Shown: piece by piece, positions 1-64,000 of the stretch
Position numbering within the stretch: position 1 is the stretch's first letter
How the letters are laid out: each line of letters begins with the position of its first letter
Assembly: GCA_041649155.1 (NCBI GenBank)
Contig: JBAZNP010000001.1
Span: 173,808-237,807, forward strand
Source: Patescibacteria group bacterium
GTDB lineage: Bacteria > Patescibacteriota > UBA1384 > XYA2-FULL-43-10 > 1-14-0-10-43-13
Direction of reading: 5' to 3'
Length of the DNA: 64,000 bases
Notes under the pieces: model-generated
Seen by the model: only the letters and a program-made list of their open reading frames with translations
What the model was told of the DNA's origin: nothing
Databases searched by the model: none
Translations under genes and position numbers: made by a program

Positions 1-225
1 GACATTAGAACCGACAACGTAGAGGGAACTGCTAAAGTGACTCTTGAGATATCAAACAAGATCCAGCCCCTACTTAATCGCCCGAATAAAGGGCGAAGGA
101 CCCTGATTAAGGATTTGGACCATTACGTGGGAATGGGACTGACCAGAATAGAAACCTTAATATTTTTAAACAGTCCTGTACCGCATTTGGCTATGAAAAT
201 AGCCAAGGCCAAAGTCTGCCGCTAA
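1..225 (+). CDS. 3'-partial hypothetical protein (ORF open to the window edge)
   Basis: The reading frame is open from base 1 with no stop until 225. A rho-independent hairpin follows. No recognisable motif. Confidence 0.25.
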   Translation, partial: DIRTDNVEGTAKVTLEISNKIQPLLNRPNKGRRTLIKDLDHYVGMGLTRIETLIFLNSPVPHLAMKIAKAKVCR

Positions 226-243
226 CATGCAGAGCTCAAAAAC

Positions 244-280
244 AGCCGCTCAAGCAAAATGCTTGAGCGGCTTCTCTTTA
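244..280. terminator. bidirectional rho-independent terminator between convergent genes
   Basis: AGCCGCTCAAGC-AAAAT-GCTTGAGCGGCT is a 12-bp stem, followed by TCTCTTT. Confidence 0.5.
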
Positions 281-304
281 TAAAAGAATTGTTTTTTGAT
301 ATTT

Positions 305-1081
305 TTATCTGATTCCTGCTTCTTTAACATATTTCCTCATAGTTTCTCTTGCCTCTTCTAATTCCTCGTCCTCGAATGGATCATATTTTATCTTTTCATC
401 GATTTGTTTAGTTTCGACAAAATTTTGAATATAGTAGCGTTTTGCGCCTTGGATTAATTTTCCGATTTCTTCAAAATCTCCAACTTCATGCAAAGGATGA
501 CAGACAGTTGTACGGAATTCATAATCGATGCCGGAGTTCATGATTAAGCTGATTGATTTTTTGATGTTCTGGATTAAGGTATCTTTATCATCTGTCATCC
601 CGACCGAAGCGGAGGGATCTTTTGGCAAGATTTCTCCAATCGTTCGACAAAGCTCACGGGGTCGAAATGACAAACCAGTAGTTTTTGAATATTTACTTAG
701 TGTTGTTTTAATATCCATTGCGATGTAGTCAACATCGCCGCTCGAAATCAGAGGTGCGAGTCCGGTCGGTCTCGAACCATTTGTATCAAGCTTGACCAAA
801 AAACCCATTTCCTTAACTTTATGAATAAATTCGGCGATGTCAGACTGGATCATTGGCTCTCCGCCGGTGATACAAACTGCTTCCAGTTTGCCAATACGGC
901 TTTCTAAAAACGAAAAGAGCTCTCCTTCGTCAAACAATATCCCGCTAAATTTCTCTGGTATTACCAATTCCGGATTATGACAAAAGCCACAACGAAAAGA
1001 ACAGCCACGAGTGAATATCGTGGCTGCCACTTTTCCAGGGTAATCTACCAGAGTTGTCTTTTGTATTCCAGCGATCTGCAT
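305..1081 (-). CDS. nrdG: anaerobic ribonucleoside-triphosphate reductase activating protein (radical SAM)
   Basis: CxxxCxxC radical-SAM motif (GCSFRCGFCHNPE). N-terminus MQIAGIQKTTLVDYPG. C-terminal YEFRTTV region. Lies immediately downstream of nrdD. Start trimmed to the internal Met at 1081 because the longer ORF would overlap nrdD. Confidence 0.85.
   Translation of the reverse strand: MQIAGIQKTTLVDYPGKVAATIFTRGCSFRCGFCHNPELVIPEKFSGILFDEGELFSFLESRIGKLEAVCITGGEPMIQSDIAEFIHKVKEMGFLVKLDTNGSRPTGLAPLISSGDVDYIAMDIKTTLSKYSKTTGLSFRPRELCRTIGEILPKDPSASVGMTDDKDTLIQNIKKSISLIMNSGIDYEFRTTVCHPLHEVGDFEEIGKLIQGAKRYYIQNFVETKQIDEKIKYDPFEDEELEEARETMRKYVKEAGIR
593..620. repeat. in-frame copy of the TGTCATCC...GGAGGGATCT hairpin-repeat family inside nrdG
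   Basis: TGTCATCCCGACCGAAGCGGAGGGATCT has the same termini as the intergenic copies at 8028, 45191, 54776, 61141 and 63959. It encodes KDPSASVGMTDD in the nrdG linker. Confidence 0.5.
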
Positions 1082-1104
1082 ATATTTTGTTTTCAAATGC
1101 TTAG

Positions 1105-3294
1105 TTAAACCAGTACTGCCTGCTCCACTCCGACTATTGGCGCAACCATTTCTTCCGGAGTTGAACACTCAGCCGCTTTATCAACCTTAACCATTTTTCC
1201 ATTTATCATCTTATAAGTTTTTCTGTCCTCAAATTCAGCGCGCTTGCCTTGGTTCCATTGCTGAACCGGTCGAATATAACCAACAATTCGAGAATATACT
1301 TCGGTAGCAGATCCACATTTCTTGCATGTATCAACCCTACCAGCCATGTAACCATGATTTGGACAAACCGAGAAAGTAGGAGTAATTGTGAAGTAAGGAA
1401 GGTGATATTTTTCGCAAATGGTTCTTATGAGAGATTTAATAGATTCGACATCATTAATCTCTTCGCCAATGAATAAGTGAACTACTGTGCCCCCTGTGTA
1501 TTTGACTTGAAGATTGTCCTGCAAATCAAGTACTTCAAAGACATCATCAGTATAATCAACAGGAAGATGTGAGGAATTGGTGTAGTAAGGAGCAGTCTTT
1601 GTTTCCTGATAATTATCTTCGTTAGCGACCATAATGTCGGGATAAAGTTCTTTGTCCAATTTTGCCAATCGGAAAGATGTTCCTTCAGCCGGAGTCGCTT
1701 CAAGGTTGTAATTATTACCTGTTTCGGTTTGATATCCAGCCATTCTTTCGCGCATGAAGTCCAAAACCTCTCTGGCAAACTGTTGGCCTTCAGCAGTGGT
1801 AATATCGCGACCCAAAAGATTTAATACCGCTTCATTCATGCCAAGAAGGCCGATAGTTGAAAAGTGATTGGACCAATACTGCTTGTCGCGCTTTTTAATA
1901 TTTCTCAAATAAAATTTGGTGTAAGGATAAAGTCCGGCATCGGTCATATTTTCAAGAACTTTTCTCTTCATTTCCAAACTCTCTTTTGCTAAATCCATCA
2001 AATAACCAAGATTGTAGAAAAATTCTCTTCTGTCGCGTGATCTGTAACCAAGACGTGGTAAATTAATGGTCACAACCCCAATAGAACCAGTCAATGGATT
2101 AGCGCCAAAGAGTCCGCCGCCGCGCTTGCGAAGTTCACGGTTGTCCAATCTTAGTCGACAACACATACTTCTTGCATCCTCTGGGTTCATATCGGAATTA
2201 ACAAAGTTTGAAAAATATGGAATTCCGTACTTTGCCGTCATTCTCCAGACTGGTTCCAAATCTTTATTGTCCCAGTCAAAATCCTTGGTAATATTGTAGG
2301 TTGGAATCGGGAAAGTAAAAACACGGCCTTTGGCGTCGCCTTCGGCAATTACTTCAGCAAAGACTTCGTTAAACAAATTCATTTCTTTTTGAAAATCTTT
2401 GTAAGTTTCTTTTTGTGGTTTTCCGCCAATGACAACAGGCTGGTCAGCCAATGTCGAAGGGCAAAGCAAATCTAAAGTTACATTGGTAAACGGAGTCTGA
2501 AAACCAACACGAGTTGGAACGTTCATGCCAAACATGAAAGTCTGAAGTTCCTGCTTTACTTCATCACGAGTTAGTTTGTCATAACGAATAAACGGAGCCA
2601 TCAAGGTGTCAAAACTGGAAATTGCCTGTGCGCCGGCAGATTCTCCCTGAAGGGTATAGAAAAAATTAACAAGCTGGCCAAGAGCTGTGCCAAAATGCTT
2701 GGCTGGCTTGCATTCAATTTTACCGGCCGCTCCGGTGAAACCTTCCTGAAGTAAATCCTGCAAATCCCAACCAACACAATAAGTGGAAAGAATATTCAAA
2801 TCATGAATATGCATGTCGCCCTCAGAGTTTGCCCTGCTGATTTCTTCACTATAAATTTTGTGAAGCCAATAGCTCTTAGAAACTTCAGAAGCAATGTAAT
2901 TATTTAGTCCTTGAAGCGAATAGGCCATGTTGGAATTTTCTTTGACCTGCCAGTCAATATTTTCAAGGTATTGATCCATCAAGTCGACTTTTTGGGCTTC
3001 AGCTAGATCACGAAGTTCAGCATGTTTCTGTCGATAAATGATGTAACTTTTTGCAGTGCTTCTGTATTTTGAAGCAAGCAAAATTTCCTCAACAACATCC
3101 TGTATTTCTTCAACAGTAGGGATTCTTCTTCTGATTTTTTCCGGCGCCTTTTCCAAAACTTTTTCGGCAAGCTTGCGAGCAACTTTATCATCAAATTCGT
3201 CGGTTGCTTTACCGGCCTTACCAATAGCAGTAACTAATTTTTCAAAATCAAAATTGACAAGCTTTCCGTCTCGTTTTCTGATTTTTGTGTACAT
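1105..3294 (-). CDS. nrdD: anaerobic ribonucleoside-triphosphate reductase, class III
   Basis: 729 aa. N-terminal ATP-cone (MYTKIRKRDGKLVNFDFEKLVTAIGKAG). C-terminal Zn-ribbon CPNHGY...CKKCG and glycyl-radical region RIVGYIRPV. AGGAGG ribosome-binding site 6 nt upstream of the ATG. Confidence 0.9.
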   Translation of the reverse strand: MYTKIRKRDGKLVNFDFEKLVTAIGKAGKATDEFDDKVARKLAEKVLEKAPEKIRRRIPTVEEIQDVVEEILLASKYRSTAKSYIIYRQKHAELRDLAEAQKVDLMDQYLENIDWQVKENSNMAYSLQGLNNYIASEVSKSYWLHKIYSEEISRANSEGDMHIHDLNILSTYCVGWDLQDLLQEGFTGAAGKIECKPAKHFGTALGQLVNFFYTLQGESAGAQAISSFDTLMAPFIRYDKLTRDEVKQELQTFMFGMNVPTRVGFQTPFTNVTLDLLCPSTLADQPVVIGGKPQKETYKDFQKEMNLFNEVFAEVIAEGDAKGRVFTFPIPTYNITKDFDWDNKDLEPVWRMTAKYGIPYFSNFVNSDMNPEDARSMCCRLRLDNRELRKRGGGLFGANPLTGSIGVVTINLPRLGYRSRDRREFFYNLGYLMDLAKESLEMKRKVLENMTDAGLYPYTKFYLRNIKKRDKQYWSNHFSTIGLLGMNEAVLNLLGRDITTAEGQQFAREVLDFMRERMAGYQTETGNNYNLEATPAEGTSFRLAKLDKELYPDIMVANEDNYQETKTAPYYTNSSHLPVDYTDDVFEVLDLQDNLQVKYTGGTVVHLFIGEEINDVESIKSLIRTICEKYHLPYFTITPTFSVCPNHGYMAGRVDTCKKCGSATEVYSRIVGYIRPVQQWNQGKRAEFEDRKTYKMINGKMVKVDKAAECSTPEEMVAPIVGVEQAVLV

Positions 3295-3308
3295 AACACC
3301 CTCCTGAA

Positions 3309-3430
3309 TTAAGTAGTAAGTTGTAAGTAATAAGTTGTAAGTAATAAGTTGTAAGTAATAAGTTGTAAGTAATAAGTTGTAAGTAATAAGTTGTAAGTAA
3401 TAAGTTGTAAGTAATAAGTTGTAAGTAATT
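3309..3430. repeat. 14-bp tandem repeat array (GTAAGTAATAAGTT, about 8.5 copies) in the nrdD 5' leader
   Basis: Seven perfect units at 3323..3420, plus a degenerate first unit and a partial last unit. Lies between the NrdR boxes and the nrdD ribosome-binding site. Confidence 0.9.
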
Positions 3431-3545
3431 ATTTAAATAGCTGGTTTATAGCTTATTTACTTAATCCTTACTTGCTTAATTCTTGTTCGGTAGTTTCAAT
3501 TATAGCTTTCGCCTTATGTTCGGTCAAATTTACAAAATGGATTAA

Positions 3546-3561
3546 ACACTATATGTAGTAC
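3546..3561. promoter_or_regulatory. NrdR box 1 upstream of nrdDG
   Basis: ACACTATATGTAGTAC matches the 16-bp NrdR-box palindrome consensus acaCwAtATaTwGtgt. Two copies with 33-bp centre spacing, as is typical for tandem NrdR boxes. Confidence 0.55.
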
Positions 3562-3578
3562 AGATCACACACCTAAAA

Positions 3579-3594
3579 ACACTATATGTAGTAC
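3579..3594. promoter_or_regulatory. NrdR box 2 upstream of nrdDG
   Basis: Second identical 16-mer, ACACTATATGTAGTAC. Confidence 0.55.
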
Positions 3595-3798
3595 TATTGT
3601 TGATAATCTTATCAACAAGTAAAATTAACTAATTCCAGACTAAATATTTTAATTATTTAAAATAATATTATTAAAGGCTTTGTAAAAAAATATTAAAACC
3701 CTCAAGGTATAAACTAGTTATTAGCAGGTTAGTAATTAGTTTTTAGAAAAATTAAAAACTCGCCGAAGACGAGTCAATAAGTTAATAAGGCAATATTT

Positions 3799-5343
3799 TT
3801 ACTGTTTACTGACAGTAATTGTAGCTTCGCTTACGTTTCCTGCTGCATCATAGGCTTTGGCCTTAAAAATGTAATCCCCCGAATGTCCAACGAACCATGC
3901 AATCTTTATCCCGATGTAACCGCTATTCTGAGTCGCCAGAAGTTGAGTTCCTGCATAAAATTCCATCTTAACCACGTTCCTATTATCAGTTGCGCGTGCT
4001 TCAAGAATCAATTCTCCACCCGTCCAAGGATGAGGATTATCTGTTGGGTTAAAAATTGTAACAACTGGATTCTCGGTATCAATTTCGTTATTACTAAAAG
4101 TCACAGAGACAGAACTTTCAGCACTTTGGCTGCTATCATAAGCGACTGCTCTCAATGCATAATTGCCATCACTATACGCCCCCGTATTAACTGTTGTTTC
4201 ATATGGGGCAGCTGCATCCTCAGCAATCAGATCATTATTAACATAAAAACCAACCTTTACAACCCCGACATTATCCGAAGCCGAAGCTTTTAGGGTAACT
4301 GATCCCGTAAGTGAAGATCCAATCGATGGCTGCGTAATAGATACAACAGGCGGAGTGGTATCTGAAATTGGCTCAGCGACACTTCCTCCTGAAGCAGATG
4401 TAGCAAGATTGCTTAACCAAGTTTTAGTTGTAACCGACGGATAACCATGGACTTCGCTCATCGCATGATATCCGTAGCCGGAGTAAAAATAAGAATAATC
4501 TTCAGCGATAATTTCAACTTCGCAATTGCCCCATCCGAGAGAATAATCCGTAGCAGTGGCTGCTTTGGAAAGATGACGAGTAGAGTAATAACTGTCAGGA
4601 AATCTGACGCCGGCCGGCAAGTTCAAATCAACCCATTTGTGGTAAAGAGTATAATGATGACCATATTCGTGGGAAAGAACCAGCTTCATGTAATCATAAA
4701 ATTGCGGAGAATCCTTATGATAGTAAACGTTTAAAACTATGTAGCCAAACGCCGAAACAATATCTCCGCTGGAATTAGTTGAATAAGAAGCTTGATATTG
4801 ACCCTCCCAACCAGTATCACCGGCATTCCTGATAGTGATCTGGTACATGTAGCTTACTTCACTACTCCACTTAAGCTGAGAATTTAAATAATCTTTTAAT
4901 GTTTTTTCAAGTGCTGGATAGCTGCCCGTTTCATCGGAATATCTAATACTATAGGGCGAAGCTCCGGTAGGACCAAGACTTGCGATGCTGCTTAACTCCG
5001 ATGAATTTCCACCACCATCAGAAACTAATGTGGTTTTACTCCCGTCAGAATTGGTTGTTGTGTTTCCTGTAATTTTGCTTGAAGCTGAATGCTTAGGAGG
5101 CTCTTGAGCTATAGTGCTGGTTGTTACAGGAGCACTAATCGTAGCTCCTAATTCCGTTGGCATTTGGGTTGTGTCTGTGACTACCGTTTCCTCAATTTTT
5201 GCTGGTTGTCGTCCAAAAGCAGCTTTTACAGAATTCCAAAGACTGCGATCAAAGTAAAAAGTCGCCGAAACAGCCGTTACAATAAATACAAAGGCTATTA
5301 AAAATATGGCAATTTTTTTATCGAATCGATCGGCCCTCAACAT
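3799..5343 (-). CDS. membrane-anchored or secreted HExxH zinc metalloprotease-like protein with C-terminal Ig-like repeats
   Basis: N-terminal TM helix, Ser/Thr-rich linker, HEYGHHYTLYH (HExxH), and two similar C-terminal repeats (VTLKASASDNVGVVKVGFYVNN and TDNRNVVKMEFYAG). Confidence 0.55.
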   Translation of the reverse strand: MLRADRFDKKIAIFLIAFVFIVTAVSATFYFDRSLWNSVKAAFGRQPAKIEETVVTDTTQMPTELGATISAPVTTSTIAQEPPKHSASSKITGNTTTNSDGSKTTLVSDGGGNSSELSSIASLGPTGASPYSIRYSDETGSYPALEKTLKDYLNSQLKWSSEVSYMYQITIRNAGDTGWEGQYQASYSTNSSGDIVSAFGYIVLNVYYHKDSPQFYDYMKLVLSHEYGHHYTLYHKWVDLNLPAGVRFPDSYYSTRHLSKAATATDYSLGWGNCEVEIIAEDYSYFYSGYGYHAMSEVHGYPSVTTKTWLSNLATSASGGSVAEPISDTTPPVVSITQPSIGSSLTGSVTLKASASDNVGVVKVGFYVNNDLIAEDAAAPYETTVNTGAYSDGNYALRAVAYDSSQSAESSVSVTFSNNEIDTENPVVTIFNPTDNPHPWTGGELILEARATDNRNVVKMEFYAGTQLLATQNSGYIGIKIAWFVGHSGDYIFKAKAYDAAGNVSEATITVSKQ

Positions 5344-5353
5344 TCCCTCCTCG

Positions 5354-5390
5354 CCCCGTTTGATAGCGCAAAGCGGCTATCTAACTGGGG
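5354..5390. repeat. conserved leader hairpin, copy 1 (CCCCGTTTGATAGCGCAAAGCGGCTATCTAACTGGGG)
   Basis: Imperfect long hairpin immediately 5' of the ribosome-binding site of the 3799..5343 gene (minus-strand sense). Related copies at 47577 and 54888. Confidence 0.6.
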
Positions 5391-5394
5391 CATA

Positions 5395-5964
5395 TCAAAT
5401 TACTGATTCAACAATTCTCAGTAATTCCTGTTGCGCTTTTTGCAAATCATCATTTATTATCACGTAATTATACTGACCCTTATAGCTCATTTCTAAATCA
5501 TATCGATTTGCTCTGTCTTGTATCGCATCCTCCGAATCGGTTCCTCTTTTTTTCATTCTCGCTATCGCTTCTTTCCTACTTGGAGGCACAATAAAAAAAG
5601 ATAGGATATTATAATCTTCTTTAAATTTTACCAAGCCTTTAACGTCGATATTCATCACTGGAATTTTTCCAGCTTCTACGATTTTTTCTAAATCAGATTT
5701 TTTTCTGCCATAGCGACATTCATCACGGACCATTTCCCATTCCATAAACTCATCATTTTCTATTGCCTTGGAGAATTCTTCCCGACTAATGAAATGATAA
5801 GTTTCTCCGGGAATATCGTCTTCTCTTTGTAATCGATCGGTGTATGAAACAAAAAAAGAAAATCTGTCCGGATATTTTTTAAAAATCTCCATGACAGAAT
5901 TCTTACCAGCGCCACCAACACCCGATATTGCTATTATCGACTTATTTTTTAGGTCCATCTTCAT
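5395..5964 (-). CDS. gmk: guanylate kinase-like nucleoside monophosphate kinase
   Basis: P-loop ISGVGGAGKNS. An SYTDR motif corresponding to the GMK S(T)TTR motif. About 190 aa. Confidence 0.5.
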   Translation of the reverse strand: MKMDLKNKSIIAISGVGGAGKNSVMEIFKKYPDRFSFFVSYTDRLQREDDIPGETYHFISREEFSKAIENDEFMEWEMVRDECRYGRKKSDLEKIVEAGKIPVMNIDVKGLVKFKEDYNILSFFIVPPSRKEAIARMKKRGTDSEDAIQDRANRYDLEMSYKGQYNYVIINDDLQKAQQELLRIVESVI

Positions 5965-6260
5965 TGTTTTTAGTATAACAATAAAATTAACCTAAATAAA
6001 CAAATTTTTAAGACAATTTAGGTTTTTTTACGCCAAAATAAAAACTTATTTATCATATGTTTAAATTTGGAAACACGATGGAAGGGAAATTTTCCGGCAA
6101 TTTCCTTCTGCTTTTCCGCTCGCTTCGGTTGTTTTTTGGCATCTCTGTTACGCATAATTTTAAATGAATTAATTAATTTAATATTAGCTCTTTTAGAATG
6201 GTTATCAATTTATAAAATTACATTCTATAAATCAGTTAAATATAGTAGAATTAATTTAAT

Positions 6261-6923
6261 ATGAAAAAGCTTTTATTAAAAGAAATTACGCTCATTGCCC
6301 TGTTGTCCGCTTTAGTTTTAATCATCGGCCTTTCTGTCTTGGTTTATTTTCATCCTGTAATGAAATTCGACGTTACTCTTTCCCACGAATTGCAAGCCGA
6401 GGGCGATTCGACTTTAAACAAAACTTTGCTCTCACACGTACTTTCTTTCATCAGTTTTATAGGGAGAACTACTGTCGCCGGATGGATTGTTTTAGGGTTT
6501 GCCACTCTCTTTTTTGCATTAAAATATTATCGCGAAGCGATTTATTGCCTTATCACTCCTTTTGCCGTAATTCTAAGTTCTGCATTTAAAATTTTAATGA
6601 ACAGGCCTCGCCCCGACCAGAGCCTTGTCTATGTATTGGACAATCAGTTAAGTCCAAGCTATCCGAGCGGACATGTTGTATTTTTCACTGTTTTCTTTGG
6701 ATACTTAATCACAACCATGTTTTTTACAAAAAAAATACCCCGATCACTCAGAGTATTAATTATTGCTATATCTTCAATTTTAATTATTCTAGTCTCAGTT
6801 TCCAGAATATATCTGGGTGCTCATTGGCTTACAGACGTTATCGCCGGATATTTATTCGGCATAATTTTTCTTTCGATTTTGCTCTACTTTTACATAAGAA
6901 AATTCGTGGAAGTAGAAAATTAA
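6261..6923 (+). CDS. PAP2-family phosphatase (phosphatidic acid or undecaprenyl-PP phosphatase-like) membrane protein
   Basis: PAP2 signature motifs: KILMNRPRP, PSGH, and SRIYLGAHWLTDV. Multiple TM segments. Confidence 0.8.
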   Translation: MKKLLLKEITLIALLSALVLIIGLSVLVYFHPVMKFDVTLSHELQAEGDSTLNKTLLSHVLSFISFIGRTTVAGWIVLGFATLFFALKYYREAIYCLITPFAVILSSAFKILMNRPRPDQSLVYVLDNQLSPSYPSGHVVFFTVFFGYLITTMFFTKKIPRSLRVLIIAISSILIILVSVSRIYLGAHWLTDVIAGYLFGIIFLSILLYFYIRKFVEVEN

Positions 6924-6932
6924 TACTCTGAT

Positions 6933-7445
6933 CTATTTTTCTGATACGTGAAAAATCAAGGTGTCTTTTAGGACATTGATTAGCTCGCTCTCAATAAATT
7001 CAGGTGTAATCTGCAAAGCATCGTACTCTCCATAAGATCCAATACTTCCTCCTTCTCCCGGAACCATGGTAGAAACCATTACATTGACTTTTTTAGCATA
7101 ATTATTTGATACGAATGAAACATATGGTGCTGATTCTGGTTTGCGAAATTCGGGTGCCATGCTTGAAGGATAAATGCTAAAAGTCATATGAGCTGGATGA
7201 AAACAGGCAGTGGCATCAACAAATTCTTTTTCTTCACTGACATGATAGTCCTGACCATATTTAGTCAACTCATTACCAACTTCTACAAGCACCGGCCAGA
7301 TTATTTCATGTTTTAACTTCTCAAACTCTTCAACAAATTTGGCTTGGGCTTTTTTTTCTTCTTCTTTTTTTGTCACTAATCCAGCCTGATCGTTCTGATA
7401 CAGACTCATTAATTTTCCTAGTTCTTCCTTGTTTTGTTCCAACAT
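6933..7445 (-). CDS. hypothetical protein
   Basis: ORF trimmed to the Met at 7445 (MLEQNKEELGK...) to avoid overlapping the upstream cupin gene. No recognisable domain. Confidence 0.4.
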   Translation of the reverse strand: MLEQNKEELGKLMSLYQNDQAGLVTKKEEEKKAQAKFVEEFEKLKHEIIWPVLVEVGNELTKYGQDYHVSEEKEFVDATACFHPAHMTFSIYPSSMAPEFRKPESAPYVSFVSNNYAKKVNVMVSTMVPGEGGSIGSYGEYDALQITPEFIESELINVLKDTLIFHVSEK

Positions 7446-7497
7446 GATACTCCTTTTGGAATTGTTATATATTACTATATGATGGAATGTAAACTTG

Positions 7498-7932
7498 CTA
7501 TTTCCAACCACGATTTTCCTCTGTGCGCATCTCCCCTGTTTCATCTGAACGATTATTGTCATCTTCTAAACGAATAGTATTGCCGATTTCGGGAGTTGAG
7601 GATTCAACAAAAATAATGTCGGTTACTGCTGAAACACGATGAATTTGGCCTGGCTGCATAAAATAACCTTTATTCAACTCCATCGAAATCTCAATTGTTT
7701 TGCAATTCTTGTCACCCAAAGTTATTTTTGCTTCACCTTTGATTAAACATAATGCTTCTATTTTTTCATCATGATATTGAAGGCTTAATCTTTTTCCGGC
7801 ATTAACATGAATAATTTTTCCGACAACCGGAGCATCTTCCGGCGTAAAGATAATTTCATAGCCCCAAGGCTTATTTATCTTTTCGCAGAAAGGAGATGTG
7901 GCAAATTTTGTTAGATCAAATTGATTTTTCAT
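7498..7932 (-). CDS. cupin-domain protein (mannose-6-phosphate isomerase type II C-terminal-like)
   Basis: Cupin motifs around PWGYEIIF...HVNAGKRLSLQYHDEKIEALCLIKGEA. Confidence 0.6.
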   Translation of the reverse strand: MKNQFDLTKFATSPFCEKINKPWGYEIIFTPEDAPVVGKIIHVNAGKRLSLQYHDEKIEALCLIKGEAKITLGDKNCKTIEISMELNKGYFMQPGQIHRVSAVTDIIFVESSTPEIGNTIRLEDDNNRSDETGEMRTEENRGWK

Positions 7933-8027
7933 TTAATTAATATCCTTACTTTTTACTGCTTTCATAATAAGTAAAAATCAATCACAATACAAATTTTATT
8001 TCCCCCATCATCCTCGCTTCTCTCCTC

Positions 8028-8053
8028 TGTCATCCCCGCGAAGGCGGGGATCC
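8028..8053. repeat. TGTCATCC...GGATCC hairpin element (TGTCATCCCCGCGAAGGCGGGGATCC)
   Basis: Perfect 8-bp stem ATCCCCGC/GCGGGGAT with a GAAG loop. A member of the repeat family. Confidence 0.6.
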
Positions 8054-8137
8054 AGAAAAATACTTGCATTATTTACATATTGAGAGTTTTTTGATAGAAT
8101 TTGACTGTCTTAATTCAAAAGATGTTTTTTAAATTAT

Positions 8138-8213
8138 TCCCCGATAGCTCAATTGGCAGAGCGCTTCGCTGTTAACGAAGATGTTACTGGTTCGAGTCCA
8201 GTTCGGGGAGCCA
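8138..8213 (+). tRNA. tRNA-Asn (anticodon GTT)
   Basis: Cloverleaf by eye: acceptor TCCCCGA/TCGGGGA, anticodon arm CTTCG-CTGTTAA-CGAAG, T-arm ACTGG-TTCGAGT-CCAGT, encoded CCA. An extended -10 element (TGATAGAAT) lies about 40 bp upstream. Confidence 0.85.
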
Positions 8214-9674
8214 ATTCACATTTTTACTACAAAGAGCCATTGCATCAAATGGCTTTTTGTAATTCCAGAGTAGTTTTTTACCTCTCAACCTAAGGTTTGA
8301 AAGTACGAAATTGATAAGCTGTCTCTTTTCATCTAGTTCACAACTATCAAATAGCTCTACGGCTCTCTTTGCTAGTTCTATAATATAAAAACTCGTTATT
8401 AGGAACTCTTTATCAGCAGTAGTATGATTGCTCATTTTGCCATTCAAGAACTCTTGTCTGTCCTTCAATTCTAGGAATATTTTGTCATATTGGCCGTCAG
8501 TAATACGACCCTTCAAGTTATCCAAATAAGCTTTTTGGACCATACCATCAATTTCGTCAAATTCCTTTCTGAATTGGCGTATTGATGACTTGTATACATC
8601 TCGTTCAGAATAAAAGGTTTTTTCCATTTCAGTTTTTAGTTCTTCCACAACATCATCAGGCATTACTAAGCCAACAAACGCTTTTCTGACTTGAGACAAT
8701 AGTTCTTCCTCTGTAACCCTTTCAGCACCGCATTTGCCCTTATATTGGTTGCAGATGCAATAATTGATACCTTTAGTTGGGTCTTTACCAACCATACAAT
8801 CACAATGGTCGCATTTAACTAGTCCTCTAAATGCAAACGGCTTGCTTGCATACTTAATTACAGTATGAGATTTTCCCTCTCTTACAGCTTTGCATTTTTC
8901 AAATAGCCATTTTTCAATAAGTGGTTCATACCTATGAGGATGAAGTTTGCCGTTATAAAGCATAACCCCATAATAAAAAGGGTTCTTTAATATTTGGTCC
9001 AGTTGGCTTTTTATTACTGGCTTTCCTGCTTTAGTGCTATTTCTTAAACCCTCGTCTTTCAAAATTTGAACTATCTGCTTGAGGCCATAGTTTCCAGTTG
9101 AGTAGAGTTCAAATGCTTTTTTAACCAAATAACCCCTATTTTTATCAATAACTACTTCTTTCCTTTCATTGATATCAGCATTAAGGTAGCCGATAGGTGC
9201 TTTCTCTGGCCATTCGCCATTTCTTATTTTTTGCTCAATTGACCTTTTTACATCATCAGATAATCTGTTCAAATATTGCTTAGCAAGAAAGACCTTTGCT
9301 TCCCACATAAACATTTGGTTACCAGTAGCTTCTGCATTTATATAGAAACCCTCTTGAACAAAGTGTATTTCCAAGCCATCATTTCTTCTTAATTCGTCAA
9401 TATCAACAGCGTCTCGGAAATTTCTCGTTGCTCTGTCTACATTTTGGCAAAGCAAAACCCTAACATCCTTATTTTTCTTCAGATAGTCGAGTACTTCTTC
9501 AAATTTTCTTCTTATTTTGTGTCCAGCACTTTCAGAGAAAGAAAATTCTTTATCAATCTTAAAATTATTTTTGAGGGCATATTCTTTTAGTCTTCTTATC
9601 TGTGCAGGGAGCGAATGCCCCATTTCTTCCTGCTCTTTTGTCGAAACTCTTGCCAGAATTATAGCTTTTCGCAT
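8184..9674 (-). CDS. large serine recombinase (integrase)
   Basis: N-terminal resolvase domain (ILARVSTKEQ with the catalytic Ser, and VDRATRNFRD), a recombinase domain, and a Cys-rich Zn ribbon (CDHCDC...CICNQYKGKCG). The last 10 codons are encoded by the complement of the tRNA-Asn 3' half. Confidence 0.85.
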   Translation of the reverse strand: MRKAIILARVSTKEQEEMGHSLPAQIRRLKEYALKNNFKIDKEFSFSESAGHKIRRKFEEVLDYLKKNKDVRVLLCQNVDRATRNFRDAVDIDELRRNDGLEIHFVQEGFYINAEATGNQMFMWEAKVFLAKQYLNRLSDDVKRSIEQKIRNGEWPEKAPIGYLNADINERKEVVIDKNRGYLVKKAFELYSTGNYGLKQIVQILKDEGLRNSTKAGKPVIKSQLDQILKNPFYYGVMLYNGKLHPHRYEPLIEKWLFEKCKAVREGKSHTVIKYASKPFAFRGLVKCDHCDCMVGKDPTKGINYCICNQYKGKCGAERVTEEELLSQVRKAFVGLVMPDDVVEELKTEMEKTFYSERDVYKSSIRQFRKEFDEIDGMVQKAYLDNLKGRITDGQYDKIFLELKDRQEFLNGKMSNHTTADKEFLITSFYIIELAKRAVELFDSCELDEKRQLINFVLSNLRLRGKKLLWNYKKPFDAMALCSKNVNWLPELDSNQ

Positions 9675-9724
9675 AATAACCTTTCTTATTTATAATTATA
9701 CGTTACTTATAGTCAACAATAAAG

Positions 9725-10822
9725 TTATGTCCCGTCTAAATATTCGCTTATTTTAAGCATTTCAAAGCTACTCAACTGGTTTGATACTTGTTCAAATCCT
9801 TGAGCTTTAACGTTTTTAGGCAGATTTAGAGAGAGTATGTCCTTTTTAAGCTTAGTAAAAGTTTTACCAGATGATGCTTTCTCTAGTAGTCTTTTGAATC
9901 TATCCGCACCCTCCTCTTTGATAACCCTAACAGACATCGCTAACGCCAGTGCTGTAATCGGTCTAAATTTACGGCTCTCTAAAATTTTTTCAAGAACAGT
10001 AAAATCATCGCTGTCCTTTATAAGTGCTAATTGCATATTTGAAGTTATCTCTTCCCAATAATGATTTAGCACCTGTTGAGATAGCTTTTTTGAGAACATA
10101 TTTTCTAAGGTCAAATCATTAGTAATGTTGAGAGTTTTGAATAATTGTTTAATCTTTGCCCTTTTCACTAATCTAATTTCAAATCTCAACACTTCCATCG
10201 GTCTCTGTTTCTTCTTAATTTCGTCAAATAAATTAAGCTGAATTGCACTCTCTTTCTCAAAAGCTCTTTTTTCGCTTATCTTGGATTGCTCCATATCCTT
10301 AATCTTGTCGTAAATTGCAATTTCAAATGAATTACAGTGAAAATGCAAAATATAACCAAAATTTCTAAAGCTATTTTGTTGAATATCAAGGCGTTTAGTT
10401 AGGTCAATCTTCTTAAGTTCATTCAGAATCATTGTACTTTTCCAGTAATTGCTTAGAGCTATATTTTTAGAAAAATCTATTTTTGACACATCAGCCGTTC
10501 TCAAAAAAGAAGGAAAAACCCCAATGCCCATAATCTTTAATCTTTCGGCAAGAATTTTGACGAGACTGTCGAAATCAGTTTCATTAAGTTCATCAAAGTT
10601 GTTACCGAACAGCATTTTTGGTGCTGAAAATTCAATCTTTAAGAACAACTTTGAACCGCCCCGCTTATATGGGGTCAATCTTGGCAAATAAACATCGCTT
10701 TTTCTGCTTCCGTTATAGGCGAGTTTGTCAAAGCCATTGTTAGAGGAAATTGGGATGAACTTAGTGTTATCTGTTATCCAAAATTCATTCGGCTTCAAAG
10801 TTATGGCTATTGTATCTATCAT
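9725..10822 (-). CDS. putative replication-initiation protein (Rep_trans-like), or hypothetical
   Basis: About 365 aa with no clear motif. The assignment is only by general resemblance to rolling-circle or phage Rep proteins and by island context. The start is uncertain and overlaps spoVG. Confidence 0.3.
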   Translation of the reverse strand: MIDTIAITLKPNEFWITDNTKFIPISSNNGFDKLAYNGSRKSDVYLPRLTPYKRGGSKLFLKIEFSAPKMLFGNNFDELNETDFDSLVKILAERLKIMGIGVFPSFLRTADVSKIDFSKNIALSNYWKSTMILNELKKIDLTKRLDIQQNSFRNFGYILHFHCNSFEIAIYDKIKDMEQSKISEKRAFEKESAIQLNLFDEIKKKQRPMEVLRFEIRLVKRAKIKQLFKTLNITNDLTLENMFSKKLSQQVLNHYWEEITSNMQLALIKDSDDFTVLEKILESRKFRPITALALAMSVRVIKEEGADRFKRLLEKASSGKTFTKLKKDILSLNLPKNVKAQGFEQVSNQLSSFEMLKISEYLDGT

Positions 10823-11087
10823 TACTTTTTTCAATTACTTCTTTGGCTTTGTTAATTATTGCTTCTTCAATACTCTTGGAAGTTTCTTTATTGATGGGAT
10901 GGAATAAATTTATTTGCCTAATCCCAATTTGCTTTGTGGGGTAGGTTATCCGATAGCCAGAACCATCAGCTTTTACGTGTATCCCAATAGAACTTAAGTA
11001 GATGCTCTGATTAACTACCAAGCTCGCAAACGCAATTAGACCATCTTTTGCCTTAATGGGGATAATTTGTACTTCAGATATTTCCAT
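10785..11087 (-). CDS. spoVG: SpoVG-family nucleic-acid-binding protein
   Basis: MEISEVQIIPIKAKDGLIAFASLVVNQSIYLSSIGIHVKADG...FHPINKETSKSIEEAI aligns to the SpoVG core (MEVTDVRLRRV...AIASITLD...HDIRV...HPIN). Confidence 0.6.
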   Translation of the reverse strand: MEISEVQIIPIKAKDGLIAFASLVVNQSIYLSSIGIHVKADGSGYRITYPTKQIGIRQINLFHPINKETSKSIEEAIINKAKEVIEKSNDRYNSHNFEAE

Positions 11088-11316
11088 CGTTTACTCCTTC
11101 TTTTTCTTTCTGTCTTATTCGGAGGTCTATTTTCATAAGTAATTCAAAGAAGCCGACTAAATTGCTTTTCATATCTGCAATCTCATCAACAGAAAGAGCG
11201 TGGCCGTAAAGTTGTTCAAGGGGTGTAGATTGTTTTTTGGTTTCTTGCATAAAAAATATCCTCGAATAGAGGATACTTCTTAGATTATGGTCGCTACTAT
11301 GCTACTGAATGGTCTC

Positions 11317-11991
11317 TTATGGTCTCAAATGGTCTTTGTCTTTATTATTGACTCTTACCATTAAGCTCAAATTACCGCAGTTATTGACTAATTCGACAGG
11401 TTTTAATTTTGTTCTAGTCCTTATCTTCTTAATCCTGTCGTTTATAATAATATTATTTAGTGTTTTATCATTTGCGTCAGATTCGCTTAAACCGAGTTCG
11501 CTCAATAGCTCCTGCCTTGAAAGGTAACCGTTATTAAGAACTATCTTATTGAATATCTTGTAAAGATTTTTATCTGTTTGAAATTTGAACGGATTGTCCT
11601 TGATATAACCAATCCCAGAACTAGGACTATACCAGTTTGTAGTTTCTGGCTCGGCAATCTGTTCTTTCTTAGTTTTGCCTTTTCTTAATTGTTCAAGGGT
11701 TAGTCTTCGTATTTCCGCTTCCTCTCTCTGTTTTGTAAAATCAGGGGCAATAGCCGTATAAGTTACTGGCTCAGGGAAATTAAATTGGGGCATCTCTATT
11801 TTTCCAAGGCGTTTCAAGTTTTCTGCAGCTGAGGCTGCCGCATCTTTTACGGCAGACAACATAGTTCCAGAAATAATATCTTTTGGGATTATGCTGTTTG
11901 CTTTTACTAATTCGCCAAGACCTGAAAAATTATCCGAGGATTCGGGAAGATTATCTAGGTCTAAATCAAATTTTTTACTATTTTCGCTCAT
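11317..11991 (-). CDS. hypothetical protein
   Basis: 224-aa ORF on the island with no recognisable motif. Confidence 0.4.
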   Translation of the reverse strand: MSENSKKFDLDLDNLPESSDNFSGLGELVKANSIIPKDIISGTMLSAVKDAAASAAENLKRLGKIEMPQFNFPEPVTYTAIAPDFTKQREEAEIRRLTLEQLRKGKTKKEQIAEPETTNWYSPSSGIGYIKDNPFKFQTDKNLYKIFNKIVLNNGYLSRQELLSELGLSESDANDKTLNNIIINDRIKKIRTRTKLKPVELVNNCGNLSLMVRVNNKDKDHLRP

Positions 11992-12016
11992 ATTATTACT
12001 GCTTTAGGTTCGTTTT

Positions 12017-12898
12017 TTAGAACTTCATTTCAGGCACTTTTTTAGTTTTAATTCTATCATCCATAGTATCTATATTTTCTAGTAGTTGCTTATCAGGAAT
12101 TTTTATTGCTATCTCTTTTGATAAATTAAGGTATTTCCTAGCTTCTCGGTATCGGTACATTGTCCTCAGCTGATTGGCATAATTATAAAGAGCTAGTGCT
12201 TTTTCTGGCAAATCGTTATTTTCTTCTGAGATACTAATCGCTTTGAGAAAAAACTTATCAGCTTCTTTGTGTAGTAATTTCAATCCTTTTTTGTCTTTTC
12301 TATTATACAAGAGATGCTCTAATCTTTTCTCAATCAACCAATGTTGTAACCCATTCTTTCCAATTTTATTGTATCGTAATTCCATTGAGCGATAGCCGTA
12401 TGCTTGGCCAATCATTGAATAAACAGTTGACATAAGAGCAGAATCTTTTGTCTTATCTGCTATGCCCTCTGCTTCCTTGAGACTTTGTGTTGCATTTTCT
12501 TCTAGGTCACTTAGCTCTTGCTCAAGCGTTTCATATTCAACTTGTTCTCTTTCAAGCGAAAACTCAAACCATTCAGGCGAGAGTTTTATTCTTTTCATTC
12601 TGTCTATACTTCTTAGTTTCTTGTGAAGTGAGAGCAATCCTTTATAACACAAAGCGATAGCTTTTATATCCTTGTCTACCAATCTGTTGGACAAGCGTAT
12701 TGTTTCGTTGGTTATGACCAAAAGCTGTTCTGTATCTCTCACAGGGTCCAAAGAACGATTAAGCTCCAGACCACAATTTAATCGCATAACCACATTAGAA
12801 GAAGAATTAAAAATATCAAGAAACATCTTTGCTGCTTCCTCTTTATGCCCAACTACGATCATTGCTTCGGCTTGGCTAAATTTATCTTCTTCGGACAT
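12017..12898 (-). CDS. hypothetical protein (helical, possibly TPR-like)
   Basis: 293 aa. Overlaps the upstream gene by 17 nt, which suggests an operon. Confidence 0.45.
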   Translation of the reverse strand: MSEEDKFSQAEAMIVVGHKEEAAKMFLDIFNSSSNVVMRLNCGLELNRSLDPVRDTEQLLVITNETIRLSNRLVDKDIKAIALCYKGLLSLHKKLRSIDRMKRIKLSPEWFEFSLEREQVEYETLEQELSDLEENATQSLKEAEGIADKTKDSALMSTVYSMIGQAYGYRSMELRYNKIGKNGLQHWLIEKRLEHLLYNRKDKKGLKLLHKEADKFFLKAISISEENNDLPEKALALYNYANQLRTMYRYREARKYLNLSKEIAIKIPDKQLLENIDTMDDRIKTKKVPEMKF

Positions 12899-13829
12899 AT
12901 TTGTATCTTATACTTAATAAAAATATTCTAAGTTTATTGGGGATTACCTTTTTTAGAAAAAATTTGATATCCAGAGGGTATTTGCTAAACCAAATTCTTT
13001 TTAAGGCAGAGGAGCTGGACACAAAGTAGTTACGGCACGACCCTCTAATCATTCTGTTATCTTCCTGAACACGTTTATCTGAAATTTCAATGTATCCTCT
13101 TAAATCGTTCCAGCAGAAACAAGCCACAATATCAGTAGATAGCGGTATTGTCAGCTGGATATTCTTTTGACCCAAGCCATACCCATAAAATCTTTGCCAC
13201 TGCAAATCAGGATTAAACAAATGGCAAGGTTCATCAGAAGTTATGAACTTAGCTTTACCTTTTTTTGCTGAGCATAAGAAAGATAAGTTCATATGAACGA
13301 GCATTTCTGTTATATCTGGCAACAGATTTGACAAAGTTAACTTATGAGCGTCTGTCTTATAGCTTCTGAGTTCATTGGATTTCTTCGGAGGTATATTATG
13401 AGCAGCTTCCATCCGCTCTGTCATTTCAATAATCTGGTCTAAGTTCTGTTCAATGTTTTCCTTTTGACCTTTAGTTCTTAGCATCATTGCGGCAACAAAA
13501 GCGCACAATATAATATGTTCTTCATTAGACAAGGGTTTTCTTTTTGCAATCTTATCCTGAAAAATGAGGGCATACTTATCTTCCAGCTCAGAAAGAGAAA
13601 TTTCAATTGAGTAATCATAAACGTTATTGGCACAAGAAGCTTTAGGGGATTTTAACGAGTAAATATGTTTGCTAACAAAAGCTTTCTCAACTTTCTTGAG
13701 TTCTTTTGTCTTGCCGTCTTTGCTAAATATCCATATCCGCGGGTCGTTGCCCGACTGACTTGGGTCTGAAAATTGCTTAAGATAGCATTGAGAAATATAA
13801 TGTTGTCGCTTAGGATTACCCATAAGCAA
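12882..13829 (-). CDS. DUF4238-like protein
   Basis: The N-terminal RQHYISQCYLKQF motif resembles the DUF4238 signature (HYvPqfYLrxF). Confidence 0.4.
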   Translation of the reverse strand: MLMGNPKRQHYISQCYLKQFSDPSQSGNDPRIWIFSKDGKTKELKKVEKAFVSKHIYSLKSPKASCANNVYDYSIEISLSELEDKYALIFQDKIAKRKPLSNEEHIILCAFVAAMMLRTKGQKENIEQNLDQIIEMTERMEAAHNIPPKKSNELRSYKTDAHKLTLSNLLPDITEMLVHMNLSFLCSAKKGKAKFITSDEPCHLFNPDLQWQRFYGYGLGQKNIQLTIPLSTDIVACFCWNDLRGYIEISDKRVQEDNRMIRGSCRNYFVSSSSALKRIWFSKYPLDIKFFLKKVIPNKLRIFLLSIRYKYVRRR

Positions 13830-13883
13830 AATATAGTTCTATATGGGCAATAAATCAAGGAAAAGTGTGTTTAATCTAGGGGA

Positions 13884-14573
13884 TTAAAGGTCCAGTAACT
13901 TTTCACCAAGCGAAGTGCTTAATTGCCATTTCATACTGCCATTTGAGAACATTTCGTTTATCATACCTAGCTCGTGCTGGTCTGCCCATTCTTTTGGAAA
14001 GGGATAAGCATCTTGATTCTTGCTGACCAAGTCAACACAATAAGAAATATCAATACAATCAGTAGCTAATTTTGCTTGACCGTCTTTATCTCTTACTTTC
14101 CCATAATTGATATCCCAGTTCTTAAAATCCTCAATTTTTTCTTTATCATCAAAAAGACTGTAATAAGATTTCTTGTCTTTGGAATGTAACTCAACGGCCG
14201 CTTTTTTCAGCTCTTCATCGGTAGGTTTTTGCGAGAAAACAATTAGTTTCCAAGTCTTCCCAGATTTTTGATAGCTAGTGACTTCACTGTAGGAAATTGT
14301 TGGCGTTGGGTTAGCTTTTGGTGTTTCTGTTGTTTGTTGGGCGGATTGCGCAGGTTGTTCTTTCTTCTCGTTTGTTGAACTTTTATCTGAACTTGAAGAA
14401 GAACCTGCAAGAACAAAGAACACAATAATTACTGCTCCTGTGGCAATCCATTTATTTCTTTTGTTCCAATCTGTTTTTGCCCAAACATACCAAGTAAGAA
14501 AGAACGGCCAGATACATATTGCCAGTATTACTCCCCACCATTTTTTGTACCATACTTGTTTCTCTTCTTTCAT
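13884..14573 (-). CDS. membrane protein, paralog A1 of 22032..22673
   Basis: N-terminal TM segment (WWGVILAICIWPFFLTWYVWAK) followed by a Ser-rich linker. Clear similarity to the protein at 22032..22673. Confidence 0.5.
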   Translation of the reverse strand: MKEEKQVWYKKWWGVILAICIWPFFLTWYVWAKTDWNKRNKWIATGAVIIVFFVLAGSSSSSDKSSTNEKKEQPAQSAQQTTETPKANPTPTISYSEVTSYQKSGKTWKLIVFSQKPTDEELKKAAVELHSKDKKSYYSLFDDKEKIEDFKNWDINYGKVRDKDGQAKLATDCIDISYCVDLVSKNQDAYPFPKEWADQHELGMINEMFSNGSMKWQLSTSLGEKLLDL

Positions 14574-14575
14574 TT

Positions 14576-15163
14576 TTACCCTTTCTTGTTAATATTTTTT
14601 ATGCCCTTAAAATAAAGTTCAGCATCCTTTGAGCTTGGACCAGATATAATAAAATGTTCATCTTTAGCCATTTCGGGATATTTTATAGTTAATGAGTTTT
14701 TTAGCATTCCATTATTAAATAAAATATCAATCGCTTTCTCATATAAAACACTTATCATTGAATTTTGCCCGACAAATATAAATCGTTTGTTGGTCATAAT
14801 CATTTGACCTGCATCTATCCTCTCAACCGCTTCTACTGATTTTTCAGAGGTTTTACTTCCCGCTGTTACAGCTCCGCCTAAAGCACCGAGTGGACCGAGC
14901 AATAATCCTCCGACAACCGCTCTGCCAGCAACACCTTTTTTCTTTTCGGTGCTGATTGTATGACTTACAATTGCCATTCTTTGAGATGAGAAAGTAGCAT
15001 ATGCATTCTCATCTGGTTCAAGGTTAAAATCAGTTTTTATCGGTTGGATATGACCTTCCAATATCTCGTTTTTTCTATGCTCTTCCTCAGCTTTTTTCCT
15101 ACTTTGCTCATCTTGATAATTTTCATAACCTTTTTTGATTTTAGAAATCAGGTCAAAACCCAT
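14576..15163 (-). CDS. glycine-zipper TM plus bacterial-PH-like protein, paralog B1 of 21432..22010
   Basis: KKGVAGRAVVGGLLLGPLGALGGAVTAGSKT is identical in both paralogs. The C-terminus (TNKRFIFVG...) is bPH_2-like. Start set at MGFDLISKIKKGY by homology. Confidence 0.5.
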   Translation of the reverse strand: MGFDLISKIKKGYENYQDEQSRKKAEEEHRKNEILEGHIQPIKTDFNLEPDENAYATFSSQRMAIVSHTISTEKKKGVAGRAVVGGLLLGPLGALGGAVTAGSKTSEKSVEAVERIDAGQMIMTNKRFIFVGQNSMISVLYEKAIDILFNNGMLKNSLTIKYPEMAKDEHFIISGPSSKDAELYFKGIKNINKKG

Positions 15164-15250
15164 AACGAACCTCTTTCTATGATTACTATTTCTGATAGTG
15201 TGACTTATAATCCGTAGACCTATAGTCATAATCTACCACAAAATGGTAGT

Positions 15251-15478
15251 ATGATAAAAGAGCAAGAGCTAAAATCTATCACAAAGAAATTCGGCCAACG
15301 AATTAGAGATGAGCGTACGAAGCAAGGGATATCCCAAGAGGAGCTTGGTTTTAGGACTGGTTTGGATAGAACTTATATTTCAGGTATTGAAAGAGGCGAA
15401 AGAAATCCGTCACTTAAAAACATCGCCAAAATAGCCATTGCTCTAAAAATAAACTTGAACGAGCTCTTTACCCTCTAA
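15251..15478 (+). CDS. XRE-family HTH transcriptional regulator
   Basis: QEELGFRTGLDRTYISGIERGERNPSLKNIAKIAIAL is a classic Cro/C1-type HTH. Confidence 0.7.
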   Translation: MIKEQELKSITKKFGQRIRDERTKQGISQEELGFRTGLDRTYISGIERGERNPSLKNIAKIAIALKINLNELFTL

Positions 15479-15527
15479 CAGTCTTCAAAATTTGGCTTTA
15501 CTAAGCTTTTTTTGGTATACCAAGATT

Positions 15528-16094
15528 ATGATGAATTTCTCAAACAATGTTTTTGGACCGCAACCGCCTAGGTTCTTACCGATAAAACCGCCAAAGCGGA
15601 AAGTTTTTATTAGCTTTCATCACGCCAATGACCAACAAGCTTACAATATATTGAAGAGATTATTTTCTGATAAATACGAGGTGTTCGAGGACCATTCGTT
15701 AAACAACCAGCTAATCAATAGCCAAATAGCCGAAAATATTGACCGAGCAATACGAGAGCGTTTTATAAAAGGGTCTTCAATTACAATTGTTCTGTGCGGT
15801 GAAGAGACCCACAAAAGAAAATATGTTGATTGGGAGATAAACTCAACATTACTACACGAACACGCATTGCTCGGAATTGTTCTACCGACAGCTACAAAGA
15901 ATGTTCAAAACCAGCACATTGTTCCAGACAGATTGGCTGTGAACGCAAATTCTGGCTATGCCCACTGGGAGCTGTGGGATAATTGTGCTGGAAGTGCAGA
16001 CAATATAAATATGGCAATTGAAGTGGCATTGTTAAATAGTAAAAACAAAAAGCTACTAGACAATTCTCTTCCTAAGATGCATAGGAATTTATGA
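15528..16094 (+). CDS. TIR-like domain protein (DUF1863 / ThsB-like)
   Basis: KVFISFHHANDQQ and KYVDWEINS motifs typical of MTH538/TIR-like domains. Overlaps the downstream gene by ATGA. Confidence 0.55.
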   Translation: MMNFSNNVFGPQPPRFLPIKPPKRKVFISFHHANDQQAYNILKRLFSDKYEVFEDHSLNNQLINSQIAENIDRAIRERFIKGSSITIVLCGEETHKRKYVDWEINSTLLHEHALLGIVLPTATKNVQNQHIVPDRLAVNANSGYAHWELWDNCAGSADNINMAIEVALLNSKNKKLLDNSLPKMHRNL

Positions 16095-16516
16095 AGAACG
16101 ATGAAAAAATAAAGCATCTAGAGTTCATTCAAGGCGTCATCAACCGTTTGGCCAATAACTCCTTCTTGATTAAGGGATGGCTAATAACAATTACTTTAGC
16201 TGGACTGAGCTTTTATCTGACTCAAAAGAAGACCACCATTCTACCAATTCTATTGGCAACAGCAATTCTTTTTTGGTTTTTGGATTCTTATTATCTTAGA
16301 CAAGAGCGATTGTTTAGAAGATTGTATGCCGATGTGGTAAAAGGAAAAATAGAGCCAATCTTTGATATGGATGTTTCAAGATATCAAGACAAAATCCAAA
16401 ACTCATTTGCCACAATGTTCTCTTATCCCAATTGCTTTTTATATATTGCGATTATTGCACTAATATTGGTTCAAATTGTGCTGTCTCTCAAAATTGAGAT
16501 AAGCATAAAATTCTAA
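16091..16516 (+). CDS. small multi-TM protein, SLATT-like putative membrane effector
   Basis: 141 aa. An N-terminal helix followed by 2 to 3 hydrophobic TM segments. Translationally coupled to the TIR-like gene. Confidence 0.35.
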   Translation: MKNDEKIKHLEFIQGVINRLANNSFLIKGWLITITLAGLSFYLTQKKTTILPILLATAILFWFLDSYYLRQERLFRRLYADVVKGKIEPIFDMDVSRYQDKIQNSFATMFSYPNCFLYIAIIALILVQIVLSLKIEISIKF

Positions 16517-18159
16517 CGAGTTAAAGTTAATTCGGGTATTCTCTTGAGAAAAGCATACTCGGACAGAACTTTAATTTCGTTATTTAATTGCAGAATTGAA
16601 TCATAGTATTCAGTTCTGAACTTATACACCAAGGGGAGCCATAGTTGCGATTTTATAAAATGAGCTTGTGATTCACCTTGTTGAGTCTCAACTTGTGGTA
16701 AAGAAAGCAGTGTTTCAAACAATTCAGTTGGCACTGCTTTTTTGATTTTCCTATTTTCGACTATTATCTCGTTCCAAAATAGGTCAATATACGCTCTTTT
16801 TCTTTTTGGACTTGCCGTCAAATATGCCTTGAATACATCCTCTGCTAAAAACATTAGCTCTTCAAACACCCGTGTGTTATCAGCTCTATTTACTTGAAGC
16901 TTGCCTAGTTTCTTTTCTACAACTTTCAGCTCGTTCTTTATTCTTGTGGTTTGTCGGATATAAGTTTCACTACCAATTACTCTGTTGCCAAGGTCTTCTT
17001 CATAGTTAGATCTCTGCTTTTCTAGCTTGTTTTGCTCGGACAACAAGTTGTTTCTAGCAATATCAATATGATTATGATTTTGCGATAGATATTTTTTTGC
17101 CTGAAAGACTATTTTTCCAATCAGCCGTTTGGGTAATTGAAGATTTTTGAATAACTCTTCTACCATTTTCTCCAAGTCCTTAGTGCTTATGTTCTGTAAT
17201 TTATTTGAGTGAACAGAGCTACTTGCGGGACAATGATAATACGCTTTTTCTTTAGCGCCGTGATGCTCAGCGGTGTAATGCCGACCACATTTCCCACATT
17301 TTATATAACCGCTTAAAAGAAATTGATGTTTTCTTTTTCTGTCGACATATTTGTTGTGTTGCTCTAAAATTTCATTGCAAGTTTCAAAAGTTGTTTGATT
17401 TATGATTGGCTCGTGCTTTCCTGGATAAATTTCACCTTTGAATTCAATTTTTCCAGTATAAAAAACTTCTTTAAGAATGTTGATCATCGCTTGCTTCCCA
17501 ATTTTGTTGCCAGTTCGTGATCTTAAGCCTTCCTCAAACATAATGTCGCACAGATTTTCAACAGAATATGATCCGGTAGCAAATAGCTTAAATGCTTTTT
17601 CAAGTAATGGTGCGACTACCTTATCTAGTGCTATAATATTTCTCTCAAAACCACTCGTTACTGTTTCATTAACCACATTCTTATAACCTATTCGTGCAGG
17701 ACCAGCCCACCAACCTGCTTGAATCTTCTCCATCATTGAAATACTAGTTTTTCTGCCTGTTATCTTTGGGGTTAGTGCATTAACTGCAGCCAAAATTGAA
17801 TCCATAAATCTACCCTCGGGTGAGTCATCTAACATAGGCTGATTTATTGATCTGATCTTCGTTCCAGATTTTAGTAGCATTGATTTAACCGCGAAATGTA
17901 GAGACTCATCTCTAGCCAATCGGTCAGTATCAATAACGTAAACGTAATCAACAGAGTTATTCTTACAATAAGCAATCATTTCTTGCAGTCCTGGGCGGTT
18001 CGGATTGCTTCCAGATAAACCTTCATCTTGAAAAACTTCAAGCAAGTTGCCTCCGTCTTCGGCAATAGCTATCTTTCCTTTGCTCATTTGCGTTGGGATA
18101 GAGCAATCCTTTTTGGCCTGTTCGTCAGTGCTTACACGTCCATAAATTACACAATTCAT
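16513..18159 (-). CDS. large serine recombinase (second copy)
   Basis: IYGRVSTDEQ with the catalytic Ser, VIDTDRLARDE, a recombinase domain, and a Zn-ribbon Cys cluster (CGKCGRHY...HCPA). Confidence 0.85.
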   Translation of the reverse strand: MNCVIYGRVSTDEQAKKDCSIPTQMSKGKIAIAEDGGNLLEVFQDEGLSGSNPNRPGLQEMIAYCKNNSVDYVYVIDTDRLARDESLHFAVKSMLLKSGTKIRSINQPMLDDSPEGRFMDSILAAVNALTPKITGRKTSISMMEKIQAGWWAGPARIGYKNVVNETVTSGFERNIIALDKVVAPLLEKAFKLFATGSYSVENLCDIMFEEGLRSRTGNKIGKQAMINILKEVFYTGKIEFKGEIYPGKHEPIINQTTFETCNEILEQHNKYVDRKRKHQFLLSGYIKCGKCGRHYTAEHHGAKEKAYYHCPASSSVHSNKLQNISTKDLEKMVEELFKNLQLPKRLIGKIVFQAKKYLSQNHNHIDIARNNLLSEQNKLEKQRSNYEEDLGNRVIGSETYIRQTTRIKNELKVVEKKLGKLQVNRADNTRVFEELMFLAEDVFKAYLTASPKRKRAYIDLFWNEIIVENRKIKKAVPTELFETLLSLPQVETQQGESQAHFIKSQLWLPLVYKFRTEYYDSILQLNNEIKVLSEYAFLKRIPELTLTR

Positions 18160-18178
18160 ATTTATCCTTTACTTAAAA

Positions 18179-18276
18179 GTGAGGTAACAGCATAGAAGTT
18201 TCTAGTTACGACACAAGAAACGGCTGTTACCTCACCATTATAAAAAACTCCCATATCGCTATCTTGTGTCGTAACT
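18179..18276. repeat. interleaved pair of inverted repeats (A-B-A'-B') just upstream of the recombinase start
   Basis: A is GTGAGGTAACAGC at 18179 and A' at 18223. B is AGTTACGACACAAG at 18204 and B' at 18263. Both stems are perfect, 13 and 14 bp. Confidence 0.6.
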
Positions 18277-18310
18277 TTATTATAATTTTTTTGGCTGAAA
18301 AAGACAAATT

Positions 18311-18601
18311 TCATATCATTTTGTGATAACGAGATTTCAGGTACGTTAGATTGTTACACTTTCTACACGATAACTTGTTTGCTACCGGAGGCAAATACAA
18401 GGTTCCGACCCTCCTTCCGCAAGAAGGACAAATGAACCAAAGTCGCTCGCCTCCAAAATTACAAGCTGATGATGTCAAAGATATCTTGAGTCCCATCGCT
18501 TCAATCTTTGATTTTAGTCTGAGTGCAATAAGCTCTCTTTTTGATTCCCGGCATAGTTCGTTAATGTTTATTTTTTGACATTGTTCTGTTAAAAATTTCA
18601 T
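18311..18601 (-). CDS. small Zn-ribbon protein
   Basis: CPSCGRR...CRKCNN is a four-Cys ribbon. Confidence 0.4.
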   Translation of the reverse strand: MKFLTEQCQKININELCRESKRELIALRLKSKIEAMGLKISLTSSACNFGGERLWFICPSCGRRVGTLYLPPVANKLSCRKCNNLTYLKSRYHKMI

Positions 18602-18627
18602 AAAAAATTCTCCGAAATCATTTGGCC

Positions 18628-19266
18628 TTAATTATTTTCACTTTGGTTATCGTTGCCATCGTAATTATTTATTACTTGCTGGTTGTTCGCCAGAAAAGCA
18701 TTTTTAGTAGATATCTTTACATTTAGTTTTGGTTGCTTGAGCTCTTTTAGTAAAATAATACTTGCGTTAAGCTGCCTCTCTGCTTTTTCTTTGTTTTTGC
18801 TTAATTCTTTCATATAATTTATCTTTAATTGGTCCATCGTAAAGGAACCGTCTTTTTTTACAAGACATCGGTTGTATACCATATCACACCTCATCGTCTG
18901 CCAATAATTAGCCACTATTCTATCAACTAACATTAGCTCTATCCCGGTTTTACAATCAAATTCTTTGGCTAGATCATTTCTCATTTTCTTTAACGAATCA
19001 TCGTATTCTTCAAAATCTATGTGTCCAACCCAATGTCCATTTTGTAGACCATTAAGCTTAATGATCTGCACTCCTAAGTCACTCATTCTTTTTTCTTCTG
19101 CTGAGGTCCTTTTGGGTTTTTCTAATAGTGAGAAGAATTCTTTTTGTCGAGAATCATTGTGAGAGCTAACGCCCTCCGTTAAAAACTGCACCACTATATC
19201 TCTGCGCTCTGCCTTTTGGCCCTCGGTTAATTCTGATGGTTTTTTATTTTTCATTTTTATCCTCAC
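18628..19266 (-). CDS. hypothetical protein
   Basis: 212-aa ORF on the island. Confidence 0.4.
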   Translation of the reverse strand: MRIKMKNKKPSELTEGQKAERRDIVVQFLTEGVSSHNDSRQKEFFSLLEKPKRTSAEEKRMSDLGVQIIKLNGLQNGHWVGHIDFEEYDDSLKKMRNDLAKEFDCKTGIELMLVDRIVANYWQTMRCDMVYNRCLVKKDGSFTMDQLKINYMKELSKNKEKAERQLNASIILLKELKQPKLNVKISTKNAFLANNQQVINNYDGNDNQSENN

Positions 19267-19399
19267 AATTTTTATTAGATAAATTTATATTCTCAAAAAT
19301 TTGATCAACAAAAATCTTTGCTAGTCGAGCAGCAAACAAATCTTCAATTTGCTCTGCAGTAAGATTTTTAATTTGTTGATTTTTTGATTTCATTATTAT

Positions 19400-19903
19400 T
19401 TACTTAACATTCTTATTAGCCCACTTGCTCATTTCTTCCGCTTCGTGTTTATCCATTCCTTGCTTCTTCTTTGTTTTCAGAGTTTTGTTTTCTTGTTTTA
19501 TCTTTTCTATTTCCTGTTTCTGGCTAGTGTATACATCGGTCCCTACACCGGTGTTAAAATAGCTTCTAATGCCATCGCCAACCTTGGACCATTCTTCTTC
19601 CCAGGCTTTCCAATTAGACTCACTCTTCCAGACTTTACAGTTTTTGAAAGCGTTTACGACAAAAACCCATCCTCGGCAAAACAGCACTTTTTTGTTTTGC
19701 GAGAGTTCTTCTTTTGCAATTTCAAAGTCCCCATCTGATAGCCCAGTTTCAAAAATGATTTTCTTGTCAGTTAGCTGAAAAACACCTGTCATATTCATCG
19801 GCAGACAGGTCATAAGATAGATAAAGACATATCTTGATTGCCAAGTTGCATTTTGAACGAAGTCATCATCCCAGACCCTTGCTTGTATTTGTCTTGCTTT
19901 CAT
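19400..19903 (-). CDS. hypothetical protein
   Basis: 167-aa ORF. Confidence 0.4.
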   Translation of the reverse strand: MKARQIQARVWDDDFVQNATWQSRYVFIYLMTCLPMNMTGVFQLTDKKIIFETGLSDGDFEIAKEELSQNKKVLFCRGWVFVVNAFKNCKVWKSESNWKAWEEEWSKVGDGIRSYFNTGVGTDVYTSQKQEIEKIKQENKTLKTKKKQGMDKHEAEEMSKWANKNVK

Positions 19904-19938
19904 CTTTCGCCTTAATCTTAATATTCATATTTTTGTGG

Positions 19939-20187
19939 CTAGCTGTTATGCAGCCTTGATTTCAAAGTTCGCTGAGCGGAATAATATTGAGTCGTTATAA
20001 GTTTTAATCGTCCAGAAAAATGAGCCTCTGCAGCTGTCTCAATTCCGTTTTTTCTCTGAAAAACAAACGCTACCCGACCATCGCCAGAAGTTCGGTCAAG
20101 AGATAAGAGATTATAGCCGAGAGCCATTAGAGCGGAGGCATTCGCAAAGTCACAAGTTTGATAAAAGTCGCTTTCAGAAATGTTCAT
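19939..20187 (-). CDS. small hypothetical protein
   Basis: 82-aa ORF. Weak evidence. Confidence 0.25.
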   Translation of the reverse strand: MNISESDFYQTCDFANASALMALGYNLLSLDRTSGDGRVAFVFQRKNGIETAAEAHFSGRLKLITTQYYSAQRTLKSRLHNS

Positions 20188-20276
20188 CTTAATCCTTTCA
20201 ATAAATAAAAAACGAGGTTAATTACTATACCTCGATTTTATAGAAAGGATTGTTGAGTCAATTTTGAAAAAGTTGA

Positions 20277-21110
20277 CTAAAAGTTACGAATTACTGATTT
20301 GCTTCTCCAACTAAATAGTTCGTCGTTAGTATTTAATTTCTTTTTAATTTGATTATTTATATCATTCATTGAATCATACACTTTGCGCCACTGGTTCTTT
20401 TCGGGCTCGGAATTACCAGACATTTCCGTGTAGATTTCATCCCAACAAATAGCTTTTCCTGCTGGCTGATTAAACATCATACGACAGAGATAGTGGTTGT
20501 TTTTGTGAAGCGGCATTGCACATTTGGTTTCGCCAATAATTACTTCTGCCGAATCGTCGTTATAATCAATTTGAAAATTAGAAAGTGATATTTTCTTAGG
20601 TTTCATACGTTTTTCTCGTTCTTGTATAGTCTTATCAACGTTTTCTTCCATCTTTGCAAAACCTTGTTTGCAAATCTTTGAATGCTCGTAACAAAGTTCT
20701 TGGATTGAATCGGCAATTTCTTGTTCTTCAGGTAAAATTCCTACTGTGTATCCATTGATAATAAATTCTTTATCTACTAGTCCAAGAAATGATAATAAAT
20801 TTGTTTGCTCCGTTTCCCAATAGCATTCATATTCTAGAACATCGCCAAACAGCGACTCTGGTAATTGCGGGCAATCCTTGGCCAATTCCTTAAAGTCTTC
20901 TCTTGAGAGAAAATTATCCAACCCTAGCTTTAGATTGGCATATGCATAATTTAATGCTCCGTCAGGATAATAGACCATTTCGCCACAAACACTCTCTAAG
21001 ATCTGGTAAATAAGTGAGATATAAAAACGGAAATGCCTAATAGCGAATTTATATTCTACTGCCTGTAGAAATGCAAGTTTATCTTTTATGTCAAAATCTT
21101 CAATATTCAT
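20277..21110 (-). CDS. hypothetical protein
   Basis: 277-aa ORF. Confidence 0.45.
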   Translation of the reverse strand: MNIEDFDIKDKLAFLQAVEYKFAIRHFRFYISLIYQILESVCGEMVYYPDGALNYAYANLKLGLDNFLSREDFKELAKDCPQLPESLFGDVLEYECYWETEQTNLLSFLGLVDKEFIINGYTVGILPEEQEIADSIQELCYEHSKICKQGFAKMEENVDKTIQEREKRMKPKKISLSNFQIDYNDDSAEVIIGETKCAMPLHKNNHYLCRMMFNQPAGKAICWDEIYTEMSGNSEPEKNQWRKVYDSMNDINNQIKKKLNTNDELFSWRSKSVIRNF

Positions 21111-21286
21111 CTTTATCTTTATACTTATACTTACTTAAACCAACGTAACAAATTAGAACTGATTACTCAATTGTCCATTGTGTTTTTGATAATTTTGAGG
21201 CATAATTCAAATTGTCAGAGCGATCTGATAAACACAATCTAGTTGCACCTAACCCTTACCAGCAATGATAAGGTATGGTGCCAAAT

Positions 21287-21400
21287 CCTCGGTTAAAAAC
21301 AATGACGGTCTAGCGACCGCACTTTTTAACCGAGGTCTGTGCTCGAAAGGGCGCAGGATAGTCCCGAAAGGGGCTGTCGTGGTTCGCTAGGCCATTTTTG
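21287..21400. other. structured intergenic element: 13-bp-stem hairpin plus two GAAA-tetraloop hairpins
   Basis: CCTCGGTTAAAAA..(23 nt)..TTTTTAACCGAGG, then GCTC-GAAA-GGGC and GTCCC-GAAA-GGGGC. Lies about 30 bp upstream of the paralog B2 start. Confidence 0.3.
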
Positions 21401-21431
21401 TATTTTATTAAATATTAACCAAGGACTAAGA

Positions 21432-22010
21432 ATGGGAATGCTTGCAAATATCAAAAAATCTTATGGGGATTATCAGGACAAAAAAGCAAAGGAAAAAGCT
21501 GAGGAGGAAGCAAGACAGAAATCTATTTCACAGGGAGAGATTGAGCCCATTAAAACTGATCTGAATCTTGAAGATAGAGAAATCGCCTATGCAGCGTTCT
21601 CTGCCAACAGGATGGCGCTGGTGGCTAAAACTGCCAGTAAAACGCAAAAGAAAGGTGTTGCAGGCAGAGCAGTAGTCGGAGGTCTGTTGCTGGGACCATT
21701 GGGGGCCTTGGGAGGTGCTGTAACCGCCGGAAGTAAGACAACCGAAAAAACATTTGAAGTTGAAGAAAAAATTGACAACGGTACTATAACTTTCACAAAT
21801 AAACGCTTTGTATTTATAGGGCGCGATATTATGGCAAATATCCCTTACGACAAAGTGGTTGATATGAAATTTGAGCAAAAGATTTTTGGTACCGATCTTC
21901 ACGTTAGATATCCCGAAATGTTAAAGGGAGAATATTTTCATTTATCAGGAGAAGATTCAAAAATTGCTGAACTATGGTTTAAGGGCATACAAAAAATAAG
22001 CAAGCGGTAG
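21432..22010 (+). CDS. glycine-zipper TM plus bPH-like protein, paralog B2
   Basis: Start at MGMLANIKK with an AAGGA ribosome-binding site. Paralog of 14576..15163. Confidence 0.5.
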   Translation: MGMLANIKKSYGDYQDKKAKEKAEEEARQKSISQGEIEPIKTDLNLEDREIAYAAFSANRMALVAKTASKTQKKGVAGRAVVGGLLLGPLGALGGAVTAGSKTTEKTFEVEEKIDNGTITFTNKRFVFIGRDIMANIPYDKVVDMKFEQKIFGTDLHVRYPEMLKGEYFHLSGEDSKIAELWFKGIQKISKR

Positions 22011-22031
22011 TTATTAAAAGAAAGGAAAATT

Positions 22032-22673
22032 ATGGTCCAATTTGGAGAATCGGAAACTAAAAAAACAGAAACCAGCACAAGTGAATGGTATAAACACGGT
22101 CTAGGATTAGTTGTGGCTATTTTGTTTTTGCCGTTTTTTGCTATTTGGTATATCTGGGCAAAAAGTGGATGGAACAGTGTGACAAAATGGAGCTTAACTG
22201 CAGTTGTTGCAGTTTTGTTTATTATCATTGCATCTTCTGGCAATAATTCACCCCAACAAGCATCAAACAGCAACAGCACGAGTAACACGACAGCAAATAC
22301 AACCACGACTACCGCTCCGCAACAGTCTCAGGTAAAACCAGCTTACGAGATAGTAACCGATGGTAGCCAAAATGCACTAGCAAAACTAGTGGTTTACACC
22401 CCAGAAAAAGATGATCAAAAGCTGATTGCAATAAATGATGAGCTTCTAAACAAATACAAAGCAAATCACTCAAATATTTATTTTGATTACTTTGACGACA
22501 AAGAGATTGCTAAAACTTATTTTGATAAACAACTTGATGATATTGTTAGTGAATCAGAAAAAGACGCTATGTTCACTCATTACGTCGCAAATATGAAATA
22601 CAATCTATCAAGTGGTCTCAAAACATTTTCTAAAAATGTGAATGGTGACTGGCAATCCATAAAAAGTTACTAA
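22032..22673 (+). CDS. membrane protein, paralog A2
   Basis: The N-terminal TM segment (LGLVVAILFLPFFAIWYIWAK) matches paralog A1. Contains an S/N/T-rich linker. Confidence 0.5.
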   Translation: MVQFGESETKKTETSTSEWYKHGLGLVVAILFLPFFAIWYIWAKSGWNSVTKWSLTAVVAVLFIIIASSGNNSPQQASNSNSTSNTTANTTTTTAPQQSQVKPAYEIVTDGSQNALAKLVVYTPEKDDQKLIAINDELLNKYKANHSNIYFDYFDDKEIAKTYFDKQLDDIVSESEKDAMFTHYVANMKYNLSSGLKTFSKNVNGDWQSIKSY

Positions 22674-22681
22674 CGATACAA

Positions 22682-23740
22682 TCAATATTTCTTAATTGCT
22701 CTTTTAACATACTCATCCACTGATATTTTTTTGGCTTGAAATCCAGTCCAAGCGCTTTCCAAATCTTCGTTTTTAATAAAGATATCCTCTTTCAACCCCA
22801 ATCGTATCGGTGATTTGAATCCATTCCTTTTTCTTATTTCTTCAAGAATTTGGGTATTGAACTGCTCTATTAAATAATTTCTAATATCATTTAAGAATTT
22901 TGAATAACGATTACAAATATAAATATCATAATAGTTAGTAACGCTTCCTTCTTGATACAAATGGTTAAATTTCTTTCGTATTCTGCCTCTTGATATGTCT
23001 TGTCTTCTTTTTACTTCTTGAAAAGTTATGTGACGAGCTCTCTCGACTCCCAGTGAATGATTGTCCGGCTCTGCCCAGCCTAATGACTGATTCACACTAA
23101 ACTGTAAAAATTCAGTAGCGACAGAAAGCTCTCTTGAAGATTGTTGCGTAGGCGACTCTTTGGAAAAAGGGTATTCCACAAGAAAAATATCTTCGCTACC
23201 TACGATCGTCGTCTTTGGTCGGGCTTCTTTGTTCGCCAAGTAGGTCCAAAGGCTATAAGAATGCTTCACAGATCGCAATCTGTCTGCTTTTTTTCTGATC
23301 TTGATCGTTGCTCCGTCGAGGTGGTGGAAGGTAGGCAAAATATAAAACGAATTATTCACCTTCTGTTGTTTCCATTCAATAAAATATGCCGAGAAGTGAT
23401 CAACCAGAATCCCAAAAAAAGAAAATTCAAAAAATTGAGCAAGATCATTCGCGCCTGAATAAATCCGGGATTCATTTTCTAAAAAATATTCCATCAAATT
23501 GCTTCTAAGTACGGCATTCTTGTTTTCTAAATCAAAATAGTCTGAATTATATGTTACATATCCAGGACGGCCAGCGGGTTTTGTGAGCGGAGGATAAAGC
23601 TCGTCCTTAAATCGGTTTGTTTCTATGAATAATTGAGTTCCATCCCTAGTTGCTTTTTCTCTTGCATCAAAACCTTTTACGAAACGAAGAAATTCGTCTC
23701 GTTGGCCTCGCCTTAATTGATCTTTATTTCCGTTTCTCAT
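22682..23740 (-). CDS. hypothetical protein (partner of the 838-aa membrane protein)
   Basis: 352 aa. Overlaps the upstream gene by 17 nt. Confidence 0.45.
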   Translation of the reverse strand: MRNGNKDQLRRGQRDEFLRFVKGFDAREKATRDGTQLFIETNRFKDELYPPLTKPAGRPGYVTYNSDYFDLENKNAVLRSNLMEYFLENESRIYSGANDLAQFFEFSFFGILVDHFSAYFIEWKQQKVNNSFYILPTFHHLDGATIKIRKKADRLRSVKHSYSLWTYLANKEARPKTTIVGSEDIFLVEYPFSKESPTQQSSRELSVATEFLQFSVNQSLGWAEPDNHSLGVERARHITFQEVKRRQDISRGRIRKKFNHLYQEGSVTNYYDIYICNRYSKFLNDIRNYLIEQFNTQILEEIRKRNGFKSPIRLGLKEDIFIKNEDLESAWTGFQAKKISVDEYVKRAIKKY

Positions 23741-26240
23741 TGACTCCTTTCAGAATCTTGATGATTTTCGCAACTTGTTCTCGCTTTTCCAACCACTCAA
23801 CAAAATCGTCAAGTACAAATTCGAGATCATAGTAGAACATCTCGTCAGATCCAATTTTTTTGACTAGACTGCTTGGGTGTTCTACAGTTTCCGTGTAATA
23901 GCCTCCGCCATTCCCATCCCAAACTTTAGGTAATCTGCTAATTTCCTGAGTAATGTTTTGATAATGCCTATTAAATCTTTGCATTTCGTCTTCTATCAAC
24001 CCAAAAGTACTATTAAACCCTAGAGCGCTTTTGACTTTATTTGCAGATGCTAGTGCTTGATACATAAAGCCTTCTTGATAAAATTTACCATCAATATTTT
24101 CTAAGAATTCCTTAATGTAAAACCGGTCATTATCAAGTTCTGAAACTAACCACGTGAATGCTCCAATAATGAGCGGAAGCCTGAATAGATGCAGGATCTC
24201 TTGTTGATCAGTAATCTTGTCTCGCAAAACAATTAGTGTATATAAATAAGACTTAATTAAAAATCTGAAAAGTTTTTTGTCACGATGAACTAAGGCTGTC
24301 AGCAGTCCCTTCTCTAAAACCTCTCGCAACTCCACTTCTTTGACTAGGGATTGTGGTACTAATAAAATTATTTTTAAGGACAGATTGATGGAGTCAATAA
24401 AATGGTCCGCCAAATCCCACTTCTCTAGATAGATCAATCTGCCGAGCCAGGTATATTGTATTTTTAGTATATCAGCGACATTTCTCCAATTTTGCGACCC
24501 GACATCAGCTCTCAGCATTTTGTTGGATTGCTGCAATATTTCTTCAATTTTTTTCTCTACGACGGGGTTTGTTTTTTTGAGGTATTCTTTTATTACCTCA
24601 TCAACAAGCCATTCTAAGGGCGTAATTACCTTGCCCTCGACTAGTTGCTCCGTCTCAATTCGCTCCCTGTAATCCAAAAGAATATCTCTAGCCGTTACTG
24701 GCAAGTCAAAAGCTGATAACTCCTTCATAGAGATGGCTTTATTTTTTTTGACTAGAAGCCTTGTCGTTTTCTGAATCACGTCGACGGGATACCCATCAAG
24801 CACTACTTGACCGTAAGCAAAAAGAATATTCATATACACAGCAGAAAGTTTTTCATCGGATTTAACCAGATTATACAAATCACAAAATAACTGCCATATT
24901 TTATCGTTAATGTAATATTCTTGATGCTCAAAGGCGCTCGGCTCAACCTTTTCGTTGAACCCTAGTTTATTTTTGGCATACTCACCGCATAAAATCTTTT
25001 CATAGGCGCTTAATAGCCCTGATAGAATCTCCTTGTTAGAATTAGTCTCTGTGTCATTTTGGAGCTCTGTAAAAAAATAACAAGCCGTGTCCTCTAGCCA
25101 ATTAAAATCTGGCGCTGTAGTTAGTAGTGGCCCAGTGTTTTTAGATTCATATGAGGACTTAATAGGATACATCAATCTATTCGAGGCGCTTACGGGTTCA
25201 AATCTTTGTGGAAATGCCCAGGGGCGATTTCTATCAATGTACCTTTTTGCTCTCAAGTACTTCTGTAACACGCTAGAAAAGAAAATCGGACCAGAGGAAG
25301 CATCCTCATAGTTTTTATTCCGTGTTAAATCATAAAATAGAGCACTTCCCAAACTCAGCAAGCGAGAAATGCTTTTTTGTGAAGCTAACACGATTGTCCA
25401 ACTGGTAAAAAAGTTTGAATACAAACGAAAACTTTTAACCCTTTTGTCTTTATATAGGCGAAAACTGGATACAAAAGGATTGTCGGATGCATTTACAATT
25501 CGTATGCTTTGGTAAGCCTCCTGGTACATTCTTCTGAACAGACTCAAAGGTTTAAGAGAAATCACATAATGGTCTTTGAAGATTATGACCCCGCACAATG
25601 ACATTGTAAATAAGAAAATTGATATTCCGAATGATATTACAGGAAGGCTCTTCGTAATTCCCAAGAAAAGAAGTGAAAATAATGAAAAAAGGATAGTCAC
25701 AACCAAAAGTCGCATAAAATGATTGCCAACTTTTTCTTTATTTACATACTCAGTTATCTTGTCAGAATATTTTTCCGTTGAAAGTTGAAATCCAACAGCA
25801 TATAACGCAAATATTAAACCAAGTAATGCTCCTGTGGCACCGACAATTATCTCCAATGTTAATTTTGCAATATTGCTAAAATCAGCAAGATCAAAAGTGT
25901 CTGCAATAAAATTGTGTCTAAAAAAACCTCCGTGACTTATAAATGCCAAATCTAATAGGAAGAGAAAACAAGAAATAATAAGAAAGTAGATGATAAGTTT
26001 GGATGAATTCTTTAGAATCTCATAATCAATCAATATACTTTTCAATTCTTCTAGTCTATTGAATTTCCAGACTCGCCAGTGCTCTTCTTCTTTTTTGTAA
26101 AAATAATAAAGAAAACCGGCAACCAGATCAAAAGTCCTAGCCAAAAAATTCCTTCGTTCTTCCCCAAAGTTCGGAAGGACCCTATCTTTAGATTTTCTAG
26201 CTTTGCGATAGAAAAATCTGATTGTATTTATGATAATCAT
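23724..26240 (-). CDS. large multi-TM protein of unknown function
   Basis: 838 aa. Several N-terminal hydrophobic helices, then a cytoplasmic domain of about 600 aa with no known motifs. Confidence 0.5.
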   Translation of the reverse strand: MIIINTIRFFYRKARKSKDRVLPNFGEERRNFLARTFDLVAGFLYYFYKKEEEHWRVWKFNRLEELKSILIDYEILKNSSKLIIYFLIISCFLFLLDLAFISHGGFFRHNFIADTFDLADFSNIAKLTLEIIVGATGALLGLIFALYAVGFQLSTEKYSDKITEYVNKEKVGNHFMRLLVVTILFSLFSLLFLGITKSLPVISFGISIFLFTMSLCGVIIFKDHYVISLKPLSLFRRMYQEAYQSIRIVNASDNPFVSSFRLYKDKRVKSFRLYSNFFTSWTIVLASQKSISRLLSLGSALFYDLTRNKNYEDASSGPIFFSSVLQKYLRAKRYIDRNRPWAFPQRFEPVSASNRLMYPIKSSYESKNTGPLLTTAPDFNWLEDTACYFFTELQNDTETNSNKEILSGLLSAYEKILCGEYAKNKLGFNEKVEPSAFEHQEYYINDKIWQLFCDLYNLVKSDEKLSAVYMNILFAYGQVVLDGYPVDVIQKTTRLLVKKNKAISMKELSAFDLPVTARDILLDYRERIETEQLVEGKVITPLEWLVDEVIKEYLKKTNPVVEKKIEEILQQSNKMLRADVGSQNWRNVADILKIQYTWLGRLIYLEKWDLADHFIDSINLSLKIILLVPQSLVKEVELREVLEKGLLTALVHRDKKLFRFLIKSYLYTLIVLRDKITDQQEILHLFRLPLIIGAFTWLVSELDNDRFYIKEFLENIDGKFYQEGFMYQALASANKVKSALGFNSTFGLIEDEMQRFNRHYQNITQEISRLPKVWDGNGGGYYTETVEHPSSLVKKIGSDEMFYYDLEFVLDDFVEWLEKREQVAKIIKILKGVNEKRK

Positions 26241-26353
26241 TACTCTTGTTTTAGCACTTCCAGATCAGCTAAACAAGACAAAACGCTAGGCATAACTCCT
26301 TTTCCAGATTTTTTGATATGATCTAATTAAGGAGTAAAGAATGAAAGAGGCAA

Positions 26354-27211
26354 TTGATGGAGAGATCATTAAAAAAGAAAACGAAAAATGGGCCAGATTT
26401 CTTTATAAGGTCTACAAAAGAAAAAGGGACAAGCAGAACAAAACCCATAATCAGCATAATGATGGAATCTATGAATCCTGAATATGAAAAATCGAGAAAA
26501 AGAATAATTGAGATTGTTGACCAACAATGCAAAATGTTAGGGAATGACATTTCCACTTTTCAATTTGTAAGAGAATCAGGTCAGCTATCAAAAATTCCTG
26601 AACTCGGAGGCGGAAATATTCTAAGTCTTAACGGACTTTTTGCGGTAGTGAATTTAATCGCTAAAATTCACTATGCCAAAATGCACACGAAATCAATTTT
26701 GTCTCCCAAGGAGATAGCTATAATCAGAGAAGAGATAAAGACGTTAAAAAAACAAAATCCAAAAATCAAGCAATATATAATGATGCCAAAGAATATCAAT
26801 ATCAATGAATCGGTCGCTTTTCGTGAGCTCATTACCGATTCCGATATTGACTTGGGTATCGAGCATAAAGATCTTCAGAATGTTTGGGATAAATACAGAA
26901 ATGGCTTAGCTCATTATGCTTGTCAAAAAGGTCAATCTTCAGCCGTGGCTTGTGATGCCGAAATGCACAAGATTACAACAGTAAAAGTAACTCCTGCACT
27001 CATCAATGAATTTTTTAATGCTAGAAATGATAAATCGTTTGTCGAAAAAGATGGCTGGTATTTTTGTCTTTTTGATTTCTTTAAGAGGGACGTGCTTTTT
27101 GGACTGAAAGAATTTATCTTAAAAGAGATTGAGGCCGCGACTTATGAAGAGTTGGATAGAATTTGCTACATAATGTGTGCAAGTTTAGATATCAAAATAC
27201 TGGCTGATTAA
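26354..27211 (+). CDS. hypothetical protein
   Basis: 285-aa ORF. Confidence 0.4.
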   Translation: MMERSLKKKTKNGPDFFIRSTKEKGTSRTKPIISIMMESMNPEYEKSRKRIIEIVDQQCKMLGNDISTFQFVRESGQLSKIPELGGGNILSLNGLFAVVNLIAKIHYAKMHTKSILSPKEIAIIREEIKTLKKQNPKIKQYIMMPKNININESVAFRELITDSDIDLGIEHKDLQNVWDKYRNGLAHYACQKGQSSAVACDAEMHKITTVKVTPALINEFFNARNDKSFVEKDGWYFCLFDFFKRDVLFGLKEFILKEIEAATYEELDRICYIMCASLDIKILAD

Positions 27212-27278
27212 ATAAGGGATTGAATTATTGATATTTGATATAATAAGACAAACTTAACTAATTATAAATGAGTAAAAT

Positions 27279-27908
27279 ATGACTATCTGGGATCAAATTT
27301 ATAAAAACCATCAAAAGGGTGGCGATGCTTGGGCAACTTTATCAGAAGGGATTGACCCAAGATTTATTGACCTCGTCGACAAAGCAGAACTCAAATTGAG
27401 AAGTGCTTTTGATATTGGTTGCGGTACAGGTAAGTATTTAAGATATTTGCAATCTAGGGACTTTCAAGTAGCCGGCATTGATAGCAGCGAAACTGCAGTT
27501 GAAATGTCAAAGAAAAGCCTTGGAGATTCTGCTGATATTGTTCTTGCTGATATGTACGACTTCAAAATACCAAAGAATAAATATGACCTAATCTTATCCG
27601 TTTCCACTCTTCATCACGGGACGAAGGAACAAATTCAAGGCTTGATCAGCCAGATATGTGATAATCTGTCTATTGACGGGAAAATCTTCATAACTTTGCC
27701 AGACATTGAGTGCAATAAAAAATGGAATACTTTCAAAGACGATAAAGAAATTGCTCCGGGAACATATTCGCCTCTTTCTGGACCAGAAAAGGGTTTGCCG
27801 CATAGTTTCTTTTCTAAAAAGGAAATTGAATCGTTATTCTTAGGTTTTAGAGACGTTAGCCTTAGTATTGATAAAATAGGGCGATGGTTTGTGGTCGGGA
27901 CAAAATAG
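27279..27908 (+). CDS. class I SAM-dependent methyltransferase (TehB-like)
   Basis: Motif I is DIGCGTGKYLRYL. About 210 aa. Confidence 0.7.
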   Translation: MTIWDQIYKNHQKGGDAWATLSEGIDPRFIDLVDKAELKLRSAFDIGCGTGKYLRYLQSRDFQVAGIDSSETAVEMSKKSLGDSADIVLADMYDFKIPKNKYDLILSVSTLHHGTKEQIQGLISQICDNLSIDGKIFITLPDIECNKKWNTFKDDKEIAPGTYSPLSGPEKGLPHSFFSKKEIESLFLGFRDVSLSIDKIGRWFVVGTK

Positions 27909-28004
27909 GTTGGCTATTTAGCTACAAGTACTCAAGGCAGCAATTTTAACACTTATTCTTTGCCAGTAGTCATAATTTGTAAGTAATTTTATAAAATTTG
28001 AATT

Positions 28005-28016
28005 CTCGGGGAGCCA
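28005..28016. repeat. direct repeat of the tRNA-Asn 3' terminus (putative attR)
   Basis: TCGGGGAGCCA is identical to tRNA positions 8203..8213. Confidence 0.4.
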
Positions 28017-28166
28017 TAAAAAAATGATCGACTTCAGTTGGTCTTTTTCTTTTATTAAAAATAAAATTTCGCATTATAACTAAAACGGTATTCAAAATAG
28101 AACTTTACACAGCTATCGTCAATGATTAATATTTGGTTAGTAATGTGGTCGACTTTGTTGGAAGCA

Positions 28167-28200
28167 CGAAAAGCGCCCTGATCATCAGGGCGCTTTTCGT
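28167..28200. terminator. hairpin terminator candidate
   Basis: ACGAAAAGCGCCCTGAT-CAT-CAGGGCGCTTTTCGT is a long perfect stem. Confidence 0.45.
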
Positions 28201-28227
28201 TATTTAAACAAGAGCAATTTTTATTGA

Positions 28228-28683
28228 TTATTGACTTACTTCGGCGGGTTGAATCATTATAGTTTTGCCGGTCACGCTATTATCTGAATTTGTTGTGCCG
28301 CTAACCATAATGTCCGTACCAACTGATAAGTCCGAGCTAGCTCCAGTTGTATTCTTGGAAATTGTGGTTGAGTCACTGAAGTAGACCGTTTTTGTGCTTC
28401 CGTCCGATGTCTTTATCGTTAAACTTGTATCTGTCTTCGATATGATTTCTCCGGAAACTCCACCACCGGGCCCGCCATTACCGCTACCCTTTGTGCCAGA
28501 AGGAGGTGTACCACCTTGTCTGCCTGTAGCACTTTGACCATCACCAGACATTGTTGGAGGCATACCATTTGCAGTTGTCGATGTAGCAGCATGCTTTTTT
28601 TGATAAAACACACCACTTCCAAAGCCAAGACCAAAAACAATCGCTCCTCCAATGATCACAGTTAATAATTTTTTTGATTTCAT
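28228..28683 (-). CDS. secreted Gly/Thr-rich protein (DUF5666-like)
   Basis: N-terminal signal or TM segment (MKSKKLLTVIIGGAIVFGLGFG), a G-rich region, and a small beta-rich C-terminus. Confidence 0.5.
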   Translation of the reverse strand: MKSKKLLTVIIGGAIVFGLGFGSGVFYQKKHAATSTTANGMPPTMSGDGQSATGRQGGTPPSGTKGSGNGGPGGGVSGEIISKTDTSLTIKTSDGSTKTVYFSDSTTISKNTTGASSDLSVGTDIMVSGTTNSDNSVTGKTIMIQPAEVSQ

Positions 28684-28707
28684 CTTATTCCTTTCTTTTT
28701 AAGATTA

Positions 28708-29931
28708 TTATTCATATTTCAATGCATCAATCGGTTTTAATTTAGCTGCTTTATTGGCAGGATACATACCAAAGGTTATTCCAATGAAAGCACAAATACC
28801 GAATGACAAAGCTACTGACTGCCAAGTAACAACCGAGGTAATTACCCCAAGGGCAGTCAGGGTTATCGCAATTCCCAGACCAAGAGTCGTGCCAATTATG
28901 CCGCTGAGAAAAGTCAAAGTAACAGACTCAGATAAAAACTGAATGCTAATGTCTTTTCTTTTTGCTCCGATCGCCTTTCTTAAGCCAATTTCTCTGGTTC
29001 GTTCTGTTACAGTAGTTAACATCATATTCATGATGCCAATTCCGCCAACCAGCAATGAAATACCGGCAATTGCTCCTAGAAGAATAGTGAGGGTTTGAGA
29101 GACTGAAGACAAACTAGACATTAGATCGGCTTGAGTTGATACTGTAAAATCAGCGCTGGAAGAGTCGGCAATGTTGTGACGAGATAATAGCAGGTTAGTA
29201 ATCTCTGTTTGAGTCAATTCTACACTATTTTCATCAGCAGCTTTTACGTTAATACTGCTGATTGAAGAGGAACTTTTGCCAGTTAAATAACGCTGTGCAG
29301 TCGAAATTGGAACATAGACAGCATAATCGCTGCTGTCGGTGGTTGATCCACCTTTGGCTTCCGTTATGCCTACAACTTTAAACTGAATCTTATTAATTTT
29401 TATGGTTTTTCCTACCGGATCAACGTCTTCACCAAACAAAGTTTCGCTTGTACTTGGACCAATTACAGCAACTTTTGAAACTGATTTTTCATCCTGAGCT
29501 GTAATAAAATCACCGGAACTGACAACAATATTTCTGATATCAGCATAACTAGATTCAGTACCAATAATTTGAGCATTGGTATTATTGCTTTTGTAGGTAA
29601 TCTGTTTTCGTGATTCCACCATTGATGCAATTTCCGAAACAGAAGAAACTTCATTAGCAATCGCATCAGCGTCATCTTGTGTTAATGTAGTAGCATTTCC
29701 CATAGCTGATCGAACACCGCTAGTACTGGTAGAGCCAGGAGAAATCATGATTAAATTTGAACCTAAGTCAGAAATACTGGATGTTACCGAAGCAGTAGCC
29801 CCTTGCCCAATACCAACTAAAACAATAACTGAGCTAATACCGATAACGACACCTAGCATAGTAAGTCCAGATCTGACCTTGTTAGCAGAAAGAGCTGAGT
29901 ATGTTTCTATTAAAATGTCTTTGAATTTCAT
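28708..29931 (-). CDS. ABC transporter permease, MacB/FtsX family
   Basis: N-terminal TM, a large periplasmic domain, and three C-terminal TM helices (FtsX-like). Confidence 0.8.
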   Translation of the reverse strand: MKFKDILIETYSALSANKVRSGLTMLGVVIGISSVIVLVGIGQGATASVTSSISDLGSNLIMISPGSTSTSGVRSAMGNATTLTQDDADAIANEVSSVSEIASMVESRKQITYKSNNTNAQIIGTESSYADIRNIVVSSGDFITAQDEKSVSKVAVIGPSTSETLFGEDVDPVGKTIKINKIQFKVVGITEAKGGSTTDSSDYAVYVPISTAQRYLTGKSSSSISSINVKAADENSVELTQTEITNLLLSRHNIADSSSADFTVSTQADLMSSLSSVSQTLTILLGAIAGISLLVGGIGIMNMMLTTVTERTREIGLRKAIGAKRKDISIQFLSESVTLTFLSGIIGTTLGLGIAITLTALGVITSVVTWQSVALSFGICAFIGITFGMYPANKAAKLKPIDALKYE

Positions 29932-30626
29932 TTTATTTTATTATTTAATTTATCGTCGCTGGTTATTTCGCCGTCAATAATTTTGATAACTCTGGCAGCA
30001 TGGTTTGCAACGTATTGATCATGTGTGATTAAAATTATGGTTTTGCCTTTATCGCTAAGTTCTTGAAAAGTGTCCAGCACCGCTTTACCCGTTTTTTGAT
30101 CCAAATTTCCCGTTGGCTCATCAGCCAAAATAATTTCAGGATCATTAACCAAAGCTCGGGCGATAGCCACTCTTTGCATCTGTCCGCCAGAAAGTTGATT
30201 TGAAAGATTATAAAATTTTGATTTTTCTATCTGCGCATTTGTTAAAGCATTAACAACTAAACGATTACGATTGCTAGCCAAAACATCAGTATAGATTAAG
30301 GGAAGATTAACATTGCGCCAAACTGTTGCCCTGGAAAGAAGATTAAATGCCTGAAAAACAAAGCCTATTTTTTTACTTCGAATGTCAGCCAATGCATCTT
30401 CGGATAACTTTGAGACATCCTGGCCGTCAAGGAAAAACTGACCGGAAGTAGGCGTATCAAGGGCACCGATAATATTCATCATTGTCGATTTTCCCGAACC
30501 AGATGGTCCTGTAATGGCCACAAACTCACCCTTATTGATTGAAAACGATACTCCCTTTAAGACAGTCGTGCTATTACCACCATTCACATAAGTCTTATTT
30601 AGATTTTTACATTCTATTATTTTCAT
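29928..30626 (-). CDS. ABC transporter ATP-binding protein (MacB/LolD-like)
   Basis: Walker [10 protein letters not shown], signature [15 protein letters not shown], and Walker [12 protein letters not shown]. Confidence 0.9.
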
Positions 30627-30631
30627 AAATC

Positions 30632-31909
30632 CTACATTCCCATTCCGCCAGGTCCGCCGGAAGGTGGTGTACCGCCACCACTGCTACCTGTTAATCCATT
30701 GAAGCTGGATTGAGATGATTTTTGGCTGCTGGAACTTGAGTTGCTGCTACTAGTTCCCCCACTGGTAATGGTTTGAGTTACAATAGTATCATTTTCGTTC
30801 AAACCGGAGGTAACTTCAGTATAAGAATCATTGGCGATACCCACCACAATTGTTTGCTTTATTGGCGAACCGTCTTTCATAAGAAGAACATAACTTTCAG
30901 TACCACTAGTTTTTATGGCTGAATTTACCACCATTAAAACATCTTGTTTTACTTCAGTTGTAATTGTTGCTGTTACACTCATTTGAGATTTGATTCTATC
31001 ATCAAGCGAATCAAACGAAATAGTAATAGGATAAGTCACAACTCCAGAAGATTCAGTTCCGGTTGTACCAGCTGTAAGCACTTTGCCGGTCAATGTTAAA
31101 TCATCAATTGCGTCAAAAGTCATACTAACAGTCTGTCCAACTTCGACGCTTGAAGCATCAACCTCATTTAGAGAAATAGAAGCGTTGAGACTGCTCATAT
31201 CATTAATTACAATTGGAGTTGAAGACGAGCTGCTTGATGATGTATTTGTCGATGCACTGCTAGCGCTGCTTGATTGCGAAGAACTACTACCAAGTGTATC
31301 GCCATCAGCAATATTGACTTCTGTAACAGTGCCATCAATTGAAGCAGTCACCGTTCTTTCACTGGCCGTTTTCTTAGCAGAATTATACGATGACTGCGCT
31401 GATTGAACATTAATTTTTGCAACTTCAACTGCCGTTGTAGATGATAATACTTTTTGTGCAGCTTCAGTCTTTTGAGTATCAGTTGAGTTAGAATCATTAT
31501 TAATTGTCGTTTGGTTATTCTGAGCCGTAGTTAATTGGTTTTCACTATCAGTTAAAGATTGATTTGCCTGCAATAAACTTGCATATGCTTTTGAAACACT
31601 AATATCTAAATCATCGTTAGTGATCTTAAATAATGTTTGGCCTTTCGTAACCTTGTCACCCACTTTTACTGAGAGATTCTTAACATCGCCACTTATGCTA
31701 GGATTTACATTGGAACTCTTGGTAACAATAACATTTCCAGTTCCCGAAACTGAAGCGGTCAAAGTTCCTTTGGTTACTGTAGCAGTTTTATATGTAGTCG
31801 TTACTTTTTTGGCCTTGACTATTCTGTACGTTCCATATCCACCCCCAACTAATACAAGCACCAATGTTATCAAAACCCAAGGCTTTAATAAAAATTTTGG
31901 TAATTTCAT
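30632..31909 (-). CDS. efflux periplasmic adaptor (HlyD/MacA family) with an S/T-rich insert
   Basis: N-terminal TM, a coiled-coil/lipoyl-like architecture, and an operon with the MacB-like pair. Confidence 0.7.
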   Translation of the reverse strand: MKLPKFLLKPWVLITLVLVLVGGGYGTYRIVKAKKVTTTYKTATVTKGTLTASVSGTGNVIVTKSSNVNPSISGDVKNLSVKVGDKVTKGQTLFKITNDDLDISVSKAYASLLQANQSLTDSENQLTTAQNNQTTINNDSNSTDTQKTEAAQKVLSSTTAVEVAKINVQSAQSSYNSAKKTASERTVTASIDGTVTEVNIADGDTLGSSSSQSSSASSASTNTSSSSSSSTPIVINDMSSLNASISLNEVDASSVEVGQTVSMTFDAIDDLTLTGKVLTAGTTGTESSGVVTYPITISFDSLDDRIKSQMSVTATITTEVKQDVLMVVNSAIKTSGTESYVLLMKDGSPIKQTIVVGIANDSYTEVTSGLNENDTIVTQTITSGGTSSSNSSSSSQKSSQSSFNGLTGSSGGGTPPSGGPGGMGM

Positions 31910-32089
31910 CGTGACTCCAATTTAATTTGTTCTATAAACTTATTTTTCCTTATTTACGTTTACTGTACTGGCTCTTTCTGAGAAAAGGCTTAGAAATAAC
32001 ATGAAACAAAATTAATTTAACGTTACCTATCAGCGATAATTTTAAGATTGTAACTATTCACAAAGATTTTTTTCATAATTTAATACAGG

Positions 32090-32458
32090 ATGAACACATC
32101 AGAAGCCTATGGAGGAATACCAGTGAATCAGAGCATTACCAAAGAAAAAAATAAAAAATGCGAAACAAAACTAGAAGGGGGAACCATCATCATCACAGGG
32201 GTAATCAATCATGGATATTTACGGTCAGTAATTCATAAAACGCATCTTGACCTTGCTATCGCCGAGCCAGAGATAAAAATTGACGTAACCAAAGCAGAAA
32301 CCATAGAAGCAACCCTTTTTGAAGTTATTTTTGACTATCTCCGGAGAGCTTTTGTGTATGAGAAAGAGGTAAAGATAATAACTTGCCATGGCAGTATTAT
32401 CGATAAAAAAATAAGGAGTCTTATAGACGGATTTCAATATGAGTTAGTACTTGTATAA
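32090..32458 (+). CDS. hypothetical protein
   Basis: 122-aa ORF. Confidence 0.35.
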   Translation: MNTSEAYGGIPVNQSITKEKNKKCETKLEGGTIIITGVINHGYLRSVIHKTHLDLAIAEPEIKIDVTKAETIEATLFEVIFDYLRRAFVYEKEVKIITCHGSIIDKKIRSLIDGFQYELVLV

Positions 32459-32717
32459 CAATCACTCTTTATAGTCACTCCCTCACTAATCGCCCTCAAG
32501 CCCAAAAGCTTGGGGGACTTTTTTAGACATCTTTTTAATAAAATCGGATATTATTCCATTTTTGATCTAAGCTAAAACGCTTTATTTAAATCAACCTTTA
32601 TGGAGTTTGGAAACACGTTTTATTATCTTTTGATGCCCCCACAATAAGTGTGAACTACAAATATCATTTTCATGTTTTTACAATGAAATTGGATTTTAAT
32701 CCGTTTATAGTTTAGCT

Positions 32718-33239
32718 ATGGAAAATTCAATATTTCAAAAATGGTGGTTACTATTCCTTGAAGGTTTCTTTCTCGCCCTGTTGGGCGTGCTCGTACTTGC
32801 ATGGCCGATGGCAACATTGCAGATAATTGTCACTCTTGTTGGCGTCTATGCTTTCGTCGTGGGAGTTATTAACATAATAAAAGGCGTCCGCCTAATTGGA
32901 AAATCGTGGGAAAGCTTGGCCCTCTTCATTATCGGCATTTTAGCAATATTACTTGGCATATTAATTTTCGAATATCCTGGGCTATATCTCGCAACCAGTA
33001 TAATATTAGTCGGAATATGGTTTATTATTAGAGGCGTATACGATATTGTCGCATATTCGCCGTTTAAAGCCATCTCGGTAATTAGCGGAATTTTAGGAAT
33101 TATTGTCGGAGTATTACTCTTGAACAAGCCTATTATTAACGGAACTGCACTTTTCTGGGTTCTTGGACTTTATGCTCTTATTGTTGGAGCAATTTACATG
33201 GGACTGTCTTTAAAGATAAGATCGTTAATCAACGAATAA
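32718..33239 (+). CDS. HdeD/DUF308-family membrane protein
   Basis: Repeated Gly-rich TM hairpins typical of DUF308. Confidence 0.65.
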   Translation: MENSIFQKWWLLFLEGFFLALLGVLVLAWPMATLQIIVTLVGVYAFVVGVINIIKGVRLIGKSWESLALFIIGILAILLGILIFEYPGLYLATSIILVGIWFIIRGVYDIVAYSPFKAISVISGILGIIVGVLLLNKPIINGTALFWVLGLYALIVGAIYMGLSLKIRSLINE

Positions 33240-33254
33240 GGCATGATATTCAAT

Positions 33255-33282
33255 AAAAAAGAACACTTAAGTGTTCTTTTTT
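33255..33282. terminator. bidirectional rho-independent terminator
   Basis: AAAAAAGAACACTTAAGTGTTCTTTTTT. Confidence 0.65.
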
Positions 33283-33306
33283 ATTGGCAGTCCATCTTTC
33301 TACTTA

Positions 33307-35334
33307 TTACGAGATCTCTGGAACCAGAAACTGGCTGTTGTATAGAGAGCAGTAAAAACCTTTTTTAGAAAGCAACTCTTTATGATTACCCTGCTCGACG
33401 ATATTTCCATCTTTCATAACCAGGATCAAATCAGCCTCACGAATAGTGGAAAGCCGGTGAGCAATAACAAAACTGGTCTTCCCTTTCATCAAGTTCTCCA
33501 TTGCCTTTTGAATTAAAATTTCAGTTCTGGTATCAACCGAGCTGGTAGCCTCGTCCAAAATTAATATCGGTGTTTTGGCAAGCATGGCTCTCGCAATAGT
33601 TAAAAGCTGCTTTTCGCCCTGAGAAATGTTGTCAGCCTCTTCATTCAATTCCATATTGTAGCCGTTTGGCAAAGCATGAATAAAATGATTGGCATGAGCC
33701 GCTTCAGCTGCAACTTCAATTTCCGCCATAGTCGCTTTTGGATTAGCATAGCTAATATTTTCTTTGATCGTTCCATTAAATAGCCACGTATCCTGTAAAA
33801 CCATTCCGAACATTTTACGTAAATCGGCCCGTCTCATATCCCTAACATCAACACCATCAACTTTAATTGCGCCTTTATTGACATCGTAAAAGCGCATCAA
33901 AAGATTAACCATGGTTGTTTTGCCAGCTCCAGTAGGACCGACGATGGCAATCTTTTGGCCTGGTTTAATCTTGGCGTTAAAACCTTTTATAATGGTTTTA
34001 TCGGGATCGTAGCCGAAGATAACATTATCAAACTCAACAACACCTTTCACTTGATCGATTTTAACAGGATCAGCCGTTTCAGCGATTTCCTCTTTTTCGT
34101 CCAAAAACTCAAAAACTCTTTCAGCCGCAGCCGCAGTTGACTGCATCACATTAGCAATCTGGGCAGTCTGGGCAATCGGCTGATTAAACTGATTAACATA
34201 TTGAATAAAAGCCTGAATGTCGCCAATTTGCAATTTACCGTTTATAGCAAGCCAGCCGCCCAAAACAGAAACTCCAACAAAACCGAGATTTCCAACAAAA
34301 GTCGTGATCGGCATCAAGAGACCAGATAGGAATTGAGACTTCCATGCACTGGTGTACATTTCATTATTAATCTTCTGAAACTTGGCAACAGAACGCTTTT
34401 CGCCATTAAATACGCGCATCACATTGTGACCAGCGTACATTTCTTCTATGTGACCATTTATCTTGCCCAAAGAATCCTGCTGCTCTTTGAAAAAGTGCTG
34501 GGATTTTTTAACAATAAATGAGATTAAAATGATTGAAACCGGAAGAAGAACTATCGAAACAAGTGTTAAGAGCCAGCTGATCGAAAACATCATAGCCAGA
34601 ATACCAACGACCATTGTAATTGAAGTTACAATTTGAGAAAGACTCTGGTTTAAAGTCTGGCCGACAGTATCGACGTCATTGGTAACTCTGCTTAAAACTT
34701 CACCATAAGTCCTGCCATCAAAATATTTAAGCGGCATTCGGTTAATTTTTTCTGAAATATTCCGACGGAATTGGTAAGTGATTTTTTGTGAGATATTGGT
34801 CATAACCCACCCCTGAATGTAGGAAAAAAGAGCACTCAATAAATATAAGCCGACTAGAAGAAAGGCAATTTGTTCGACCTTATGATAATTTATGCTGGGA
34901 CGGCTAGATAGATCGAGGGCTTTAATTTTATCTAAATTACCCGAAGGAATTTTTGAAACCATTTCCGCAGGCATTTTTTTGATAAGATCCTCGCCGGTTG
35001 TGCCAGCCGGAATAACAGTTCCTTTTGGCAAATTTGATGTGATTTGATCATACGCTTTGATATTAATATAATCGGAAACAACCTGATTGGTGGCATTACC
35101 AAGAATTTTCGGGCTCATGATAGCGAAAACTGTACTGGCAATAGCAAACACAAAAACTATAGCGATGGATATCCAGAACGGACGAAGATATTTAATCAAA
35201 GTCATCATTGTGCGCTTAAAATTCTTGGGTTTTTCAACAGCACCTATCATTCCCCCCATCGGTCCTTGACCACCACCCATAGGTTTTGATCGTGTTACTG
35301 GTTTTTGAATATTTTGTTCATTATTTTTACTCAT
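33307..35334 (-). CDS. ABC exporter, fused permease and ATPase (MsbA-like), subunit 2
   Basis: Six TM helices followed by a nucleotide-binding domain (GPTGAGKTT, LSQGEKQLLTIARAM, LILDEATSSVD). Confidence 0.85.
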   Translation of the reverse strand: MSKNNEQNIQKPVTRSKPMGGGQGPMGGMIGAVEKPKNFKRTMMTLIKYLRPFWISIAIVFVFAIASTVFAIMSPKILGNATNQVVSDYINIKAYDQITSNLPKGTVIPAGTTGEDLIKKMPAEMVSKIPSGNLDKIKALDLSSRPSINYHKVEQIAFLLVGLYLLSALFSYIQGWVMTNISQKITYQFRRNISEKINRMPLKYFDGRTYGEVLSRVTNDVDTVGQTLNQSLSQIVTSITMVVGILAMMFSISWLLTLVSIVLLPVSIILISFIVKKSQHFFKEQQDSLGKINGHIEEMYAGHNVMRVFNGEKRSVAKFQKINNEMYTSAWKSQFLSGLLMPITTFVGNLGFVGVSVLGGWLAINGKLQIGDIQAFIQYVNQFNQPIAQTAQIANVMQSTAAAAERVFEFLDEKEEIAETADPVKIDQVKGVVEFDNVIFGYDPDKTIIKGFNAKIKPGQKIAIVGPTGAGKTTMVNLLMRFYDVNKGAIKVDGVDVRDMRRADLRKMFGMVLQDTWLFNGTIKENISYANPKATMAEIEVAAEAAHANHFIHALPNGYNMELNEEADNISQGEKQLLTIARAMLAKTPILILDEATSSVDTRTEILIQKAMENLMKGKTSFVIAHRLSTIREADLILVMKDGNIVEQGNHKELLSKKGFYCSLYNSQFLVPEIS

Positions 35335-37124
35335 ACTGCACCTCCCACAAAAGTCTTTGCTGGTATAACCTCTTTCCCATCAACACTAGTTTGATAACTT
35401 TTTAGTTCATCTTCAGAAAGTTGAGAATAAGCGATTTCTTTATAAACATCACACTTTTTCATCAATTCTTTATGCGTACCTTGGCCAACAATTTTGCCTT
35501 CATCAAGAACAATAATCTTGTCAGCAGAAAGGATAGTGCTAATTCTCTGAGCTACAATCAAAACCGTTTTTTGATTAATTTCTTTGCTCAATGCTAGACG
35601 AAGTGCTGCATCAGTTCTAAAATCAAGAGCAGAAAAACTATCATCGAAGATGTAAATCTCTGGTTTTCTAACAATCGCTCTGGCAATCGAAAGTCTCTGC
35701 TTCTGTCCACCGGAAACGTTGGTACCGCCCTGAGCAATCGGATGTTTGTAGGTGTTTTCGAGTCCTTTAATGAATTCTTCAGACTGAGAAGTTTTTGCCG
35801 CTTTTTCAACATCTTTCAAAGAAGCTTTCGGTGCGCCATATTTTATATTACTATCAACTGTTCCAGAAAAAAGCATACCTTTTTGCGGCACATAGCCAAT
35901 TTTTGAATATAAGTCTTCCAGACCATAATTACGAACATCAATTCCATCAATCAAAACCTGCCCTTCAGTTACATCATAAAAACGAGGAATCAAATTGATC
36001 AAAGTGCTTTTACCGCTGCCGGTCGAACCAATAAAAGCAGTTGTTTCCCCTGGTTTGGCTTGAAAAGAAATTTTATTCAATACAGGCACATCAGCCTTAG
36101 GGTATGAAAAAGTCACATCTTTAAATTCAACTAATCCGATTGACTCCCCAGCCTTTTCCGGTTTCTTTGGATTTTTAATAATTGGATCCGTTTTAATCAC
36201 TTCCATCACACGATTAGCTGAAACGGCAGCACGGGGAACCATAATGAAGACGATCGAAACCATTAAGAACGCCATTATCACCTGCATTGCGTATTGCATA
36301 AAAGCGATCATGCTGCCAACCTGAAGATCACCAGTACCAATTAAATGGGCGCCAACCCAGATTATGCCAAGTGCTGTGAAGTTAAAAATCAACATAATTA
36401 TCGGCTGCATAATAACCATTAGACGATTGACGAAAAGGTTGGCATTGGTCAAATCAATATTGGCTTTTTCAAACTTTTCCTCTTCGATCTTTTCATTGTT
36501 AAACGCCCGAATTACACGAAGACCAGTTAAGTTCTGTCTTGTAACCAAATTTAATTTATCAACCAGTTTTTGAAGAAGCTGGAACTTTGGCAATGCGATC
36601 GAGAAAATAATAATAATAATACCCATCATCACAGCTACAGCCAAAACAATGATCCAGCTCATCGAAGGGGCAGTATGATAAGCCTTGAAAATCGCGCCAA
36701 TGCCCATAATCGGAGCCTGCAATACCATTCTTAAAATCAAAATGAGCACCATTTGAATTTGTTGAATATCGTTTGTTGAACGAGTTATTAAAGAAGCGGT
36801 GGAAAATTTATTAAACTCAGCCAGAGAAAAACTTTCTACCTTGGAAAAAACTTCCTCTCTAATATTTTTAGAAAATCCAGTACCAATCCGAGAAGACAGA
36901 AAACCAATGCCAACAGTAGCAACAGCACCAAGCAAAGCGACCAGAAGCATCAACATCCCCGTATGAAGAACGACCCCGTTATCTCCAGCGACTATGCCAT
37001 CGTTAATAATTTTGGACATATAGTCAGGTAATTGCAGAGTAGTCTCGACTGAAATAAAAATTAAGACTACCAATGCAACCAGTTGAGATATATACGGCTT
37101 TAAGTATTTTAAAATTTTTATCAC
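35331..37124 (-). CDS. ABC exporter, fused permease and ATPase, subunit 1
   Basis: TM domain followed by a nucleotide-binding domain (GSTGSGKST, VSGGQKQRLSIARAI). Overlaps the partner gene by 4 nt. Confidence 0.85.
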   Translation of the reverse strand: MIKILKYLKPYISQLVALVVLIFISVETTLQLPDYMSKIINDGIVAGDNGVVLHTGMLMLLVALLGAVATVGIGFLSSRIGTGFSKNIREEVFSKVESFSLAEFNKFSTASLITRSTNDIQQIQMVLILILRMVLQAPIMGIGAIFKAYHTAPSMSWIIVLAVAVMMGIIIIIFSIALPKFQLLQKLVDKLNLVTRQNLTGLRVIRAFNNEKIEEEKFEKANIDLTNANLFVNRLMVIMQPIIMLIFNFTALGIIWVGAHLIGTGDLQVGSMIAFMQYAMQVIMAFLMVSIVFIMVPRAAVSANRVMEVIKTDPIIKNPKKPEKAGESIGLVEFKDVTFSYPKADVPVLNKISFQAKPGETTAFIGSTGSGKSTLINLIPRFYDVTEGQVLIDGIDVRNYGLEDLYSKIGYVPQKGMLFSGTVDSNIKYGAPKASLKDVEKAAKTSQSEEFIKGLENTYKHPIAQGGTNVSGGQKQRLSIARAIVRKPEIYIFDDSFSALDFRTDAALRLALSKEINQKTVLIVAQRISTILSADKIIVLDEGKIVGQGTHKELMKKCDVYKEIAYSQLSEDELKSYQTSVDGKEVIPAKTFVGGAV

Positions 37125-37154
37125 AAATTCCTTCTTTGTTTATTAATAATTAAA

Positions 37155-37415
37155 CTATTTAAGATTATCTGAAGATTTTTTAATTTTTTCTTTCATTCCG
37201 GAAATGTCTTCTGTAAATTTTTTTGTTATTTTGTCTAGCACACTATTAATTTCATTTGCCTTAATAATATGTATAATCGGACCATCGCCGAAGAATATAA
37301 AATCATCACCCGGTTTTATATCTAATTTTTCCCTGGCCTTAGCCGGAATTACAATCTGGCCTTTTTCGCCGATAGTACTGGCTCCGTAAAAATTTATGCT
37401 TTTTTGATGAAACAT
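37155..37415 (-). CDS. AbrB/SpoVT-family DNA-binding protein
   Basis: TIGEKGQIVIPAKAREKLDIKPGDDF is a swapped-hairpin AbrB-type domain. Start at MFHQK. Confidence 0.6.
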   Translation of the reverse strand: MFHQKSINFYGASTIGEKGQIVIPAKAREKLDIKPGDDFIFFGDGPIIHIIKANEINSVLDKITKKFTEDISGMKEKIKKSSDNLK

Positions 37416-37862
37416 TTTTCTCCCTTTTTTATTCCTACATTTCCTACATATCATACCTATGTCGTCTGAATATGTCAATATAGGTAAATTTTAAAATTCT
37501 TATTTATAATAAAGGAAAATTGGATATCCCTTATCAATTCTCTATTGGCCGCAAACGCTTGAGAGAACTATCCTACCCCCTTAAAGAGTATTATGAATAA
37601 AATATTAAATTAGCTTATTATTTACAATAAAAAAGTATTTTTTATGTAGTCCTTATACGATAAATTCGTATGTATAAAACAGTCTTAATTTAGTAACTCC
37701 TCCATAAAACTCTGCCTTGTCACTCGTAGTTTTGTTTGTTTATAACAAAAAACTTGTCCATTTTAGAGAAAATCATTTAGATAGACCACAATGATTTCAA
37801 CGAAAGAGATGGTATTTTGAATGTGGATTTAAAATTAATCTCTCGCAAGGAGGTGAAATAAA

Positions 37863-38222
37863 ATGAAAACTTTAAAATTAGGTTTAGTAATGGCTCTTAT
37901 CATTCCAATGCTTGCTGGTATAATGGCTGTCGCAAAAGCTGACCCTGCAAAAGCTCAGGGATTTTCTAATACGAATAACCTAGGAAGTCTTATTGTATCC
38001 AACGGGCTATTTACAGGTTATAATGCTGTAGATTTAGCAGGCTTGATTGCAACTGATGCAGTTACTAGTGGCGGTTCTTTTTCTAGCGGAACATCCAACC
38101 TTAACGATCTACTTGTTCTTGGCGGATTGTTTGGCACTGGTGGTGGCTGGGGCTGGAATAACGGCGCGCAAAACCTTGCAGGTTTAATCGCAGTTGACAA
38201 CTTGTACAACGGCGGAATATAG
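37863..38222 (+). CDS. small secreted Gly-rich protein (bacteriocin-like candidate)
   Basis: GGAGG ribosome-binding site. Sec signal peptide ending AVAKA. Mature region of about 90 aa rich in G/N/L with LAGLIA(T/V)D repeats and a GGGWGWNNG motif. Confidence 0.5.
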   Translation: MKTLKLGLVMALIIPMLAGIMAVAKADPAKAQGFSNTNNLGSLIVSNGLFTGYNAVDLAGLIATDAVTSGGSFSSGTSNLNDLLVLGGLFGTGGGWGWNNGAQNLAGLIAVDNLYNGGI

Positions 38223-38288
38223 GTAATTTTAATACAGATCAATTTAGTGCAACCAATGCATGGGCCAAGGACTCATGCATTGGCGTAC

Positions 38289-38316
38289 AAAAAAAACGGC
38301 CGTAGCCGTTTTTTAA
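38289..38316. terminator. bidirectional terminator
   Basis: AAAAAAAACGGCCGTAGCCGTTTTTTAAA. Confidence 0.6.
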
Positions 38317-38346
38317 ATTAAGTTCAGTGTTTATTATTAATCTGTG

Positions 38347-38443
38347 TTTGTCAGCCTGCCTGCCGGCAGGCAGGTGTGAAAGATCTGTGTAGTTACGATG
38401 TTCCTGTAGTCATCCGTGCCATATCTATGTGAAAGATCTGTGT
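38347..38443. repeat. palindrome-rich intergenic element
   Basis: Contains the perfect 20-bp palindrome CCTGCCTGCCGGCAGGCAGG (also at 61096) and two direct copies of GTGAAAGATCTGTG. Confidence 0.6.
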
Positions 38444-38447
38444 TGTT

Positions 38448-39560
38448 CTATTCGTATAAATATTCTTCCAAGTCCTTTGATTTCTCGCCTTTTTTCAATT
38501 TAGAAAGAGCTTTGGCCTCAATTTGTCTAATTCGTTCACGGGTTACGCCAAATTCCTGACCGACTTCCTCTAAAGTATGAGTTCTACCATCTTCCAAGCC
38601 AAAACGCATCTTTAATATTTTTTGTTCACGGGGAGCAAGCTCTCCTAAAAATTCTTTGATTTTATCGCGGAGCAATTGTTGTGCTGTTGATTCCTCTGGG
38701 GAAACATGTTTGGTATCCTCAATAAAATCTCCCAATTTTGAGTCTTCTTCTTCGCCGACTGGAGCTTCAAGTGAAACTGTTTCCTGTGAAATTTTGATGA
38801 TATGTTCAACTTTTTCAACATCCAATCCCAATTCCTGAGCAATTTCTTCAGGCGTAGGTTCTCGTCCCAAATCCTGCACCAGCTGTCTTTCAACACGGAT
38901 TAATTTGTTAATAGTTTCAATCATGTGAACTGGAATTCGGATTGTTCTGGCTTGATCTGCTATAGCGCGAGTTATTGCTTGACGAATCCACCATGTAGCA
39001 TAGGTTGAAAATTTGAAACCTTTTTTGTAGTCAAATTTTTCTACCGCCCGCATTAGGCCGGTATTTCCCTCTTGAATTAAATCGAGAAGAGAAAGGCCGC
39101 GGCCAATATATTTTTTAGTAATAGAGACAACAAGTCTTAGGTTTGCCTCGGCTAACTGTTTTTTAGCTAAAATGTCGCCCTTTTCAATTCTTTTTGCTAG
39201 CTTTATTTCGTCTTCAGTCTTTAAAAGAGGGATTTTTCCAATTTCTCTTAAATACATTCGGACTGAATCATCGGCGATTTCAGATAGATCCTGCTCTTCT
39301 TTTTTCTTGCCCATTCCCAATGTCTGAGCCAAAATTCCTTTTGGTTTATCGTCTTCACTCTTGAATTCAATACCATTTCTAAGCATGTAATCAAAAATTT
39401 CGTCAACCTCTGAGACATTTTCTTCCGGCTCCGGTACTGATTGCAAAAGCTCGCTCATTGAAATAAATCCATGAGCACGACCTTTTAAAAGAACATTGTT
39501 TATTTCAGAAGAAAAATTTAATGGTTCTTCTTTTTTTGGAACAAAAACTTTTTTAGCCAC
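38448..39560 (-). CDS. rpoD: RNA polymerase sigma-70 factor RpoD
   Basis: Regions 1.2 to 4 are present ([48 protein letters not shown], and the region-4 HTH). Probable GTG start with an AGGAG ribosome-binding site. Confidence 0.85.
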
Positions 39561-39696
39561 TAGGCTCCTTTCAGTCGCAATTATCAAAAAACAAGTGACA
39601 AATTCCAAATAAATCTCAAAAGTCAATCAAACAATAACCAAATATTTGAATTTTGTTTCTTGTATCTTGTTACTTGTAAAAAGTACCACTTTTTAC

Positions 39697-41427
39697 TCAT
39701 TTTATCAAGTTAGAGAACTCGGTTAAAAGTTTCCTAACTTTTTCTTTGTCGCCGCTCTGTTCTGCTTCCTGAATTTTTTTGGCAAAATCAGATTTCAAGT
39801 CTTCTTTTTCTTCTGAATGCAACCTTGATAATAAATATTCTAGTTCGCTCTGGATCATGTCCGTATCTTTAGTATCAATTTCTTTCAAGGCAACCATGGA
39901 GTATTGGCTTAAAATGGATGCCATTTCTGAGTTGATTTTTTCTTTATCAATCTTACCATCGTTAACCATTGAAATAAAATCTTTAACATCGTGATTATCC
40001 AACTTAATATCAGGAACATTTTTACACTTGAAAATCAACTCTGGATCATTCCAAATAATTCCCAAAATTTTCTCTACTATACCCAGTTTTGGAGCAGGCT
40101 TTGTATGATCTTTTATGAAATTTTGATCTTCAATCTTCTTAGTTTTTTCCAATGCACCTATTATTGTTTTTTCAGCAACCGATAGCTTGTTAGCTAAGTA
40201 TTTTATATAATATTCTTTCTCTATATCGGAGAATATTGTTTTAATGACTGGTAAAATCTCTTTCGCGATGCTTTTTTTTGTCAGAACTGACAAATCGGGG
40301 GTTTTTCTAATCAAAAGATCGATCCAATATTCAAGCGACGGCTTCGAATGCAGAATTGCCCTATCCCAATTTTTGGGATCAGCTTTAATTGCTTCATCGG
40401 GATCCTTATATGGACCCTCGATAGAAATAATTTTTGTATTAATGTCATTTTGGAGAGCAATTTTGATCGCCCTCTTCATCGCAGTTTCCCCTGCTCCGTC
40501 ATGGTCAAAGGAAAGAGCGATCACATTGGCATAACGGTTTAATATTGTTAACTGTTCCGGCGTAATTGCAGTACCGGAAGTAGCTACGACATTTTTAAAT
40601 CCTGCCTGATGACAAGCAATCACATCCATATTTCCTTCAACAAAAACAGCTAGATCGTTTTCTTTTATGGACATTTTTGCCTTATCTAAACCGTAAATTG
40701 TCTTTCCTTTGGTATAAACGGGCGATTCTGAAGAATTGATATATTTGGCTTGTTCTGAATTGTTTTCTAATATTCTCGAGGTGAAAGCTACAGTTAAACC
40801 CATCACATTATTTATCGGAAAAATTATTCTGCCTCTAAATCGATCATAAACTTTGCCCTTTTCACTTTTAATAGCCACTCCAGCATGGACTATTTCACTT
40901 TCTTCGTAACCCTTTCCCTTTAGAAATTTAACCAATAAGTCCCAGGAATCAGGCGCATAGCCGATTTCGAATTCTTTGACTGTCTCTTCTTTTAAACTAC
41001 GATTTTTTATGTATTTTCTGGCCTTTTCCGCCTTAGGATGTTCGACTAAAATTTTATGGTAAAGTTTTTTTGTCCAGTCATTTATTTCATAAATTCTGGT
41101 TTTTTTATCTGATTTAAATTCACGTTCGCCATATTTTACAGATCCTGATTTTAAGGCCACGCCCGCTCTTTCAGCCAAAATCTTCAAAGCATTATAAAAA
41201 TCAACACCTTCCATTTTTTCAATGAATGTGAAAATGTCTCCGCCTTCATTACAGCCAAAACAGCGAAAAGTCTGGCGTTCAGGCGACACCATGAAAGAAG
41301 GAGATTTTTCATTATGAAAAGGACAGTTCGCCTTTAAATTGGTGCCTGCTTTTTTTAGGGTTAGATAGTTCGAAACAACATCAACAATATCCAACCGGTC
41401 TTTAATTTGTTCAACTTCATCATTCAT
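39697..41427 (-). CDS. dnaG: DNA primase DnaG
   Basis: CHC2 zinc finger (CPFHNEKSPSFMV...CFGC) and a TOPRIM domain. Confidence 0.9.
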   Translation of the reverse strand: MNDEVEQIKDRLDIVDVVSNYLTLKKAGTNLKANCPFHNEKSPSFMVSPERQTFRCFGCNEGGDIFTFIEKMEGVDFYNALKILAERAGVALKSGSVKYGEREFKSDKKTRIYEINDWTKKLYHKILVEHPKAEKARKYIKNRSLKEETVKEFEIGYAPDSWDLLVKFLKGKGYEESEIVHAGVAIKSEKGKVYDRFRGRIIFPINNVMGLTVAFTSRILENNSEQAKYINSSESPVYTKGKTIYGLDKAKMSIKENDLAVFVEGNMDVIACHQAGFKNVVATSGTAITPEQLTILNRYANVIALSFDHDGAGETAMKRAIKIALQNDINTKIISIEGPYKDPDEAIKADPKNWDRAILHSKPSLEYWIDLLIRKTPDLSVLTKKSIAKEILPVIKTIFSDIEKEYYIKYLANKLSVAEKTIIGALEKTKKIEDQNFIKDHTKPAPKLGIVEKILGIIWNDPELIFKCKNVPDIKLDNHDVKDFISMVNDGKIDKEKINSEMASILSQYSMVALKEIDTKDTDMIQSELEYLLSRLHSEEKEDLKSDFAKKIQEAEQSGDKEKVRKLLTEFSNLIK

Positions 41428-42596
41428 TAACTATGTATTCGTTTGATTAATGGATTTATTTGTGTGATTATTTCATACCAAGAAGTATCTGCCAGCAAAG
41501 CTAATTCATACGCGGTTACTTCTTCTTTTCCATCCTTGCCCAATAGTACAACTTCATCACAGATCTTTATATTTTTAACGTCAGTAACGTCAATAACAAT
41601 CATGTCCATTGAAATCCGTCCCAGTATTTTCGCTCTTTTGCCTTTAATTAGCACATGACCAATGCTTGATAAGTCTCTTTTATAGCCATGCCAGTATCCA
41701 ATAGGTAAAATGGCAACCTTAGAGTCTCTATCTAGATTTTCCGTGAAATCGTAACCAATACTTTCACCTTTTTTGATGTATTTTATCTCGGAAACAATCG
41801 TTTTCCAACATAATGCGGTTTTTAGTTTGATTTTTTCTTCATAACAGGCTTTCGTTTCGTATGATGGCCAAAGCCCCATCATTCCGATTCCAATTCTAAC
41901 CATATCGAAATGCGCTTTTGGAAAAACAATTGTTCCGGACGTTGCAGCAGCATGCTTAATTGGTTTAGAACCAAAAGACTTTATAGTCTCTACTGCTTTT
42001 TCAAACTGCTCAATCTGCTTGTTTGTATCTGCTGGAAATGATGGATTTTTTGCAGCTGCAAAATGGGTATATATTCCTTCGAATTTAATTTGGGGCAAAT
42101 TCTTTTTGATAAATAAAGCAACTTTCTTAACTTCATCTAACTGGAATCCCTGCCGATGCATACCTGTATCGATCTTTATATGAATATTTAGTTCGTTGCC
42201 TTTCCCCTTTTTGTCATTTCGAGCGATATCACCAGAGGCGAAGAGTCGAGAAATCTTTTCCAATTGCTCGAAACTTGAAATTGTAATACTAATGCCGTTT
42301 TTTCTTGCTTCATCAAAATTCTCAGCCATTGTATAGCCCAAAACCAGTATTGGCTTTTTTATTCCGTTTTTTCTAAGTGTCAGCGCTTCTGTAATAGAAT
42401 CAACGCCAAAAAAATCAACGCCAAACTTTTGCATTAGTAATGGATAACCAGCAAACCCATGACCGTAGGCGTTTGATTTGACAACCGCCATCAACCGACA
42501 TTTTTTCGAAATCAAACCACGAAAAGCATCGTAATTATTTTTCAATGCTTTCTTATCAACCTCAACCCAAGTTCTAAGACTAATGTTTTTGTTCAT
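41427..42596 (-). CDS. alr: alanine racemase
   Basis: PLP-binding AVVKSNAYGHG motif. About 390 aa. Confidence 0.85.
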   Translation of the reverse strand: MNKNISLRTWVEVDKKALKNNYDAFRGLISKKCRLMAVVKSNAYGHGFAGYPLLMQKFGVDFFGVDSITEALTLRKNGIKKPILVLGYTMAENFDEARKNGISITISSFEQLEKISRLFASGDIARNDKKGKGNELNIHIKIDTGMHRQGFQLDEVKKVALFIKKNLPQIKFEGIYTHFAAAKNPSFPADTNKQIEQFEKAVETIKSFGSKPIKHAAATSGTIVFPKAHFDMVRIGIGMMGLWPSYETKACYEEKIKLKTALCWKTIVSEIKYIKKGESIGYDFTENLDRDSKVAILPIGYWHGYKRDLSSIGHVLIKGKRAKILGRISMDMIVIDVTDVKNIKICDEVVLLGKDGKEEVTAYELALLADTSWYEIITQINPLIKRIHS

Positions 42597-42608
42597 TTGA
42601 GATTTTAT

Positions 42609-43049
42609 TTAACTTACCGCTTGAGTATATATCGTTTCAATTTTACCATAGTCACCATAAGTCCAGTTGTGTTTTATTGGTGTGCCTTTTTCGTAGTCAT
42701 TGCTGATAGCTAGGTTATCGCCAATATAGAAACCGATGTGACGATGACCAGCATTGGTACCACAATCTTTTGCTTCCCAAATTAAAATATCACCAGGACT
42801 TGGCTCATCAACTCTTATCCATCCAGATTTCTCTAAATCTAAAATAGTACCTTTAATAGTTCCGTGAATCGATTCAATTAAGCCAAACATGGTTAATATG
42901 CCTGACACAAAAAAGGCACATGATAATTTACCATTTTGCATCGCATCAATTTCTTTATCATCTTCTTCGATAAAGAAATTTTTAAACACATTACAATCCA
43001 CACTGTTTTTTATAGTTTTAAGGTATGTTTTTCTTGTTAATCTTTTCAT
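42609..43049 (-). CDS. hypothetical protein with a possible Cys/His (NlpC/P60- or CHAP-like) fold
   Basis: Conserved-looking Cys (SCAFFVSG) and His (GHRHIGFYIG). A weak assignment. Confidence 0.3.
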   Translation of the reverse strand: MKRLTRKTYLKTIKNSVDCNVFKNFFIEEDDKEIDAMQNGKLSCAFFVSGILTMFGLIESIHGTIKGTILDLEKSGWIRVDEPSPGDILIWEAKDCGTNAGHRHIGFYIGDNLAISNDYEKGTPIKHNWTYGDYGKIETIYTQAVS

Positions 43050-43101
43050 TTTACAACCTTATAATTTGACGGGGCGTTCCAGCTCAAAACTCTATCTTTT
43101 T

Positions 43102-43482
43102 TTACTTATTTTCAGTTATTACTTTGTCATTTTTGAGAACTTCAGATTTATTAACACCTACAAGAACTTGCTTTATAATGAGGAATTTTACCACTTTATT
43201 AGTTTTGTTTTCAAAAACATGATCAGAATTTTCTGTTTCGGCAATATCGCCAGCTTTTAAGATATGGCTTTTTATTTCTGGTCCTTCCTTCCAAGAAGCC
43301 TCTAATTCACCTTCGATCAAGAATAATGTTTCGTGTACTTTGTTATGCAAATGCCAAACTTGTTTTGTGTTTGGGGCTTGCTCATCATAGTGAATTTCAT
43401 ACTCATCAAAAAGATAATGCCAAACCTCTAATCCTTCGAGCTTATGAGCATGAAGTGCTTTGTCTTTTGAAACAATTTTCAT
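43102..43482 (-). CDS. cupin-domain protein
   Basis: VWHLHNKVHETLFLIEGELE is a cupin motif. Confidence 0.55.
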   Translation of the reverse strand: MKIVSKDKALHAHKLEGLEVWHYLFDEYEIHYDEQAPNTKQVWHLHNKVHETLFLIEGELEASWKEGPEIKSHILKAGDIAETENSDHVFENKTNKVVKFLIIKQVLVGVNKSEVLKNDKVITENK

Positions 43483-43598
43483 AAATTACTCCTTATTCAA
43501 AGGAACATTCTGACCCAACACTTAGCAGGTTAATTCTCTTAAATATTTTTTGCTCAGATTGAATAATACGCTCAAAGATGATACAATTCAACCAGTTT

Positions 43599-43687
43599 GG
43601 AGAGGTCGCATAGTTGGTCTAGTGCGCACGCTTGGAAAGCGTGTATACCGCAAGGTATCAAGGGTTCGAATCCCTTCCTCTCCGCCA
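43599..43687 (+). tRNA. tRNA-Ser (anticodon GGA)
   Basis: Acceptor GGAGAGG/CCTCTCC, anticodon loop TTGGAAA, long variable arm ATACC-GCAA-GGTAT, T-loop GGTTCGAATCC, encoded CCA. Confidence 0.8.
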
Positions 43688-43717
43688 TTAATATAAACAA
43701 CAAGATGAGACATAAAT

Positions 43718-44179
43718 ATGAGCATTGAAAATAATTCTGGACAAGCAGAAACTTTTAGTTCAGAAAAAAAATCTCAACCAATAAGTATGTTTAATTTCGA
43801 CGGTGTCGAAGAGCCGGTTTCTTTTGTTGAAACCATGCAAGTTATCGATGGAGTCGAATGCGATATTTATAGTTTTACTGAAGATGAAAGAAAGGATCTT
43901 GGAATTATCAGGGTAGAACCAGGCAAGAAAACTCCCTTACAAAGAGTGCTTCAAGGCGAAAAGACGATAGAACAGTATATTTCTGGAAAAGGTAAATTAA
44001 CGATTACCAGGCAAGACGGGACACAAGATGTATTTCTTGCCGATGGATCAAATCATGTCTCAAGAATAGTAAATATTGGCGAAATGATGCAGTGGGAAGC
44101 AGCTCCCGATTCTGATTTGATAGCTGCTGAAATTTGCTATCCACCTTACCAAGATGGGCGCTTTGAAAACATCAATTAA
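43718..44179 (+). CDS. hypothetical protein
   Basis: 153-aa ORF. Confidence 0.4.
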   Translation: MSIENNSGQAETFSSEKKSQPISMFNFDGVEEPVSFVETMQVIDGVECDIYSFTEDERKDLGIIRVEPGKKTPLQRVLQGEKTIEQYISGKGKLTITRQDGTQDVFLADGSNHVSRIVNIGEMMQWEAAPDSDLIAAEICYPPYQDGRFENIN

Positions 44180-44275
44180 GATCTAGACCGGAATGTCCCG
44201 CCATTAAAAAATAGCCCTTGTGGTTATTTTTTAGTATTATTAAAATAATGATAATAAAATATTATAAGGAGTTTT

Positions 44276-44611
44276 ATGGAATTTGAAAAGGATACTAAAG
44301 AATGCAAAGGTATTAAATTTTCTCTAAAAAAAGACGGTAAGGAAATTGCCAGAGCTACTTTATATGTAATGAGCAATGACTTGCATGAAGAGCCATTTGG
44401 ACTAATGGAAGATGTAATGGTAGATGAAGAACTTCGAGGCCAAGGCATTGGTACTGAACTAGTAAAAAAAATAATTGAAGAGGCTAAAGAACAAAAGTGT
44501 TATAAGTTGATTGCGACAAGTCGACATTCCAGAGAAAAAGTACATGAGCTATACGAACGCTTGGGATTTGAAAATCACGGATTAGAATTTAGAATGGATT
44601 TCCAGATATAA
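44276..44611 (+). CDS. GNAT-family N-acetyltransferase
   Basis: VDEELRGQGIGTELV (acetyl-CoA-binding motif A) and the C-terminal LYERLGF. Confidence 0.65.
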   Translation: MEFEKDTKECKGIKFSLKKDGKEIARATLYVMSNDLHEEPFGLMEDVMVDEELRGQGIGTELVKKIIEEAKEQKCYKLIATSRHSREKVHELYERLGFENHGLEFRMDFQI

Positions 44612-44658
44612 TACTTGCTAAACGTTCTATAAATTGCCCCACTATTAATAAAAAACCA

Positions 44659-45144
44659 ATGAATAATAATCAATTTTCGCAAAATAATTCCGAATTAACG
44701 GTTGATGCAACCATTCCAAGATCCGAGCAATACTCCATGGGTCAGGATTATGGAAGAAAAAGAAAAAATATTCTGCCGATTATTATAATAATTTTGATCA
44801 TAATAATTGCAGTGATAACGATTTTAATAAATCAATTTAAAACAAAGACAGTTTCAGAAGAAGCAAAGACAAGAGATACACAAAGAGCACAGGATGTCGG
44901 GAAAATTGCCGGTTATACTTTAGCTTTTAAACAAAAAAACGGTCGTTGTCCAAGTACTCCTGACGAGCTGAAAACATCATACATTGATTCCATACCCGTC
45001 GACCCTCTTACAAAAAAGTCATACAAAATAACTTCGTCGGGAAGCAGCTGTATAGTCTCGGCAGAAATGGAAGACAAAGATAATCTACTCTTAAAATTTG
45101 ATAGCACACCTAATGATTCCGTGTATACTATGTCAGTCAACTAA
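44659..45144 (+). CDS. pilin-like membrane-anchored protein
   Basis: Hydrophobic helix LPIIIIILIIIIAVITILI followed by RDTQRAQDVGKIAGYTLAFKQKNGRCPST, which resembles the type IV pilin or pseudopilin post-helix region. No canonical G/FTLIE prepilin site. Confidence 0.45.
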   Translation: MNNNQFSQNNSELTVDATIPRSEQYSMGQDYGRKRKNILPIIIIILIIIIAVITILINQFKTKTVSEEAKTRDTQRAQDVGKIAGYTLAFKQKNGRCPSTPDELKTSYIDSIPVDPLTKKSYKITSSGSSCIVSAEMEDKDNLLLKFDSTPNDSVYTMSVN

Positions 45145-45147
45145 AAA

Positions 45148-45186
45148 AAATAGGAGTAGCTTCCAAATGAGCTAACTCCTATTTTT
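45148..45186. terminator. bidirectional terminator
   Basis: AAAAAAAATAGGAGTAGC..GAGCTAACTCCTATTTTTT. Confidence 0.55.
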
Positions 45187-45190
45187 TAGT

Positions 45191-45216
45191 AGATCTCCGT
45201 CTTCACGAGGATGACA
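45191..45216. repeat. TGTCATCC-family hairpin element, inverted orientation
   Basis: The reverse complement TGTCATCCTCGTGAAGACGGAGATCT matches the family termini. Confidence 0.5.
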
Positions 45217-45234
45217 CAATAAAATATTATCGAT

Positions 45235-47562
45235 TTATCTATCAATGATATTAGCAAGCATCAATCTTTTTTCTACTGATGCGATTACTTTTCTGGTCGG
45301 CAAAATCATATCCGGTGTAACCGAAACAGAAGTCGTGCCGGTCTTGACCATCATCTCAGTAATTTCGGGATAAACACTTGGGGCCTGACCACAAATTGAA
45401 ACCGTCACATTATGTTTCCGACAGGTTTTAATCACATATTGAATTGAAAGCACGACAGCTTCGTCTCTCTCGTCAAATGTCTGCGCCAAAGTCTGGTTGT
45501 CCCTGTCGACACCCAAAGTAAGTTGGGTTAAGTCGTTTGAACCGATTGAGATACCGTCTATGCCAAGTTCAAGAAATCTTTCCAGCAAGATCACATTGGA
45601 TGGAACTTCACACATCATCCAGATCTTAAAGTCCGGTCCCTGTTTTAAGCCACTTTGTTCAACTAATTTCATAACTGCCTGCATTTCGCTAACAGTTCGA
45701 ACAAAAGGTATCATTATCCAAAGATTTTTTAAGTCATATGTTTCTCTGACAGTTTTTATGGCTTCCAATTCAAGAGCGAACATTTCCGGTTCAGCAATAT
45801 AGCGCGAAGCACCTCTGTAACCGATCATTGGGTTGTCTTCTTCAGGTTCAAATTTTTCACCGCCTTTTAACCCTTTATATTCATTCGTCTTAAAATCAGA
45901 TGCTCTATAAACAACCGGACGTGGAGAAAATGCACTTGCGATGGTTCTCATTCCTTCGGTCAAAGCTTTAACGTAATCTTTTCCTCTTCCATCCTCGACC
46001 ATTGCTTTTGGATGCTCTCCCATTTCAGCAATCATAAACTCCGCGCGTAAAAGTCCGACACCATCAACCGGTAATTTAGCAACTTCTTCGGCCAAATGCG
46101 GTTCTCCCAAATTTACATAAACTTTAGTTCCAGTGATAGGAACTTCCTGAGAAATTTGTGAACCTGAAATGCCATTACCAGCAGGATGAATTTCTTCCGG
46201 AGTTGCCTTTGATTCAACTTTGCCTTTAAAAACCAAACCCTTTGATCCATCAACCGTAACAATTTGTCCTGTTTTTAGCATGCTTGTAGCAGTTCCTGTT
46301 CCGACGACACAAGGAATACCGAGCTCTCTGGAAACGATGGCAGCATGACAGGTTCGTCCGCCCACATCAGTAATAATGGCGGATGCCCTCTTCATCGCAG
46401 GTACAAAATCCGGAGTAGTCATCTCCGTAACCAAAACATCGCCTTTAACTATTTTGTCTATTTCTGACGGTTTATGAATTATTTTAACAGCACCGAAAGA
46501 AACTCCAAGAGAAGCAGCCGCACCCTTTAGGATTACTTCCGCCTTGCTTTCATCAACTTCTCCGCCTTCAGCTTCTGTTTTTGTGGCAGCAGCTTCTTTT
46601 TTACCCAGTGTTGTTATTGGCCTCGATTGAACAAAATATACCTTACCGTTTTCAATAGCCCACTCTGTATCTTGGGGTTTGCCGTAATGTTCTTCAATCT
46701 TAGCCCCGATTTTTGCCAGATCAAGAATTTCTTCGTCTGTTATTTTTTGCAATTTTTGTTTGTCTTTTGAGATATCAATATGTTTGTCTCCTCCGTGCAG
46801 TTTTTTAACAATTGCCCATTTCTGTTCATTTACTTCCTTACTGACAATTTGCATGGACTTTTTATCTACGACATATTTATCAGGTGTAATGGCTCCCAAA
46901 ACCACAGTTTCACCCAAACCATAACCAGCTTCAATTACCATCTGCTCCTGATTTTCACTAACAGGATCAACCGTAAACAGAATTCCTGCCTTTTCGGAAT
47001 CAACAAGATTTTGAACTGGAACAGAAAGACCGACTTTCATGTGATCATATTTTTGAACAATTCTATAATAGATTGCCCTTGCCTCAAACAAGGAGGCATA
47101 ACATTTTTGCACAGCAATGACTACATTTTCCGGACCCTGAATGTTTAAAAATGTTGCTTGCTGACCAGCAAAAGAAGCTTCCGGCAGGTCTTCTGCTGTC
47201 GCTGAAGATCTGACAGCAACCGGCAACCCGCCAAGTTTCACATAAGATTCTCTTATTTGCGTCGCCAAATCATCCGGCATTTTGGCAGCAATAATTGATT
47301 TCTTAATTTCTTTTGATACCGCATTTAACTTTTTTGTATCCTCGGGATCAAGATTTTTAAGAAGTTTTTGAAATTTCTTTTTAAGGCCGGATTTTTCAAA
47401 AAAGTAATAATAAGCTTGAGCTGTAACACAAAAACCATTCGGCACAGGAATGCCGGCTTTAGTTAGCTCGCCAAGATTTGCCCCTTTTCCTCCTACAAGT
47501 GCTATATCTCCTTTTCCTATTTCAGAAAACCAAAGAATTGCCGGCGCCTTTTTGCTTCCCAT
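45235..47562 (-). CDS. ppsA: phosphoenolpyruvate synthase (pyruvate, water dikinase)
   Basis: 775 aa. ATP-grasp N-terminus, phosphohistidine domain GGRTCHAAIVSRELGIPCVVG, and a C-terminal PEP-utilising TIM barrel. Confidence 0.85.
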   Translation of the reverse strand: MGSKKAPAILWFSEIGKGDIALVGGKGANLGELTKAGIPVPNGFCVTAQAYYYFFEKSGLKKKFQKLLKNLDPEDTKKLNAVSKEIKKSIIAAKMPDDLATQIRESYVKLGGLPVAVRSSATAEDLPEASFAGQQATFLNIQGPENVVIAVQKCYASLFEARAIYYRIVQKYDHMKVGLSVPVQNLVDSEKAGILFTVDPVSENQEQMVIEAGYGLGETVVLGAITPDKYVVDKKSMQIVSKEVNEQKWAIVKKLHGGDKHIDISKDKQKLQKITDEEILDLAKIGAKIEEHYGKPQDTEWAIENGKVYFVQSRPITTLGKKEAAATKTEAEGGEVDESKAEVILKGAAASLGVSFGAVKIIHKPSEIDKIVKGDVLVTEMTTPDFVPAMKRASAIITDVGGRTCHAAIVSRELGIPCVVGTGTATSMLKTGQIVTVDGSKGLVFKGKVESKATPEEIHPAGNGISGSQISQEVPITGTKVYVNLGEPHLAEEVAKLPVDGVGLLRAEFMIAEMGEHPKAMVEDGRGKDYVKALTEGMRTIASAFSPRPVVYRASDFKTNEYKGLKGGEKFEPEEDNPMIGYRGASRYIAEPEMFALELEAIKTVRETYDLKNLWIMIPFVRTVSEMQAVMKLVEQSGLKQGPDFKIWMMCEVPSNVILLERFLELGIDGISIGSNDLTQLTLGVDRDNQTLAQTFDERDEAVVLSIQYVIKTCRKHNVTVSICGQAPSVYPEITEMMVKTGTTSVSVTPDMILPTRKVIASVEKRLMLANIIDR

Positions 47563-47576
47563 TTTTTCCCTCCTTG

Positions 47577-47637
47577 CCCCGTTTGATGCCCTGTTTGATA
47601 TTGCAAAGCAATTATCTAACAGGGGCTATCTAACTGG
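47577..47637. repeat. conserved leader hairpin, copy 2 (internally duplicated)
   Basis: CCCCGTTTGATG-CCCTGTTTGATATTGCAAAGCAATTATCTAACAGGGG-CTATCTAACTGG. Immediately 5' of the pps GGAGGG ribosome-binding site. Confidence 0.6.
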
Positions 47638-47644
47638 ACATATT

Positions 47645-48112
47645 TTAGTGTTCTATTTTAGTTAGAACCTCTTTTATGATATCGTAGCTAAACCCTCTGC
47701 CCATTAAATGTCTTAATAATTTTTCTCTAGCCTTTTTATCTTCTGTTATCTGTATACTGTTATCTGTATGCTTTCTTAGCCATCTTTTCGCCAACTCTTT
47801 AGCGCTGTTCCGCTCTTCATTAATGTCAATTTTTCCCAAAACATCTTTTATGATTTTTTCATCAACATAAAGTTGTTTTAGTCTTTGCTCAAGTTTGTAT
47901 TTCCCTTGCGGTTTTATACTAAGTTGATTTCTGACAAAATTAGCAGCAAATTTTTCGTCATCCAGGAATTTTTTATCGTTAAGAAAAAGTATTACCTCGT
48001 CAATTTCCTCTTTGGAACACTTTCTGACTAACATTTTGTTTTTTATCTCACCGACGCTGCGGTCTCTTATTTTTAGTAGATACAGGGCATATTCAAGCGG
48101 TTTCAATTTCAT
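47645..48112 (-). CDS. recX: RecX regulatory protein
   Basis: Lies downstream of recA. Helical repeat protein of 155 aa (YALYLLKIRDRSVGEIKNKM...). Confidence 0.7.
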   Translation of the reverse strand: MKLKPLEYALYLLKIRDRSVGEIKNKMLVRKCSKEEIDEVILFLNDKKFLDDEKFAANFVRNQLSIKPQGKYKLEQRLKQLYVDEKIIKDVLGKIDINEERNSAKELAKRWLRKHTDNSIQITEDKKAREKLLRHLMGRGFSYDIIKEVLTKIEH

Positions 48113-48115
48113 AAA

Positions 48116-49150
48116 TTACTCAGCGTTTTCTACTTTTTCGTAGATTTCAGTTTTTATTTTCTTTGTGATTTCCGGATTAGCTTTCAGAAAAGCCCTTCCT
48201 CCCTCTTTGCCCTGACCAAGCTTTTCGTCATTGTAAGACAACCATGATCCTGCCTTATCAACAACCCCATATTTAACACCTAGATCAATTATTTCCCCTT
48301 CGTAATCAATACCTGTGCCAAACATAATATCGAATTCTGCAACTTTAAAAGGAGGAGCAACTTTGTTTTTCACCACTTTAACCGCCACATGATTACCGAC
48401 ATTATCCTCTCCCTGTTTTAATGCTGCTTTTCGTCTTATATCAAGCCTGACAGACGAATAAAATTTCAGAGCATTTCCACCGGTAGTTGTTTCGGGATTG
48501 CCGAACATTACACCAATTTTCATACGGATCTGGTTAATGAATATTAATATCGTTTTAGACTTAGATACAACTCCGGTTAATTTTCGTAGGGCCTGGCTCA
48601 TCAATCTGGCCTGAACACCCATCATTGAATCGCCCATTTCTCCTTCGATTTCAGCTCTTGGCACAAGCGCAGCCACCGAGTCAACTACTATAACATCCAA
48701 AGCATTTGAACGAACTAAAGTTTCAGTGATTTCCAGTGCTTGTTCTCCATTATCCGGCTGTGAAATTAATAAATCGTCAAGTTTCACCCCTAATTTTTGT
48801 GCATATTCAGGATCCAGTGCATGTTCAGCATCAATAAAAGCACATGATCCACCACTTTTTTGCGCCTCCGCGATAGTGGTTAATGCCAATGTAGTTTTGC
48901 CGGATGATTCCGGACCATAGATTTCAATCACTCTACCACGAGGCAATCCGCCAACTCCCAATGCCAAATCAAGCGACAAAGAACCGGTTGATATTGTCTC
49001 AACTTTTAATTTGGCACCGTCGCCCAAACTCATTATTGCACCCTTGCCGAACTGTTTTTCTATAGAGCTAAGTGCTGCCTCAAGCGCTTGGCTTTTTCCT
49101 TCATTTTCTTTATTGTTCTTCCCCTCCATATCAGATGTTTTTTTCGCCAT
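48116..49150 (-). CDS. recA: recombinase RecA
   Basis: Walker [10 protein letters not shown], and the canonical RecA core ([14 protein letters not shown]...). Confidence 0.95.
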
Positions 49151-49159
49151 TATGTTCCC

Positions 49160-49867
49160 TTATTGATTTAAATTATTTTCGATTGCTGCTGTCTTTGGTT
49201 TATATTCAACGGTATAAATTTGTGAACTTTCCTTCTTCGCTTTATTAACTGCCATGACTTTAATCATGTTGACTCCCTGATGGAGCTTTAATTTCAAAAT
49301 AAACCGTCCGTCTCCGCTAACAGGAACATTTTCACCATTGACGGAAATGAACGCATCAACATCTGTTATGCCGGATAAGTCCATTGAATCATTATCCAAA
49401 ACAATATTGTTGTCAGGTGAAACTATTTTTAAATTTGGATTGCCGGCAAAATTTAACAACTGAAAAACAATGTATGAAAACATTCCTAATATTGAAATAG
49501 CCAGAGCAGTATATGCAATCAGTTTGGGAGTAATCAAGACCTTTTTATCTTTAATCGACTGGTTATATGAAATTTTATGATTTTCTTTTTTGGAACGGAA
49601 TAAAGTTTCCTGTTCATAATCCTGCACCAATAAGTCTGAATTTAAACCAAGAAATTTAGAGTAAGCCAAAACAAATCCCCGAGTGTAAACATTCTGAGGT
49701 AGTTCGCTCCATTTTCCTTCTTCAATAGCAGCCAGATATTTCGCTCTGACTTTTGTACCAACTTCCGCCTCACTTAAAGAAATCTTTTTTCGGAGACGAA
49801 TATTCTTCAACCGTTCCCCTACGGTTTTGTGAGATTTTATTTTTTTTGTAGAAAAACCGGAAATCAT
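49160..49867 (-). CDS. RodZ-like HTH membrane protein
   Basis: N-terminal XRE-type HTH (VGERLKNIRLRKKISLSEAEVGTKVRAKYLAAIEEG), then a TM helix, then a C-terminal beta domain. Confidence 0.55.
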   Translation of the reverse strand: MISGFSTKKIKSHKTVGERLKNIRLRKKISLSEAEVGTKVRAKYLAAIEEGKWSELPQNVYTRGFVLAYSKFLGLNSDLLVQDYEQETLFRSKKENHKISYNQSIKDKKVLITPKLIAYTALAISILGMFSYIVFQLLNFAGNPNLKIVSPDNNIVLDNDSMDLSGITDVDAFISVNGENVPVSGDGRFILKLKLHQGVNMIKVMAVNKAKKESSQIYTVEYKPKTAAIENNLNQ

Positions 49868-49924
49868 GATAATTTATAATTTAATAATTTTTTAATGTTT
49901 AAACATTTAGATTTTTAAATTTCT

Positions 49925-52156
49925 TTAGTATCTGTCGTTATTATTATTCTCAGGATAATCACTAAAATCATTACCGTTGTTCTGAAAAGCTTGTGAGCCA
50001 GTATCGCTTATCAGAACATCCCTTGGTTTTGCTCCATCTGCCGGCCCGATGACACCTTGCTGCTCTAGAATATCCAAGAGACGAGCAGCTCTAGCATAGC
50101 CTACTCGAAGCCTTCGTTGCAACAAGGAAGCTGAAGCCTTGCCGGCATTAATAACTGTTTCAACGGCATCATTATATAAATCATCCTCGCCAGAACCATC
50201 GCCGCTAAGTGTTCCACCGGATTGAGGAGACCTGAATGACAAGATTGCATCATCATACTCCACCTCACCTTTCTCGCGAAGAAATTTATTTAGCTCTTCT
50301 ATTTCTCCGTCAGAAACAAAACAACCCTGAATACGCTTGGGCTTGTTCACCCCGTTTCCGATAAACAGCATATCACCGTTTCCAAGAAGTTTTTCTGCTC
50401 CGGATAAATCCAAAATTGTTCTGGAGTCCACCTGAGAAGCAGTCGCAAATGCAATTCTTGAAGTAATATTTGCTTTGATCAATCCTGTTAATACGTCCAC
50501 AGATGGTCTTTGGGTGGCGATCACAAGATGCATACCAGTTGCACGAGCCATCTGAGCAAGTCTTACAATTGAACCTTCAACTTCTTTGGCCGATGTTGCC
50601 ATTAAATCAGCTAACTCATCGATGATAATTACAATGTAAGGCAACTTGCCTTCTTCTCCTGGGCTTGAATTATAAGCAACGATATTTCTTTTTCCCTGTT
50701 CAGAGAACATCCTATACCTGCGTTCCATCTCCCAAACCGCCCATTTTAAGGCTGAAACTGTTTTGTCGACTTCAGTTATAACCGGAGTTAAAAGATGTGG
50801 TATTCCGTTATAGTTTGTTAATTCCACCCGTTTTGGATCGACTAAAAGTATTTTTAAGTCGTTTGGTGAGTCGCTAAATAGTAAGGAGCAGATTAGTGAA
50901 TTTATGCATACCGATTTACCAGATCCGGTAGAACCAGCAATTAATAAGTGGGGCATCTTTTCTAAATCAATGGACATCGGGTCGCCGGAAACATCTCTTC
51001 CTAACGCAACAGCTAGTTTACTTTTTAATGCTTTAAATTCTTTTTCCTTCAATATTTCCTTAAGAGTTACTTTGGCTGGTATTTTGTTTGGTATTTCCAC
51101 ACCGACCGAACTCTTTCCCGGAATTGGAGCTTCTAGTCTCAAACTTTTAGCTGATAGAGCCAAAGCTAAATCAGTTTGTCTTGCAATTATCTGGTTTAGT
51201 TTTACGCCTTCCTCCGGTTTGAAAGTATATTGACTGACCGTTGGACCGACATTTACATCACTCATTGAGATTTCGACACCAAAAGTCTTTAAACATTTCT
51301 GGATTATTTCAACATTCTTACTGATATTGCCAGGATTGGGTGCTTCGTCTGAATCTTTTAAAATATCAAGAGAAGGATATTCCCATGTCGTATCCCTTCT
51401 TACATTGGCAAAACTATTTGTATCAACTTCAATTACCTCTGCTTTGGTTTCGTTTTCTCTATCCTTATGTTTTAACCCGTTCATTTTTCTCTTTAATGAC
51501 TCAAAAACAGATACTCTTGCTCCGTTAATATTAACCTTTTCCTTACTGTCTTCGTCTTCATCTGAATGAACAAAACCAAGATATTGAAGCAAAGAAAAAT
51601 CAAATATCATAAGTAGCGCTATGACAATCAAGAATATTGAAAATAGGAATGAAGGAAAAAGCCCTATGCCATTTCTAAGCAGATTTGAAAGATGATAGCC
51701 AACTAGTCCGCCGCCTTTTCCATAATTGGCAAATTCCTGAGCGTTTTCCTGAGCAATAAATAAATGTGCCAGAGCAGGAACCGCAATCACAAACAGAAAT
51801 AACCCGATAAATTTAGAGATCCTATAACTAGACGCTTCTCCTTTTTTAGATTTAGGAGGAAGTATTAGAAGTATGCTGAGATATAAAATGCTAACAGAAA
51901 AGATAGATGATCCAAGAGAGCCGAATAATTTCTTAGCCAAGTCAGTAGTAACTTCTCCCAATACTCCGGCTGAACTAAAAAAACCCAAAATAATAATGAT
52001 TGATAAAAGCAGAATAAGAACACCAGATATGATTCTGCGTGTCTCTCCAGAGAGCCCAAAAGTCCAGTCAAATACAAAGTCGCCCCACTGGTTTTCCCTT
52101 TGATACCAATTTGGCTTTTTTTGTCTGTGCTTTGGAAATTTTCTTTTTCGCCCCAT
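49925..52156 (-). CDS. ftsK: DNA translocase FtsK/SpoIIIE
   Basis: N-terminal TM helices, Walker A GSTGSGKSV, and a C-terminal gamma-domain winged helix. Confidence 0.9.
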   Translation of the reverse strand: MGRKRKFPKHRQKKPNWYQRENQWGDFVFDWTFGLSGETRRIISGVLILLLSIIIILGFFSSAGVLGEVTTDLAKKLFGSLGSSIFSVSILYLSILLILPPKSKKGEASSYRISKFIGLFLFVIAVPALAHLFIAQENAQEFANYGKGGGLVGYHLSNLLRNGIGLFPSFLFSIFLIVIALLMIFDFSLLQYLGFVHSDEDEDSKEKVNINGARVSVFESLKRKMNGLKHKDRENETKAEVIEVDTNSFANVRRDTTWEYPSLDILKDSDEAPNPGNISKNVEIIQKCLKTFGVEISMSDVNVGPTVSQYTFKPEEGVKLNQIIARQTDLALALSAKSLRLEAPIPGKSSVGVEIPNKIPAKVTLKEILKEKEFKALKSKLAVALGRDVSGDPMSIDLEKMPHLLIAGSTGSGKSVCINSLICSLLFSDSPNDLKILLVDPKRVELTNYNGIPHLLTPVITEVDKTVSALKWAVWEMERRYRMFSEQGKRNIVAYNSSPGEEGKLPYIVIIIDELADLMATSAKEVEGSIVRLAQMARATGMHLVIATQRPSVDVLTGLIKANITSRIAFATASQVDSRTILDLSGAEKLLGNGDMLFIGNGVNKPKRIQGCFVSDGEIEELNKFLREKGEVEYDDAILSFRSPQSGGTLSGDGSGEDDLYNDAVETVINAGKASASLLQRRLRVGYARAARLLDILEQQGVIGPADGAKPRDVLISDTGSQAFQNNGNDFSDYPENNNNDRY

Positions 52157-52167
52157 ATCCCTCCGTT

Positions 52168-52527
52168 TTATACTCCTACACTCAACCTTTTTTCGATTTT
52201 AACAATTCGATGTTCGTGATTGTCAAATCTGTCCAAATGACCAACATTCATTTCCGCCAAATCTGAAACTTCTCGGTCTATCTTATCACTCAATTTTCCA
52301 ACTATTTTCTCCTCTGATTCCCTAACAGCGCCAACGATCTCTTTCTTCATTCTTATTTCAGATTTTTCGATCAAAAACTCAATCTTATCCGACATTTTCG
52401 TTTCAGATTTTTCGATCGCAGAATCAATCCGTGCAGACATCTTTGTCTCGGATCTTTCAACAGCAAAATTAATTGATCCATCTACAATCTTTTTAATTTC
52501 TTTTAAATCTTCTCTATCGAGTGCCAT
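52168..52527 (-). CDS. hypothetical coiled-coil repeat protein
   Basis: Tandem EKSETKMS(A/D)(R/K)I(D/E) heptad-like repeats. Confidence 0.4.
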   Translation of the reverse strand: MALDREDLKEIKKIVDGSINFAVERSETKMSARIDSAIEKSETKMSDKIEFLIEKSEIRMKKEIVGAVRESEEKIVGKLSDKIDREVSDLAEMNVGHLDRFDNHEHRIVKIEKRLSVGV

Positions 52528-52613
52528 TTTATCCCTATTCTTTTATCAACGCCACAAAAATTCCTTTTTGAAAGTTACTTTCATTATACTATTACTAAAA
52601 CCTCTCTGCAACA

Positions 52614-52644
52614 AAATCGCTCCGATGTTACATCGGAGCGATTT
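52614..52644. terminator. 14-bp perfect hairpin (AAATCGCTCCGATG-TTA-CATCGGAGCGATTT), likely the RNase J terminator
   Basis: Perfect stem. On the minus strand it is followed by TTTTGTTG. Confidence 0.45.
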
Positions 52645-52661
52645 GCATAATACTTTATACT

Positions 52662-52760
52662 TAATACTAATTTAGACTTCAATAATCACAGGAATAACCA
52701 TCCCACGTAAAACTTTTCGTTCCCGAGGTTTACAGCCTCGCGTCACAATGGCGTTTATGC
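52662..52760 (-). pseudogene. diverged duplicate of the RNase J 3' end
   Basis: Translates to ...KVLRGMVIPVIIEV-stop. The genuine RNase J C-terminus is RRPMVIPVIIEV-stop. The differences between the two copies are synonymous. Confidence 0.3.
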
Positions 52761-52809
52761 GGGACGAGACTCAATAAGAAGTAGTAAGCACTTCAGATAA
52801 TATTTGAGA

Positions 52810-54762
52810 TTACACTTCAATAATTACTGGTATTACCATTGGTCTGCGCTCGGTTTCACGAAAAAGGAATTCGCCCATGTCATCGCGAAGCTTTTGTTTT
52901 GCCAAGCTCCAGTCAGTCTTTGGACCCCTTCGATCAGCGCCGTGCTTTGCGAAGATTTTCTTTATTTCAGCTCTGGACTTATGAACGAGCTGCTCATTTT
53001 CGCGCATGTAAATGAAGCCGCGCGAAATAATATCCGGAGAAGTAGCAACTTCCCCTGTTTCATGATCAACCGTAACGATAATGACAAATATACCGTCCTG
53101 AGCCATTGCTTTTCGATCACGCAGAACGATGTTTCCAACATCGCCAACGCCAAGACCATCAACCATAACATATGAGGCAGGAACTCTTTTATTTGTTACT
53201 TCTCCTCTTCCTTTACCGAATTCAATTACCTGACCATCATCGGCAACAAGACAATGGTCTTCATCAACTATTCCCATATCCTGAGCAATCTGGCAATGCA
53301 GCATCAATCTGTGTCTTTCACCGTGGACCGGCATCAAATACTGAGGTTTAATCAAAGCAAGCATCAACTTAATGTCTTCCTGATTAGCGTGACCGGAAGT
53401 ATGAACATCCATCAATTTTTGATAAACAACTTTTGCTCCAGCTCTAAATAGGTTGTCCATTAAGCTCGAGACACTTCTCTCGTTACCTGGAATTGGCGAA
53501 GATGAAAGAATAACTAGATCGCCTCTCTTAATTTTGATCTGACGATGTTCTCCAAGAGCAATTCTTGTTAAAGCAGCATTATCCTCCCCCTGTGATCCAG
53601 TACATACTATGACCACTTTGTTGTCGGGATATTTACCAATATCTTTAACATCGATAATTGTATCTTTTGGCACAATCAATGCTTCAAGGGAGATAGAAAT
53701 ATCAACCGTTGAAAGCATGCTTCTTCCAACAAAAGCAACTTTTCGATGTAGTTTTTCTGCCGTATTTAGAACCTGCTGAATTCTGGAAATCAAAGTTGAG
53801 AAAGTTGAGATGATTAATCTGTTGTTTGCTCTTTCCATAATTTTGAAAAGAGAGTCTTCGATTTCTTTTTCTGAGATTGAGTTTCCCGGTCGTTCGATAT
53901 TTGTAGAATCGGAAAGCAGAAGCAATGGCTTTCTTGATCCCAGCATTGCTAATGCCGAAAAATCAGCTGGTCTTCCATCGGCTGGTGTATGATCGAACTT
54001 CCAGTCCCCTGTTGCAACTAATAATCCTTCTGGTGTTTCGATGGCAAAACCCATTGTTTGAGGAATACTGTGAGTCAGACGAAAAGAGGTAACTTTAAAG
54101 CAACCCAATTGAAGAGTGGTCTCGCCGGGGTTTATTACTTCCAACCGAGCACCTCTGTCCAAGCCAAACTCCTCAAGTTTACCTTTAATTAACCCCAATG
54201 ATAGAGGCGATGAGTATATGATCGGAGAACCGATTTTCTCAAAAACGTAAGGTATGGCACCAATGTGATCAAGGTGACCATGTGTAATTAAAAGACCTTT
54301 AATTTTTCTTTTATTTTGTTCCAGATATGAAACGTCAGGGATTACATAATCCACCCCTGGCATACTTTCGTCCGGAAACATAAAGCCCATATCTATTACA
54401 ATGATGTCATCTTTATATTCAATGACTGTACAGTTTTTTCCACCAGTTTCTTCAACACCGCCCAAAGGGATGATGCGAAGCTTTGGCTCATGAAACATCT
54501 TCGATGTATTATTTGTATCAATTTGTTGCGCAGTATAGCGAGGCTCTTCATGCCTCGTTGGCTGCTGTTTAAAAGGCTGACTTCGATATTTGTTATAATT
54601 CGAGGTTTTCTTTTCGCCTTTATCTTTAGACACTGAATCTAAAAACTTATTCCCGACAAGACTAGTCTTAGTTGGTGATTTTCGATTCTGTGTATTTATT
54701 TCTTTTTTTTCTAAATTATTTTTTTCTTCTCCGCCAGAGGCGGACTTTATTTCATTTTGCAT
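52810..54762 (-). CDS. rnj: ribonuclease J (metallo-beta-lactamase / beta-CASP)
   Basis: LLITHGHLDHIGAIPY motif, beta-CASP domain, and a long low-complexity N-terminal extension. Confidence 0.85.
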   Translation of the reverse strand: MQNEIKSASGGEEKNNLEKKEINTQNRKSPTKTSLVGNKFLDSVSKDKGEKKTSNYNKYRSQPFKQQPTRHEEPRYTAQQIDTNNTSKMFHEPKLRIIPLGGVEETGGKNCTVIEYKDDIIVIDMGFMFPDESMPGVDYVIPDVSYLEQNKRKIKGLLITHGHLDHIGAIPYVFEKIGSPIIYSSPLSLGLIKGKLEEFGLDRGARLEVINPGETTLQLGCFKVTSFRLTHSIPQTMGFAIETPEGLLVATGDWKFDHTPADGRPADFSALAMLGSRKPLLLLSDSTNIERPGNSISEKEIEDSLFKIMERANNRLIISTFSTLISRIQQVLNTAEKLHRKVAFVGRSMLSTVDISISLEALIVPKDTIIDVKDIGKYPDNKVVIVCTGSQGEDNAALTRIALGEHRQIKIKRGDLVILSSSPIPGNERSVSSLMDNLFRAGAKVVYQKLMDVHTSGHANQEDIKLMLALIKPQYLMPVHGERHRLMLHCQIAQDMGIVDEDHCLVADDGQVIEFGKGRGEVTNKRVPASYVMVDGLGVGDVGNIVLRDRKAMAQDGIFVIIVTVDHETGEVATSPDIISRGFIYMRENEQLVHKSRAEIKKIFAKHGADRRGPKTDWSLAKQKLRDDMGEFLFRETERRPMVIPVIIEV

Positions 54763-54775
54763 TTTTTTCCTTGTT

Positions 54776-54845
54776 TGTCATTCCAGACTTGATCTGGAAT
54801 CTATATAAATAGTAACTGGATCCCGTATCAAGTACAGGATGACAG
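54776..54845. repeat. pair of TGTCATYCC hairpin elements in inverted orientation
   Basis: TGTCATTCCAGACTTGATCTGGAATC has a perfect 8-bp stem. The reverse complement of the second copy is CTGTCATCCTGTACTTGATACGGGATCC. Confidence 0.6.
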
Positions 54846-54887
54846 ACTATGCTGTCAAATTAATTTTTGTTGAGAAATTTTATTTAT

Positions 54888-54922
54888 CCTGTTTGATGCT
54901 GCAAAGCAGTTATCTAATCAGG
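54888..54922. repeat. conserved leader hairpin, copy 3
   Basis: CCTGTTTGATGCTGCAAAGCAGTTATCTAATCAGG. Confidence 0.6.
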
Positions 54923-54931
54923 ATTCTTTCT

Positions 54932-55594
54932 CTATATTAGTTTCTGTTGCTCAAATTCCCTTTTATTAGAATCCGAGGCGTCTTTTTCTTTAATTTTCTT
55001 AATTATTATTGGTATCTTTTTAAAATCGGTTATTAATGTTTCCCGAAGGGCTCCATTGTGAAGTGCTGCTGCTGGATGATAAAGTGGCAAGTAAACTCTT
55101 CCGTCCGGTCTTTTTAACGCTTTTCCATGCAATTTACTGATCCCTCCCGCTCCAGGTAAGTAAGTAGCAGTTGAATGGCGGCCCAAACAAACTATTAACT
55201 TTGGATTTAGCGCTTTAAATTGTCTTTCTAAATATGGTCTGCAGGCTGACTTTTCCGCATCTTCCGGATCTCTGTTTCCAGGTGGACGGCATTTTACTGT
55301 ATTTGTAATGAATATGTCGCCACGGCTCAGGCCAATTACTCCCAGCATTTCATCTAAGAATTTTCCTGCTTGTCCGCAAAAAGGAATTCCTTTTTGATCT
55401 TCCGTTGCGCCAGGTGCCTCGCCGATAAACATAATTTCAGCAGAAGAGCTTCCTTCACCAGGAACTGCAGTTATCCTGCTTTTTGAAAGAGGACATTTTG
55501 TACATACTAAAACTTCTTCCCTGACTTTACCAAGTTCTGTTATAGTTTTATCATTTTTTTCATCAGTAGAAATTCTACTCTCATCCAAATCCAT
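54932..55594 (-). CDS. udg: uracil-DNA glycosylase, family 4
   Basis: Family-4 motifs: CxxC Fe-S cluster ligands, GEAPG and GKFL. Confidence 0.85.
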   Translation of the reverse strand: MDLDESRISTDEKNDKTITELGKVREEVLVCTKCPLSKSRITAVPGEGSSSAEIMFIGEAPGATEDQKGIPFCGQAGKFLDEMLGVIGLSRGDIFITNTVKCRPPGNRDPEDAEKSACRPYLERQFKALNPKLIVCLGRHSTATYLPGAGGISKLHGKALKRPDGRVYLPLYHPAAALHNGALRETLITDFKKIPIIIKKIKEKDASDSNKREFEQQKLI

Positions 55595-55729
55595 AGAAAA
55601 ACACCTTTAGAACAAAAAACATTAAACTCTATCCCCAAGAGAACAGAAACGTTAGAACTTTATGCACAAAATACCTTATTATATTATCACAGAGAAATAA
55701 AATGTCAAGTAGGGAAAACTACAAAGGGC

Positions 55730-56680
55730 TTATTTTAGATGTTTTTTAGAATTAAACTTTGCGATTTCTTTCTGCACAATTTTTTCCATTTCTTTGTGAG
55801 ATACTCTACCCTTGCTTGGTAATATCTCCAGTTTATTTGCCTTAAGCATGTTATCAAGATAGGAAACCCAATCTTTCATATACATTACATTCTTGCGTTC
55901 AATTTGAAACTCGGCATAAGAAAGAAACTGTTCAACAAGCAAGTAAAGTTGGCGAAGCTCCGTTTCAAGCATGTAATTCTTGGCAACCTCCGCTTCCTTT
56001 CTTGTTACGATGGATTTTTGTTGATTGGTCATGCCGATGTTTTCTTTTCTGCTGTCAATTCGGCTGGCAACTAGCTCGGCGGCGGTTTGTCCGGTTATGG
56101 CAAAGTGAAATTTGTTCTGCATTGCAGCATAAAACTCTTTTGTATAATCAGCTTTTGTATCATAATCCGCACTGGTGGAAAATATATCCTTAACCTTTTC
56201 ATATAAATTTCTCTCCGAAGAACGAATTTTTCGAACGCGTTCTAACATCTCGCCAAAATATCCGTGCTTGTAGCCTCCATTCTCCAGCCGCTCGTCATCC
56301 ATTACAAACCCCTTGGCGATATATTCCCGCAAGGTCTTCGTCGCCCAAATACGAAACTGCGTAGCCTGTATTGAGTTTACTCGATAACCGACAGAAATAA
56401 TTGCATCGAGATTGTATTGCTCGATTTCCCGAATTACCTCTCTCTGACCTTCTTTTTGAACTATCCGGAATTTCCGGATAGTTGGATCCTTGCCAAGTTC
56501 GCCCGTATTGAAAATATTTTTTAAATGCTCATTTACCGTTCTAACATCAACGCTGAAAACCTCGGCCATCTGCTTCTGGGATAGCCAAACGGTCTCGCCA
56601 GTCATTTTGACTTCAACCTGAGTTAAGCCGTCTTCTGTTTTGTAAATAATAATCTGATTTTTCCCATCAGCATCTTTCAT
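55730..56680 (-). CDS. RhuM-family protein
   Basis: The N-terminus (IIIYKTEDGLTQVEVKMTGETVWLSQKQMAEVF) is typical of the RhuM family. Confidence 0.65.
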   Translation of the reverse strand: MKDADGKNQIIIYKTEDGLTQVEVKMTGETVWLSQKQMAEVFSVDVRTVNEHLKNIFNTGELGKDPTIRKFRIVQKEGQREVIREIEQYNLDAIISVGYRVNSIQATQFRIWATKTLREYIAKGFVMDDERLENGGYKHGYFGEMLERVRKIRSSERNLYEKVKDIFSTSADYDTKADYTKEFYAAMQNKFHFAITGQTAAELVASRIDSRKENIGMTNQQKSIVTRKEAEVAKNYMLETELRQLYLLVEQFLSYAEFQIERKNVMYMKDWVSYLDNMLKANKLEILPSKGRVSHKEMEKIVQKEIAKFNSKKHLK

Positions 56681-57012
56681 CCGCCCCTCCTTAATTGATT
56701 TTTATGTTTCTAATAGTGCTTTTTAACTAGTTACTACCATAATACCGAACATAAACCAAACAGGTCAAGTGCCTAGATATTTTTTTCTTAAATTTTAATA
56801 ATGCCACAATCAAAAGCATCCCAATTAGTAAGCTATAGCTTCTTAATCGGTACGTTTTAGATAGCATAGCAGAGAAAGACGATCTTCAACGGCTCATCCA
56901 CCCGCTTCTTGACTAATAAAAGATTGTTTCTTATACTGAGGGCGCCGATTTCGTTGAACGAAATCGAGTACATTCAAAATGTCTCTTGAAGAGGCAAGGA
57001 AGAGTGATCAAA

Positions 57013-58095
57013 ATGGCTAAAGAACAAGATGAACTAGTGAGAGAATTAGAAGGAATGTCGCCATTAGAGATATCGGATCAATGCCGCAATGTCATTAACC
57101 ACCCTTTTACTCGCAAAATAATTGAGTGGGCCAAGACCGGTTCGGAAGCTGACCGATATTTAACTCAAGATCTAGGATGGAGTAACGAAATTGGCAAGAT
57201 GGCTCGCCGTGTCATTTACCTGCGCGAACAGCTACCTCCTGATGCTTGGAATGCATTCTGGAAGGAACCGAAGAACAGAAATGAGGAAGATTTCATCGAG
57301 TTCGGTTGCACTGGTCCGATTAGCGGAGTCGAAATCCAATCTGCTCGGAAAATGGGTAAGGAAAAGTTCTCTGTGCCACTTCCACTCTTATTGCTAGAAC
57401 TCAAAGATACTTCATCTGGAGTCTCTACGTTTGCACAAAATCGTTTAGGTAATGACATCGAAATGACTAACTGGGCAGATCTTCTGTACAAAACAGGAGC
57501 ATTTAACTTTGCTGATCAGATTAGTTATGAAAAAGATACATGGAAACTAAACGGTTCCACCGAAAATGACTCGGAAATAATTGATATAGTCTCTTGTGTC
57601 TTTTCACCAGATCGACTACCGCCTCAATTCTGGAGATTGACCAGCATATGGCAAACCACCAAAAATGCCATCAACCATATACGCGCTGGTATTAGGTCTG
57701 ATACCGGACCTCGATTCAAAGGAAATGAGGGGTTTATTCTATTTGAGAAGAAAGCTCATCTGTCTGGAGATTTTGGTAAATATTTTTTCGGGCAGATTGT
57801 ACTAAGAGCACATTATGACATACGTCGACTCAATATGAAAGATGCCAGTCTTGGTGTCTATTTATCTCATGATCCAGAAAAACAGGTTAATATATCTATT
57901 ATAGGCAATGGAGAAAGCGAACCAATAAGCCTTAAAAGAGTTAACCAGAAAATGGAAATTGAGGAAGTAGCAAAGTTGTTCTCAACATTCTCGATGCAGC
58001 AATCTAACTGCCTTGATCCCAACAAGATTCTAGGGTCTAGTTTATTCAAAGGAGATAAACTGCCAAACCTTGAAAAACTTCTTTTGAGCGCCTAG
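57013..58095 (+). CDS. hypothetical protein
   Basis: ATG at 57013. The six-frame track started this ORF at a TTG at 56986. No motifs found. Local GC is visibly higher than in the surrounding sequence. Confidence 0.45.
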   Translation: MAKEQDELVRELEGMSPLEISDQCRNVINHPFTRKIIEWAKTGSEADRYLTQDLGWSNEIGKMARRVIYLREQLPPDAWNAFWKEPKNRNEEDFIEFGCTGPISGVEIQSARKMGKEKFSVPLPLLLLELKDTSSGVSTFAQNRLGNDIEMTNWADLLYKTGAFNFADQISYEKDTWKLNGSTENDSEIIDIVSCVFSPDRLPPQFWRLTSIWQTTKNAINHIRAGIRSDTGPRFKGNEGFILFEKKAHLSGDFGKYFFGQIVLRAHYDIRRLNMKDASLGVYLSHDPEKQVNISIIGNGESEPISLKRVNQKMEIEEVAKLFSTFSMQQSNCLDPNKILGSSLFKGDKLPNLEKLLLSA

Positions 58096-58112
58096 ATAAC
58101 AATACTTAAGCG

Positions 58113-58140
58113 CCGCCGAATATTCGGCGGCGCTTCTTCT
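58113..58140. terminator. bidirectional terminator
   Basis: AAGCGCCGCCGAATATTCGGCGGCGCTT is a perfect 12-bp stem. Confidence 0.7.
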
Positions 58141-58182
58141 AAGCAAAAGATCTGTCCAACTGTATTCTGTAGACTTAAATAA

Positions 58183-60315
58183 TTATTTCTGAACCATGTC
58201 TTTCATTGAGAGCGAAATTCTGCCTTTCATCGCATCGACTTCAACCACTTTCACAGTGACGATATCGCCGACTTTTAGAACGTCTGATACTTTTTCAATT
58301 CTCTTATCGCTGATTTGAGAAATGTGGATCATGCCATCCTGCTTTGGAGTAATGGCCATAATAGCGCCAATTTCTTTTCCTGACATTCTATCTTTTTTAA
58401 TGTCGATAATTGCACCAGTTAAAATTTCACCGGGAACAATTTCTCTTGTCATTGCTTTAACCATCGAGATGGCCTTTTCACCCATAGCCGGATCAATTGA
58501 GGCAATCATAACCGTGCCGTCATCTTCAATATCAATAGAGGTCATTTCTTTACCACCGCACTCTTCAATCATTTTTTTGATATTTTTTCCGCCCGGTCCA
58601 ATAATATCGCCGATTTTATCAGGATTGATCTTAATCGCTTCAATCTTTGGCGCATATTTAGAAAGACTTTCTTTCGGAGCTGGAATTATCTCCAACATTG
58701 CTTCAAGAATTTCTGCTCTTCCTTTTTTAGCCTGTGCCAAAGTCGCTTTGACAATTTCCATGGTCAAACCGGAAATTTTTGTATCCATTTGAATTGCAGT
58801 AATGCCATCGGCCGTTCCGGCTACTTTGAAGTCCATGTCACCGGCAAAATCTTCCAAACCTTGAAGGTCAGAGAGAATTTTATATACTGAGGAGTCTTCG
58901 TTTGTTACAAGACCCATAGCAATGCCTGAAACAGGTTTCTTAATTGGAACACCGGCATCCATCAAGGCAAGCGTTGAGCCACAGGTAGCTGCCATTGACG
59001 AGGAACCATTTGAAGATAAAATTTCTGAAACAAGTCGGATTGTGTAAGGGAAAGCGTCAGAATCAGGAATCATTGGTTTCAAAGCTTTTTCAGCCAGATA
59101 ACCATGACCGATTTCACGTCGACCGGCACCTCTCATTGGTCTTACTTCACCAGTTGAGTAAGGTGGGAAGTTGTAGTGATGCATAAATCGCTTTGTGGAC
59201 TCACCTTCCATTGTATCAATAAGCTGTTCCATTCCAGGAGAAGCAAGAGTGGCTACTGTCAAAGCCTGAGTTTGTCCTCTTGTAAAAAGGGCTGAACCGT
59301 GAGGTCTTGGCAAAACACCGACAGCAATATTTAGAGGACGAATTTCTTCCATTCCTCTGCCGTCCGGTCTAACACCGTCTTCCAAAATTGCTTTTCTGAT
59401 TTCTTTTTCAACTAGTTTCGCGAATGCACCTTTAATCTCAACCTGTTTGTAGTTTCCTTCAAGTGTCTGAAGCACTTCATTTTCATAAATTTTCAATTTG
59501 GCTTCTCTAGCCTCTTTGTCCATTTCCAAAACAGCTTCTTTCAACTTATGAGCGACCAGATTGTGAACCTCAGCATGAACGCCTATTTCAGCAGTTTCAG
59601 CCTGAATAACTTCGCGCTGATGATCTTCAGCAATCTGATGTTGAATAGCAATCAACGGTTGCATTGCTTTCATGGCCAATTCAATTGCATCATAAGCGAT
59701 ATCTTCCGAGACTTCATTTGCCTCAGTCTCAAGCATCATTACTTTGTCTTTTGTCGCAGCAATAGTTAGATTTAAGTCAGACTTTTCAATTTCTTCTTCG
59801 GTTGGGTTTAGGACAAAATTATCTTCAATTCTGCCAACTCTCATAGCTGCAATCGGCTCTTTGAATGGAGCATTGGTTTGCATTAAAGCAGCAGAAGCTG
59901 CGACTGTTGCCATAACATCCGGATCTACAGAACCATCGTAAGATAATACTGTAATCACAACCTGAACATCGTTTCTGTATGTTTTTGGAAAAAGAGGTCT
60001 TAGAGGGCGATCAATTTTTCGGGCTGCTAAAACAGCAGTATCGGACGGACGTCCTTCTCTTTTAATAAAACGGCTACCGGAAATCTTACCTGCAGCATAA
60101 AATCTCTCTTCATAATCAACTAGAAGAGGAAAAAAATCCACGCCTTCACGAGGCTCAGCGCCAACAACGGCAGTAGCCAAAATTACTGTTTCATTACATG
60201 TTGCAGTAATAGACCCGTCCGCGAAACCGGCAAGTTTGCCAGATTCTAGAACCAGTTTCTTCCCCGCGAAATCCACCTCATAAGAATGGGTTTGGAAGTC
60301 CAATTTCTTAATCAT
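58183..60315 (-). CDS. pnp: polynucleotide phosphorylase
   Basis: Two RNase PH domains, a KH domain and an S1 domain. 710 aa. Confidence 0.95.
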   Translation of the reverse strand: MIKKLDFQTHSYEVDFAGKKLVLESGKLAGFADGSITATCNETVILATAVVGAEPREGVDFFPLLVDYEERFYAAGKISGSRFIKREGRPSDTAVLAARKIDRPLRPLFPKTYRNDVQVVITVLSYDGSVDPDVMATVAASAALMQTNAPFKEPIAAMRVGRIEDNFVLNPTEEEIEKSDLNLTIAATKDKVMMLETEANEVSEDIAYDAIELAMKAMQPLIAIQHQIAEDHQREVIQAETAEIGVHAEVHNLVAHKLKEAVLEMDKEAREAKLKIYENEVLQTLEGNYKQVEIKGAFAKLVEKEIRKAILEDGVRPDGRGMEEIRPLNIAVGVLPRPHGSALFTRGQTQALTVATLASPGMEQLIDTMEGESTKRFMHHYNFPPYSTGEVRPMRGAGRREIGHGYLAEKALKPMIPDSDAFPYTIRLVSEILSSNGSSSMAATCGSTLALMDAGVPIKKPVSGIAMGLVTNEDSSVYKILSDLQGLEDFAGDMDFKVAGTADGITAIQMDTKISGLTMEIVKATLAQAKKGRAEILEAMLEIIPAPKESLSKYAPKIEAIKINPDKIGDIIGPGGKNIKKMIEECGGKEMTSIDIEDDGTVMIASIDPAMGEKAISMVKAMTREIVPGEILTGAIIDIKKDRMSGKEIGAIMAITPKQDGMIHISQISDKRIEKVSDVLKVGDIVTVKVVEVDAMKGRISLSMKDMVQK

Positions 60316-60590
60316 AAAAAAACCTTTCTGGAGAAAGACTCTTCTGACCCCGATATATCAGGGCTGGTGAGGGTTAAGAAGCGGAAAGAGTTTTCAATAG
60401 CCAAGATACAAGTGACAATAACCAAACAATTTTTTAATAACCAATTATCCAATAATCAAATATTTGAAATTTTTAATTTGGATATTGGAGCTTGTTTGTG
60501 ATTTGTTTTTTGTTTCTTGGAGATTTGAATGCTCTTCTCACCTCTTGCAAAATCAGTCTCCACCGCTTCTATAAATTGTTAATAATTTAC

Positions 60591-60622
60591 AAATTGTAGG
60601 CCACTTTATGGCCTACAAATTC
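60591..60622. terminator. hairpin downstream of rpsO
   Basis: AAATTGTAGGCC-ACTTTAT-GGCCTACAAATT. Confidence 0.4.
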
Positions 60623-60627
60623 ATAAC

Positions 60628-60936
60628 CTATTTTCGAAGTCCTAAATCTGAGATCAATTTAGTATACTTTTCTTCTTCAATTTTCTTAAGATAATTTAAA
60701 AGTCTTCTTCTTTTACCAACCATCATCAGAAGGCCTCTTCGGGAATCAAAATCCTTTTTGTGAGCCTGTAAATGTTTGGTCAAATCTGACACTTTTTTGG
60801 TCAAAATTGCAATTTGAACCTCGGTCGAACCAGTATCGTCCTTGTGGGATTGATACTTTTTAATAAGATCAACTTTTCCATCAGCAGGTTTTTTTGTTGC
60901 TGGAGTTTTTTTCACTGTTTTCTTTTCTTCTGTCAT
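60628..60936 (-). CDS. rpsO: 30S ribosomal protein S15 with a Lys-rich N-terminal extension
   Basis: [14 protein letters not shown]...[25 protein letters not shown] matches the S15 core. Confidence 0.85.
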
Positions 60937-61058
60937 TTTTCATCGGCCAGTAAGCAAAGTAATTAGCCTTGCGCTGGTCTCCCTAATTAATTATTTCTTA
61001 TTTAGTATACAATATTTTAGCCCAAATAACAATAGTTATGCGCCAATACTCGCTGCTT

Positions 61059-61184
61059 TGTCATTTCGACCCCGTGAGCTTTGTCGAACGGTGGACCTGC
61101 CTGCCGGCAGGCAGGGAAATCTTATGATTAGATAATTTAAAGATCCCTCCACTCCTGCCAGCAGGCAGATCGGTCGGGATGACA
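61059..61184. repeat. composite palindromic repeat region
   Basis: A TGTCATTTCGACC-type element, the perfect 20-bp palindrome CCTGCCTGCCGGCAGGCAGG at 61096..61115, and an inverted TGTCATCCCGACC...GGAGGGATCT element at 61141..61184. Confidence 0.6.
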
Positions 61185-61199
61185 ACTAGAAATAGAAGT

Positions 61200-62366
61200 T
61201 TAGACAGCGATAGTAGAATTAATTCTTTCCTTTTGAAAAGATTTAATTTTTTCAATAATCATGCCAGAACTTTCCAGCAAGCTAGTTCCTTTGATCTGGA
61301 AAGCTGCTGCCATAGAATGACCGCCGCCATCAAAAAGTTTTGCGATCTCTGAAACGTCTTTAGCTCTGTTGGTTGAGCGAAGTGATCCGTGAACATCGCC
61401 ATTTTTTTCAGATAAAAGTAAAGCAAAATCAACGCCTGCGGCCGTTTTCAATAATTCATCAATAAGACCACTGGATTGCTCTTCTGAGGCTCCGACTTCA
61501 AGATAATCTTTTTTGTAAATTTGGGACCAGACAAATTTGTAATCACACTCATCGTGCAAATTAGAAAGCGCCCGTCCCCACAATCGCAAAGTAGAAAGCG
61601 GTTTAGTTTTATAAATATTTTTTATAATCTCCTGTTGCTGCGCTCCGGCTGCAACCAGCTGAGCCGCTACTGTTAAAGATTTAGGAGTTGTGTTTGTATT
61701 TTGAAAAGAATTTGTGTCGGTAATTATGCCGGTCAAAAGTGCAGTAGCAATTTTTTCGTCAAAAAACTTAGGATCGCCCGTCAAGGCTTCAATAGCAGAA
61801 ACTAAAATTTCCGAAGTGGAAGTTGCAGTTAAGTCAACTAAGTTAATTTTTCCGAAATGATCGTTACCGGCATGGTGATCGATATTTACAACCGGCACTT
61901 CATAAAATATTTCCGGATGATTATCATATATCGGACCCAATCTTTCGAGATCAGTTGAGTCAAGAACGATTATGGCGTCAAAATTGAATTGACCTTTGGA
62001 AAAAGAAACCATTTTTTCCTCGAACAGGCCTTCTTTCGGAGTGATAATAATGTCCAACTTGTTATCTTGGACCTTATACATTATTTTGTCGGCTTTTGTA
62101 TTTTTTGTATCAACTGAAATAACAAAAGATCTGGAACCATTAAAAGTATTATCGATTGATTTTAGTTCAGGTAAATAGCTAAAAACACCAGGAATAGCAT
62201 CTCCTGAATACGCAACAACCTCTTTCCCTAATCTTTTAAGAGATAAATACAAAGCCAACATGCTGCCGATTGCATCACCATCGGCATTTTTGTGCGTCAA
62301 TATGAGAAATCTTTTCTGATTTCTTAGTATGTCAACAACTTGTTGTTTGGGAGTTAATTCAGCCAT
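61200..62366 (-). CDS. nrnA: DHH/DHHA1 phosphoesterase (NrnA-like nanoRNase / pAp phosphatase)
   Basis: DGDAIGS, NIDHHAGN and GGGHSMAAAF motifs. Confidence 0.75.
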   Translation of the reverse strand: MAELTPKQQVVDILRNQKRFLILTHKNADGDAIGSMLALYLSLKRLGKEVVAYSGDAIPGVFSYLPELKSIDNTFNGSRSFVISVDTKNTKADKIMYKVQDNKLDIIITPKEGLFEEKMVSFSKGQFNFDAIIVLDSTDLERLGPIYDNHPEIFYEVPVVNIDHHAGNDHFGKINLVDLTATSTSEILVSAIEALTGDPKFFDEKIATALLTGIITDTNSFQNTNTTPKSLTVAAQLVAAGAQQQEIIKNIYKTKPLSTLRLWGRALSNLHDECDYKFVWSQIYKKDYLEVGASEEQSSGLIDELLKTAAGVDFALLLSEKNGDVHGSLRSTNRAKDVSEIAKLFDGGGHSMAAAFQIKGTSLLESSGMIIEKIKSFQKERINSTIAV

Positions 62367-62567
62367 TAAGCAATTACTTAGATATTAAACTCCAAAGTAT
62401 AACCAACGGTACCCATAATGTCAAGATAAATTTCCACTTTTTGGCCTTTGTGTCTTTCTTATATTTAAATACTTTCGTAACTGTGGTATTTATTAAATAG
62501 ACAATAAATATTAATAACCCCAGCAAAATAAGTGATTTCATCACATTTCACGGGGTAAAGGAGTGCC

Positions 62568-63014
62568 ATGAAAGAAAAGGTGCTTTATCGTTCTTGCAAA
62601 AATCGTGTTTTAGGCGGAGTTGCCGGCGGATTAGGAGAATATTTTGACATTGATCCCTCTTTGATAAGATTGATTTTTCTCCTTTCTTTAATTCCAGGGG
62701 GTATCGGTGTAATTGTATATCTCGCCTCTTGGCTCATCATCCCAAATGATCCAAAATGCGTCACCGAAAAAAAGCCAGAGGAAGAAATTAAAGAGGCCGC
62801 CAATGATTTTGCTAAACAAGCGAAAGAAAATTTCAAAGATGCTAAACATGGCGACGGAAAAGCAATCGTTGGATCAATCATTGTTGTAATTGGTGCCCTG
62901 CTTTTGATACGCAATATCACCGGCATAAACGTATGGGAAAACTTCTGGCCAGTTGCATTGGTTATTATTGGTTTCGTAATTATATGGAAAGGAACCAAAG
63001 GGGAGGATAAATGA
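62568..63014 (+). CDS. PspC-domain membrane protein
   Basis: LYRSCKNRVLGGVAGGLGEYFDIDPSLIRLIF is the PspC domain. Contains TM helices. Confidence 0.7.
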   Translation: MKEKVLYRSCKNRVLGGVAGGLGEYFDIDPSLIRLIFLLSLIPGGIGVIVYLASWLIIPNDPKCVTEKKPEEEIKEAANDFAKQAKENFKDAKHGDGKAIVGSIIVVIGALLLIRNITGINVWENFWPVALVIIGFVIIWKGTKGEDK

Positions 63015-63931
63015 AGCCAACGAGAACATTTTTTGGTCTAGTTATCATCGCCATAGGCATCATATTCTTACTAATCAATTTGGGATCAATAAACGCTGAT
63101 GATTTAAGCAATTTTGTTTTGTTCTGGCCGGCGCTGCTTGTTCTTTTCGGTCTAGCAATGATGTTCACAAGCAACTGGCTCTACTCTGTCACCGCTATCC
63201 TGTCTATTTTACTAATTGCTTTCTTGGCTTTGGCTGATCCATATGACTGGCAAAAAAAGGAAGGTACAGAAAGAAAAGAGATCATACATCCTAATATTGT
63301 AGCTGTTTATGATAAAACGATTGAGAATTTCAAATTCACACTTGATCTTGGAGCAGCCATTATCAATGTAAATAATTTTGACGACTCAAATTCAGATACC
63401 TTGATAAAAGGTAATTACGGCGAAGGAATACTCGGCCTTGAAGAGAATAGAACAAATGAAAATCATACGGCTGATTTGCATATCAAGGAAAAAACTACCG
63501 ATCAAAGTCTGAGCACAATTGTTAATCCAAACAAAAAACGTTTTATGGATTTGGAAATTTCCGACCGGATACCAACTGAATTTACTATTAATTCCGGCGC
63601 AAGTAAGCTTGATTTGGATTTCTCTAACATTGATCTTAGAAAACTTACCGTTAATTCTGGCGCAAGCGCCATAAAAGTTAAGTTAGGAAATAAATCGGAC
63701 AATTTGGAATCTGAAATTAACTGCGGTGCTTCCGACATTAGCATTATGATTCCGAAAGATTTTGGAATTAAAATTGAATCCAATTCAGTCTTGTTGGGCA
63801 AAGATCTTACTGATTTAGATTTAGAACAGAATAAAAATTCATACTCTTCAAGAGATTACGACAGTAAAACAAAGAAACTAAGTATTAAACTAAGCTCCGG
63901 CGTCTCTAAACTGTCGGTTAAACAGTACTAG
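63011..63931 (+). CDS. membrane protein with a C-terminal DUF4097/LiaF-like beta-repeat domain
   Basis: N-terminal TM helices. Repeated INSGASKLDLDF and VNSGASAIKVKL strands. Coupled to the PspC gene by a 4-nt overlap. Confidence 0.45.
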   Translation: MKPTRTFFGLVIIAIGIIFLLINLGSINADDLSNFVLFWPALLVLFGLAMMFTSNWLYSVTAILSILLIAFLALADPYDWQKKEGTERKEIIHPNIVAVYDKTIENFKFTLDLGAAIINVNNFDDSNSDTLIKGNYGEGILGLEENRTNENHTADLHIKEKTTDQSLSTIVNPNKKRFMDLEISDRIPTEFTINSGASKLDLDFSNIDLRKLTVNSGASAIKVKLGNKSDNLESEINCGASDISIMIPKDFGIKIESNSVLLGKDLTDLDLEQNKNSYSSRDYDSKTKKLSIKLSSGVSKLSVKQY

Positions 63932-63958
63932 TTCAATGCAAATACTCACTCGTCCCTG

Positions 63959-63986
63959 TGTCATCCCGACCAACGTGGAGGGATCT
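63959..63986. repeat. TGTCATCCCGACC...GGAGGGATCT hairpin element
   Basis: TGTCATCCCGACCAACGTGGAGGGATCT. Confidence 0.6.
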
Positions 63987-64000
63987 CCTAATAGAAATAA

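Follow-up and report, generated by a model that had tools for sequence, protein, structure and literature searches.

Outward-tagged TGTC hairpin dimers in a Berkelbacteria-like genome probably belong to the CGTC-tagged REP/dRS3/SRM family of Ssn-recognised repeats

The short hairpin elements that recur in the 64-kb stretch of DNA analysed here (the window in the following) quite probably belong to the CGTC/TGTC-tagged REP/dRS3/SRM family, i.e., to hairpins that are recognised by the nuclease Ssn, and their inverted pairs would be the gene-less derivatives in which form the family spreads. We filed them as divergent members of this family because of their tag, the base of their stem, the C on the 3' side, and the geometry of their dimers, as well as because of ssn loci that were found in the Candidate Phyla Radiation (CPR). 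Taken alone, this is an ordinary result, namely a further genome that is colonised by repeats described between 2000 and 2013, the nuclease of which was characterised in 2025. It also places the Ssn/SRM system in the CPR, with its tiny genomes and tight spacers.

The scanned region of 79.8 kb consisted of the window, the 8.9 kb that precede it, and the 6.9 kb that follow it. It belongs to the metagenomic contig ENA ERZ27247363 k141_656675 (603,007 bp), of which it represents ~13%. A pattern search of the kind suggested by an earlier reading of the DNA, which was made from the sequence only, was run on the window with TGTCATYCC-N(4-34)-GGRATC and yielded 5 exact matches versus 0.01 expected from 100 dinucleotide shuffles; TGTCATYCC alone occurred 6 times in the window versus 0.89 expected from shuffles. 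A tolerant scan with looser criteria than the exact pattern led to the identification of 18 convincing half-sites in the 79.8 kb. Sixteen of them are arranged in eight convergent dimers with the tags pointing outward (head-to-head), and the other two are an intact single (8028) and a degenerate single (45192-45216). The dimers measure 69-126 nt from tag to tag, and the contig flanks add four dimers to those touching the window. The half-sites of the window, together with one doubtful candidate, are as follows:

593-619, plus strand: short "B" half-site, TGTC ATCCC GA CCG AAG CGG A GGGAT C, within nrdG
629-672, minus strand: long "A" half-site and partner of 593, TGTC ATTTC GAC...GAGAAAT C, within nrdG
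8028-8052, plus strand: single canonical half-site, TGTC ATCCCCGC GAAG GCGGGGAT C, then CAG
42212-42255, plus strand: doubtful, possibly decayed "A" half-site in alr, one end matching TGTCATTTCGA and the other GAGAAATC
45192-45216, minus strand: degenerate single half-site, TGTCATCCTCGTGAAGACGGAGATC, between convergent genes
54776-54801, plus strand: one half of the flagged dimer, with a TGTC tag, a stem of 8 bp (ATTCCAGA/TCTGGAAT), CTTGA as 5-nt loop, and a C after the stem; full sequence TGTCATTCCAGACTTGATCTGGAATC
54819-54844, minus strand: the other half of the flagged dimer, TGTCATCCTGTACTTGATACGGGATC, with a G-T among its 8 pairs
61059-61121, plus strand: long "A" half-site, the interior of which carries an extra GC-rich mini-palindrome, CCTGCCTGCCGGCAGGCAGG
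61142-61184, minus strand: "B" half-site and partner of 61059, with a mini-palindrome as in the 61059 half-site inserted in the loop
63959-63985, plus strand: "B" half-site, the "A" partner of which lies past the window end (tag at 64055, minus strand, 55 nt beyond)

The sequence-only reading had placed copies at positions 593, 8028, 45191, 54776, 54818, 61059, 61141, and 63959. An element is indeed present at each of these positions, but those at 45191, 54818, and 61141 lie on the minus strand and have their tags at 45216, 54844, and 61184, respectively, and 629-672 on the minus strand, with which 593 pairs, had been left out. That all copies begin with TGTCATYCC and finish with GGRATC is roughly correct, with deviations at the ends of the 61059 half-site (start TGTCATTTC, end GGGAAATC) and of 45192-45216, which begins with TGTCATCCT, ends with GGAGATC, and contains one C/A mismatch and one G-T pair in its stem. 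Inverted pairs, which had been described as frequent, turned out to be the rule (593/672, 54776/54844, 61059/61184, and 63959 with the site past the window end). The two halves of the flagged dimer (54776/54844), with tags outward, are separated by a 17-nt spacer, and the dimer occupies the spacer from the stop of UDG (54932) to the start of RNase J (54762), both of which are encoded on the minus strand. The 61059/61184 dimer is bordered by the stop of the DHH-phosphoesterase gene and by the promoter region of rpsO, and the 8028 half-site is flanked by a mannose-phosphate-isomerase-like gene and tRNA-Asn. The intergenic siting that had been claimed for the elements does not apply to the dimer at 593-672, which is located within nrdG (305-1081, minus strand) and keeps its reading frame.

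The unpaired tag reads TGTC in 17 of the 18 half-sites and CGTC in one; GTC directly precedes the palindrome and C directly follows the stem in all 18. At the base of the stem, pair 1 is A-T and pair 2 is T-A in every half-site (18/18 each), followed by C-G (10) or T-A (8) at pair 3, C-G (13), T-A (4), or a mismatch (1) at pair 4, and C-G (16) or G-T (2) at pair 5. Deeper stem positions vary with the subfamily, and the tails are CTT (9), CCA (5), CTA (3), or CTC (1). In the short kind of element, 8 uninterrupted pairs enclose a loop of 4-5 nt, as in ATCCCCGC GAAG GCGGGGAT or ATTCCAGA CTTGA TCTGGAAT. Six copies (8028, 54776, 54844, 64631, and both halves of a dimer 3.2 kb before the window) have stems of 8-9 bp and loops of 4-5 nt, and the half-site at 64542 combines an 8-bp stem with a long loop. 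In the composite kind, the outer stem has 5 bp and is followed by a tandem G-A/A-G mismatch, beyond which lies an inner hairpin that varies (e.g., ATCCC GA CCG AAG CGG A GGGAT), whereby long composite forms have interiors of 37-58 nt; a 5-bp outer stem with the G-A/A-G mismatch and either an inner hairpin or a long interior is present in 10 of the 18 half-sites. Five dimers of the same "B+A" heterodimer composition can be aligned end to end, from tag to tag. The compensatory stem variation reported previously was borne out by the 18 half-sites, since at pairs 3 and 4 the two sides of the stem change together, giving either C-G or T-A. This variation is largely one between subfamilies, each of which is itself propagating.

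Most copies fold as drawn when they are treated as single-stranded DNA. The half-site at 54776 folds with -6.4 kcal/mol (z -3.56; none of 200 shuffles folded equally well) and its partner at 54819-54844 with -4.1 kcal/mol (z -1.65). For 8028, 61059-61121, and 61142-61184, values of -9.7 (z -4.66), -13.2 (z -2.35), and -9.3 kcal/mol (z -2.15) were obtained, respectively, and the half-site at 66962 (z -3.4) folds clearly better than its shuffles, as do 8028 and 54776. In the same single-strand DNA folding, 45192-45216 was no better than shuffles, and the doubtful candidate at 42212-42255 gave no fold (z +1.46). By NCBIfam coordinates, alr contains ~10-15 extra residues at the latter site, yet deletion of 16 residues lowers the score slightly.

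The anatomy outlined above matches that of the CGTC-tagged REPs (Di Nocera, De Gregorio and Rocco, 2013, BMC Genomics 14:522; PMC3733652), and in this respect the REP/BIME-like interpretation of the sequence-only reading stands, including the head-to-head dimers and the occasional intragenic copy. In CGTC REPs the tag, CGTC or in many repeats TGTC, is unpaired; the stem of 8-9 bp nearly always opens with AT and encloses a loop of 4-5 nt, and a brief tail resembling CCA follows. The repeats occur mainly as head-to-head dimers, with some copies in genes (PMC3733652). The superfamily includes dRS3 of Neisseria (CGTC-1) as well as RPE-4 and RPE-6 of Rickettsia conorii (PMC3733652). The elements described here share with these repeats the unpaired tag, of which TGTC is a listed variant besides CCTC, the A-T/T-A start of the stem, and the C-initial tail, and likewise in both groups head-to-head dimers with 10-40 nt spacers predominate, heterodimers are common, and in-frame intragenic copies occur. 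They differ in the tail, for which CGTC REPs have the consensus CCA, whereas here it is CCA or CCAG in 5 of the 18 copies and mostly CTT or CTA, and in 10 of the 18 half-sites they go beyond the stem and loop sizes of the four families of Di Nocera et al. (8-9 bp and 4-5 nt). The hosts differ as well, as CGTC REPs were found in 5 phyla, mostly in alpha-proteobacteria, whereas the present host is a Berkelbacteria-like CPR bacterium. The exact form of dRS3, which is the 20-bp ATTCCC-N8-GGGAAT and serves as the boundary repeat of NIME arrays (PMC1797815), is represented by none of the 18 half-sites; nearest to it is ATTCCCGACCGGGTCGGGAAT (N9), 3.2 kb before the window.

A second line of comparison leads to the work of Chenal et al. 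(2025, Nat Commun 16:2388; PMC11893778) on the 28-nt NTS element of Neisseria, on its relatives, which they call "Ssn-related motifs" (SRM), and on the gene ssnA (cd10448). Ssn, the enzyme that experiments have linked to this family, is a ~95-aa single-domain GIY-YIG nuclease acting on single-strand DNA (PMC11893778). SsnA requires the hairpin to be single-stranded DNA and binds it on one strand only, does not bind RNA, and cleaves a few nucleotides upstream of the tag; binding depends most on the C that follows the palindrome, and cleavage on the 3 nt in front of it (PMC11893778). If the hairpin is kept but its sequence altered, SsnA activity is abolished, and in Neisseria the system reduces transformation by NTS-flanked DNA (PMC11893778). 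The invariant features of the window elements coincide with these binding and cleavage positions: as in NTS/SRM, GTC stands directly 5' and C directly 3' of the palindrome, and the hairpin is directional. Furthermore, the tags-outward geometry is the one that brackets ssn, and in CPR relatives ssn is bracketed by the same TGTC subtypes. Compared to NTS/SRM, the stems of the present elements are richer in AT, no ssn lies within the 79.8 kb, and the main arrangement is the gene-less dimer, whereas NTS/SRM form large clusters around surface-protein genes. The SRM search sequence HGTCWYN(0-2)YYVSBRHN(0-5)WNVSBRGN(0-2)RNCYNB fits only one of the 18 half-sites (8028; shuffle mean 0.07), and the other 17 miss it owing to AT-rich stem positions or long interiors. 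Since most copies thus escape the SRM pattern, genome surveys that are based on it undercount the family. CPR/Patescibacteria are not mentioned in the main text of Chenal et al. (2025).

The family is also widespread in viral contigs, where a paired-pattern scan matched at least 120 contigs. Among the matches listed, most have perfect stems of 7-9 bp, e.g., TGTC ATTCCCGC GAAG GCGGGAAT CCAG, and many form convergent pairs; one phage-like contig (L083) contains ~20 half-sites over 11.7 kb. The viral contigs listed (at least 120) showed no recurrent gene between neighbouring hairpins except for two GIY-YIG genes, the remainder being ordinary phage genes. It was in these viral loci that two small GIY-YIG genes bracketed by tagged hairpins were first noticed. 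The association was tested on 80 metagenome loci that had been selected solely for a ~95-aa GIY-YIG gene. These loci were found by using a GIY-YIG alignment as query, whereas a single-protein query in viral contigs gave only 4 close relatives. A tagged hairpin was present within 200 bp of the GIY-YIG gene in 55 of the 80 loci and on both sides in 36 of the 80, and the hairpin density amounted to 3.5 and 4.7 per kb beside the gene versus 0.25 per kb further off. The siting is stereotyped: a plus strand hairpin precedes the start codon by 32-47 nt, a minus strand hairpin lies 4-19 nt past the stop, and thus the ssn gene takes the place of the "spacer" of a tags-outward dimer. In the GIY-YIG alignment Y7, Y18, and E65 are invariant, and their spacing equals that of the catalytic residues Y6, Y17, and E64 of SsnA. 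The association between gene and repeat was thereby recovered independently here; it had already been published by Chenal et al. (2025), who found a motif near 71% of the homologs and on both sides of 42% (PMC11893778). In the literature, no direct link was found for COG2827, nor for GIY-YIG proteins with REPIN/RAYT.

Among 185,579 species genomes searched, the nearest PNPase neighbourhoods are those of Candidatus Berkelbacteria MAGs (76, 71, 69, and 68% identity), and the gene order LiaF-PspC-DHH-rpsO-pnp...UDG-RNaseJ-FtsK is common to the window and these relatives. At this neighbourhood the Berkelbacteria relatives are nearly free of elements; only the closest one (L132) has a TGTC dimer, which is located upstream of rpsO as in the window. 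The spacer between UDG and RNase J, which measures 170 bp in the window and houses the flagged dimer, is only ~45 bp long and empty in another relative (L135). The scarcity of elements in the relatives and the empty L135 spacer indicate that the elements are lineage-specific additions. ssn genes that are bracketed by TGTC hairpins are present in a Berkelbacteria MAG (GCA_007376495.1, Licking1014_85; L292) and in a Daviesbacteria MAG (GCA_030648645.1; L294). Both loci also hold nearby gene-less dimers with CTTGA or CTAAT loops and CTAT tails, of which the CTTGA loops and CTAT tails match the window elements. In a low-GC metagenome locus (L216), ssn is followed by dimers that are almost identical in style to the flagged dimer, and homologs of the Ssn protein of this locus include entries of Candidatus Berkelbacteria Licking1014_85 and Candidatus Daviesbacteria. 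Since both MAGs combine ssn with TGTC hairpins, the Ssn system exists in this CPR clade.

The dimer in nrdG allowed the extent of an inserted unit to be delimited. The insertion was mapped by NCBIfam profile coordinates on the whole, the split, and the deleted protein. Residues 3-221 of NrdG map to positions 2-192 of TIGR02495 (the NCBIfam NrdG2 model); the N-terminal part stops at profile position 133, and the C-terminal part resumes at 141, 35 residues later. Deletion of residues 137-163 (nt 593-673, 81 nt) raised the score from 194.2 to 203.4 bits and rendered the match collinear. A PDB sequence search with NrdG gave no homolog that aligned across the insertion. The profile gap and the score upon deletion thus show that the extra 27 aa of NrdG correspond to exactly one dimer, from tag to tag. 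This case provides clean natural evidence for the dimer as a discrete inserted unit and bears on the question whether SRM-ssn-SRM is, or was, a mobile element. It parallels the Rickettsia palindromic elements (Ogata et al., 2000), where a palindromic insert likewise lies in frame in a housekeeping gene and the ORF is kept (here nrdG, +27 aa). The classic RPE-1 differs in that it is longer (~100-150 bp) and unrelated in sequence, and only RPE-4 and RPE-6 are part of the CGTC family. Near-identical copies occur at distant loci, as the 54776 half-site recurs without any difference at 64631 (631 nt past the window end), and 629-672 agrees with 61053-61090 at 37 of 38 positions. Judged by these sequence comparisons, the dimers behave like inserted DNA, on account of the nrdG insertion, the near-identical distant copies, the five alignable heterodimers, the empty orthologous spacer in L135, and the absence of elements from most relatives. 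The sequence-only reading had held that a regulatory motif would become likelier if only these copies existed and no transposase gene was associated with them; as worded, this reasoning does not apply, since a partner gene is absent from the 79.8 kb and yet the family spans many phyla and behaves like inserted DNA.

A mechanism by which such dimers could arise would start from the half-site as a directional single-strand DNA signal, which would be made up of the unpaired (T/C)GTC tag, the A-T/T-A-based hairpin, and the 3' C. A cognate Ssn would be encoded elsewhere in the genome and would bind and cut the hairpin variants of this genome, and the dimers would be spread either by Ssn or by host replication and repair acting on Ssn nicks. 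In this scheme the dimers look like gene-less, MITE- or REPIN-like derivatives of the SRM-ssn-SRM unit that may have spread through the genome, with one of them entering nrdG. We favour gene-less derivatives because ssn, where it occurs elsewhere, lies inside a tags-outward dimer of the same geometry. Going one step further, we can only tentatively propose that the gene-less tags-outward dimer is itself a REPIN-like mobile unit, which would be mobilised by Ssn in trans, would be active in the CPR, and could land in frame in essential genes. That the dimer as a whole may be the moving unit is suggested by the extra 81 nt of nrdG, which equal one dimer, and by the five "B+A" heterodimers that can be aligned end to end. 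If dimer mobilisation was true, Ssn would be transposase-like and would constitute a new mechanistic class, namely a hairpin-recognising GIY-YIG nuclease that acts on single-stranded DNA. The REPIN-RAYT system (Nunvar, 2010; Bertels and Rainey, 2011) offers a parallel in layout, insofar as two inverted tagged hairpins and a spacer form a non-autonomous unit there, and this unit is related to repeats on both sides of one small gene for a nuclease or transposase. It differs from the present system in the tag (GTAG versus TGTC) and in the enzyme (a Y1 HUH transposase versus a GIY-YIG nuclease). Mobility has been demonstrated by population sequencing for REPINs but not for SRM dimers.

It might also be that the dimers are orphan relics, i.e., that an SRM-ssn-SRM unit was once present, its nuclease was lost, and the remaining dimers are now inert and slowly decaying. 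We regard this as a minor and rather unlikely possibility. Neither the Pfam annotation of called genes nor phmmer (E up to 10) revealed a GIY-YIG/ssn gene within the 79.8 kb, and Chenal et al. found that an Ssn homolog is missing from 19% of the surveyed genomes in which SRMs number more than 200 (PMC11893778). Degenerate copies exist as well, such as 45192-45216 and possibly 42212-42255. However, the region without ssn covers only ~13% of the contig, and related CPR genomes do encode ssn. Moreover, the tag and the stem base are intact in 16 of the 18 half-sites. Together with the identical or near-identical copies at distant loci, this points to recent spread or to a constraint that is maintained, and thus argues against decay.

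The hairpins could also exert their main effect in RNA, where they would terminate transcripts, stabilise 3' ends, or provide processing sites between genes, and their conservation would then reflect selection on RNA structure. Such a role would fit the placement of the elements, since the neighbouring genes are co-directional or convergent at 7 of the 9 intergenic sites and divergent at only one, a bias in which Di Nocera et al. saw a hint of transcription (PMC3733652), and it would also fit the G-T pairs in two of the stems. As a primary function it is nevertheless unlikely. A terminator and promoter scan of 52-64 kb found no half-site to be terminator-like, as the stems are short and a well-placed T-run is missing, and no Rfam family was detected in the whole window at gathering thresholds; a permissive search of 54600-55000 gave chance hits to miRNA precursors far below threshold. 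Each dimer presents one hairpin per strand regardless of gene direction, and one dimer is translated within nrdG. Besides, the conserved tag and 3' C are the positions that govern the action of Ssn on DNA, and SsnA does not bind RNA. An effect on RNA would be compatible with the preferred DNA-level role, for example as a secondary one.

A RAYT or an IS200/IS605-type Y1 (HUH) transposase, which the sequence-only reading had proposed as the partner of the elements, is a very improbable agent of their mobilisation as REP/REPIN elements. The short tagged hairpins, the inverted pairs with spacers, and the occasional intragenic copies do resemble REPINs, and in the Daviesbacteria locus L294 an IS200-type Y1_Tnp gene is located 2 kb from ssn. 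On the other hand, there is no Y1_Tnp (PF01797) among the called genes of the 79.8 kb, and the tag is TGTC or CGTC in all 18 copies and never GTAG. Species with CGTC repeats likewise have no RAYT/IS200 tyrosine transposase gene that is flanked by the repeats (PMC3733652), and the gene that actually is flanked, in 45-69% of cases, is the GIY-YIG gene ssn.

That the hairpins serve as recombinase targets is a minor possibility to which we give hardly any credence: dRS3 is a documented target of phage integration (PMC1797815), and the 8028 copy, by tRNA-Asn, borders on an island that encodes two large serine recombinases, but none of the other 17 half-sites is close to a recombinase or an insertion, the 79.8 kb contain no IS110-family gene, and being a target would leave the spread of the repeats unexplained.

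Roughly half of the tagged half-sites, each consisting of a (T/C)GTC tag and a hairpin, carry a CTCACTCRC-like sequence immediately 5' of the TGTC tag, and this sequence is found on both sides of dimers. Its distance from the tag is 3-8 nt, as seen at 8028, 61059, and 63959 and at half-sites in the contig flanks. Because of this sequence, the repeated unit, or its preferred target, may extend about 12-15 nt past the tag and into the region where Ssn, the GIY-YIG nuclease partner of the tagged hairpins, is reported to cut.

A GC-rich mini-palindrome, CTGCCTGC(C/T)GGCAGG(C)AG, occurs in the interior of each half of the 61059-61184 dimer upstream of rpsO and in that of a paralogous copy, and it looks as if it were a third small element inserting into the loops of tagged hairpins. 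Its positions are:
61095-61114, mini-palindrome
61150-61166, mini-palindrome
6.9 kb before the window start, mini-palindrome in a half-site of the contig flank (L007)

Within alr, both ends of the segment 42212-42255 match the long type of half-site (TGTCATTTCGA...GAGAAATC), but the segment does not fold. At this site the Alr protein has about 10-15 residues more than TIGR00492, and the segment may be a decayed intragenic half-site.

The window also contains a hairpin family that is separate from and unrelated to the TGTC family, with the pattern CCYGTTTGAT-nnn-GCAAAGC-nnn-TATCTAAC(A/T)GGG, which gave three matches in the window versus none in shuffled sequences:
5355-5384, hairpin copy
47577-47636, hairpin copy whose loop holds another copy (47590-47619)
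54888-54917, hairpin copy, 44 nt from the flagged TGTC dimer between the UDG and RNase J genes
The inner stem shows covariation (AGC/GGCT, ATT/AAT, GCT/AGT), and at all three sites the order is stop codon, hairpin, and next Shine-Dalgarno sequence, between co-directional minus-strand genes.

Tagged hairpins were also found on a viral contig (IMGVR_UViG_3300036760_001528, 1-11682), where about 20 of them lie in 11.7 kb and nearly every intergenic gap holds a pair. The family can colonise phages densely, or phages may make use of the hairpins. In the match tables of the searches for Ssn-like proteins, a large share of these proteins lies on contigs of 0.5-2 kb, as would be expected if metagenome assemblies break at the ssn gene and the repeats bracketing it.

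In Berkelbacteria relatives, a different short repeat (..CACAGATTT.. / ..AAATCTGTG..) occupies spacers that in the window hold TGTC dimers; it is located in two PNPase-neighbourhood loci:
L134, 4340-4480, short repeat
L135, 8700-8790 and 9280-9330, short repeat
Upstream of rpsO, the window (60937-61000, minus strand) shares the conserved sequence GGGAGACCAGCGCAAGG with L135 (9220-9390), which comes from a relative whose PNPase is 71% identical; this sequence may represent an rpsO leader.

A prophage- or island-like region adjoins tRNA-Asn, and the single tagged hairpin at 8028 lies across the tRNA gene, on its far side:
8138-8213, tRNA-Asn
about 8184-22000, prophage- or island-like region
8184-9674 and 16513-18159, two large serine recombinases
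21246-21378, plus strand, LOOT RNA (RF03000; 69.2 bits versus a gathering score of 46.4)
Besides a ThsB/TIR-like gene and an HTH regulator, the island contains many genes without a family. Immediately upstream of the nrdD start, a 14-nt unit, TAAGTAATAAGTTG, is repeated in tandem about ten times (3296-3449).
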